42,070 bases of DNA from a virus (taxonomy: Duplodnaviria; Caudoviricetes): positions 1 through 42,070 of IMG/VR virus record IMGVR_UViG_3300033067_001197. One strand, given 5' to 3'. The notes under the pieces were generated by a model. That model saw only the letters and a program-made list of their open reading frames with translations. It ran no database searches and had not been told where the DNA came from. The translations under genes and the position numbers were made by a program. Of this stretch, positions 1-42,070 are shown piece by piece (within the stretch, counting starts at the first letter, position 1; each line of letters begins with the position of its first letter).

Positions 1-45
1 GTGTGGGGTGGAGGTTTGATTTTAGTGGGGCTAAAGAAGTTTTAA
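1..45 (+). CDS. 3' end of a truncated upstream gene with a hydrophobic C-terminal anchor (VWGGGLILVGLKKF*)
   Basis: Frame 1 is open from base 1 to TAA at 43-45; hydrophobic stretch then KK. Confidence 0.4.
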   Translation: MWGGGLILVGLKKF

Positions 46-82
46 GGAAGGCTAGGGTGGGGGGACGTAAGCGAAAAATAGT

Positions 83-964
83 ATGATAGAAATTCCACGT
101 AAAGGAAATGATTACCTCTCCACCGACACTGGAGAGATCCTCCGTGAGATAGGAATCGATAAAATCAATGAAGATTTATTAACCCTACCCGGTGCGACAA
201 ACTTGAGCGGAGAGGATTGGCGAGAGATTTGTGAACTAGTGTGGCTTGCCTGCGATTCATTTTTAGCAAGGGACCTTCAGGAATTCTATGACGTTGAATG
301 TGAGAAATCCTATGGCGAGGGCAGAGCTTTCCTCGATATTGTGGCGCGTTGTAAAGGAACCATCGAGCCGTTCAAGAATTTTAAGGATTCCCTCGTTGTT
401 GTCGATTGGAAAACCACTTCGTCGCCAGTGGATAACGATTCATGGAGAACTCGTTGTATGCGCTCGTATCAATGGAGGGAGTATAAGTTTCGCGAACCTA
501 ATGCCACGTTATTCATTTACCGAGGCTTATCACGGAGTATTGATTGGCGTAAGAAGGGCGATGAGGGGGAACCTGCTAAACGGACGCGCGAGGTTATACT
601 TCACCTCCCCGATGCGATCATACCGGATGTTGCACATAGGAGCGGTGCGATTGATGCGATGCGAGGGGCGCTAGCTGAATGGGAGGTGTGGCCCAAAAAC
701 ACGCAAAGTTGTGATGACTTCGGCTACACATGCCCCAACCTTAAGGATTGTGAAAATAATACGATGCCGCAAAAGTTGATCCAACTACGTGAGATGTCGT
801 ATAGTCGAAGAGAGATGTTCCTAAGGTGCCCCGAGAGATACCGCCGAGCAGAACTTCAAATAATGGAAGAAAAGGATGAAGATAATACAACAGTTGGGAA
901 AATGGTTCACTCCGCGCTTGAAAGAATCTGGAGAGAAGCCTTCAACAAGTTCACCTCCAATTGA
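83..964 (+). CDS. PD-(D/E)XK (Cas4/RecB-like) exonuclease, apparently circularly permuted
   Basis: E..(FLDIV)..VVVDWKT..YQW catalytic motifs; C-x6-C-x5-C cluster; SYSRREMFLRCP..GKMVHSALE motif; upstream of Sak4-like ATPase and SSB. Confidence 0.8.
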   Translation: MIEIPRKGNDYLSTDTGEILREIGIDKINEDLLTLPGATNLSGEDWREICELVWLACDSFLARDLQEFYDVECEKSYGEGRAFLDIVARCKGTIEPFKNFKDSLVVVDWKTTSSPVDNDSWRTRCMRSYQWREYKFREPNATLFIYRGLSRSIDWRKKGDEGEPAKRTREVILHLPDAIIPDVAHRSGAIDAMRGALAEWEVWPKNTQSCDDFGYTCPNLKDCENNTMPQKLIQLREMSYSRREMFLRCPERYRRAELQIMEEKDEDNTTVGKMVHSALERIWREAFNKFTSN

Positions 965-1199
965 GGCGGAATCCAAAACAACACCGCATACGATTTATGC
1001 GAAATGGAAGGAGACAACTACCAAAATAGGCTGCATTGAGTTTCAAAAGGCTAGACATGGTGTAATATTTTTCACCGTATCTAAAACATATAAGCCAATC
1101 CCGACTGTAAGTGTGGTTAGCGAAGGAGACATTCGGGATTTGATTGAGGCGGCACAAGAGTTCCTTGTAGCCATTGAAGAGGAAGAAGAGCGGCGTTAG
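876..1199 (+). CDS. hypothetical protein (start uncertain, possibly ATT at 960 overlapping the upstream stop)
   Basis: ORF fills the gap after the nuclease; acidic helical C-terminus. Confidence 0.55.
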   Translation: MKIIQQLGKWFTPRLKESGEKPSTSSPPIEAESKTTPHTIYAKWKETTTKIGCIEFQKARHGVIFFTVSKTYKPIPTVSVVSEGDIRDLIEAAQEFLVAIEEEEERR

Positions 1200-1227
1200 A
1201 GAGAATTTGGAAGGAGGTTTTTGTAAA

Positions 1228-1368
1228 ATGCTACCACTAAGCATAGTGTTATATGACTCGTGGCGACAGTTTCTAGGACCAAAAGATGCTCCGATGTGGG
1301 AAGATCTAGATCCGAGAACGCAAGAGTGTTGGAAAATGATAATGAGGGGTCTTATTGCCCGTTTATGA
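1228..1368 (+). CDS. small hypothetical protein with PxWxxLxPxxxExW motif
   Basis: AAGGAGG SD before ATG 1228; motif shared with 3277..3456. Confidence 0.65.
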   Translation: MLPLSIVLYDSWRQFLGPKDAPMWEDLDPRTQECWKMIMRGLIARL

Positions 1369-1484
1369 GGCCGCGTTGAGGAGGATTACAAACTTGCAGG
1401 GGTGGATGGAACTTGGATTTTTAAACGATCTGGAGATTTTGATGACAACAAACGAGTTTGGGTGGAAGAAAGGACTGAAAAATT

Positions 1485-1685
1485 ATGACTAAAAGTACTA
1501 CAGTAGTAGGACCCCTCTCATTAGAGAATCAAAGGGGAAAAGTGGGAGTGAAAATCCAACTCTCCTACGATGAATTCGGAGATCCATTTGCGGATTCCGT
1601 TAAAAGTGATTGTGAAGAATTCCTCACGGAGTTACAGAAGAAGTATATGGGGGAAGATGAAGAGCGCACAAAGGGGGCAGAATAA
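1485..1685 (+). CDS. hypothetical protein
   Basis: AAAGGA SD; ends 3 nt before the ATPase gene. Confidence 0.7.
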   Translation: MTKSTTVVGPLSLENQRGKVGVKIQLSYDEFGDPFADSVKSDCEEFLTELQKKYMGEDEERTKGAE

Positions 1686-1688
1686 TCA

Positions 1689-2540
1689 ATGGATGTGAAA
1701 CCCCAAATGAAACTTGGCCCCGGAGCAACGGTTTCCGCCGCCAAAGCCCCAAAGATGAAGATGAAAAAGGCGGGCCAAGATGGGGATCAGCGGCAAATCA
1801 ATTACCTCCTCTTCGGGGAATCCGAGAGCGGAAAAACTTCTACCGCAGCTAATCTCGCTGCCGCCGATCAGAGAGTATTTATTCTCTTCACTGACCTCGG
1901 GAATGACAACGGCATCAGTGGGGCACAGGTATACGCAAACCTGAAGAAGAGTTCCGAGAAGTTCAAGGACAACGTAGCGTGGATTTCCCTTGATGACGTT
2001 GAACAAGTCTCAAAGTTCGTGGAAGATCCTACGAGTGTTGTGGATGGCTTTTGGGATTTCAACCCAGATTTCATCCTCTGGGATGGCTTCTCGTTTCACC
2101 AACAGATGAACATCATCCCTGATGTCGAGGAGGACACGAATAGCGATGATGCAAGTGAGGGATCTTTTGAAACTTACAAGGGGTGGGGAAAGGTCAAGAA
2201 CCGCACAGTCCGTACCCTAGGAAACTTTCTTTCGCTTCGTAATCCCAATGGGAAAGCGCTCCACAAGATTGTAACAACCGCTGTGAAATACGCTTCGGAG
2301 AAGGTGGGACCTGATAAGAGCGAAGTGCGCGCTCAACACCATCCTGACATTAGCGGCGCAGCATCCAAGTTTATCCGTTACGGTTTCGATGCCGTCATCG
2401 AGACTGTGAGGGAAAAAGGTGTGTTCGAGTTTCGACTTGACACATCGAGTGCAACTAAGCGACGTTTTACGCTTCCTGATAAGATGGCGGCGGACTTTGC
2501 GAAGTTGCATCAGAGTGTAGTAGATCAGACAAAACAATAG
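1689..2540 (+). CDS. AAA_24 / Sak4-like ATPase (recombination/annealing)
   Basis: Walker A LLFGESESGKTS, Walker B ILWDGFS, YKGWG motif; nuclease-ATPase-SSB context. Confidence 0.8.
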   Translation: MDVKPQMKLGPGATVSAAKAPKMKMKKAGQDGDQRQINYLLFGESESGKTSTAANLAAADQRVFILFTDLGNDNGISGAQVYANLKKSSEKFKDNVAWISLDDVEQVSKFVEDPTSVVDGFWDFNPDFILWDGFSFHQQMNIIPDVEEDTNSDDASEGSFETYKGWGKVKNRTVRTLGNFLSLRNPNGKALHKIVTTAVKYASEKVGPDKSEVRAQHHPDISGAASKFIRYGFDAVIETVREKGVFEFRLDTSSATKRRFTLPDKMAADFAKLHQSVVDQTKQ

Positions 2541-2582
2541 TAATTCAGATCACAATTAAAGAAAGGTTAAATTTTAAATCAA

Positions 2583-3272
2583 ATGGCTTTCATTTCAAGC
2601 GGCGCAGACGCCAAACCAACCCTATTTTGCATCGGTGAACTCGCGGAGGTCGAAGCAACTCGGCCCTCAAAGAGTGGGGAGTATTATGTTACCACTTTCA
2701 AGATCAACCCCCTAGGTTCTGCAAACCAGAAGGCTACGGTGTGGATGACATGGCACCCTGAGTTCCTCCGTCCTGGTTACAACACCATGAAGGAAGAATC
2801 TAACGCGATGAAGATGTTATATGATAGCAATATCATCCGCGAACACAAGGGTTTCAACGTCCACTCTTCGGAATTCGGGAAGACCCAAACTGTTGGGCTC
2901 GCTACTCTCCAAGGGATGTGCGGCAGTGAGGAGCGTTTTATCGAAGTTGCAACTCAGTTGCAAGAAGCCTTCAGCGAGAGTCCTGATGTGGAAACTCTGG
3001 TGGAAAAGGTGGATGTGATTTTCCAATCCCTGGTGGGCAACACTGTTGGCTATTGCCTCAAGCAACAGTGGGTGAAGACCGATGCTGTTAATGACAAGGG
3101 CTATGCGGTTAAGGTTCGTGGGAAGTACTACGAAGTTGCGGGTTTGTTTTACGCAACAGAGGGTGAACTCGCGAAGATCAATAAGGCGGTAGAGAAGGCG
3201 AAAGATAAGGACGCATCAACGCAAGTGTGGGTGTGTTTCGATAACGAAGTTCCGTTCTCTACGGCGGGCTAA
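2583..3272 (+). CDS. probable single-stranded DNA-binding protein
   Basis: Follows the Sak4-like gene; beta-rich N-terminus; C-terminal DNEVPF tail; AAAGG RBS. Confidence 0.55.
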   Translation: MAFISSGADAKPTLFCIGELAEVEATRPSKSGEYYVTTFKINPLGSANQKATVWMTWHPEFLRPGYNTMKEESNAMKMLYDSNIIREHKGFNVHSSEFGKTQTVGLATLQGMCGSEERFIEVATQLQEAFSESPDVETLVEKVDVIFQSLVGNTVGYCLKQQWVKTDAVNDKGYAVKVRGKYYEVAGLFYATEGELAKINKAVEKAKDKDASTQVWVCFDNEVPFSTAG

Positions 3273-3276
3273 TAAA

Positions 3277-3456
3277 ATGCGCCTTTACGGTCAAATCGGA
3301 TACGAGGCGTATTGCAAGAAGACCGGATGGAAATCCATTGCAACGGGGCAAGATTTACCTAAGTGGAAGGAGTTAAAACCTGAAATTAAGGAAGCTTGGC
3401 TTGTGGCGGGGAAGGCGATAGCTGAAGAGGTTTTATCGAATCAGCTTGATAGCTAG
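3277..3456 (+). CDS. small phage protein, 59 aa (MRLYGQIGYEAYCKKTGWKSIATGQDLPKW...)
   Basis: Translated by hand, not in the ORF track; ATG 4 nt after the SSB stop. Confidence 0.75.
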   Translation: MRLYGQIGYEAYCKKTGWKSIATGQDLPKWKELKPEIKEAWLVAGKAIAEEVLSNQLDS

Positions 3457-3466
3457 CTTGTAGCTA

Positions 3467-3495
3467 AATGGGGGAGTGTAAAATCTTCCCCCATT
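3467..3495 (+). terminator. stem-loop, possible terminator or RNA processing site
   Basis: AATGGGGGAG-N9-TTCCCCCATT; only a weak U tract. Confidence 0.5.
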
Positions 3496-3522
3496 CTAAC
3501 AAAAATTAAGGAGTGAAAATCA

Positions 3523-3849
3523 ATGAGCCTAGATGTATGGTTAAAAGATCCCCTCACAGATACGGAACTTTTCGAGGCAAATATAACCCATAATTTGAAT
3601 CGAATGGCCGAAGCGGCGGGTTTTTATGAAGCCTGTTGGAGGCCGGAGGAGATCCACATCACAACGGCGAGAGAGTTGGCTCCGTATTTGAGGGAGGGGC
3701 TTATTAAACTCGTAGAGGACCCGGAGAAGTATGAGGAATATAATGCGCCCAATGGTTGGGGATTGTATGAACACTTTGTTCCATGGGTATTTGAATACTG
3801 GCGAGCGTGTTGTAGGTGGCCCGATGCAAAGGTTTTTGTGAGCCGATAG
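3523..3849 (+). CDS. conserved phage hypothetical protein
   Basis: MSLDV..ANITHNL..MA..AG.Y..WRPEE..NGWG.YE pattern recalled from many phages; AAGGAG SD. Confidence 0.8.
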   Translation: MSLDVWLKDPLTDTELFEANITHNLNRMAEAAGFYEACWRPEEIHITTARELAPYLREGLIKLVEDPEKYEEYNAPNGWGLYEHFVPWVFEYWRACCRWPDAKVFVSR

Positions 3850-3861
3850 GAGATAAAACAA

Positions 3862-4035
3862 ATGAATAGGAGAATGTTTTTTGCGCTCTTAAAAAATCCA
3901 CCAGTAAAAACTGCTCTATCGGTACAAGCGCAGTTAGACGAGATATTAAATTTTTGGACTAACGCGACGTATGAGGAGACAGAGAGAGGGGTGTGGAAGT
4001 ACAAAGTTTTAGATTTTAAATCACAGGTGGCATAA
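3862..4035 (+). CDS. small protein, 57 aa, starting MNRRMFF
   Basis: Translated by hand; AGGAG SD; fills the gap exactly. Confidence 0.7.
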   Translation: MNRRMFFALLKNPPVKTALSVQAQLDEILNFWTNATYEETERGVWKYKVLDFKSQVA

Positions 4036-4036
4036 A

Positions 4037-4633
4037 GTGAATTCCAAGCCCAGAGCCTGTTGCAGTTGTAGCTTACATGGTACCTCGTTCGGCTTCGTTT
4101 ACGACATTGATCCCCCCGAGCCAGATTTTTACCTCATCCGAAGGCAACCCACAAAAGATGAGGTGAACGCAGGGGAAGCTGTTCTTAAAAACTACTGGGA
4201 GGAATTACTACCAGAAGGTGCGGAGAAGTGTAATGTAGGTTACACTTCTCTCATCCGGTGTTCTTATGATGCCCAAAAGATACCAGTTTCACTCCTTAAA
4301 ATTATAAACATCTGTAGAGTCCACGATGCGGGAATTGATCGGTTCGACCCAAACGCTTTCATCATTACCTATGACATAAATGATGCGTTCAAAATCCCCG
4401 CCTACAAGGTCTTCATAAAGAGGGCGCTTGAGATCGCTAAGTTGTTGAAAACAAAGGGGTTACGGCCCGCTGTGTTACTTGGGAGCGAAGTGGCGAAAAC
4501 AATCAATCCCCACCTCTTTGCGGACACTGGTAATCACCGGGGCACAACGTTTAAGGACTGGGTGGGGCACTGGTGGGTGGGGGAGTGGCCGTTTGAAACA
4601 AAAGCGAAGCGATTTGCAAAGGAGATAAAATGA
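4037..4633 (+). CDS. family-4 uracil-DNA glycosylase-like protein (degenerate)
   Basis: CxxCxL..FV..QPxxxExxxG..YTSLIRC..C pattern; VLLG..A motif; upstream of PolA. Confidence 0.6.
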   Translation: MNSKPRACCSCSLHGTSFGFVYDIDPPEPDFYLIRRQPTKDEVNAGEAVLKNYWEELLPEGAEKCNVGYTSLIRCSYDAQKIPVSLLKIINICRVHDAGIDRFDPNAFIITYDINDAFKIPAYKVFIKRALEIAKLLKTKGLRPAVLLGSEVAKTINPHLFADTGNHRGTTFKDWVGHWWVGEWPFETKAKRFAKEIK

Positions 4634-5034
4634 TCGATCATATAAAACCAACACCTCCGCCATCGTGGAAAAAAGAGGGATGGAAGAAATCTTTCATTGA
4701 CATTTTAGATGAAGAATTCTTAATCGAGTGGTGGTGCGATGGTCATTGGTGCGAATTTCGGGCGTATGAAATTTTAAGCGAGGATGAGCAGGGGAGGATC
4801 TATTTCGAGAGAGCCGACGGGAATATATCGAAGGGCTGTATAACCTTCGACCTTAACGAGGCGGAATTGGTAATGAGAGGGCATTATAAGTGGGACGGGT
4901 GTTTTGAGCACAAATATAATCAAGGTCATTGGTGTGGATCGGAGCCGCTTAAGCGCCACATTAAGTTATTGATTTATCTCTACAAGCGGGCGCACTCAGA
5001 GATGGAATCCATGGACCCTTGGGAAGATGAGTGA
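4630..5034 (+). CDS. hypothetical protein
   Basis: AAGGAG SD, ATGA coupling; G.YKWDGC motif. Confidence 0.75.
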   Translation: MIDHIKPTPPPSWKKEGWKKSFIDILDEEFLIEWWCDGHWCEFRAYEILSEDEQGRIYFERADGNISKGCITFDLNEAELVMRGHYKWDGCFEHKYNQGHWCGSEPLKRHIKLLIYLYKRAHSEMESMDPWEDE

Positions 5035-5384
5035 AACGAAGACGAAAAGGTTTGCGAAGGAGATTTAAATATATGAGTGGTTGGGCACAACGGGATGCAG
5101 AACGGAAGGAGGAAGAAGCTAGGAGCGGGTGGAGTAATGATATGTATGATGGTAGAGATATTGACAATATGGTAGCTAGTTTAGATGCTATCGATGACAT
5201 GCTGATCTGCGATTGGATTGCCCCTCCCTTCACATGGTCCCCTGAGGAATACAGAAATGCGATCAATAAACTAGTCTGCTCCCACGCGGATAGGGCAATC
5301 TACTTTGAGCATCAAAGATTAATAAAACTTAATGAGGATTTCTATGGCCCCGCCTTCAAAGAAAACGATGTGCCGTTCACTTAA
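5031..5384 (+). CDS. hypothetical protein
   Basis: GTGA coupling; basic N-terminus. Confidence 0.65.
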   Translation: MKRRRKGLRRRFKYMSGWAQRDAERKEEEARSGWSNDMYDGRDIDNMVASLDAIDDMLICDWIAPPFTWSPEEYRNAINKLVCSHADRAIYFEHQRLIKLNEDFYGPAFKENDVPFT

Positions 5385-5625
5385 AGCTATTCAAAAAGAC
5401 TACCTGCGCCTATCTAAACTAATCGAGGAAGCCAACGTTTCAATTGCAGAATTAAAGAAGGAGGCAAAGGAAGCGGGCTGTAATCACCCAGAAGATTTAG
5501 GCTACTACTGGCAGGAGGATAAAGATGATGGCTACGGGCGTTGGTGGAAGCTTGATAAGAAACGTTGTAAACTTTGTGGGTGTGAATTTTATAGGTATCT
5601 GGGAGAGTGGAGGAGTTGGGAATGA
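5368..5625 (+). CDS. small putative zinc-binding protein
   Basis: CNHP..CKLC after a coiled segment; stop overlaps the PolA ATG; start placed at ATG 5368. Confidence 0.65.
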   Translation: MCRSLKAIQKDYLRLSKLIEEANVSIAELKKEAKEAGCNHPEDLGYYWQEDKDDGYGRWWKLDKKRCKLCGCEFYRYLGEWRSWE

Positions 5626-6836
5626 AAAAACAACAACTATCCCTTTTCTCCCCTGAAGAGGGAACCAAATTCACCCCCACCCTCAAAGAAACAAAAAACG
5701 AAAGTCTAGTAGCGAAAGGTTTTATCCTCTCACCAAAGAGCGCAAAAACCTTTAAGCGCAAGTCCAGAGCGGATGGGATTTACCTTCCAGATGAGAAAAA
5801 GCCCCTCACTTATGGTTTAAAATTTGAAGACAAACGGCAACGGATTCCAGAATGGGCATTACCAAAAATCAGTCTTTCACGCCAACGTGTATTAGAGATC
5901 ATTGAGGAAACCGATTCGATGGGGTTAGATTTCGAGTACAACCCAACGACTCGAAAACTCTCTATCGTAGGTGTGGCGAATAAAACCGAATGTGCCTCTT
6001 GTAAGTGGGATAAGGAGATTGGAGCCGCACTCATTAAAAAATCAAAGAATCCCAAAACCCGTTTCGTGGGGCACTTTGTCTTAGGTGCCGATAAGCCCGT
6101 TTTAGAGGAAGCGATGGAGGAAGAAACTCCTCTTTGGCTCTGGGAAGATTCGATGATTGCTCACTACTTGTGTGCAAGTTCTTTAGCGAAGGCTCCAGGT
6201 AAGGAGGCGGATAGTGATGGAGCACTTGGGTTCATGAGCCTAGGCTTTGCGGCACACCTTTGGACGAATTTAATACAGTGGAAAGAATGTAGAGGCTTAT
6301 ATTGTGAAGGACCGTGCCCCAGTCATGACGTGTTCGGATATAATGCAGTGGACTCTTGGGCTGGACTTGAGGTTTTCGATAACTGTGTGGGGTTTATGTC
6401 CACCAAAGGAATCCCTATGCGGGTTTACGAAGAACATAAGGAACTCGCTTTAAATTTCTGTCTCGCCGCTGAGAAACGGGGGATGATCGTTGACCTCGAT
6501 TACGCGCGGAAACTCGAAGATGAGATGGAAAAGAAGCAGGAGAACCTATTCCCCAAGGGTAACCCCCGATTCAACCCACGGAGTAACATTCAAGTGGTGA
6601 AGTGGTTTGAGAAGAATGGGGTCAAACTTGCCGCGAATGACAAAGGAACTATCGAGCTAGCTTTGGAGGCTCGAATTCATGAGACACTTGGTTTGACCTC
6701 TATTGGGGAAATCGATGACGAAAGTGAGGCGATGATGGATGAGGTCACTAGAGCCCTCTATGATCTTTATATTTTCAAATCGATGGGGAAAGGAACCGAT
6801 GCTTGGGTTGCGGAGAAATACATAACCTATGAGTAA
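5622..6836 (+). CDS. polA: DNA polymerase family A, N-terminal part (3'-5' exonuclease + thumb)
   Basis: ExoI GLDFE, ExoII HFVLGAD, ExoIII YNAVD, EKRGMIVD, FNPRSNIQV; GGAGG SD and ATGA overlap at 5622. Confidence 0.9.
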   Translation: MKKQQLSLFSPEEGTKFTPTLKETKNESLVAKGFILSPKSAKTFKRKSRADGIYLPDEKKPLTYGLKFEDKRQRIPEWALPKISLSRQRVLEIIEETDSMGLDFEYNPTTRKLSIVGVANKTECASCKWDKEIGAALIKKSKNPKTRFVGHFVLGADKPVLEEAMEEETPLWLWEDSMIAHYLCASSLAKAPGKEADSDGALGFMSLGFAAHLWTNLIQWKECRGLYCEGPCPSHDVFGYNAVDSWAGLEVFDNCVGFMSTKGIPMRVYEEHKELALNFCLAAEKRGMIVDLDYARKLEDEMEKKQENLFPKGNPRFNPRSNIQVVKWFEKNGVKLAANDKGTIELALEARIHETLGLTSIGEIDDESEAMMDEVTRALYDLYIFKSMGKGTDAWVAEKYITYE

Positions 6837-7020
6837 GACACTATTTTATGTTCGTTTGGGTCGTTGGACAGTTCGGGGAGCATTTGCTTGGTACGACATG
6901 TGGGTTGGCGCATTTTGGGATCAACAAAAAGAAGTGCTCTATGTCTGTCCGCTACCCTGCTGCGTCTTACAGATCAAAAAATGGCCTGTATTTGATTTAC
7001 CGAGTGAGGCAAACAGGTGA
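6829..7020 (+). CDS. small aromatic-rich protein inserted between the polA halves
   Basis: FAWYDMWVGAFWD..LYVCPLP; overlaps both neighbours. Confidence 0.75.
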   Translation: MSKTLFYVRLGRWTVRGAFAWYDMWVGAFWDQQKEVLYVCPLPCCVLQIKKWPVFDLPSEANR

Positions 7021-8075
7021 TACCAAAAATTCATGCTAGGTGGGTCTTCACAGGGGCCTCCACAATGCGCCTCTCATCATCAAGGCCCAATTTAACAAAC
7101 ATTCCCGCTAGGGGGTGGGGGAAGGATGTTAAGAAGATCTTTGTGCCCCCACCAGGGAAAATCTATCTGAGTGCAGATGCCTCGAATTTAGAAACCCGCA
7201 TCGTTCTCGATAACGCGGGAATCGACACTCGAACCATCACAACGGATGCTTTCAAATGGCTTGTCTCCCAGGCGAGGGAAGCGTTTGAGGAAGCGGGGAA
7301 GATCGCAGGTAAATCCGCCCGTGATATGGCGAAGATTGTAAGTCACGGCTCGAATTACGGCGCGGGCATAAAGCTATTTGATCCCTATGAAGTCTCTACT
7401 CCAGTGGTAAAAAATCAAATAGCGGAAGGGGCTTTGGAGATCCATGAGGATTGGATCTATTGCGGGAAAGTAGTTGGCTTCACAGGGGTCCGCTTAGCTG
7501 AGATTCTCTTTAGGTTGAATAAGAAAACCCCCCGCAAGCAGGCTTTTGAGTTACGAAGGAAGGCGCTACGGATTCAAAAGGCGTATTTTGACAATTTCCC
7601 CATTCGAGCGTGGCAACAAAAAGTTCTCGCTAAAGCAGAGCAGGGGTTTATCCAAACTAGGTGGGGCTCCTATCTCACCCTGATCGAATCCCCAGTTGAA
7701 AACGCAAAGATTGCTCTCGCCAAAATTGGGCAAGGCGAGGGGGCAGAGTATGTACAGGGGAAGCAAATCGAATTGCTCCGCAAGGTTTGTAATAAGAATG
7801 TAACAATGGATGCCCAGGTACATGACGAAGTATTACTTGCGATCCCAAAGGATTACCCGAAGGATGGAATTCGTGAGATAGTTGAAATTTTACACGGGGA
7901 GTCTCATCGCATCCCTGGGTTCTACTGTCCTTGGAAAAGTCGATTATGCCTCAATTGGGGAACAAAGTTAAAAGAAAATTGCTCTTGTAGAGGCGAGTTC
8001 TATCTTCGTCCCACAGGAGGGGATCTTGTGTGGACATGTGATAAGTGCGAAAGGGAGGAGGAGTTTGATGGATAG
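7017..8075 (+). CDS. polA: DNA polymerase family A, C-terminal part (palm/fingers) with C-terminal Zn ribbon
   Basis: TMRLSSSRPNLTNIP, motif A ADASNLETR, motif B RDMAKIVSHGSNYG, motif C QVHDE; GAGG SD and GTGA overlap. Confidence 0.92.
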   Translation: MIPKIHARWVFTGASTMRLSSSRPNLTNIPARGWGKDVKKIFVPPPGKIYLSADASNLETRIVLDNAGIDTRTITTDAFKWLVSQAREAFEEAGKIAGKSARDMAKIVSHGSNYGAGIKLFDPYEVSTPVVKNQIAEGALEIHEDWIYCGKVVGFTGVRLAEILFRLNKKTPRKQAFELRRKALRIQKAYFDNFPIRAWQQKVLAKAEQGFIQTRWGSYLTLIESPVENAKIALAKIGQGEGAEYVQGKQIELLRKVCNKNVTMDAQVHDEVLLAIPKDYPKDGIREIVEILHGESHRIPGFYCPWKSRLCLNWGTKLKENCSCRGEFYLRPTGGDLVWTCDKCEREEEFDG

Positions 8076-8256
8076 AGTCATATTCATATCACCCCAAATT
8101 TTGAACCTAAGATTTTTAGCCAGAGGGTGCCCCACCCACAAGCAATACCGTGGAAAGGGACCAGTGAGGGCTACATGGTGTAGTGATTGTTTGAGAATCA
8201 GGGCATTAGCAATTGAGCTAGGGATTTGGGAGGGAATTGATGGAATTAGATTTTAA
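8068..8256 (+). CDS. small zinc-finger-like protein
   Basis: CPTH..Y.G..CSDC; GGAGG SD before ATG 8068. Confidence 0.65.
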   Translation: MDRVIFISPQILNLRFLARGCPTHKQYRGKGPVRATWCSDCLRIRALAIELGIWEGIDGIRF

Positions 8257-8476
8257 AGGCACATGGCGAACACGTAATTACAACACCGCCTACGTGGAAG
8301 CATTCGAGAAAGATTTATGGAGCGGCGATATTGACGGTTACTCGTTTTGCTGGGATAAGGATGGAAAGGTAGATGCCGCCGCTAGTAACTTTAAAGGAGA
8401 GAGCGAGGGGTTTGATTTAATGGAGCGAATCTCCGAACGGTGGTCCTCAGAGAGAAGTGGAGGTGAGAACGGATGA
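8240..8476 (+). CDS. hypothetical protein
   Basis: GGAGG SD; WRTRN..W..DG..FDLMER pattern. Confidence 0.7.
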   Translation: MELDFKGTWRTRNYNTAYVEAFEKDLWSGDIDGYSFCWDKDGKVDAAASNFKGESEGFDLMERISERWSSERSGGENG

Positions 8477-8616
8477 CGCCAGAGTGTAAACCAAATGGAT
8501 GGCACGAAGTATTTGCAGTACTAGTACTACTAGGAATCCTAGCGGGAGGTATTCAATGCGGCGAAATGATCGGAAATCTTTTGATCCGCCTAATGAATTA
8601 CTTTTCCACATTCTAA
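8473..8616 (+). CDS. small membrane protein, 47 aa
   Basis: Translated by hand; GGAGG SD and ATGA overlap; VFAVLVLLGILAGGI hydrophobic segment. Confidence 0.6.
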   Translation: MTPECKPNGWHEVFAVLVLLGILAGGIQCGEMIGNLLIRLMNYFSTF

Positions 8617-8771
8617 CCATAGACCACGTGGAGGCAGAATGGGAAGTGTGGGGGCACACTAAGGAAGAGGCGATTAAAAATTTAAACTCGGGGCACGGAT
8701 TCAAACGGGTTCTATCCGTTGAGCGGGAGATTATAGGGGAGGTGAAGGAAAATGACGCTGGAAGAGATTGA
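8556..8771 (+). CDS. hypothetical protein
   Basis: GGAGGT SD before ATG 8556; V.GHTKEEAI motif. Confidence 0.65.
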   Translation: MRRNDRKSFDPPNELLFHILTIDHVEAEWEVWGHTKEEAIKNLNSGHGFKRVLSVEREIIGEVKENDAGRD

Positions 8772-8940
8772 GGTGAAGATTGAAGAACTTGAGGACCTAT
8801 GTAGTGACTTAAGGTGGGAAAGAAAGGAACTTGAGAAGGCGATAGTTGAGATTTCGGAGAGACTTTTAGATGTAGGTAGGAAATGGGCGGAATTGAAGGC
8901 CCAAAGGCAGGCCCTTTCAGGAGTTGCGCCCCAGGAGTAA
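8752..8940 (+). CDS. small coiled-coil protein
   Basis: Heptad L/I pattern; GGAGGT/AAGG SD. Confidence 0.7.
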   Translation: MTLEEIEVKIEELEDLCSDLRWERKELEKAIVEISERLLDVGRKWAELKAQRQALSGVAPQE

Positions 8941-8953
8941 AAATTGCTACACT
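8924..8953 (+). promoter_or_regulatory. sigma70-type promoter, probably leaderless transcript
   Basis: TTGCGC-N18-TACACT with extended TG; ATG 8 nt downstream. Confidence 0.5.
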
Positions 8954-8961
8954 AAAGGGGT

Positions 8962-9285
8962 ATGCCTAAGAAAGTCAAAAAGTTAATAACAGAACGGGAC
9001 AACCCCGCCCGCGTAACACGAAATGAAGTAACCGTAGCACTCAATAACGCACTTGCGTTTAGTCAGAATTTCCTAGAATCTTATCTCGATGACGCGCAAA
9101 GGATGATGAAGGTGGATGGGAATGGGAAGAAGATTAAGGGAATCTCTGCGAGAGCCCTTAGGAGTTATACAACAGAATTGGTGAAGCCACTTTTAGAGAT
9201 GGTTGAGGAGAGGTTGATTTTGAAGGAAGAACTGATCGTAGCTCTGGTGGCCGCTGCGATGATGGTTAACCAGAAGGAGATTTAA
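8962..9285 (+). CDS. hypothetical helical protein
   Basis: ORF with its own putative promoter. Confidence 0.7.
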   Translation: MPKKVKKLITERDNPARVTRNEVTVALNNALAFSQNFLESYLDDAQRMMKVDGNGKKIKGISARALRSYTTELVKPLLEMVEERLILKEELIVALVAAAMMVNQKEI

Positions 9286-9298
9286 ATTCTAAAGGAAT

Positions 9299-9454
9299 AT
9301 GACAAAAGATGACGTAGACAAACTTATTGGCTATTTTCGACGCCCATTTCCAAAACAATCCTATTTCATAACCAGCATCTCAGATGGTATTGCAGAGGAG
9401 TTGGAATTAGAGCCTGGGCTGTATGAACTTGTACTAGAAGAAAAGGAAGACTAG
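9299..9454 (+). CDS. small acidic protein, 51 aa
   Basis: Translated by hand; AAAGGA SD; fills the gap. Confidence 0.6.
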   Translation: MTKDDVDKLIGYFRRPFPKQSYFITSISDGIAEELELEPGLYELVLEEKED

Positions 9455-9460
9455 ACAAAG

Positions 9461-10249
9461 GTGAAAAAATTTGTTGCCCTCTTCGACATCCACTTTGGAT
9501 GGGAGAAGCAATACGATGTTAACAGCGGGAAATTCAAGGAGAAACCAACACATGACCTAAAGTTTTTGGCGAAAATCGCCCACTTCATTTCTGACTTTCG
9601 CCCGGACTATTGCATCCTTGGCGGGGATCAATTCAACTTCGATGCACTTCGTAATAACCGAAGGGGCCAAGCGGAGGGGTTAGCGAAGGGGGAAGGGGAC
9701 ATCCAGCGCACTTATAATGTGGCGCGGGATAACCTATTTACTCCTTTAGGTCGCTATCCATGGATGAAAAAAATCGTCATCCGAGGGAACCATGACCAAA
9801 GACTTGAGCGTTATATCAGGAATAATCCTGAGTGGTCCGGCCTCATTGAACCACAACAGTATTGCAATTTGGTTACAGAAGATTGGAAATTCCTCAACTA
9901 TGGGGATATCTTCAAATTAGGGAAACTCCACTTCCTACACGGGGAGCAACTTAAATGTAGCGCGGTGGATTCCGCAAAGAGAGCGGCTCTTCGTTACTAC
10001 AAGAATGTTCGCTTCGGCCATTTCCACACCTATGCAGCCGCCACGATGTACTCCGCAATAGATGAGGAAGTGAAAACTGCCATATCAGTTCCGTGTTGTT
10101 GTGTGCGGGATATGGATTGGATGGGGAAGGCACCCAACACGTGGATTCAAGGGTTTAATTATGGGTATATTTTCCCCAATGGTTCGTTTCAGGATTATGT
10201 GGTGATAAGGGGAAGAGATTCTTTTGTGGCGGAAGGGAAGGAGTATTAA
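9461..10249 (+). CDS. calcineurin-like metallophosphoesterase
   Basis: DIH, GGD, GNHD, HG and GHFH motifs in canonical order. Confidence 0.9.
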   Translation: MKKFVALFDIHFGWEKQYDVNSGKFKEKPTHDLKFLAKIAHFISDFRPDYCILGGDQFNFDALRNNRRGQAEGLAKGEGDIQRTYNVARDNLFTPLGRYPWMKKIVIRGNHDQRLERYIRNNPEWSGLIEPQQYCNLVTEDWKFLNYGDIFKLGKLHFLHGEQLKCSAVDSAKRAALRYYKNVRFGHFHTYAAATMYSAIDEEVKTAISVPCCCVRDMDWMGKAPNTWIQGFNYGYIFPNGSFQDYVVIRGRDSFVAEGKEY

Positions 10250-10393
10250 ATGTGTGACTTTGCAGATGCCTTGTTTAAAAGGTGTATGGCCGTAACCATA
10301 GTTGGCCTAACAGTGGTGGTAATCTGTTATGCGAGAGTAATGTTAACTACTATGTGGAAAGAAAGGTGGTTTAGGAAAGATGGAAAAATTTAA
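10250..10393 (+). CDS. small membrane protein, 47 aa
   Basis: Translated by hand; AAGGAG SD; MAVTIVGLTVVVICYA segment. Confidence 0.55.
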   Translation: MCDFADALFKRCMAVTIVGLTVVVICYARVMLTTMWKERWFRKDGKI

Positions 10394-10550
10394 TGCCTAC
10401 CTCTCAGTGGCACTGTTTGTTCTGATGAGTTTTCTCGCTTACAAGGTGGGCTCCTTAGAGGTGCGGCTCGACCAAACAAACGGTGTCGTAAGGGATGTTG
10501 TGAATTTTATTAATAAACCCCCACAAGTGCCCCCATCGGCGGGAAAATAG
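10380..10550 (+). CDS. small membrane-anchored protein, 56 aa
   Basis: Translated by hand; AYLSVALFVLMSFLAY segment. Confidence 0.6.
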   Translation: MEKFNAYLSVALFVLMSFLAYKVGSLEVRLDQTNGVVRDVVNFINKPPQVPPSAGK

Positions 10551-10565
10551 GATAAGGAAAACCAA

Positions 10566-10811
10566 ATGGCAAAACAGAAGGATGTCACAATTGTAGTGGC
10601 GGATGACTGGGAGGGATTGTATGTTGACGGCAAGCTGATTTGCGAGGATTCAGCATTACTGCATTTCGCTGATCTACTAAGCGCGGTACGCATCAAATAT
10701 GATGAAGTTGATTGTGACGAAGATTGGTTTTTTGACTACGGTGGAAGACTGCCAGATAAGCTAGAAGATGTAGTTTTGTACGGGACAAAGAAAGGTAATG
10801 AGAATGACTAA
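10566..10811 (+). CDS. hypothetical phage protein
   Basis: DDWEGLYVDGKL..LPDKLEDV; AAGGA SD. Confidence 0.75.
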   Translation: MAKQKDVTIVVADDWEGLYVDGKLICEDSALLHFADLLSAVRIKYDEVDCDEDWFFDYGGRLPDKLEDVVLYGTKKGNEND

Positions 10812-11229
10812 AGAACAATTTGACGAAAGTTTAGCGAAGAAAGCCGCCTCAGTTCTTCGCCTTCTACGTGAAAAGGGAGTGGGATATAACCCCACTCTAG
10901 GGACCCCCGAATACGATCCGTTTTATAACTACGGATTGTCCTCAGAACTGGTGGGCATCACCCAGGAACAATCCATGATGGCGAGAATGGGGGAGAAGAT
11001 CATCCGTTTACGGAATATCCTCACAAACCCCGAACGGGCGGGCAAGGAATCCATTGATGAGACTTGTTCTGACATCGTGGGTATTGCCTTGCTGGTGTGG
11101 GCTTCCACAGAAACTTTAAGTGAAGAAATTGAAGGCTCTTTGGTTCCCCCCGAGTTACCCCCATTTAGCGAAAAATTAACCGAGGGAAACGGAGTACTTT
11201 CAACCCTGGTGAATTGGGCGAAAAAGTAA
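10804..11229 (+). CDS. DUF1599 / nucleotide-modification-associated domain 1 (Nmad1)-like protein
   Basis: EKG.GY..DPFYNY..RMGEKI.RL.N..ESIDET.SDI.G.A pattern. Confidence 0.7.
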   Translation: MTKEQFDESLAKKAASVLRLLREKGVGYNPTLGTPEYDPFYNYGLSSELVGITQEQSMMARMGEKIIRLRNILTNPERAGKESIDETCSDIVGIALLVWASTETLSEEIEGSLVPPELPPFSEKLTEGNGVLSTLVNWAKK

Positions 11230-11250
11230 AAGATTAACAAGTGTTAATTT

Positions 11251-12165
11251 TTGATGAAAGGGGGTATTTTGGCGGAAAAGAAGAAGTGGCCCCAAAAGCT
11301 CGCCGAGTTACTTGATAAGACTTTTGAGAGAAATCAATTTTGGATCGAACCGGGAATCCTACCCAAGGGAGGCACAATGCTTTTCGGCGGTGCAGCAGCC
11401 ATCGGGAAGAGCTTTGTGCTCCTTGAAATAGCAAGAGCGCTAGCAACCGGAACTCGTCCATTTGATTCCTCTCTCTTCAGTGTCCCACAGAAGGCGAAGG
11501 TTTTAGTAATCGAGCAAGAACTCGGGGAGCGGGAATTACAAGAAAGATCATCACAAACATTCGCAAGACATAAGCCACTACAATACTCAGAAAATCTATA
11601 CTACCTAAGCAAAGTACCTGAAATGCAACTAAACGAAGCGGAGGGGGCCAAGTATCTACATGAGGCGATTGGTAAAGTGGAGCCGAATATAGTAATGCTC
11701 GACCCCATTTCGATGTTTCACCACTATGATGAGAATTCAAATTCTGAAATAGGAGAACTCTTTCGTAGACTAGAAAAAATAAAAGAATCTTACGCGAACT
11801 TAGATTTATCCTTCATCATCACCCATCACTTCAGGAAGCCATCTACTTCAACATGGAATAAGCCCGATCCGCTTTCACCCTATAACTTCAGTGGCTCCCA
11901 GAGGTGGTTCAATACCCCCGATACGCGAGTTACGTTTAACCGAACAAAGAACCTCGCGGATGGGAGTGGATGGTTTTTGGAATCGAGGTGGATTCCACGA
12001 ATGGGAAAGCAGCTTGAGGACATCACGTTTTTGATTACCCCAAATAACGAAGAAGCCCAAGTGAGAATTCATTCGGGAGGTGGGGATAAAGACGGAGTGG
12101 AGAGTAAAAAACCCCTCCCGATGGTGGCCCGTAAGACGGTAAAGAGAGAGGAGGATATAGATTAA
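11251..12165 (+). CDS. RepA-like (AAA_25) helicase (start possibly TTG 11269)
   Basis: Walker A GAAAIGKS, VIEQE, Walker B VMLDP, THHFRK, SGS. Confidence 0.85.
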   Translation: MMKGGILAEKKKWPQKLAELLDKTFERNQFWIEPGILPKGGTMLFGGAAAIGKSFVLLEIARALATGTRPFDSSLFSVPQKAKVLVIEQELGERELQERSSQTFARHKPLQYSENLYYLSKVPEMQLNEAEGAKYLHEAIGKVEPNIVMLDPISMFHHYDENSNSEIGELFRRLEKIKESYANLDLSFIITHHFRKPSTSTWNKPDPLSPYNFSGSQRWFNTPDTRVTFNRTKNLADGSGWFLESRWIPRMGKQLEDITFLITPNNEEAQVRIHSGGGDKDGVESKKPLPMVARKTVKREEDID

Positions 12166-12167
12166 AC

Positions 12168-12205
12168 AAAGCCCCCAAGGGAAGAGATTCCTAAGGGGGC
12201 TTTTT
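12168..12205. terminator. bidirectional rho-independent terminator
   Basis: AAAGCCCCC...GGGGGCTTTTT between the convergent arms. Confidence 0.85.
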
Positions 12206-12210
12206 AATTT

Positions 12211-14391
12211 TTAAAATGGAGGGGAAACAATCTTCCACTTAGACTTGTCTTTTCGTTCTTCCTCATAGCGACGTTTGAGTTTATCCATAATACTCTCTTC
12301 CTTAGCTTCCTTTGGAATAACATCCGCTTCCTTTTCTGCTTTCGTAGGAGTCGTATCCCCCAATCTGCGGATACTGATTGGAAGGGCTTCTAGTGGCACT
12401 CCTTTTCGCTCCAATGCGGCCCCAATGATATCATCAGGATCTAAATCTGAAAATTTAAATCGTTTTGCAATTTGGGCGCGATCTTTAATTTTCCCATTCG
12501 CATATTCCGCTTTCGCGTCCTTGATTGTGTTGCTTAGTGAGCTAACGCGGGGGGCCACATAATCCCCCACTAAAGTCCCAATAACTTCCGTGTCCTTAGG
12601 AGTATATCCCTTACGAAGTAGATACCCCTCCATCTTCTTAGTAATCGCCATTGTTAACATCGTCGTAAGGGCAACGGTGGGGGCATCAGTTCCACGAGGA
12701 AGCATAGTTTTAATACGATCCATTTCCTGTCCTAACGCTTGCAAACCAGTGGCGTCTTTTTGGATATCAAATCCAAGAGAGGACATGAAGTTTTTAAACT
12801 GCGTTCGGAACTGCATCGTTTTTTCATCTTGCCCCATTCCTGGAAACATTCTACGGAGTTCGTAGTCGGTATCGTCCCCATCGATTCCTAGAATGAATCC
12901 TTTTAGATTCTTGGGCGCGATAGCATCCACAGCACGATAGGCTTTTGCTCCCAAAGAATTGCCCACGGAAAAGACCTTATCTAAGGTACCATCAACAGCG
13001 GCTTCCATCATCATAGAGGTAGCTCCATCAAGTTTATTGCGAAGATTTGATGCGAGTTCTTGCTGTTTACGTGATTCGCTTCCCCCACCAGTTCCCTCAA
13101 AACCTTTTGCCGCACGGGGGTTCCAGTCAATTTTATAACGCTTCCCTAGGAGGATATCTTTACGATCTTCTTCTGAGATTTTTGGATTAAGCGCCGCACT
13201 AGCCCGCATTGCATTAGAATTTGCGTCCTGAGTATTTGTGAGAGCTTGATTCACAATACTCTGTGGTTTCGTCGCTTTATTTTGTGTAACTGTTTTTGCG
13301 GCGCTACGTAGGGTTTCCACTGGATTAGCCGTCGTAGTTTGTGTTGTCGCCACTGAAGGGCTACTTAGCATTCCTGTTAAGAATTTAATAGGATCAATCG
13401 CAGGTGCGCCTCCACGCGTGGTAGTAGAGGTAACTGGTGCGCCCCGGACTTCCACATCATTCCCATTCGCATCCTTCGTCCAATGGATATTAGGCCGAGT
13501 AGTGGAGGAAGTTTGCCCTCCTTGAGGCTTGAACATGTTCCCAACAGCTTGCCGAAACATCGCATTTTCTCGCCCCTTGGCTTCCATTTGGGCGGCTTTC
13601 TCTGGGTCAGTCTTACGGAGATTTTCAATGACTGCGGCCCAAGCGTTATCTTGCCCCACACCAAAGGGAACGAAGTATTGGTTTTGTTTGCTCTTGAGCG
13701 CCGCCTCTTGATCTAAGACATTCCCGCGTTTAGAATTTAAATCAATCCCGCTTTGCGTTCGAGCGGCCTCAAGAAACGCCTTCAGTTGACCAAGATTTGA
13801 TTGCTGCGTGATCTTAGCCTCATCTCCCGCGAGTTTTCCCGCCTCAGTTGTGGCCTTGATATTCTGATCCCCTCTCTTGAGAGAAAGTACATTCTGGGCC
13901 GCCATCGCGCGTTGAATCTCGCTCCCTTGGTCCTTAAGGAGATTATCAAGTCCGTTCCGAGCCTGAGTTTGAATCGTCTCCGCAATTTTACGATCTCTTC
14001 CCGCGCCGTCGCCTAAAGCGTAATCTAGGTTACGGAAGAAATTGCCAATCTTAGATTTTCCCGCGCGATCTTCGGCCTTGAATTCCTTCGCCATTTGCCC
14101 CGGAGTTCGCTCTACGATCATATCAGCGAGAGGGTCTGTGGGGTCAATGGTTTTCTTATAAAGGAGCCCCGTTAGGTATTGAAGCGCGTCGTTTCGGTTA
14201 TCAAGATTTGAAGTGAGGCGTTTTTTGTACGAAGCGATTTCCTCAGGGGAAAGATTCATCGCCTCGGGTTGGGAGGAGGAGCCCATCTCACTTAATCGTT
14301 TCCGATGTTCCGCAAGTTGGGACATGAGAAGTTCTTGAGCTTTGCGTTGCTCCTCTTGTTGTTTAAGAATCTGTTCTAAATCAATTGGCAT
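12211..14391 (-). CDS. probable internal virion (DNA ejection) protein
   Basis: Large, helical, Q/A/K-rich; last gene of the late arm. Confidence 0.55.
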   Translation of the reverse strand: MPIDLEQILKQQEEQRKAQELLMSQLAEHRKRLSEMGSSSQPEAMNLSPEEIASYKKRLTSNLDNRNDALQYLTGLLYKKTIDPTDPLADMIVERTPGQMAKEFKAEDRAGKSKIGNFFRNLDYALGDGAGRDRKIAETIQTQARNGLDNLLKDQGSEIQRAMAAQNVLSLKRGDQNIKATTEAGKLAGDEAKITQQSNLGQLKAFLEAARTQSGIDLNSKRGNVLDQEAALKSKQNQYFVPFGVGQDNAWAAVIENLRKTDPEKAAQMEAKGRENAMFRQAVGNMFKPQGGQTSSTTRPNIHWTKDANGNDVEVRGAPVTSTTTRGGAPAIDPIKFLTGMLSSPSVATTQTTTANPVETLRSAAKTVTQNKATKPQSIVNQALTNTQDANSNAMRASAALNPKISEEDRKDILLGKRYKIDWNPRAAKGFEGTGGGSESRKQQELASNLRNKLDGATSMMMEAAVDGTLDKVFSVGNSLGAKAYRAVDAIAPKNLKGFILGIDGDDTDYELRRMFPGMGQDEKTMQFRTQFKNFMSSLGFDIQKDATGLQALGQEMDRIKTMLPRGTDAPTVALTTMLTMAITKKMEGYLLRKGYTPKDTEVIGTLVGDYVAPRVSSLSNTIKDAKAEYANGKIKDRAQIAKRFKFSDLDPDDIIGAALERKGVPLEALPISIRRLGDTTPTKAEKEADVIPKEAKEESIMDKLKRRYEEERKDKSKWKIVSPPF

Positions 14392-14394
14392 CGC

Positions 14395-17076
14395 TTAGCG
14401 TCCTCCAAACAAGCCCGCGTAGTTACCCATCAATCCTTGCGCCCCGAGAAGGTAATTTCCCATCAAATCTAAAACCCCCGTGTATGGTGCGGTTCCGAGT
14501 TGCCAGGATTGGTTGTTTGCCGTTAACCCACCCGCAAGGTTTTTCAAATAATCATTAAACGAAGTGTTCATCAAAGTGCGGTTATTAAGATCGTTATTCG
14601 CAAATCCTAGGGCGGTATTTCCATAGTTATCAACCGCACCTTGACGAGTTTGGGCGAGGTTTGCCCCGATTTGTCCCATACCAAGTCCATAAGCCTGCTG
14701 ATCTTTTAGGACATTTCCCGCACTATCAAGAAATCCTCTCATGTTCGTGAGCCCCTGATTCGTCATATTCGCCCCAAGGCCCATTCTTGCGGTGGCGTCA
14801 TCCGTTGTCGTCTTAAATATATTTGCATAGTTCGCGAGACGATCATTCGCAATTCCCAAGGCACCCGTTGAGATACCGAGAGCCTTATTCATGTTATCGA
14901 TGGCGGAATTGTAACCCGTCATTCCAGCATTCATACCCCCCATTCCGGTGCTCATGATATCTGCCCCCGCTCCCATTCCTGCGCCAAAACGTGAGGCGGC
15001 ATTGTTTCCCGCACTATTCACAAGGGAGGTATAGTTATCCATCATGTTATTCCCCCGTGAAGTGATTTGCCCCGAAGCATCCCCAAGCGCACCGAGAACA
15101 CTTGTCATTGCGTTATTCCGCTGTGTTCCGTATTGGCCGAGTTGACCGAGGGCATCCGAAGCGGCCCCCAAGTTGGCGTTGTATTGCTGCTGACCCCTAC
15201 CAGCGGCGGCACTCATCGCATCTAAGTAGTTCTTTTGCGACGCCGAATTTGCGTTCATAATATCCGCAAGTGATCCCAAACCCGCAACTTGGGATTGAAC
15301 ATTCTGCCCCCGTTGTGTTGTGGCGCTTCCCATCAATCCACCAAAGATTGAGGCCGCCAATTCTGCGAGTCCTTTATTATTCTGAGCATTCGCAATTTGA
15401 GCCTGGAGAGATCGACCCGCTGCGGAATCCGCGAGTTGAGCGTTCGCAGTTGAGGCCCGTAAAGCATTCTCAGAATCCGCGATATTCATGTTGCCAAAAA
15501 TTTGCTCCCTTCCCAGTTTGATCTGAGCAAGAGCTTTCGCCAAATCGCTTTGCTGCCCACTCCGCGCAAGTTTCATCTCGGAGTTCTTCATCAGCGCATC
15601 CTGAACGCTCTTCGCTTGGAGGGCCATCGCTTCATCGGCAAAGGATTTGATTGCAGAATCCGCGTTCCCAGAGGCAATCGTAGGTGCTGGACCGTTGAGT
15701 TTTTGCGCCCGCTGTTGTGCCGCCAAAGCCGCTTGTCTCGCCGCTGTTCCGGCGTTATCTCGCGCAAAACTCATCACTTCCTGATCGCCCATCAATGGAT
15801 TCTTTTCGAACTCCGCGAGAGCCTTTTCTAAAGAGGCTTGAATTTGGGGATCAACGGGGCCTAAATCACGGCTCATAGGACTATAACTAACCGAGCCCCC
15901 ACCGCCACCACCAGCGGAGATAGAATTCATAAACCCACCCCCACCACTCATCAATTGGCTCATGAGATCATTACCCTGTGAGGCGAACTGGGAGAACCAC
16001 GGAGCGAGGGCGTTGATATCCTGTCCCGCCGCACCTTGGGCAAGATCCATATTTTCCGCAAAACCAGGAGCGTTTCCAAATGCGCCCAAAGAGGAGGCAT
16101 TGATAATTCCTTGATCGTTCGCGGAGATATTGGGGCGATTCAAAAAGTTCGCTAAGGTTGCCTGTGTAGTATCAAAACCCTGCTGAGTAAAGGGATTATT
16201 CATCAGCCCATTAACAGCTTGTTGCCCCGTCGCACCAAGGACACTCATGGGATCTTGGGCAAAGAAATCCCGCATCCCATTAATCCCCGCCATTCCGGTT
16301 TGGAACTGCTGCTGACCGTTGGGATCATATCCCCCACTGGACATCATTTGACGAATAAGGTCTTGGCCAAAACCAAGAGTCTGCTGTCCGGTTTGAGTTA
16401 GGTTATCTGCCCTTTTGATCCCCCCTTGTGCAGCGTCCCTATTAGCAAAACCAGCATCGTAGAGATTTTGGGTGTTCCCATCCATTCCTCCGTTACGGAT
16501 GAAATACCCCGCTACATCGGCGGCATTTTGCGTATACGGGGTCATTCCCCCGTTTTGCATCATGTAGCCTCCGATATCGAGGAGATTAGCAATGTAAGGA
16601 TTCGCGGTTGAACCGTGGCCCATCAGGGTATCGAATAACCCTTGAGAATTCGGTGTGGAGCCCCCATTTTGCGCAATCCCTAGAGCGGAGGTGATAGCGT
16701 CATTGAGTTGTCCTCCATTCTGCTCAAGTTGACTCCGTAAAAACTGGAGTGTTGGGTTTTGCGAAGGGTCAGCGGCGGTGTTGATTTTGTCGAAATTCGA
16801 GCGATAATCCCCGATGCCGCTGTAGAGCATATCAAGGAGGCCGCTAGATTTGCCTTCGTAGTCCTTGGATTTATCAAGGTACTCTAATAGCAATTGCTGA
16901 AACGCATTCGCCATATACCCATCAGGTAAGGCGTTATCGTTTACATAATCAAGGAGATTATTCCCCGCATTGAGGCGATCTTGGCGGGATTTGTTAAATT
17001 GTGAATTCTGGAGAATACTCCCGAGAATACTCCCGACTTGGCCGATTCCAGCGCCTACAAGTGGTCCAGCTAACAT
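14395..17076 (-). CDS. probable ejection/pilot-type internal virion protein
   Basis: G/A/N/Q/M-rich, Cys-free; N-terminal GxxxG pattern (LVGAGIGQVGSILG). Confidence 0.6.
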   Translation of the reverse strand: MLAGPLVGAGIGQVGSILGSILQNSQFNKSRQDRLNAGNNLLDYVNDNALPDGYMANAFQQLLLEYLDKSKDYEGKSSGLLDMLYSGIGDYRSNFDKINTAADPSQNPTLQFLRSQLEQNGGQLNDAITSALGIAQNGGSTPNSQGLFDTLMGHGSTANPYIANLLDIGGYMMQNGGMTPYTQNAADVAGYFIRNGGMDGNTQNLYDAGFANRDAAQGGIKRADNLTQTGQQTLGFGQDLIRQMMSSGGYDPNGQQQFQTGMAGINGMRDFFAQDPMSVLGATGQQAVNGLMNNPFTQQGFDTTQATLANFLNRPNISANDQGIINASSLGAFGNAPGFAENMDLAQGAAGQDINALAPWFSQFASQGNDLMSQLMSGGGGFMNSISAGGGGGGSVSYSPMSRDLGPVDPQIQASLEKALAEFEKNPLMGDQEVMSFARDNAGTAARQAALAAQQRAQKLNGPAPTIASGNADSAIKSFADEAMALQAKSVQDALMKNSEMKLARSGQQSDLAKALAQIKLGREQIFGNMNIADSENALRASTANAQLADSAAGRSLQAQIANAQNNKGLAELAASIFGGLMGSATTQRGQNVQSQVAGLGSLADIMNANSASQKNYLDAMSAAAGRGQQQYNANLGAASDALGQLGQYGTQRNNAMTSVLGALGDASGQITSRGNNMMDNYTSLVNSAGNNAASRFGAGMGAGADIMSTGMGGMNAGMTGYNSAIDNMNKALGISTGALGIANDRLANYANIFKTTTDDATARMGLGANMTNQGLTNMRGFLDSAGNVLKDQQAYGLGMGQIGANLAQTRQGAVDNYGNTALGFANNDLNNRTLMNTSFNDYLKNLAGGLTANNQSWQLGTAPYTGVLDLMGNYLLGAQGLMGNYAGLFGGR

Positions 17077-17091
17077 TAGATAAAAATCTCC

Positions 17092-17259
17092 TTATTCTAT
17101 TTTATCACCAAAATAACAGTCCCGGCACATACCGAAGAACGGAAGAAACTCCCCTTCGTTTTGGGGAAAGTTTTGCTCCAAAATATCCTCCTGAGAATAG
17201 GTGACACGGGAGGTTTCTTCACACTTCTTACACATGAACCGACGAGTTACAATTGCCAT
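17092..17259 (-). CDS. small CxxC...CxxC zinc-finger protein, 55 aa
   Basis: Translated by hand: MAIVTRRFMCKKC...MCRDCYFGDKIE*; AAGGAG SD. Confidence 0.7.
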   Translation of the reverse strand: MAIVTRRFMCKKCEETSRVTYSQEDILEQNFPQNEGEFLPFFGMCRDCYFGDKIE

Positions 17260-17277
17260 TGAGAGGCTCCTTTTTAA

Positions 17278-18132
17278 TTAGTAAATTCTCCACCATTGGT
17301 TCCCCCGGTGATCGCCCACTATCGTATAACTAATGAAAGGCGCGGAGGAGATGAAGGACGCGAAATTATCAATATTCTCACTCCCCCCGATGGTGATTGA
17401 ATTCGCATCGGTGGAGATTTTTTTAAAATTTAAAACCGACCCATCAGGGAAGGCTTTGACAGGGGGAAGAGTTGCAACTACACCCCCAGATGTGGTATCG
17501 AGAAAATAAGTAACCCCACCTATTGTGGGCACCTCGAAGGAGGCGGTATAGGTGGCGATTTTTGAACCAAGGGGCACAACAGTGGTGGCTACGCTTGATT
17601 GGAAATCTTTAAGGGAGACCACTCCCGAGGAATGGAGAGTTCCCACGGTGATAACCACAGGCATTCTCTGAGAGGCGGGAACAAAGATTTCCCCCGGAGA
17701 GGTATCGAATATCACCGGGGCACTATAGCGAATAAGCGTAGAGAGGTTGATGTCGTTTATATTTTGAAGCGATGAGATGCGGTTAAAATCCGCAGAGGCC
17801 CACACTTGAACCTGAACACGATCAAGAACCTCAAGAGTTTCATCATTCCATGTTAGCGTGAGTTGTGCCCCACCGATAACCGATGTATTCCGTGCGAGAG
17901 TTAACCCTGTGACATTTGGTAATCGTCTTCCTGCTCCAGGTTGAGGGAGAATCCCCCCGCCCTCAAAGGATTTATTCTGATTCAAAAGACGGTCAAAATC
18001 ACTCCCAGGAGTTTGCACTAGGGGGGTTCTATTCGCCTCGTGTTCGACTTGTTTAAGCCGCTCATCGATTTTCTTCACATACTGTGTGAGGCGATCCTCG
18101 ATGGAATTCATCACTGACGAAGGAGAGCGCAT
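17278..18132 (-). CDS. tail/fibre-attachment structural protein
   Basis: N-terminal coiled coil, Fn3-like middle, C-terminal TLP..FKKI..I.I.G..NID..W.I fibre-type module. Confidence 0.6.
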   Translation of the reverse strand: MRSPSSVMNSIEDRLTQYVKKIDERLKQVEHEANRTPLVQTPGSDFDRLLNQNKSFEGGGILPQPGAGRRLPNVTGLTLARNTSVIGGAQLTLTWNDETLEVLDRVQVQVWASADFNRISSLQNINDINLSTLIRYSAPVIFDTSPGEIFVPASQRMPVVITVGTLHSSGVVSLKDFQSSVATTVVPLGSKIATYTASFEVPTIGGVTYFLDTTSGGVVATLPPVKAFPDGSVLNFKKISTDANSITIGGSENIDNFASFISSAPFISYTIVGDHRGNQWWRIY

Positions 18133-18139
18133 TTAAATT

Positions 18140-20467
18140 TTAAACCTCCGTTGCTGTGTAGTGGGGCTCGAATTCAACCACGAATCCATAGTATTCCGTA
18201 TACTTTCCAGCTTCGCCAGAGAGAGTAAGGATGACCCGATAGACATCTTTATCAATCGTAAAGACACTAATAGTATACGTGCCCGGATCTGCGAAATCGA
18301 TTCGCGGGGGGTCCTCAGCGGTGGGTTGTGTGGCGGCACCGCTATTATCGCAAGATATGGTAACAACAGGATCACTAAAGGTTCCCCCAATGGGATAGGT
18401 GAAGGTGAAAACCCTCGTGGCTTTTGTGTCCCTCGTGGGGCGATTGAAGGTATTAACGTGATTCCCTGGGGGGATTCGAATCGGCATCGTTATTAACGAA
18501 TACGTGATGTTCGAGGATGATCCTGTGGCAAGGAGATCCGTTGGGGCATAGAACGTATTCTCTTGTAGCTGCGCAACGATGGAATTCGAGAGATTCGTAT
18601 TACCTATGAAAACCCCCGTTAAAACGGGATTATACGATTCAAAGGCCCCAAACGCACAGGGCAACCCCCCGATGGACCATTTTGAAATCCAAACAGGGCG
18701 GCGTTTCTCGCGCGAAATCCCCACGTCGTAAACGTAGATATCCGTGGAGGTGGGGGAAGGGACGCCAGTACACGCGAGGTAGAGGAATTCTTTGGTGGCG
18801 TTTTTGTAGAAATAAAGGGATAAATCCGAGGATTGGGAAAATCCAGAGTTAAACGCGATTGCGTCAGAGATTCGAGTGAGGGTGGACCCGTTATCCGTGA
18901 TGGTATAGATGGCCCCAGAGGTGGCGATGAAAGCGATTTGACCGTTACTGCTTTGTGCGGCGGCATTAAGGTTTGTTAATTTGGCCCCGATGTCAAACGC
19001 CTTCGTTACGTAAAACGAATCCTTGGTGAACCCGAACATTCGGTAGATGTTTTTTGTGGTGAAAATCCAAAGAGATTCATTATCGCTCGTAAGCGCGGTG
19101 ATAACATCATTGAACGCGATGTAATTGGCCCCCGTTGATGACAAATCTGTGGCGAAAGATTCTTCTGGAATTCCGCACCGAGTCTCTTCGCTTGAGGAAT
19201 AGTAGAGATAGTTTCCTACGGAGAAGAAAATCCTTCGCACATGAGTTGTCATCGCATAAGATTGCGGTGATGGGTCATCTACACCAATGACTTGCGGTGG
19301 AACTACTGTGGGTGGAGGGGAATTTGAGGTAAGGGTGGCCGCAAAGGTTGAAGTATCCAGTTTGTCATTTGGAACTGGATCATTATATGTAGTTGATGTA
19401 CCTCCGGTGCCAAAGGAATCGTCGTAGTAAGTGAATGGACCCGCACCGGGATTAGCGATTTCCTCCAGGAGATAAAACGATTGGCCCCCATCCGTGGATC
19501 GATATACTTGAATCGTCGGAATATTCGTGGTGTCCGCGTCCCCTTGAAGAATAACTTTAGGAACCTGATCGATAATAGGCCCCGAAGTAGAGGGCATCAA
19601 ATCAGGATTCCTTTGAATATCCGCTCGGTTTGAAATGGCCCCCGTTATGGATTTAAACGCATAGGAATAAGACCATCCAATTTTCACATCAACAATATGA
19701 TCTGATGTGCCCCAATCGTAGTAAAAAACCGCCTCTAACGCCTGATGAACCGCCGCAGTTGTCCCACTATACGCCCTCGTAACCGTAAACGTTGTGGCCC
19801 CCTTTGCGGTCACATTCATCCTTTCGGAACCCACCCAGATTGGAAATGGAGCCGCAGGGAAAGCAGTCGTGGAGGTTACATTCAATGTCGTAGCGGTAGC
19901 AGTGACATCCGCTGTTAGCTTTGTAACTTGGCCACTTAGTTGTGCGGGAGTATCGGGACCCAAAAGGCCCCAAGGTTTAATCTGAATCGTCCCTGATGTC
20001 CCATCGAGAATTACAGTTCCAAGTTTTTCCCCACTCAATGTGGAGGGGAAACTTTTCACATAAGCGAGCCCCTTTGAAAACGCTATCATGTGGGGCCGCG
20101 TTGAGGTGTTACAAGCGCGAAGTGTGGAAACCGCATTCCACGCCACACCCCCCGCGCTAATCCAGTAGAGAAGAAAATACCCCGTGGCTTGATCTTGCGC
20201 AGAGGCGATCATATAAGAATAAACACTCGTGGATGCGGGAGAGAATGTCTCATAGACCCAGAGTTTCTTAACCTGCCCCCCTACGAAGGTATCACCGATT
20301 TTTAATGAAAACCCAAACCGGGTTCGTAGGGAGCGCTTCTCTGTGAGGGTGAAATTTGTTGAAGAAAGGAAATGCTCCGCAGAATCATCCACATAAGAGG
20401 CGTTCTCCCACATCCCGCAATCAGGGGGGATTAATTCATAACTGTCATAGCGAGATTCTTTTGCCAC
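18140..20467 (-). CDS. tail nozzle / tubular protein B-like
   Basis: 775 aa, beta-rich; NF..L.TR.G N-terminal motif, RIFF..LYYS blades; follows the adaptors. Confidence 0.7.
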   Translation of the reverse strand: MAKESRYDSYELIPPDCGMWENASYVDDSAEHFLSSTNFTLTEKRSLRTRFGFSLKIGDTFVGGQVKKLWVYETFSPASTSVYSYMIASAQDQATGYFLLYWISAGGVAWNAVSTLRACNTSTRPHMIAFSKGLAYVKSFPSTLSGEKLGTVILDGTSGTIQIKPWGLLGPDTPAQLSGQVTKLTADVTATATTLNVTSTTAFPAAPFPIWVGSERMNVTAKGATTFTVTRAYSGTTAAVHQALEAVFYYDWGTSDHIVDVKIGWSYSYAFKSITGAISNRADIQRNPDLMPSTSGPIIDQVPKVILQGDADTTNIPTIQVYRSTDGGQSFYLLEEIANPGAGPFTYYDDSFGTGGTSTTYNDPVPNDKLDTSTFAATLTSNSPPPTVVPPQVIGVDDPSPQSYAMTTHVRRIFFSVGNYLYYSSSEETRCGIPEESFATDLSSTGANYIAFNDVITALTSDNESLWIFTTKNIYRMFGFTKDSFYVTKAFDIGAKLTNLNAAAQSSNGQIAFIATSGAIYTITDNGSTLTRISDAIAFNSGFSQSSDLSLYFYKNATKEFLYLACTGVPSPTSTDIYVYDVGISREKRRPVWISKWSIGGLPCAFGAFESYNPVLTGVFIGNTNLSNSIVAQLQENTFYAPTDLLATGSSSNITYSLITMPIRIPPGNHVNTFNRPTRDTKATRVFTFTYPIGGTFSDPVVTISCDNSGAATQPTAEDPPRIDFADPGTYTISVFTIDKDVYRVILTLSGEAGKYTEYYGFVVEFEPHYTATEV

Positions 20468-20476
20468 TTCGTTTCC

Positions 20477-22450
20477 TTAAGTCCAGTAACTATATGGAGT
20501 GAAGAAAGAGGGCTTTCTCGTATCCGTCGCTGGAGGAGTTGTCCCCGTTGAGGGGGTAAATGGGGCGGGAGTAGTAGTCGTACTAGGAGTACTACCGAGC
20601 CCCGCAGTACCGTCCCCACCGCCGTAAATCGAGGGAACACTATTTAATGAGTTCGCTTGCGTGGTGGTATTTTTCGCCATATCCGCTTGTTGCTGATTTG
20701 CGTTTAGCGTATCAGATGCAGAAGGTGTCCAGCGCTCCATAGAGAGTGAGGGACCTCCCGCACCACCAGGGGATACGGATTGACTATAGAGAGAACCGCT
20801 TCCTGTTCCGGTTGATGGGGGACCACCTTCGCCACCAGGGAATTTATAGGAATCCAAAAGTTTAAAGATGGGGTTCCCTTCGGAGTTCAAGATTGAGGTG
20901 AAAATGTTACCATAGGGGGCTAGATTTGAGTTCGCCCCAATCATCCGCTGATATTGAGGATTATTGAGCGTTTCAAGGATCTTGTTTGCATCAAACCTTG
21001 TATCTGGTGCCCCCTTCAAGCGGAGCCCATAAGTTGACGGAAGAGGACCCGTTCCATCCCGATCCTCAAGGAGGTATTGGAAGAACGCGGGGGCCGCATT
21101 TTGGGGCTGATAAAAGTCAAGGGATTTCCCTTGGTAAAACTGGCTATTATCCAGCGTGCGCTGATTTCCCCCAAGGATGTCTTGGATCGAAGGGAGGAAG
21201 TTTTTCCCTAAAGCGTTATTCACCGTATTGAAATAATTCGTAACCTTTGTGGGATCTCCGATGTCACGAGATAGTTTGTAATCAGGTCCGTATTGAGAAC
21301 CTAATTGCCCACTTACTCCCCCAATCAATGAACTCACATAATTATACACATCTTGACGCTGAAGAAGTGGGAAGAGTTGATTTATCGATTCTTGGGGCGC
21401 AAGAGAAACCCTATCCCCATTCTGTCCCCCCATAAGGAGGTTTCCAAAGCGGCCTAGGGAACTCAAATCCCCAATGTATTTATTTGCATACTTGGGATCA
21501 TTGAGGGTGCCCACGAGGGTTTTTAAGTCATCAACTTCGCTCCCTGGTAAGGCGTCAAAGAAATTCGCATCAGGAGTTAAAGCGTAGTTCGAGGGCGCGA
21601 GTCCTGCGGTACCATCTGGATCAAGCCATTGCCATTTAAACCCTTGCGGCGCGGCACTACCGGGGATAAAAGGAAGCCCATCACGTGAAGTTACATTCGC
21701 GAAATTTGCGGGGTTAAACGTGGGATTCGCGGCTTGATTCATCTGCAATTCAGCCATCCCAGGAAGATTCATCGCTCTCCGCATTTCATCCGTAATCGAA
21801 GGGGCGTATTGGTATTGATTCTGAGAGCGAACGTATGCGTCAATGGCGTCAAGATATCTTTGACGATTCGCATCTAAAGCCGGTAACTGGGGCGTAGTTG
21901 GCGTAGAAGGTGTAACTGGAGGAGTTGTCGGAGTAGTGGGCGAACCCGAGGGTGTGGTGGGTGTTGAAGGGGACCCACTTGGGGGTGGTGTTCCGGGAGT
22001 TTGAGTTTGATTAGGCCCGCCTGAGGGGTTGTTGTGGTAATTGATTTGTGAAACCGAAAGGGGGCTTCCCATAACTCCAATTCCATACTTTTCCGCCGCG
22101 TTTGCCACATCCGCAGAGGGAATCTGGAAATGCCCATAAGTGCCATTCTTGACCCCGTAAACGATATCATATCCCGCACGAGGAGTCCATTGAGAACCCG
22201 TGGGGAGAAACATCGCGCCGGGGTTAGTATTAATCGAAGTATTCGGGGTGTAGGTTACGGAATTATTCGCAAGCCCAGTGGGGATTTGAGAGAAGAGATC
22301 CGAGAGAGGGGAAACCGTTCCTTGGGGAAGAAAAGGACCTGTGGTGGGGCCACCAAAAGGCGAAGAGGTACTAGGAGTACTAGAACCCTGCTCAGAGCCG
22401 CCAAAACCAAAGAGTGACAGGAGTGGATCGTAATTTCCCGTGGTTGCCAT
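20477..22450 (-). CDS. P/T/S/G-rich putative virion protein with an internal repeat
   Basis: Low-complexity linkers; duplicated DxDGT-containing unit. Confidence 0.55.
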   Translation of the reverse strand: MATTGNYDPLLSLFGFGGSEQGSSTPSTSSPFGGPTTGPFLPQGTVSPLSDLFSQIPTGLANNSVTYTPNTSINTNPGAMFLPTGSQWTPRAGYDIVYGVKNGTYGHFQIPSADVANAAEKYGIGVMGSPLSVSQINYHNNPSGGPNQTQTPGTPPPSGSPSTPTTPSGSPTTPTTPPVTPSTPTTPQLPALDANRQRYLDAIDAYVRSQNQYQYAPSITDEMRRAMNLPGMAELQMNQAANPTFNPANFANVTSRDGLPFIPGSAAPQGFKWQWLDPDGTAGLAPSNYALTPDANFFDALPGSEVDDLKTLVGTLNDPKYANKYIGDLSSLGRFGNLLMGGQNGDRVSLAPQESINQLFPLLQRQDVYNYVSSLIGGVSGQLGSQYGPDYKLSRDIGDPTKVTNYFNTVNNALGKNFLPSIQDILGGNQRTLDNSQFYQGKSLDFYQPQNAAPAFFQYLLEDRDGTGPLPSTYGLRLKGAPDTRFDANKILETLNNPQYQRMIGANSNLAPYGNIFTSILNSEGNPIFKLLDSYKFPGGEGGPPSTGTGSGSLYSQSVSPGGAGGPSLSMERWTPSASDTLNANQQQADMAKNTTTQANSLNSVPSIYGGGDGTAGLGSTPSTTTTPAPFTPSTGTTPPATDTRKPSFFTPYSYWT

Positions 22451-22545
22451 TTATTTTACAAAAATCCCTTCTTTACTATTATCTCATCCCCTTTAGTGGA
22501 AAAATAATCCCCGGAGGAACCTTCCACCTCAAGGGCACTTTGTAC

Positions 22546-23262
22546 TTAGGGGAAATATAATCCCCAATCGCCGCCCGAGCGACCAAGAAGGGATTCACTG
22601 GGGGCGATTTGGGGGTCACCTTGGTCGATTCCTTCATTCTTTGCTTCCTCCATTATCGAATTCACTGCGATCTGGTATTGGACTTTCGCTTTCTCATAAT
22701 CTCCAACTGTGGCGAGATAAATGTAACGAAGCGCGTCCACCCACATTTGAATCTGAGTATCGTAGTCTCCGTTATCACTGGAGGGAATCTCTAAAGACTG
22801 ATAGTTCTCACGGGTGATTAATGGGGGAAAGGTTTTGTAGGTGGCCTTTATCATGTAATCTGGGGCGCAATAGCTTCCGCCTGGACGGGGCCATAGTCGT
22901 AACACACGAGAGGAACTGTTGAATGAAATCTGTTGGGGGTAACCAAGGAGATTCGTTGGGTCAAGTTCTCTTCGGGGATCTAATTTATTAACAATGGGAA
23001 CCCCATTTTCGTTCCAACTCACACACTGGGCGCGAAGGATTTTTTCAAGATCATCAGGAACCACCACAATGGGCCTCCCGTAATCTTGTTCATATGGGAT
23101 TAACCAAAAGGGGCTTAAATGCGCCATCGTAAAGCGCCAATCGAATTTTTTCCAAATGAGATTCTGGGTTGCGTTGAGAACATAGAGCCCCCTTGAGTCC
23201 TCAATTGTTCTCGCGGTACCGATATTTGCGATTTGGTAAAGTTCAGCGAAAGTGTAAGCCAT
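22546..23262 (-). CDS. head-tail adaptor (tubular protein A-like), paralogue 2
   Basis: LN..W.F..P.D..LRLWPRP..YK pattern. Confidence 0.7.
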   Translation of the reverse strand: MAYTFAELYQIANIGTARTIEDSRGLYVLNATQNLIWKKFDWRFTMAHLSPFWLIPYEQDYGRPIVVVPDDLEKILRAQCVSWNENGVPIVNKLDPRRELDPTNLLGYPQQISFNSSSRVLRLWPRPGGSYCAPDYMIKATYKTFPPLITRENYQSLEIPSSDNGDYDTQIQMWVDALRYIYLATVGDYEKAKVQYQIAVNSIMEEAKNEGIDQGDPQIAPSESLLGRSGGDWGLYFP

Positions 23263-23268
23263 CTTACA

Positions 23269-23961
23269 TTACCTCGTTTCACCACTAGCCTCTGCGTAAA
23301 CATCCCACTCATATGGGAAGGTTTCGCAAGCGGTCATTTCTTTAACTAGATATTCATAATTCGCAAGTTCCCCACCCATCTTCACATTCCTTTTATCATC
23401 CGTTGTGATATCAAACCCTCTAGCGTCATCTGCGTATTTGTAGGCATTTATCAGCACCGCACTCTTATAGACGTGAAACCACCGATCATCCATCACAAGA
23501 CATGCGGTCCCAGAGTTTGAGGAGGTAATCTTGGGGGGAGATTTTTTGTAAAACGTAATCACATACTGTGCGTTTGTGGGGAGAGTTGCGGGGGGTTGGG
23601 GGTAAACTCGTAGATACGACTCCCCAGGAATCGCTGCGACGCTGATTAATTGCCCCACCCTCTGTGGATCTTCTGGGAGTTCGGGGTCGATGTAAAGGGG
23701 TTTGTAAATCTTGTCACTATCGTACAGGATTGCCTTATACAACGTGGAGAAGTCATTTGGATAACTCACTCCGTAGGTAACCGTCGAAGGTTGAACCGTC
23801 GTAGTGGAGAGGTAACCCACAGTCCAAGACCAAGCCCTTGCGTTCCACAAGCGAGAACATGCCTCATCAAGAATTTGATACTTTACATCTTGGAGGCGCA
23901 TCCCTTTAATCATGGTCTTTGCGTAATCGAATGCTTCGTCTGGAGTGTAGGTTACGGCCAT
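23269..23961 (-). CDS. head-tail adaptor (tubular protein A-like), paralogue 1
   Basis: W.W..P.DF..LRVYPQP..YKK pattern. Confidence 0.7.
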   Translation of the reverse strand: MAVTYTPDEAFDYAKTMIKGMRLQDVKYQILDEACSRLWNARAWSWTVGYLSTTTVQPSTVTYGVSYPNDFSTLYKAILYDSDKIYKPLYIDPELPEDPQRVGQLISVAAIPGESYLRVYPQPPATLPTNAQYVITFYKKSPPKITSSNSGTACLVMDDRWFHVYKSAVLINAYKYADDARGFDITTDDKRNVKMGGELANYEYLVKEMTACETFPYEWDVYAEASGETR

Positions 23962-23978
23962 TTTATTTACCTTTTATC

Positions 23979-24386
23979 TTAGTAGTTCTTAGGGCCACCA
24001 AAGAAATCGCTATCACTTCGTAGGTGTTGAGGGATCTTATCGATAGAATCATATTCTTTGAGGCAAATTTGACAAAATGCGAGAAACCCCCGGATGTGTT
24101 GTCCATCCTCAGTCTTCCGCGATCCTAGCCACTGCCCACGGATAAAAGAAACATCCTTGGCACAATGGGGGCAATGATCCTGTTTCCAGGCTTTCTCTTC
24201 CGCCGCTTGCTTCGCTACTTCTACTTCTCGGAGGATTTGGGCTTTGCGGCGCTTTTGTGCGGCCTCAAAATCCGCTTCTGCCTTTTCGGCTTCCGCCTCC
24301 TCCTTAAGTAAACGCCGCAATTGGGCCGCTTTTAACTGCGCCTCAATGTCATTCGGATTAACCTGCTGATTATTCGTATTCGCCAT
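23979..24386 (-). CDS. coiled-coil + zinc-finger protein
   Basis: A/E/K helix followed by CPHC..CQIC. Confidence 0.7.
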   Translation of the reverse strand: MANTNNQQVNPNDIEAQLKAAQLRRLLKEEAEAEKAEADFEAAQKRRKAQILREVEVAKQAAEEKAWKQDHCPHCAKDVSFIRGQWLGSRKTEDGQHIRGFLAFCQICLKEYDSIDKIPQHLRSDSDFFGGPKNY

Positions 24387-24401
24387 CTTCTTCACTTTCG
24401 T

Positions 24402-25070
24402 TTAAAATTTATACCCCGTATCACTGCGATGGAGGGAACCCCATGACGCGCGCGAGGATTTTCCAAAAACCTTCTCCACCTCCTCAGGCGTTGCAAGCCC
24501 GAGTTTAACAATTCTCATCAACACAGTTCGGTATCCCCGTGAGGTGGGATCATAAGGGTTTTCCCCGATAGTTTTATAACGATACTTCCACCCTGGGAGG
24601 AGCGACCCATCTTTCGCCACGTGTTCTTTAGCCACAGGGTCCCACTTCATTTCGGGCATATCGATTGGCTTTAAAACATTTAACGAAAAGTCCCTCACCT
24701 TTTCTTTCTCTACTGTAATAGTAGAGTATTCAGGAAGGAGGGTCTTTCCATAAGCAGACACACTAATGAGGCCCTTTTGAGGGGAATTGAAACACAAACC
24801 TTTGAAGAGGGGGTTGATATCCCGAAAAACGTAACTCGCGCCCATGGGGAGTTTCCGAATGAGGCGCTCGAATTTTTCAAAAGGAATCGGCTTCCCCTTT
24901 TGGGCTTCACTTACGTTTACGGGGTTATCCGCATCAGCAATGATTAAGCCCTGTTCCTCTTGGGTGATCCAATCTTGAACCTTCTGCTTTTGTGCATCAC
25001 ATTCCGCGAAGAATTTGAGAGTTTTCGCCTTTTCTTCGTCTATAATCCCAACGTGTTTGCGGCCTGCCAT
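24402..25070 (-). CDS. hypothetical protein
   Basis: AAGGA SD; abuts the upstream gene. Confidence 0.75.
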   Translation of the reverse strand: MAGRKHVGIIDEEKAKTLKFFAECDAQKQKVQDWITQEEQGLIIADADNPVNVSEAQKGKPIPFEKFERLIRKLPMGASYVFRDINPLFKGLCFNSPQKGLISVSAYGKTLLPEYSTITVEKEKVRDFSLNVLKPIDMPEMKWDPVAKEHVAKDGSLLPGWKYRYKTIGENPYDPTSRGYRTVLMRIVKLGLATPEEVEKVFGKSSRASWGSLHRSDTGYKF

Positions 25071-25271
25071 TTACTTAATAAATTCCTTCCACAATGTAAA
25101 GAGAGTCAAAAGGACGCTATACGCCCCAATGCCCCCCATCAAGTACTTCTCAACATTCCTTAACCGATTTTCATGATCCTTTAACATCTCTTGTTGCCCA
25201 TCAACAACGGACTCCAATTTTTCGATCAATCTATCAAACTCTTCTCTTATCACCGTTGTTAGATTTTCCAT
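25071..25271 (-). CDS. XhlA-like small membrane protein (possible holin)
   Basis: Coiled coil DHENRLRNVEK then one C-terminal TM segment. Confidence 0.55.
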   Translation of the reverse strand: MENLTTVIREEFDRLIEKLESVVDGQQEMLKDHENRLRNVEKYLMGGIGAYSVLLTLFTLWKEFIK

Positions 25272-25284
25272 TTCTCTAATCTCT

Positions 25285-25689
25285 TTAGTTAACATCTGGT
25301 GGATCACTCCCCACACTTGGCGCGGTTGCGGTAATCGAGGGAGGAGTGAAGGTGTCCGTGGTTACGGTAAAAGTTGCGCTTGGCGTGGAGGTCATCAATT
25401 TTTTGTTAACATCACAAAGCCAAGCGACATAAACTGTGTTCGGGGGCACAATATCAGAAGTATAGAATACCTTCGTAGTGTTATCTGCCTTCCCTTGGCG
25501 AATTCGGATCATGTAAAACGGGGGGAGTTTCTCCGGTGAGGTGAGGTCCCCAGGTGTTACGCTAGGCCAGTTCTCCTCATCCCTCACTGGAGGGACAACG
25601 CCGATAAGGAGCCATCCGTCGAAATTATCCCCATTACTCCAGGTAAAGAGATCGGATTGTGAAACGGTGGATTTCCTAGGGGCGCTCAT
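25285..25689 (-). CDS. hypothetical beta-rich (possibly virion) protein
   Basis: NG..FDG.L..PPNT.Y pattern; T/P-rich tail. Confidence 0.65.
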   Translation of the reverse strand: MSAPRKSTVSQSDLFTWSNGDNFDGWLLIGVVPPVRDEENWPSVTPGDLTSPEKLPPFYMIRIRQGKADNTTKVFYTSDIVPPNTVYVAWLCDVNKKLMTSTPSATFTVTTDTFTPPSITATAPSVGSDPPDVN

Positions 25690-25695
25690 TTTCGC

Positions 25696-25884
25696 TTACT
25701 CCTTCCCCCGTAAAGCGTTCATGCGTTCTCGTGTGTAAATTTTCGCTCTTTGTTTTTCCTCATACGATAAATCCGCAAGTGAGGGGGAAATGAGGTGCGC
25801 CTCTGAGGGGAGATTGTTATAAATCCGTTGGAGATCCTTTAGGTCCTCTGAGTTATCGATAATTTGGAACAAACTTGCGAACAT
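25696..25884 (-). CDS. hypothetical protein
   Basis: GGGAG SD. Confidence 0.65.
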   Translation of the reverse strand: MFASLFQIIDNSEDLKDLQRIYNNLPSEAHLISPSLADLSYEEKQRAKIYTRERMNALRGKE

Positions 25885-25898
25885 AAATCTCCCTACTA

Positions 25899-26612
25899 CT
25901 ATTTTACACCAATCGGGATGGTGGAAATTAGCTTGCCGTCTTCGGCTTGGGCGGGTTTAAAATTTGAACGATCTGGCTGATAGTCATCAATGGAGAGTAG
26001 TTGCTGAACCAGATGATGAGTTTGTACCTTGGGGGCCACATAAACCGGGATGTTTAATTTTTTACATCGCAGACAAAACGAATAATCCTCACTTAGCCCC
26101 CCAATAGTATCGAAAGGAGCCTCCTTGAGTTCATCTGCGATTCGATCAAAAACAACACGATCTATTAATAATCCTCCCCCACCCACTGCGCCCACAGGAA
26201 AAGCGTCCACATCTCTAGGAAAATCATGAATAGGTAAGAGATGATCGTGTTCGTCCCATAGTCCCATAACAGGTCCGAAGGGGGCATTCTTATATTGGTA
26301 TATGCAGGAAATAACTTGTGCCCCAATCTTCTCCTTTATATTCATCAACCTAACAAGGGTGTCAGGTGCGAAGGCATGGTCACAATCGCTCATAAAAATA
26401 AAGTCGCCTTTCATGTTCTGTGCGAGAGTATTGCGCCCCAAAATATGCCAGGAACATTGAGCCTTATCCAAATGAATGTATTCCCCCGGTTTACATTTTT
26501 GTATATGGGTATAGTAAACCATGTCCAAGTACGAATCGCTCCACTTACTGTAGGTTACATCAGCCCACATACGAGCGATTGTACCAATAGGTTTTAAAAC
26601 TTCAAGTGACAT
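25899..26612 (-). CDS. glycosyltransferase, GT-A fold (GT2-like)
   Basis: RN.LA, FIFMSDCD (DxD), GGGGLLI.R.VF, SEDYSFC, C-terminal His. Confidence 0.88.
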   Translation of the reverse strand: MSLEVLKPIGTIARMWADVTYSKWSDSYLDMVYYTHIQKCKPGEYIHLDKAQCSWHILGRNTLAQNMKGDFIFMSDCDHAFAPDTLVRLMNIKEKIGAQVISCIYQYKNAPFGPVMGLWDEHDHLLPIHDFPRDVDAFPVGAVGGGGLLIDRVVFDRIADELKEAPFDTIGGLSEDYSFCLRCKKLNIPVYVAPKVQTHHLVQQLLSIDDYQPDRSNFKPAQAEDGKLISTIPIGVK

Positions 26613-27676
26613 TACTTTAACCACCCTTCATACTGCGCCACAACTCGGTCCCAGTCAAAGGTATCTCGGGCATCCTGCATCATTTCGTTTCTCCATTCCA
26701 CTTGAGGATTTTTAATAAGATCACAAACTTTCTGACACATCAATGAGCGGGTGAGGGGGTCATTTTGAGGAATAGTTGGATAGCCAAAGCCGTGGAATAC
26801 GTTTTGCTCTAGCGCCCAGTAGCGCGTGAAAACCGGAATGCATCCCATCGCCTGAGCTTCCATAGAAACACAGCACGAGGTTTCTGGCCAATCTGTTGGA
26901 TACCACCAGATGTTAGAGGACAGATATTCCCTAAACAATTGATCCTGCCCAATGCGACCTAAGAAATTAACTCCAGGCTGAGACATGAGCCGCTCGATTT
27001 CCTCTTTCATCGGAACAAACCAAGCATTTCCTCCCTGTAACTCTAAAATCTTAAGCATATTCGCAAACCCATAGGCCACCGATAGCTCTGCCTCTGGACA
27101 CTGTTCCCGAATACGAAACCAGTTTTTCAAAACTAATAAAAGCCCTCTATCTGGCGAGGAAGCGTAGATTAATTTGTTTGGATTACGAGGGATGTTTTCT
27201 TTTTCAATTCGTAGAATATCATCCACAGGAATGCCGTTTGTCGAGAGAAATGTTTTATCCTTCAACTGCGGATACATTGCCTGAGTGTACTGGACGTGAG
27301 TTTTACAGAGACAGATGTAGCGATCAATTTTCGCTAATTGTTCCTCAGTAAATGGATACGATACATCCTGGGCCACGAAAAATATCTGGCTTGATGGGTG
27401 AAATTCATTGTTCAAGAATGAGGGATCTCTAAAGACGATCCAGTTCATAGGTTCGGTTTTAGTATCCGCTAGTTTGTGATCTTGCCAAGGTACATTGTGG
27501 GGGCCAATTAAAACCCCTCCTGAGGGAACTGGGGAGTAAGAAATTACCTTATGACCCCTCTTACCAAGACGCGAAACGATTTCGATATGACTTCGCTCCG
27601 AGCCTCCTATACCTCGGTCCTTTGCGGTCCAATCCCAATTTTCTAGCGTGAAACTTGAGTATACTGCTGTTCGCAA
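26612..27676 (-). CDS. glycosyltransferase, GT-B fold (GT4-like)
   Basis: GIGGSE, YASSPDRGL, YP..ETSCCVSMEAQAMG (E-x7-E). Confidence 0.9.
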   Translation of the reverse strand: MRTAVYSSFTLENWDWTAKDRGIGGSERSHIEIVSRLGKRGHKVISYSPVPSGGVLIGPHNVPWQDHKLADTKTEPMNWIVFRDPSFLNNEFHPSSQIFFVAQDVSYPFTEEQLAKIDRYICLCKTHVQYTQAMYPQLKDKTFLSTNGIPVDDILRIEKENIPRNPNKLIYASSPDRGLLLVLKNWFRIREQCPEAELSVAYGFANMLKILELQGGNAWFVPMKEEIERLMSQPGVNFLGRIGQDQLFREYLSSNIWWYPTDWPETSCCVSMEAQAMGCIPVFTRYWALEQNVFHGFGYPTIPQNDPLTRSLMCQKVCDLIKNPQVEWRNEMMQDARDTFDWDRVVAQYEGWLK

Positions 27677-27677
27677 T

Positions 27678-28265
27678 TTATGCTCCTAAAATATCTTTAT
27701 AGTATTTGGTGCGGTGATCTAGCACCTTGTTAATCCAATTTAAAAATTCAAAATACCCCATGTCGCTCTTGGCAATATTACAGGTGCGACAACAGGGGAC
27801 ACAGTTGGACATGCTGTATCCCTCTTTGGAGTCAATCCTATCTATTCCGTTGTAGATGAAATGCCGAGAGCTATCTTGGCCTTTTTCCTTAGCTACGTTA
27901 CTAGGAGGATTTCCGCAATAATGGCAAATTTGCTGAGTTAGATCATAATAGTCATCATATGTTAGTTCAAATGGGAGATTTCTGATCTTAGCGGAATGTT
28001 TGTAGGAGTAGAAAATAGAATTAATATGAGCTTGTCTTGGGTCGGCTAATTTTGGCTTTTTATGATTCTCGTACTGAGAGCATCCACAGCTTCTATAATA
28101 TTGAATTCGTTGTGCCGTAGCTAACTTGGTTTTACCACAGTCACATAAGCATTTCCATAGATAGCCCCTGCGAGATTTGTCACCGTCTTTTACATTACTT
28201 TTTCCGATAACAACAAGTTTCCCGTATCGGTTTCCGGTAAAATCTTTAAACGTGCGTTTTGCCAC
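27678..28265 (-). CDS. HNH homing endonuclease
   Basis: D.TG.RYGKL.V..WKCLCDCG..SCGC N-domain; CHYC..GIDRID..GY..NCVPCC..CN..K. Confidence 0.9.
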   Translation of the reverse strand: MAKRTFKDFTGNRYGKLVVIGKSNVKDGDKSRRGYLWKCLCDCGKTKLATAQRIQYYRSCGCSQYENHKKPKLADPRQAHINSIFYSYKHSAKIRNLPFELTYDDYYDLTQQICHYCGNPPSNVAKEKGQDSSRHFIYNGIDRIDSKEGYSMSNCVPCCRTCNIAKSDMGYFEFLNWINKVLDHRTKYYKDILGA

Positions 28266-28272
28266 TATTACA

Positions 28273-28302
28273 ATTGTAGAAAGAAAAATTCCCTAGAGTC
28301 AA
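28273..28302 (-). promoter_or_regulatory. sigma70-type promoter for a leaderless HNH transcript
   Basis: TTGACT-N18-TACAAT, then 7 nt to the GTG start; no SD. Confidence 0.65.
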
Positions 28303-28323
28303 GTTTGGTAACCCTAGGGGATT
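28284..28323 (-). terminator. rho-independent terminator after the capsid/decoration genes
   Basis: AATCCCCTAGGGT-loop-ACTCTAGGGAAT followed by TTTTCTTT on the - strand. Confidence 0.7.
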
Positions 28324-28341
28324 CAATAGGATAGAAAGGAA

Positions 28342-28407
28342 TTAACAGTTGGGCTTAGGCTTTGGCATGGGTTTTGCTGGAGCCTGTTTTGGTTTATGGG
28401 AAGACAT
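28342..28407 (-). CDS. 21-aa Lys/Pro-rich peptide (MSSHKPKQAPAKPMPKPKPNC)
   Basis: ATG 1 nt after the decoration-gene stop; ends just before the terminator. Confidence 0.45.
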   Translation of the reverse strand: MSSHKPKQAPAKPMPKPKPNC

Positions 28408-28408
28408 A

Positions 28409-28909
28409 TTAATCAGCGCTCATCCTTAGGCGGATAACCGCGTTAAAGCCTTTCCCCGCGCTACCCGGCACGGCACTAGCTCCCGACTGCATGGTCCAGT
28501 TGATAGCTAGCTGGTCACCCGCCGAAACCGCAGCGCTTGCCTGATTGATCTGGGCGCTCACAATATTAGCGGCGCTCGGGCCAAGGGTACATTGTCGCAC
28601 CACAAGAGCAGAGGTGGCGACTGGTCCGGTGATAGCAGGAACAGTGCTAAGGACAGAGGCGGAATTCTTACGAAGATCCGCACTTACAGTCCCACTAACG
28701 AACCCTGAGGCACTAAGAGCGACGTTAACTACGCTAATGTAAAAATCCACAATGCGCCCATTAGCAGGACAAGTAAACACAGGAACTAGCGTATTGGCCG
28801 AAGTGACGTGAACGCTAGATTCGTTAGCTAGAATTGGCAGCACGATTACACGCTCATCATAACCGTAGCCGCGTACTGCATCATTACCGAGGAACAATCT
28901 ATCTGGCAT
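28409..28909 (-). CDS. probable capsid decoration protein
   Basis: Directly after the MCP; AAGGAG SD; S/A/V-rich beta protein. Confidence 0.6.
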   Translation of the reverse strand: MPDRLFLGNDAVRGYGYDERVIVLPILANESSVHVTSANTLVPVFTCPANGRIVDFYISVVNVALSASGFVSGTVSADLRKNSASVLSTVPAITGPVATSALVVRQCTLGPSAANIVSAQINQASAAVSAGDQLAINWTMQSGASAVPGSAGKGFNAVIRLRMSAD

Positions 28910-28940
28910 GGTATATTTTTCTCCTTATTTCCTTTCCTTC

Positions 28941-29936
28941 TTACAGACCCAACTGTGTGGGAACATCCCAGGTGATATAACGGAAATTCCCGCCGATACC
29001 CGAGGGGCCTTCAGTTACGACACCAGCGAAAGTATAACGATAAGAAACGATGGTTCCAATTTCGCCAGTGGGATCGTACAGCGTGGGGCCTCGGGAACTG
29101 ATGGTGTTAATTTTAAACTTCTGAGTGTTTGGATCGGTTACATCAGAGGGACCCACACCCTCAAGAGAGGTATAACCAACACCATTCTTTGAGAACAGAT
29201 AAACGCGATAAGTGTTCGGTGAACCGGAAGTAACCGCAACGTTGGTGGTGGTCATGAACCGAACGCCGTTAAAGGTATCCATCGTGTCCTTGCGGGCATT
29301 AGCGTTCATGAAGGACTTGGGGACCCCGGTGTACTTGAACATATCAGCGTAACCGTTTGCGGCGGGGTCGTTGATTACGTCAAACCATGTATAAGGGTGC
29401 ATGATGCACAGGTAGTTGCCGTCATCGAAGGGTAGGAAATCCCGACCTTGGAGACGCGCCACACCACCCCTAATATCTGCCGCAGTGAGGTAGGTATCGA
29501 GAGCGGAGATGACGGTGGAGGCGTTGAAATTGTCCATATTCGCCCGCATCACCAAATCGTTGCTTAGCCCCGCCTGATAGCCAAGCAAAGCTGAAGCATT
29601 CTCAGCGATAGAATCAATTGCGGTGTCTTGGACGAAGGTGGAGAGGGAGATGAAGGCGGAATACTGAGAGAGATCCGCAGCCACGATTCGGGAACTTATC
29701 GTTAGGGACGTTCCAACGGTTCCTTCTCGTGAGGTGGAGGTAGAACCTGCCATGTTATCATAACGGAACCACTGGCAGGTTCGACCAACGCGCTTTGGCA
29801 TCATATCACTGAAGGCGGGTTCCTTGAATCGGAAAGTCTTCTGTGCGCGATCCAGCCCGACTTTAGAGTAATACGTAGCTACTAGGTGGGCTAACCCAGT
29901 GCTCGTGGTTGTCATGCCTACAGGTACGTATGCCAT
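28941..29936 (-). CDS. major capsid protein (HK97 fold, N4-gp56-like)
   Basis: 331 aa; MP..G.T..W.RY, EG, QY, LG.QAG..D, Y..IMHP..D, GVRF..T, DP..G motifs. Confidence 0.88.
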   Translation of the reverse strand: MAYVPVGMTTTSTGLAHLVATYYSKVGLDRAQKTFRFKEPAFSDMMPKRVGRTCQWFRYDNMAGSTSTSREGTVGTSLTISSRIVAADLSQYSAFISLSTFVQDTAIDSIAENASALLGYQAGLSNDLVMRANMDNFNASTVISALDTYLTAADIRGGVARLQGRDFLPFDDGNYLCIMHPYTWFDVINDPAANGYADMFKYTGVPKSFMNANARKDTMDTFNGVRFMTTTNVAVTSGSPNTYRVYLFSKNGVGYTSLEGVGPSDVTDPNTQKFKINTISSRGPTLYDPTGEIGTIVSYRYTFAGVVTEGPSGIGGNFRYITWDVPTQLGL

Positions 29937-29983
29937 AGTTTAAAAGATATCTCTCTTTCAATTAAAGTATATCATAAGATAAA

Positions 29984-30634
29984 TTACGTAATTACCACGG
30001 AGGGATAAGACGTGGTTACGACCTTAAGGATTGCTTGGAGCTTACCCGTGGCTGTGAGATTGGGCATCGCCAAAATCTTCTTAATCTGTTCCACCTTTGC
30101 GTCATCGCTCATCTGTGGCGGTTTTGCCATCGCCAAGAATTCCTGATAATCATAGGCGGTTACAGTCTTTCCATCCGGCGAAGGAATGAAAACGAATGAC
30201 CCATCCTTTACGGGAAAGTCCACGGGTGGAAGGGCGGGATTCCCCGCGATATTAAGCTCTGCGGCCCAATCAGATGGTAGGGAGAGTTTGACCAGATATG
30301 GGACACCGTTAGGGAATAAGTAAGCATGCTCCACCAGAGTATTTACAACGGTTAGATTATAGGTTGACGTGAACTTGGGGTTGTTACGGTCAATCGGAGT
30401 GAGAAGCAGCTTGGAAGTTGCGTCACCAATGGTTTCTCGGTCGAAAAACTTATACTCTACACCTGTGTTCCAGAAGGCGAAGGGATTCCACACTGGGGCG
30501 TTATCTCGCCACAATTTTGTCGCTTTCGCGGGGTTCCGTGGGGCGGGAAGACCAGGGGCCTTTGAGGCGAAATCCGCTTCATCCTTATAAAACGCAAGTC
30601 CGTTGGGAATCAAATCGTATTGAGTAAGTGGCAT
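29984..30634 (-). CDS. hypothetical Pro-rich protein between scaffold and capsid
   Basis: TAATG coupling with the scaffold stop; GGAGGT SD. Confidence 0.7.
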   Translation of the reverse strand: MPLTQYDLIPNGLAFYKDEADFASKAPGLPAPRNPAKATKLWRDNAPVWNPFAFWNTGVEYKFFDRETIGDATSKLLLTPIDRNNPKFTSTYNLTVVNTLVEHAYLFPNGVPYLVKLSLPSDWAAELNIAGNPALPPVDFPVKDGSFVFIPSPDGKTVTAYDYQEFLAMAKPPQMSDDAKVEQIKKILAMPNLTATGKLQAILKVVTTSYPSVVIT

Positions 30635-31503
30635 TAAAAGTTACCTCCTGTGGCTTTCATCAAAAAACTCTTGAGATCATCTGGGCTCATATTTGGGGCG
30701 AGTCTTTCCGCCATCTCAAGCTGCGAAGGGCTCACTACTGCGTTTTGGGAACCCGTTGTGGAAGGTGGGGGCGGGGGAGCCTGCATGTACTGGGCATAAG
30801 GGGAGCGAATTGCGTCGTTGTAATTCCCCTGTTGTGGGGGAGCACCATTCTGAACTCCATTTTGTGCCTGCTGTGCGGCTTGAAGGGCTTGCATTAGCTG
30901 CGCTCGTTGCTGTTCTCGGAAGGCGTTTTCGTCGGGGATCAATTTTTGTGAAGCGGCCCAGTTAGCGGCCATTTCCAAGTTTTGCGCGGTGACTGGCATC
31001 CTATTTGCCTCACAAATCTTCTCTAAACCCGTCATAATACCGCTCTGCGCGTATAGAGGGTGCGCCATTGTAAAGCGTTGAGTTTCGAGGGCTTTTTCTA
31101 ACTGATCGATTCGTGCGAATTTACTCGCAAGAGCCTTTTCCAAGGTTCCATTCGGATCACTCACGAGGTTTTGGACGAATTCCATGGGGTCATTTCCGCC
31201 CCGTGGTTCTGGAGTAGGTGGAGCCTGTGGAACTTGGGCCGCTTGAATTGCCGCCAACTTTGCCTCATACTGGGACTTTTCCGCCTGATAAGCCTGAGCA
31301 ATTCCACTCAAGCGCCGATCAACCTCACTCTGCAACTCCTCGGGGGTCTTAACGCTAATTTGTTCATTCCCGAAACGAATGTTAAGCGGAGCCGCCGTAG
31401 GAGTAGATGCTGGATCACCTCCTTTAATGTCATACTTGCGCAAAAGCGCGTCAATATCATCTGCCATATTCCCCGTTGAAGTGGGGAGATTTTCTGTGGA
31501 CAT
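30634..31503 (-). CDS. probable capsid scaffolding protein
   Basis: Q/A/P-rich helical protein between portal and MCP; C-terminal MSPDDLK helix. Confidence 0.7.
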   Translation of the reverse strand: MSTENLPTSTGNMADDIDALLRKYDIKGGDPASTPTAAPLNIRFGNEQISVKTPEELQSEVDRRLSGIAQAYQAEKSQYEAKLAAIQAAQVPQAPPTPEPRGGNDPMEFVQNLVSDPNGTLEKALASKFARIDQLEKALETQRFTMAHPLYAQSGIMTGLEKICEANRMPVTAQNLEMAANWAASQKLIPDENAFREQQRAQLMQALQAAQQAQNGVQNGAPPQQGNYNDAIRSPYAQYMQAPPPPPSTTGSQNAVVSPSQLEMAERLAPNMSPDDLKSFLMKATGGNF

Positions 31504-31547
31504 CTTTAAAAAATAAAACCTTTCCTAAATCTAATTATAACTCTGCG

Positions 31548-31877
31548 CTAGCGGATGAATGTGCCCTTGGTGTCCCCGGAACCATCCGCAATCCAGGGGT
31601 GATCGTGGGTATCTCGTTGGAAAAAGGATAGTTGATTTGATTCCGCTACCTTTTGGGAGATATCCTCTTTTAGCTCTTGAATCCCCCGCAGAACCGCATA
31701 GGAACCTCGGAGGTTGTTTAAAATTTGAATATCCTCCCCACTTTCGCCCCGAGAACCGAGGGAAACCTCTACGGCGGATTGATGGGTCGTGTTAAGAATT
31801 TCCATCAATACTTCATAGCCGGGGGAGTTAAACATTTGGTGGAGGGCGTTTAGTTGCCCTCCGTTGAGTTCGGTCAT
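31548..31877 (-). CDS. small portal-adjacent head protein
   Basis: L..MFNSPGY..L..RG pattern typical after podovirus portals. Confidence 0.65.
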   Translation of the reverse strand: MTELNGGQLNALHQMFNSPGYEVLMEILNTTHQSAVEVSLGSRGESGEDIQILNNLRGSYAVLRGIQELKEDISQKVAESNQLSFFQRDTHDHPWIADGSGDTKGTFIR

Positions 31878-31899
31878 TTTACAAAAAATCCTTTACTTT

Positions 31900-34182
31900 C
31901 TACTTTTTATCGCCGCGTTTCCGATCCGTTTGAACCGCGCTTCGTTTCGTTCTCACCGATCCCACCTTAGGTTCCTGAGAGGCAAGTTTTAGCTTCTGCT
32001 CATGAGATTCCTCAGTGTGACGAAGTGATTGTTGGTTCATAGCGGCTTTCGTTTGAAGATTCATCCCAATCTCCTCGCGTTTTCCTAGTAAGTTCATCTG
32101 AGATTCTCGGCCCTTGAGAGCAATCTCCTGCTGCTTACCTCTTAGTTTAGCCTGTTCCATGAACATTTTCAACTGGGCGAGGGCTTGTTTTGCGCGAAGA
32201 TCGTGGTCCTTCATTTCAATGTCTTTATTTTTTAAAGCCATCTCCATTTCGGTTTCCATTTGCTTCATTTGCATTTCCTCGGGTGAGGGGCCGCTATTTT
32301 TCATCTGCGCAATCTGGAGAGCGACTTCATTCTTCTGTTGTTCCCCTTGGGCTTTCATCTGCCCCATTTGGAGCCGCGTTTGAGCCTCAAGTTGTGCCTT
32401 TGCCATTTCCCCAGGTTGTTTCGCCTGTTCTGCGGCTTGCTGTTGCTGCTGCATGAATTGCTTCTCCTCGGGGGTTAATGGCCGGATAATTCCATAACGA
32501 CGGGGGATTCCTGTGGCATCCATGAGCATTTGCATCAATTCGTTAAAATCTACGGTTTGCCCACTTTGATTGAGCATCCCCATCACTTGGCCGTTCATCA
32601 CATTTTGCGCCACAAACTGATACATTTGTGTGAGGCGATCACGGGAGAGCATTTTTGAAGCCCCACGAGCACGAACACGGGTGTTTTCCTTAAAGGCTTG
32701 GGCGGAAATTTGAATAAACTTCGCCTCTTCGGGGTTACGTTCATCTCGGATTACTCCAGGAACGGTGTCCATTGAAGAGAGGTGAATGGAGGAAATCTTG
32801 AGGGCCTTCCACACGGAGGGGATGATTCCATAGTTTTCAAAATTATCCACAATAGGATATAAACGAATAGCGCTCCCTTGTAATTGCGAATTCACACCAG
32901 AGGCGGTTCGGTTTGCATTCGATGGGGAAGGCATTCCGCTAAGCATGGAGGAAATACCTGTGCGGCGATCAGCGGCGTTTTGAATATACCCAATCTCTTG
33001 GAAGATATCCTTCGTGGTGTCTTGAACGTTGACGGCATTGAACTTTTCCGGTTCCTCCATTTGGTACATCGAACCCGGACCCCAGGTTTGCATTTGGGGG
33101 GTGAACATAAATCCACGCGGAACAGCCCTGGGAGGAAATAAATTTAACGTAACTTGATCTAGGCGCGCGTTAACGAGGCTTTCCAGATAACGGTGATTGG
33201 ATTCTTGAACATCCGCAACGCTAAGGGAATATGGTGACCCTGTGTAGACGTAACAAGGAATGAGAACATAAGGGAGGAAACCGTAAATATTGGTGTCCTT
33301 GTACATCACTAGTTGCCGCCCAATGACCCAAATTATTTGATTTTGAGTGTAATATTGGAGGACTTCGATGCGCTTTTGAGCGGGCACAGGAGAGTTATCA
33401 CTTGCGCCAACGGAGTAGTTAATCCCATGTAGCGCTTCTTTGTATTCCTTCCCCCTGTCGCCATCGGTTTTGTTATAGCCTTGGGCTAGGGTCCACAGGA
33501 TTTCCTTCGATGGGACGTACATCCGTTTGTCACCACGGAACTTCTCGAACTCCTCGATAGTAAGGAATGTGCGCTCGATAATAGCGCGTGAGCGGTCAAT
33601 GAATGGCCCCGGAGTGGCGGGATCTAAGTAGATATTTCGAGGGTCTTTACGGGTTAAATACGGTAGCTTAAGCGAGGAATTGAATTCCACCTTGAGCACT
33701 GCCACCCCGTAAATGAGTTGATCCTTGGCGGCGTTTTTGTACTCCACCTCTGCGCTCATTTGCGTTAACTGGGGGTAATTCCAGGCGTAGTCCATATACG
33801 CCCCTTGTGCTCTTGCGGCCCTTGGATCGCCCCCTACGTCGGATTCAACTGAGAAATACTCCGGTTGCGTGAACAGGGATTGACAAAGCATTGCATAAGC
33901 AGCTTCAACCTGTTCTCCCACAATTCCAGCCCCAAGGCTAGAGCGCATCAATTTGGTGTTTGGCCAAAAACGGGGCTCCACATAGGCGCAATAGAGCGCA
34001 TCATTGAGTCTCCACCGACGTTCGGAACTTTGGCGCTCTCGTTCGTAGTAATGGAAATCCTCTAGGACCTGAGTGAGAGCGTAGCTATCCGATAGCTTCT
34101 CTGCTGGATCTGTGGAGAGCTTAAGCGGCTCGGAATCAAGTGAAACTTGTTCTACTTCTGGGACAACCCCGAATTCGGGCAC
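31900..34182 (-). CDS. portal protein with long C-terminal Q/M/K coiled extension
   Basis: YG.AVLKV, DP.NIYLDP, PY, TGIS..G..RTASGV motifs; follows the terminase. Confidence 0.88.
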   Translation of the reverse strand: MPEFGVVPEVEQVSLDSEPLKLSTDPAEKLSDSYALTQVLEDFHYYERERQSSERRWRLNDALYCAYVEPRFWPNTKLMRSSLGAGIVGEQVEAAYAMLCQSLFTQPEYFSVESDVGGDPRAARAQGAYMDYAWNYPQLTQMSAEVEYKNAAKDQLIYGVAVLKVEFNSSLKLPYLTRKDPRNIYLDPATPGPFIDRSRAIIERTFLTIEEFEKFRGDKRMYVPSKEILWTLAQGYNKTDGDRGKEYKEALHGINYSVGASDNSPVPAQKRIEVLQYYTQNQIIWVIGRQLVMYKDTNIYGFLPYVLIPCYVYTGSPYSLSVADVQESNHRYLESLVNARLDQVTLNLFPPRAVPRGFMFTPQMQTWGPGSMYQMEEPEKFNAVNVQDTTKDIFQEIGYIQNAADRRTGISSMLSGMPSPSNANRTASGVNSQLQGSAIRLYPIVDNFENYGIIPSVWKALKISSIHLSSMDTVPGVIRDERNPEEAKFIQISAQAFKENTRVRARGASKMLSRDRLTQMYQFVAQNVMNGQVMGMLNQSGQTVDFNELMQMLMDATGIPRRYGIIRPLTPEEKQFMQQQQQAAEQAKQPGEMAKAQLEAQTRLQMGQMKAQGEQQKNEVALQIAQMKNSGPSPEEMQMKQMETEMEMALKNKDIEMKDHDLRAKQALAQLKMFMEQAKLRGKQQEIALKGRESQMNLLGKREEIGMNLQTKAAMNQQSLRHTEESHEQKLKLASQEPKVGSVRTKRSAVQTDRKRGDKK

Positions 34183-34184
34183 TA

Positions 34185-34439
34185 TTAATTACCTTTCTTC
34201 TCACCTTTAGCAACGTAAGGGGTTGTGGCGGGGGTCCCATCTGGGTTGTTTTGCGCCATCTTCCACAAAATTAGAGCTTGGAGCGCAAATTTTGCCCCCA
34301 CAATCACCTCATTCGGGACTTCCCCATTGTCTTTTGCTAGAGTTCCGAGAATTTCAAGTGCGGTGGTGGAGGTAACCGCCTTTCCAACGGTCAATCCGGT
34401 GAATTTAAGCCCTTTTCCGAGTTGTTTTAGAAATTTCAT
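34185..34439 (-). CDS. small amphipathic/membrane protein (holin candidate)
   Basis: GGAGGAG SD before ATG 34439; hydrophobic VIVGAKFALQALILW; NPDGTPA motif. Confidence 0.5.
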   Translation of the reverse strand: MKFLKQLGKGLKFTGLTVGKAVTSTTALEILGTLAKDNGEVPNEVIVGAKFALQALILWKMAQNNPDGTPATTPYVAKGEKKGN

Positions 34440-34469
34440 GCGCTTACAAAGCTCCTCCACTCTATTTTA

Positions 34470-36353
34470 TCACTTAAATTGAGCGTAGAAACTCTCAAAG
34501 AGCGTGTCGGGGGTCAAAATGTTTGTGCAATCCGAGTTTACGGGGTTGGTTTCCATTGGGAGATTACCTGTGGCGACCATAAAAGCCACTTCTGCCCCAG
34601 GGTCATCGAAGACATTTACGTAGTAATTGGGCGAAGTAGGCTTTCCCCACTCTTTTCCGTACCATTCACGAGCGTCAAAGATATCTGCGATGGCATCTAA
34701 AATGTCATCTGAGGTACTTTTTGGGAATTCTCGAAGTTCTTGAATGAGCCCCTCCCAAGCGGCATCATGAATATAGTCACGAACGAAACGGAGATCCCCC
34801 TTTCGATAGGGACTTTGGAGGGTGAGGCGGATTCGTTCCTCTTTTTCCTTGAAAGGATGGCGTTTTGTCCACTTAATGTAAGGTTTATAATTTGAAGGAT
34901 TTGTTTGCCATTCCCTTTCCAAGGCGACTTTTAAACCACGGGTGAAATTTACATCCTCCATTAAGAGATACGAGGGGCGAAGGTGGTTACAAAGTTTGAT
35001 GAGAGCCTCTACGCTCTGGTGAGGTTCCCATTTTTCCCGAATAATTTTGTCAACATAGGTACGACCTGCGCGATCGATGGTGGCGTGAACGAAAGCGGTC
35101 CAATTTGCGCGTTCCGAAACGGTTTCCGCGAAGTCCACACTCAAAACCGAGAAGGCTTTTATGATTAAATTTTCATACTCGTGTGTGGGAACTATGGCAG
35201 GACGAGTGTAGACACCATCTTTTTCAGTGATGGGAAAATCTGGAACCCCTCCTCTGCCGCCAATGGGGCGATTTCTCATCTGAGCACTAAAGTTTGTGGG
35301 ATCTTCTTTTTCGTTAAGAAGTAATTTCTTAACCGATCCATAGCGGCCCAAGAGATGGGGAGGGAAGGAGGGGATGGGGAGCCCTTTGTCATCCTTCTTA
35401 TCTGGAAGGTTCAGTTCCTCAGGGAGATACTTTCGTTTTTCTGGATCGAGATCCGGCATGAAAACGCCTCGGCAGTAAACTTCCCACTCAGTTTCCCCGT
35501 CTTCACGTAATTGACGTTCTCTGCGGCCCAAGATATCGCCATAAAGATCCCCGAAGTGATATCGGGTTCCCTCTACGTCGATCCAATAACCTAGACCTGT
35601 GAGGAGGTATTCCGCTTTGCCGAATTTATCAATAGTCTTCTTACATTGATCTAAGGTTTCTGTATTTTCAGGCTCCACTACGTCTGAGTATTTACAAACT
35701 TCAAAGTGGTATCCAGCAAGTCCAGCGTCAAGGGATGCGGCCATAACACTCTTTTCCCGTCGTGTGCCGCTTCGTTTATGCTCAATATCCCAGATGTCGA
35801 AATAAGCCTTTGTTCCATAGTCATAGACTTTCTCATCAGGGGGGCACAGTTCGGGGAATAGGGCGCGGAATTTCCCATTGAACTGGAAGTGTTCCTTAAT
35901 GGCCTTAAGGATTGTTTCCGCCTTTTCAAGTTTGTACTGGAAGATTGCAAGGCACGCTTGGGGGTAATTGATAAGCCATTGAATCCCGTGGCATTCGCAA
36001 TTGATGGTAGTTTTAAACGATCCACGGTGATCTAGGATTAATCTACGACGCGCCCCCACAAGGTTCTCCATATTCGGAACAACGGGGGTATAATTCCATT
36101 CCCCATCTCTATAGACATCGTTTTCCTCAAATTGTCCCTTGGTGGGCTTAGGGAATTTCTGAAGTTTACTAATGAGGGGGCCGTTGAATTCCTCCGAGAC
36201 ATCGGGTTTATTCAACACTGTTGTGGCGAGGTAAAGGAGATTAGTCCTCGCCCTCCACCTTGAAGCCTTTAATTCCGCCCTTTCGCGGGGGGATAACTTT
36301 GATAGATCGATGCGATCATTCTTTTTGATCTCATCGAGAAGTTCTTTTGCCAT
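34470..36353 (-). CDS. terL: terminase large subunit
   Basis: RGSFKTT Walker A, GYHF..SDVV Walker B, GTRY..DLYG, RNase-H-like VDFA..MED..DDILDA. Confidence 0.9.
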   Translation of the reverse strand: MAKELLDEIKKNDRIDLSKLSPRERAELKASRWRARTNLLYLATTVLNKPDVSEEFNGPLISKLQKFPKPTKGQFEENDVYRDGEWNYTPVVPNMENLVGARRRLILDHRGSFKTTINCECHGIQWLINYPQACLAIFQYKLEKAETILKAIKEHFQFNGKFRALFPELCPPDEKVYDYGTKAYFDIWDIEHKRSGTRREKSVMAASLDAGLAGYHFEVCKYSDVVEPENTETLDQCKKTIDKFGKAEYLLTGLGYWIDVEGTRYHFGDLYGDILGRRERQLREDGETEWEVYCRGVFMPDLDPEKRKYLPEELNLPDKKDDKGLPIPSFPPHLLGRYGSVKKLLLNEKEDPTNFSAQMRNRPIGGRGGVPDFPITEKDGVYTRPAIVPTHEYENLIIKAFSVLSVDFAETVSERANWTAFVHATIDRAGRTYVDKIIREKWEPHQSVEALIKLCNHLRPSYLLMEDVNFTRGLKVALEREWQTNPSNYKPYIKWTKRHPFKEKEERIRLTLQSPYRKGDLRFVRDYIHDAAWEGLIQELREFPKSTSDDILDAIADIFDAREWYGKEWGKPTSPNYYVNVFDDPGAEVAFMVATGNLPMETNPVNSDCTNILTPDTLFESFYAQFK

Positions 36354-36368
36354 TTAAAATTTAAAACC

Positions 36369-38567
36369 TTACGGAGTAGTGAGGGTGACCCCATTACGAT
36401 TATATACCCCCGAGGCGCAAGATACGGTCCAATAATAACGGGTATTGCCGCTAAGTCCTGTGATCGCAACTGTGCGGCTAAGAGCGCCCCCTGAATCGGT
36501 TACCGTTGTGGGGGACGACATTGAGGATTTTAAACTCACCGAGACATCGCATGTGGAGGTATCATAAGCGACGTAGCGGAAGGTGAGGGAGGAACCTGAG
36601 GGGGTGATGGAGGAGATTTTAAAATTTAAAAACGCGGGAGTTTGGGCCGCATCAGTTGAGACTCCTGCGGTGCTTTGATTCACCTCTGTGACATTTGCTC
36701 CGGGGGAGATTCCTAACGTTCCCCATCGTAAATAAGGGCTTGTGTTTTTTAAAGCGTAATCGTTTGAGGAGTAGTTGTTAAAGTCCACATCAGAATACGC
36801 AGTAGGGAAGCCACAATTTCCGTTATACGTGGCCCCACTTCCTGTGATTTCATTCGTTGAGGCGGGACAAGGCATCGGAGCAGAGGGGGTATCGTTATTG
36901 TATGCAAAGTTCATGATGGAACTTTGTTTAGAATAAACCGTTTTACTCTGATTATTTACAATAACGTTTCTTATTACATTGTATCCAGGAAAGAGGCCGT
37001 TTGGAAGCGAATTCCAAAGGAAACCCCCAGAGACATCATTATAGAATCCATAGTCATTCCATGGGAAGATGTTATCTGTTAGGACAAAATTCCCCGGACG
37101 ATTTCCGGCGACGGAGCCGAATAGATACCCAACTCTGGCTTCGATTGGGGCGCGGGAAATTACAGTGTTTCGAGTGTGGAAGAGATTCGTGCCGATCTCT
37201 GGGGACCAAAATAAACCCCCACCCCATTTGGAGCCGATTCCCTCAGCGGCAGGGAGAGTGAAGGGGTCGTCACCGATTTCAGCAAAAACATTATTATTCA
37301 TCGTAATGTTATTGAATCCAAGGTAGTAATTACCGATTTGGCCCAAGGAAATAAGCCACGGTGCGCGGCGTCCAAAGTTGTTTTGAATAACTACATGGCC
37401 TACGGTGGCGGCGGGTTCAAAAGTCAAAACTGCGTCGTTATCTACGAGGTTAAAAAGGAACATCGCGCCGTATTGATTAAACGCCGCTGGTTGCCATGTG
37501 TTTTCAAAGTAGTTACCTTCGATCCAAACGCGCCACGCATTTTTGAGTTCAAAGATGTTCTTTTGATAATAATTTATCGTAGGAAACGCCCCCGAGAGAA
37601 TGGAGGTCCACACGCCAGAGTCACAGCGCCAATAGGAGGGGGTTGAGGTGTTTTTATAATATTCACCTCCGTTTGAATCCCACATACAATCCCAGGTGGG
37701 GTCTACGGTGCCTTCGCGGACGCGCCATCTCCAGGTTCGGTAGTAGTGGTTGCCCTTGACGAAGAATCCATTTATGCGAATGCCTTGTATGTTAGGGACT
37801 GCCCCACCGAAAAGGGTTGTAATGGAGGCCGATTCGAGGTGGTTGTTTTCTAGGAAGATGGGGCCTTGAGTGTTCCATCCTCCGATGGCGTTAGATTCGT
37901 TCGCGTCGATTTTTATATCGGAGAACCAGGAATTTTTAACGATTAGCTTTCGTGTGTGGGCGAGAATGCCTCTTCGGGGGCCAGCAGTGGAAAGGGCGTT
38001 ACCGTGGAGATAGCATTGTTCGATGATGATATTTGAGGGAAGTTGAGCGGGATCGTTATCGGCGGCGGAATTGGACACAAGGGATTCTGCGCCAAAACGA
38101 ATGAGGGGGCGGGAATTGCCAAAGGTGGCGTGGGCTGTGAATTCAATACCTTGGAAGTGATAATATTCCGCATATTGCTCCGCTTCGAGGGTGGTGGTGG
38201 AGCCTGTGTCAGCATAGAAGGTCGCGAGGTTTGAGAGATCGGAGGGGGTTACACGGGCTCCTGAGGTTAGATTTGGAACCCCAGAGGAGCGGATCATTAT
38301 ATGGGGGCCACGAGAGGAGACGCACGAGGATTTATATTTTAACTTGATTGGGGTTCCCCCTATAGAGATGGTTTCTCCCGCGTTGATTTGGATAACATCC
38401 CCACAAGTGGCGTCAACGATTGCTTGATTGATCCCGCTCACACTGAGCCCATAGGTACACCCAGACGCACAAACGGTGTAGAGAGTGGCATTTGCCACCC
38501 CCGCACCTACAGTTAAACCCAAACCTACAACTAAACCCAGTAACATCAATGAAAAGTTTTTCCGCAT
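36369..38567 (-). CDS. right-handed beta-helix (tailspike/polysaccharide lyase-like) protein with signal peptide and C-terminal Fn3-like domain
   Basis: MRKNFSLMLLGLVVGLGLTVGAGVANA|T; Asn-ladder repeats (IIIEQCYLH, VKNSWFS, LENNHLE, IEGNYFEN); TGLSGNTRYYW. Confidence 0.75.
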   Translation of the reverse strand: MRKNFSLMLLGLVVGLGLTVGAGVANATLYTVCASGCTYGLSVSGINQAIVDATCGDVIQINAGETISIGGTPIKLKYKSSCVSSRGPHIMIRSSGVPNLTSGARVTPSDLSNLATFYADTGSTTTLEAEQYAEYYHFQGIEFTAHATFGNSRPLIRFGAESLVSNSAADNDPAQLPSNIIIEQCYLHGNALSTAGPRRGILAHTRKLIVKNSWFSDIKIDANESNAIGGWNTQGPIFLENNHLESASITTLFGGAVPNIQGIRINGFFVKGNHYYRTWRWRVREGTVDPTWDCMWDSNGGEYYKNTSTPSYWRCDSGVWTSILSGAFPTINYYQKNIFELKNAWRVWIEGNYFENTWQPAAFNQYGAMFLFNLVDNDAVLTFEPAATVGHVVIQNNFGRRAPWLISLGQIGNYYLGFNNITMNNNVFAEIGDDPFTLPAAEGIGSKWGGGLFWSPEIGTNLFHTRNTVISRAPIEARVGYLFGSVAGNRPGNFVLTDNIFPWNDYGFYNDVSGGFLWNSLPNGLFPGYNVIRNVIVNNQSKTVYSKQSSIMNFAYNNDTPSAPMPCPASTNEITGSGATYNGNCGFPTAYSDVDFNNYSSNDYALKNTSPYLRWGTLGISPGANVTEVNQSTAGVSTDAAQTPAFLNFKISSITPSGSSLTFRYVAYDTSTCDVSVSLKSSMSSPTTVTDSGGALSRTVAITGLSGNTRYYWTVSCASGVYNRNGVTLTTP

Positions 38568-38568
38568 A

Positions 38569-40188
38569 TTAAGGTACCTGCACTTCCACAGACGCCACAT
38601 AGGGTAGGATAAACCCGCTAGTGTTATCATCCCTGGTTAGCTGGATAGTCATCGGTCTACCACCTGCACACCCTGTAGTGGTAAGCGCAATTGTGCGAGT
38701 GTAGGAATTCCCCGCTGCTACAGTTCCAGACGGTAAAGTTTGCGAGGCATTGTACGCCGGTGGAGTTGATCCGCTGGTATAGCACTTAGTCGCTATCTTT
38801 AGCACGGGATCAGTTGAACCGTTAGATCCAAATGATATGGAAAAGGTAACCGTACCACTAGTCCAGTTAGCCGGTAAGGTAAAGGTGTTAGTCGCGTAAC
38901 GCTGAGAAGCATCCGCCAGCGAATACCATCTAATACCGCATTCCGCTAAACTGCTAGTTGCCGGACAGGTCACATTCCCCACAGTTAGCGCGTTCACCAT
39001 AGTATCTGAGAAATTCCATTGGGAATCCCATGGTGTGCTTGTGGCGTTATACTGTCCAAACGGGAAGTTAAACATTACCGAACTACTTCCGCTCCCTGTA
39101 ACCTGTGTCCATGTATTTGTGGTAGTACACAGATACAAGTTTTGCCCTGCTGTTACCCCTGAGGTGCGGAAATAGGTGTCGCCAGTGGTGCAAGATCCCC
39201 CCGGTGCTCCACTTCCGGTACGATTTGGGGCGGTTCGAGTGGAGAGGACGAAGGAATTGCTTCCGAGAAAAGCATTTGTGCCCGATGTTCTGGCAACAGT
39301 TGCGTCCACATTTATGGTTTGGGTGCCACCGAGAGTGGTGATTGAAATTCCATCCCCCTCTTGTGAATCCGCGCCGCTATTGAGAAACCTCCGAGTGTCC
39401 GTTACGGTATCCCATGCGCCCGTGGTGATGGAAACTTCCGCGAATTGAGTTCCATCGGAGGGAACCACAGGGGTGGTGGCTTGATTCATCACACATGTGG
39501 CGGAACAAGAGAGAACGAGTCCGGCTGATGCGGGGGCGAGGATAACGGAGTAGCCTTGTGGGGTTCCGTAGATAACTGCGGTTCCGCTTCCGGTTCCAGC
39601 AACAGTTCCTCCACTGGTGTACGAGCCGTTTCCTGTGGAGCCATTGAGGGCAAGGGTGGTGCTGCTTAGTTTCTCCACAACCCATGTGCCATTCGCCGCA
39701 GTGTTGCCCCCCACTCCGGAAACCATAACTGTATCTCCTGTACGGATTGAAACGGAGGTCATGGAGGAGGTGGTGAGGACGATTGGGGAGGCGTTTGTGG
39801 CCCCGCTTACGCTTAAGGAGGTGATGGTGAAAGTGTTACCGGGGTGGGTTGCGGCAGAGGTTGTACCATGGCCCCAAATTCCAGAGGCGAGAGTTAGGAC
39901 CGTTGTGGAGGTTTTGGTTACCTTTAAATCGGTGATGTTTGCGGATGAGGTGGTGCCCCCAGAGATGGTGCAATCTGTGCGGGAATCGCTGGAATTATCC
40001 ACACATGTTACTCCGCTTCCGGTGAAGTTGACGGTGTTCCTCTGGGTTAGCGCAGAGGCTTCATCCATGATGGTTTGATAGGCTTGGACGATTGAGGAGG
40101 TTACGGCGGGGATGGAAGAGATTTGGGAGATCCCGAGGGCTGAGAGGAAGAGGAGGATTCCCGCGATGGTGTAGTTACGGACGTTCAT
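38569..40188 (-). CDS. tail-fibre-like S/T/G-rich protein with signal peptide
   Basis: MNVRNYTIAGILLFLSALGIS|Q; NFTGSGVT, ATNASPIV..GNTAANGTW and GD.YF..C..NTW fibre-type modules. Confidence 0.7.
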   Translation of the reverse strand: MNVRNYTIAGILLFLSALGISQISSIPAVTSSIVQAYQTIMDEASALTQRNTVNFTGSGVTCVDNSSDSRTDCTISGGTTSSANITDLKVTKTSTTVLTLASGIWGHGTTSAATHPGNTFTITSLSVSGATNASPIVLTTSSMTSVSIRTGDTVMVSGVGGNTAANGTWVVEKLSSTTLALNGSTGNGSYTSGGTVAGTGSGTAVIYGTPQGYSVILAPASAGLVLSCSATCVMNQATTPVVPSDGTQFAEVSITTGAWDTVTDTRRFLNSGADSQEGDGISITTLGGTQTINVDATVARTSGTNAFLGSNSFVLSTRTAPNRTGSGAPGGSCTTGDTYFRTSGVTAGQNLYLCTTTNTWTQVTGSGSSSVMFNFPFGQYNATSTPWDSQWNFSDTMVNALTVGNVTCPATSSLAECGIRWYSLADASQRYATNTFTLPANWTSGTVTFSISFGSNGSTDPVLKIATKCYTSGSTPPAYNASQTLPSGTVAAGNSYTRTIALTTTGCAGGRPMTIQLTRDDNTSGFILPYVASVEVQVP

Positions 40189-40191
40189 TTT

Positions 40192-40605
40192 TTAAATCCT
40201 TCGAGCGTTCACGGAGGCGTGGAGAGCGGTGGAGGAGGAGGAACTCCAGGTGAAACCGTCATCCATGAAAACACCTTCTGGGAAGGCCATTACGTAGGTG
40301 GTATGGGCCGCGATGTTAACTGTTGAAAGGAGAGATTTGGGGGTTCCAGCGCGATCTTGAACTGTGAGAGTTACGTCGCTACCGGAGGTGTTGGTGACGG
40401 TGATTTGGAAAATCCAAGTATCAGTTGTGGAAACGGAGGTGGTGGAGTTGGGGACCACTTGTAGAGCTTGGGACATATTGATGTTACCCACGCTAAATTT
40501 GGTGGAATTGCTTGCTCCCATCGCCACGGGTAAGGGGGATTGGACGAGGGAAATTCCGAGGAGGATGAGGAGAGCGAAGATGATGGTCTTTTGGAAGCGT
40601 TCCAT
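40192..40605 (-). CDS. small beta-sandwich protein with signal peptide
   Basis: MERFQKTIIFALLILLGISLV; ITVTN..TLTVQD..FPEGVF..G. Confidence 0.7.
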   Translation of the reverse strand: MERFQKTIIFALLILLGISLVQSPLPVAMGASNSTKFSVGNINMSQALQVVPNSTTSVSTTDTWIFQITVTNTSGSDVTLTVQDRAGTPKSLLSTVNIAAHTTYVMAFPEGVFMDDGFTWSSSSSTALHASVNARRI

Positions 40606-40613
40606 TTTAAAAT

Positions 40614-40910
40614 TTAAACCTTTGTGGCTTTTTTGTATTCCGCCTTACGTGCCTTTTCGGTCGCGTCACTGGTTTCCTTTGCGGCTTTCGCGGTGGCTTG
40701 GGCGCTTTGGGGGAAAAGGGTTAGAACGGATTCTGCGAGAGATTCGATGTGGGCCACCACAAGAGAATGAACATCTGAATATTTTGGAACCGGAGGAGTG
40801 CCTTGGGTTTGTGTTGCGATGAACTGTGTGGCCGCATCCACGAATTCAGGGGGGAATTCAAATTTCTGAGTATCAACTCCGATGTCGATTTTGAGGGTTA
40901 GTTTGGGCAT
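40614..40910 (-). CDS. small helical protein, possible fibre assembly chaperone
   Basis: Directly downstream of the fibre gene and remnant; AAAGGA RBS. Confidence 0.6.
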   Translation of the reverse strand: MPKLTLKIDIGVDTQKFEFPPEFVDAATQFIATQTQGTPPVPKYSDVHSLVVAHIESLAESVLTLFPQSAQATAKAAKETSDATEKARKAEYKKATKV

Positions 40911-40927
40911 CTTTTAAAATCCTTTCG

Positions 40928-40999
40928 TTATTTCCAAGCGGGAATGTAAACGGTGGAACCATCTGAGCTTACGGCGCGAATCCAAGTGTAGGGGGCAGT
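40928..40999 (-). pseudogene. orphan 3' end of a former fibre gene (TAPYTWIRAVSSDGSTVYIPAWK*)
   Basis: Start-less frame resembling fibre C-terminal YIP motifs; its stop sits just before the next gene's RBS. Confidence 0.6.
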
Positions 41000-41020
41000 T
41001 TTTCATGTGATTCTCCCTGA

Positions 41021-42070
41021 TTACGGCGCCCACGTTCCCTTGGTGACCCACGAGCCCGACTCACGGCGCTCGACTACAAGGTTGTTGGCCGAGCGCACAA
41101 AGCGCCAGGATCCATCAGTGCCGGATGCGCCAAAGTAAACAGCGCTTGTGGATGCTCCGATAAAGTCAGACGATGCCGTTACGCTCGTGCCGGATAGCGC
41201 GCCGCCAAACGTTCCGGTGCCCGCCGCATTCACATTGCGCACCCTCGCCCCCGTCGTGCCCACATCACACGCCGCCGAGTTGCCATCACCGGAGCCGCAC
41301 GTGATACCCCCCGCCCCAAGCGTCCAGTAGTTGGTGGAGGAGCCGTTCGTGATGCCGAGGTTGTTGGCGGAGGAGCGGAGCAATCCTAAATCCAAGGTGC
41401 CATCCGCTCCGGAACTGCTACTCCAGTAAACGCCCTTTGCTGACCCGATACGGATGATGTCACCCAGCATTGTAGACTTGGTGGTCCCATTGGACTGTAT
41501 CCAACTGAACTGGCCAATGTTGTCAAACGTAACTCTAGTAACTGCCGCGTTGTCTATCATCGCCAACAGGCTGGTCGTACTCTGCCCCGCACCCGCCCGC
41601 ACCGTTAGCGTGGTGACTCCTGTAGTGGCGGTGGCGTCATACACGTGCAGGGTGTTGACTGGGGAGGTGTTGCCGGGGCCGATGCCCACTGATCCCGTAG
41701 AGCCATCAATCACAATGCGATCGGTGTCATTTGTGCGGATGCGAAACTGCTGGGCACCAAGCGTCCCCATTAAACCAATTGAACCCGCGTACATTCTCAC
41801 CTGCGCCCCGCCAGTGGTGGCTGCAACGACTAGCGATGCGTTATTGGCAGCGGATACTTGCAACCGCGTGTCGCTGTTGTAAAAACTGGTTGTTCCGATG
41901 CCAAGGCGGTCCCCGGCTGCGTCCCAATATAATTGACTTGCGTCCTGAGACAACGTGCCGCTGCTGGACACGTAGGGGATTGCGCCTACGGTAGTGAGGT
42001 TGCTAGCTCCCATAACTGCGGTATCAGGGATAGAGGTTACCTGAGCCACCACAAGAAAAGCAGCAAGGAG
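41021..42070 (-). CDS. tail fibre protein, 5'-truncated at the window edge, with signal-peptide h-region
   Basis: Frame stays open to 42070 (LLAAFLVVA|QVTSIP); RLGIGTT..LQV and VGIG..P..LHV fibre repeats; GSWRF..LVVERRESGSWV C-terminus. Confidence 0.8.
   Translation of the reverse strand, partial: LLAAFLVVAQVTSIPDTAVMGASNLTTVGAIPYVSSSGTLSQDASQLYWDAAGDRLGIGTTSFYNSDTRLQVSAANNASLVVAATTGGAQVRMYAGSIGLMGTLGAQQFRIRTNDTDRIVIDGSTGSVGIGPGNTSPVNTLHVYDATATTGVTTLTVRAGAGQSTTSLLAMIDNAAVTRVTFDNIGQFSWIQSNGTTKSTMLGDIIRIGSAKGVYWSSSSGADGTLDLGLLRSSANNLGITNGSSTNYWTLGAGGITCGSGDGNSAACDVGTTGARVRNVNAAGTGTFGGALSGTSVTASSDFIGASTSAVYFGASGTDGSWRFVRSANNLVVERRESGSWVTKGTWAP

Follow-up and report, generated by a model that had tools for sequence, protein, structure and literature searches.

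A leader-bearing fibre and beta-helix gene cassette beside the terminase gene of an uncultured podophage: likely Sec export and a proposed docking on the virion at lysis

The window, the whole stretch of DNA analysed here (42,070 nt), is a partial genome of an uncultured short-tailed phage (podophage). An earlier note on this DNA had described a cluster of fibre and spike genes with Sec signal peptides and paired cysteines. The N-termini of four late open reading frames do begin with the signal-peptide-like sequences it quoted, and the genes lie where it placed them, directly before the terminase gene TerL and 11-24 kb from the tail genes. The cluster holds four such genes, but also the leaderless p98, which is 63-78% conserved in the two closest relatives. 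The names 'fibre' and 'spike' stand as labels drawn from fold and motifs, not as database annotations; Pfam and PHROG searches gave no fibre match for any of the four leader proteins. The relevant features are as follows.

36369..38567, minus strand: BH732, 732 aa; predicted Sec leader (residues 1-27), right-handed beta-helix, C-terminal FN3-like domain, 11 Cys
38487..38567, minus strand: predicted signal peptide of BH732, ending ANA before T28
38569..40188, minus strand: F539, 539 aa; predicted leader (residues 1-21), mosaic fibre-like, 10 Cys, mature start Q-I-S-S-I-P
40126..40188, minus strand: predicted signal peptide of F539
40192..40605, minus strand: S137, 137 aa; predicted leader (about residues 1-30) and a beta-rich domain of ~105 aa; candidate appendage base
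40513..40605, minus strand: predicted signal peptide of S137, its end set at the point where leaderless homologues begin
40614..40910, minus strand: p98, 98 aa, leaderless, Cys-free; possible cytoplasmic partner
41021..42070, minus strand: F349, 349 aa, 5'-truncated, fibre-like; leader end visible, mature start Q-V-T-S-I-P, one Cys pair
34470..36353, minus strand: TerL (large terminase subunit), which follows the cassette directly, with 15 bases between it and the BH732 stop
28409..29936, minus strand: MCP, the major capsid protein (28941-29936), with a leaderless neighbour of 166 aa; possible surface for docking on the head
25285..25689, minus strand: p134, leaderless family-wide stub; candidate docking site on the tail
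17278..18132, minus strand: tf284, leaderless and Cys-free; its place after the nozzle gene makes it a candidate for an ordinary tail fibre made in the cytoplasm

The longest frame of BH732 starts at 38630, but we set its start at 38567 (MRKNF), because an AGG and AT-rich initiation signal sits before that position. The leader that is cut off in F349 is seen whole in its orthologues in L001 and L006. Sequence searches of the PDB with S137, F539, F349, tf284, p134 and b92 returned nothing meaningful, and tf284 had no database match. The monomer model of F539 was unusable (pLDDT 38); the N-terminal module of this protein weakly matches a 'tail fiber protein' record (E 2e-3) and P0185, and relatives weakly match tail PHROGs.

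Leaders were called with a heuristic of our own and from alignments, not with SignalP. Of the 34 window genes scored, these four alone encode a strongly hydrophobic stretch within residues 1-16, and a stricter leader rule, applied to 299 core ORFs of relatives, made a single false call. By heuristic and alignments, the leaders have the n-region, the hydrophobic h-region and the small residues at -3 and -1 of a Sec/signal peptidase I substrate, and homologues keep them. The BH732 leader is present in all 11 full-length sequences, one being the window's own cluster; it varies in sequence among them but precedes a conserved mature start. The S137 leader, whose c-region is long and rich in proline, probably extends as far as residue 30-31, and three fibre types have in common the peptide Q-[IVS]-[ST]-S-I-P. 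The four appendage-type proteins are likely exported by host Sec, because their conserved leaders are predicted secretion signals that are missing from the matching genes of sister phages.

The S137 family provides a clean internal control, since in one and the same gene slot this small family appears in leader-bearing and in leaderless form. Of 137 members examined, 52 are leader-bearing and 85 are leaderless. Many leaderless homologues start at the predicted cleavage site of the leader-bearing ones, and they often have a similar N-terminal arm; five leaderless frames were checked back to the upstream stop. The atlas clusters nearest to S137 are all viral, with leads below its threshold to the PRD1 P5 N-domain (0.76) and XepA (0.79), and one leaderless homologue had no match among annotated phages.

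The same cassette precedes TerL in all six clade members in which the upstream gene is complete (the window, L001, L002, L027, L029 and L062). In L001, L027 and L062 it is headed by two leaderless genes, both also found in sister lineages, and sister phages have leaderless fibre-like genes in the cassette slot. The slot is an old appendage cassette. Leader-bearing fibres also follow MCP or p134 in L052, L066, L067 and L074, and in the unrelated phage L017 they lie between TerL and portal. L031, L066 and L067 have longer fibre-like proteins that are extensions of the stub p134; the proposed homology of p134 to the N-terminal domain of Tunturi_3 gp14/gp15 was not significant and was rejected. 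Since the phage keeps tf284 and p134 as leaderless tail candidates, the cassette need not supply the tail.

Recounting the cysteines reproduced the numbers given earlier: 11 in mature BH732, 10 of them paired (33/37, 55/82, 294/315, 567/585 and 673/717, with 185 single), 10 in five local pairs in F539 (62/73, 228/232, 333/354, 408/417 and 469/507) and one pair in F349 (258/268), with pairing read from spacing and co-variation and not from measured distances. The description 'paired cysteines' thus fits BH732, F539 and F349, but not S137, which has none. Nine of the 11 Cys columns are invariant among BH732 orthologues, and cysteines are gained and lost mostly in pairs: two orthologues lose C55 and C82 together, and others gain Cys two at a time. 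Among fibre-like ORFs, Cys content is 1.70% with a leader (n=19) and 0.91% without (n=43; p=8e-6, the rows not being independent). An even Cys count is not significantly commoner with a leader in these ORFs (15/19 versus 28/43, p=0.37), and parity was dropped as evidence. Exactly two Cys are found in 25/52 leader-bearing but only 11/85 leaderless S137 family members. A search for the stapled fibre motif with Cys masked gave five matches, all leader-bearing with two Cys each, but yielded no leaderless sequence to set against them. Cys-rich leaderless relatives do exist (L016 with 11 Cys, L107 with 17). The Cys pairs likely form disulfides outside the cytoplasm. Disulfides cannot be the sole reason for export, because S137, a 203-aa fibre of L027 and gp085 of phage phi18:3 have no Cys. 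The proposal of export with oxidative folding is well supported: the leaders are conserved, the sister genes lack them, and Cys changes come in pairs.

Phage tailspikes form trimers, have no leader and attach to the virion by an N-terminal anchor. BH732 was modelled as a monomeric right-handed parallel beta-helix (pLDDT 74, pTM 0.80), the fold of the HK620, CBA120 TSP2 and KP32 gp38 tailspikes (Foldseek E 1e-4 to 1e-3). In contrast to these, BH732 bears a leader and lacks the anchor domain, its mature chain opening directly with a beta-helix cap common to cellular relatives. It has no match among annotated phages and is 25-32% identical to the products of 79 cellular loci; a leader was called in 54 of 68 cellular relatives, and an EPS-type neighbour was present in 16 of the 28 loci scanned. 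BH732 is thus no classic tailspike, being without the anchor domain and akin to proteins that bacteria encode in exopolysaccharide loci and export. It is likely an exopolysaccharide depolymerase or binder; E224, K336, E340 and K342, which phage and distant members alike conserve, are no more than candidates for catalytic residues. A protein comparable in fold is Pantoea stewartii WceF, described in the available part of PMC7949094 as an exported right-handed beta-helix EPS enzyme encoded in an EPS operon, a setting frequent among cellular BH732 relatives. WceF is cellular and exported via a Tat signal (same part of PMC7949094), whereas BH732 lies in a phage late operon and adds the FN3-like domain and five Cys pairs.

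We consider it quite probable that the host is a member of the Acidobacteriota. Neither the genome collection nor 401 genomes from the class to which one Acidoferrales bin belongs contained a TerL relative, and no prophage among these 401 fixes the host.

Exported phage adhesins are known from filamentous phages, in which pIII has a Sec signal and Dsb-made disulfides. In these respects pIII resembles what is proposed for the window proteins; it differs in that it stays membrane-anchored and is added during extrusion, whereas tailed phages assemble their particles in the cytoplasm and free them by lysis. Cellulophaga phage phi18:3 (KC821620, Pachyviridae) encodes three consecutive leader-bearing proteins with Gln at +1, gp085-gp087, whose genes, as in the window, precede TerL and are remote from the tail core. 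Its GenBank notes, on which the claim rests, call them 'structural' by MS/MS; the record does not mention leaders, and the MS/MS notes could reflect co-purified material. Phi18:3 differs from the window in having a Bacteroidota host and only 0-3 Cys in these proteins. The cultured, lytic Acidobacteriota podophage Tunturi_1 (Tunturiibacter; PP887698) encodes five leader-bearing fibre/spike-type proteins with 2-32 Cys (gp12-14, gp16 and gp17), similar to the window in leaders and cysteines but placed in the tail region instead of before TerL, and with no BLAST match to the window proteins. The Tunturi_1 paper (PMC11924767) does not contain 'mass spectrometry' and yielded no passage on leaders. 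Tunturi_3 is the best cultured MCP match (28%), and its fibres are leaderless. The gene slot and the MS/MS-annotated precedents support an appendage role.

The head spike of RcGTA may serve, by analogy, as a working model for S137 and the fibres. In the sections of PMC7296036 available, the small jelly-roll base Rcc01079 (NF048002) binds the capsid via its N-terminus, and the head fibre Rcc01080 plugs in by an N-terminal peptide and binds capsule; these sections mention no export signal. There is no significant homology to S137: assignment to NF048002 was rejected (1/96 members at E 0.017), the profile-profile probability was 0.3% (score 11.5, within the shuffled range of 9.7 +/- 1.9), and the family HMM scored no better than on reversed sequences.

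The explanation that we favour, and regard as probable, is Sec export, periplasmic folding and docking on the particle at lysis, with the head more likely than the tail. The four leader-bearing late genes would form a host-recognition cassette whose products are exported by the host Sec pathway. Signal peptidase I would expose on S137 the N-terminal arm that leaderless homologues have from the start, and on three fibre types the shared Q-[IVS]-[ST]-S-I-P peptide, while host Dsb enzymes would form the Cys pairs in the periplasm. We infer that lysis, by mixing the compartments, would let the exported proteins dock on the finished particle. S137 would bind the capsid, or a leaderless base protein on the capsid, and carry the fibres as in a head spike; BH732, presumably taken from a bacterial exopolysaccharide-locus family, would bind or cut host capsule, on or beside the particle.

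If the proteins are instead exported but non-structural, they would remain in the periplasm, at the cell surface or in the lysate. There the beta-helix would strip host exopolysaccharide, which would help progeny to escape and take receptors away, while the fibre-like proteins would mask receptors and block superinfection or re-adsorption. For BH732 a secreted depolymerase, an alternative already raised in the earlier note, stays alive because the protein has no tailspike anchor and its cellular relatives are often in EPS loci; WceF offers an exported parallel, and the retained leaderless tail candidates fit as well. A further parallel comes from Bdellovibrio, in which, in the part of PMC10769870 available, fibre-like MAT proteins with signal peptides are cell-surface adhesins, with a conserved ~130-aa beta domain after the signal peptide and, in most, an S74 domain; a profile search of the window proteins gave no S74 match. 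We nevertheless judge a purely non-structural role unlikely, if worth serious thought. S137 also occurs leaderless in the same slot, with a similar arm and viral-only clusters, so one virion role fits better than two; moreover, leader-bearing fibres occupy the tail slot of relatives and of Tunturi_1, and the phi18:3 proteins carry MS/MS notes.

Alternatively, the leaders might be uncleaved membrane anchors, tethering the proteins in the inner membrane, or in membrane vesicles or patches carried along with the progeny. Hydrophobic N-termini alone do not prove cleavage, the c-region of the S137 leader is long and proline-rich, and several BH732 orthologues have no basic n-region. Against this, small residues at -3 and -1 precede the fixed mature start in 11/11 BH732 sequences, Gln is at +1 in eight fibre proteins, and leaderless homologues begin at the predicted cleavage site, and we consider anchoring improbable. 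It is more improbable still that the leaders simply persist from the capture of secreted host proteins, or result from wrongly called start codons, with cytoplasmic folding from internal starts. BH732 is indeed related to cellular secreted proteins, and S137 and F349 in the window have an internal Met near the leader end, but orthologues have Ile, Val, Leu or Phe in place of that Met, the leaders diverge in sequence yet keep their character across ~50% identity, and S137 family members have leaders though only viral clusters are nearest to S137.

The assembly of tailed-phage particles is regarded as an entirely cytoplasmic process, and our literature search found no paper describing an export-then-dock route. 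We lean slightly towards the view that morphogenesis in tailed phages has a second branch outside the cytoplasm (Sec/Dsb, periplasmic storage, attachment at lysis), in which the S137 leader would be gained and lost gene by gene with the docking arm unchanged, and captured host secreted enzymes would be mounted as receptor-binding gear. If so, the life cycle would gain an export-then-dock step, phages would depend on the host genes for Sec and Dsb, and it would be explained how disulfide-rich or host-derived adhesins reach virions. It would also be a caution about annotation pipelines, which class such genes as morons or membrane proteins. The route is directly testable in the cultured phages Tunturi_1 and phi18:3.

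A re-reading of the window sequence bore out the earlier note's claim that four late genes upstream of the terminase large subunit gene (TerL) begin with predicted Sec-type signals (leaders), as well as every cysteine count it gave. TerL and the genes of this cassette are:

34470-36353, minus strand: TerL
36369-38567, minus strand: BH732, a leader-bearing beta-helix protein, start at 38567
38569-40188, minus strand: F539, leader-bearing and fibre-like
40192-40605, minus strand: S137, leader-bearing, with zero cysteines
40614-40910: p98, a leaderless 98-aa gene within the leader-bearing cluster
41021-42070, minus strand: F349, leader-bearing and fibre-like, cut at its 5' end

Leaders were called with a heuristic rule of our own, with no trained predictor; an early hydrophobic stretch was found in 4 of the 34 window genes scored, all of them cassette genes. 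A stricter rule called one of 299 core ORFs of relatives and missed an evident leader (L027:6833; L numbers denote loci of related or compared phages). The p98 gene is 63-78% conserved, yet among the loci compared it is present only in L001 and L006. An AT-rich 18-mer, the spacer from AAGG to the start codon, is repeated between late genes (31505-31522, 36353-36370 and 40606-40623).

The hydrophobic N-terminus that the earlier note had singled out recurs in BH732 homologues: of 28 matches, 11 are full-length (identity 47-100%, the window's own cluster included), and all 11 bear a leader. These leaders differ in sequence and end in small residues, and the mature start is identical. Nine of the 11 cysteine columns are invariant; C55 and C82 are both gone in two orthologues, cysteines were gained two at a time in two, and one lost C55 with a new cysteine elsewhere. 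The Pfam match is weak. In the structure model (pLDDT 74, pTM 0.80) the chain forms a right-handed beta-helix and ends in an FN3-like domain; by fold it matches PL6, PL9 and GH110 enzymes, lacto-N-biosidases and tailspikes, and it has no anchor domain. Cellular relatives (25-32% identity) carry a leader in 54 of 68 cases, and 16 of 28 scanned loci (14 if amidotransferase-only cases are excluded) have exopolysaccharide (EPS)-type neighbours, counted as glycosyltransferase, deacetylase, UDP-glucose dehydrogenase, flippase, ligase or amidotransferase in a scan of 58 of 122 listed neighbours, picked mostly from the same strand. The best interpretation of BH732 is an EPS-processing protein acquired by capture. 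Among 12 more distant viral relatives, eight have a leader (6-31 Cys), three are leaderless (2, 7 and 11 Cys) and one has an unresolved start. The leader-bearing cassette of L017 is located between TerL and portal. Unrelated phages, too, have successive leader-bearing late genes of fibre-like or beta-helix type (L026 (MW202637) 1388-7055, L007 12521-13765, L012 6985-13090, and L020).

A quick 71-row TerL tree places the window in a 10-row clade (SH-aLRT 100); leader-bearing genes precede TerL in all six members with a complete upstream gene, the remaining four contigs ending there. The same slot holds leaderless fibre-like genes in sister lineages (L030, L033, L034, L041, L051, L053, L054, L060). 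Two leaderless genes head the cassette in L001, L027 and L062, and both recur in the leaderless sisters. Leader-bearing fibres also follow the major capsid protein (MCP) gene or the leaderless stub p134 in L052, L066, L067 and L074, patchily on the tree. Among 62 dereplicated fibre-like ORFs, whose rows are related by descent, cysteine content is 1.66% with a leader (21) versus 0.92% without (41) by automatic calls, and 1.70% (19) versus 0.91% (43) after hand reassignment of four rows (P = 8e-6); the frequency of even counts does not differ significantly (15/19 versus 28/43, P = 0.37). The first module of the mosaic protein F539 is found again in other leader-bearing phage proteins (L012, L026, P0184, P0185). 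Directly after the leader, eight proteins of three fibre types have Q-[IVS]-[ST]-S-I-P, a candidate docking peptide. Between a leader-bearing protein and TerL, L029 (3796-5011), L050 (4022-5238) and L197 (7629-7991) have a 121-aa gene (phrog_24118) and a gene that we take to be patatin-like from its glycine motif; these are possible lysis helpers.

The best 150 of 633 representatives from an S137 profile search were examined, and 137 were classified, 13 having been dropped for length or for a start other than Met: 52 are leader-bearing (median 129.5 aa) and 85 leaderless (median 108 aa). On inspection, about five of these calls look mistaken, some each way. Many leaderless members start with M-A-S-[LN]-S-[TS]-[KR], the same residues that come after the predicted S137 cleavage site, and five leaderless frames read back to the upstream stop had no hydrophobic stretch. 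Exactly two cysteines occur in 25 of 52 leader-bearing versus 11 of 85 leaderless members (P = 1.5e-5). The atlas clusters nearest S137 are all viral. A paralogue of S137 lies upstream of a fibre gene in L001, L027, L062 and the window, directly or with p98 between. On the minus strand of L001 (1-1206), a near-copy of an S137 paralogue points away from the cassette, together with a leaderless piece of a fibre starting Q-V-T-x-I-P; this could be a duplicate of the fibre cassette, an invertible form of it, or an artefact of assembly.

The window takes up its full 42,070-base record and is a partial podophage genome, with replication genes on the plus strand and TerL, portal, MCP and adaptors on the minus strand, together with what we read as nozzle-like and two ejection-like genes. 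A relative with 73% TerL identity is 53 kb long (completeness rating 82%); the top cultured match to the MCP is the Acidobacteriota podophage Tunturi_3 (28%). No prophage match fixed the host in a search for TerL relatives that covered a genome collection and 401 genomes of the class of one Acidoferrales bin. Of the 79 cellular loci related to BH732, 48 belong to Acidobacteriota by record title; naming that phylum as host is therefore a guess. GT2 and GT4 glycosyltransferase genes lie within the structural operon (25899-27676), as in L005, L025 and L028, and may glycosylate virion proteins. For DNA polymerase A (5607-8075), separate ORFs of 409 and 352 aa flank a 63-aa ORF; the gene is likewise split in L197 (2-2514), where the second part appears to contain an intein-like insertion. 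TerL genes 130-300 aa above the usual length (L035 9965-12559, L039 5575-7833, L062 7112-9892) probably contain insertions such as inteins. An 81-aa protein (25071-25316) with a hydrophobic stretch at its C-terminal end is holin-like by shape and has no PHROG match; no endolysin was recognised among the window genes scanned.

The sequences show the leaders, their conservation, the leaderless sisters and the paired cysteine changes; the feature is real and conserved, and export of the cassette proteins is likely. That the leaders are uncleaved anchors is improbable; that they are vestigial is more improbable still. The main rival is that the proteins are exported and non-structural, acting as free or cell-surface depolymerases or in receptor masking. 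It draws support from the accessible text on Bdellovibrio MAT fibres (PMC10769870) and on WceF (PMC7949094), and we consider it unlikely, although much less so than the other two. Cellulophaga phage phi18:3 has a comparable arrangement: gp085-087, upstream of TerL (gp098) as the window cassette is, have leaders ending before Gln and 0-3 Cys, and their GenBank record, our sole source here, notes 'experimental MS/MS proteomics'. Tunturi_1 has five leader-bearing proteins (2-32 Cys), sited instead in the tail region, and the Tunturi_3 fibres are leaderless. Leaders go unmentioned in the accessible part of the Tunturi paper (PMC11924767), and that of PMC12309495 names a signal peptide only for Lom. 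Phage appendage cassettes are of a known kind; for an export route of their proteins, a full-text literature search, judged by titles and abstract starts and with most subscription papers outside its scope, gave no description.

In phages, tail parts can attach to completed heads after leaving the cell, as the P22 tailspike does. The cassette proteins would be exported by Sec, have their leaders cleaved, be oxidised by Dsb, be stored in the periplasm and dock on virions at lysis. S137 has no detectable membership in the spike-base family of the RcGTA head spike, so the likeness to that spike is an analogy; the accessible text of PMC7296036 describes a small base held by its N-terminus and a fibre inserted via an N-terminal peptide, a parts list like that of S137 plus fibres. 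Docking on the virion is the best reading, if unproven, and we favour it modestly. The alternative docking site would be p134 (25285-25689) on the tail; we lean slightly towards the head on three grounds: the cassette is placed at the head operon, MCP is followed by a leaderless S137 in L066, and the parts correspond to those of the RcGTA head spike.
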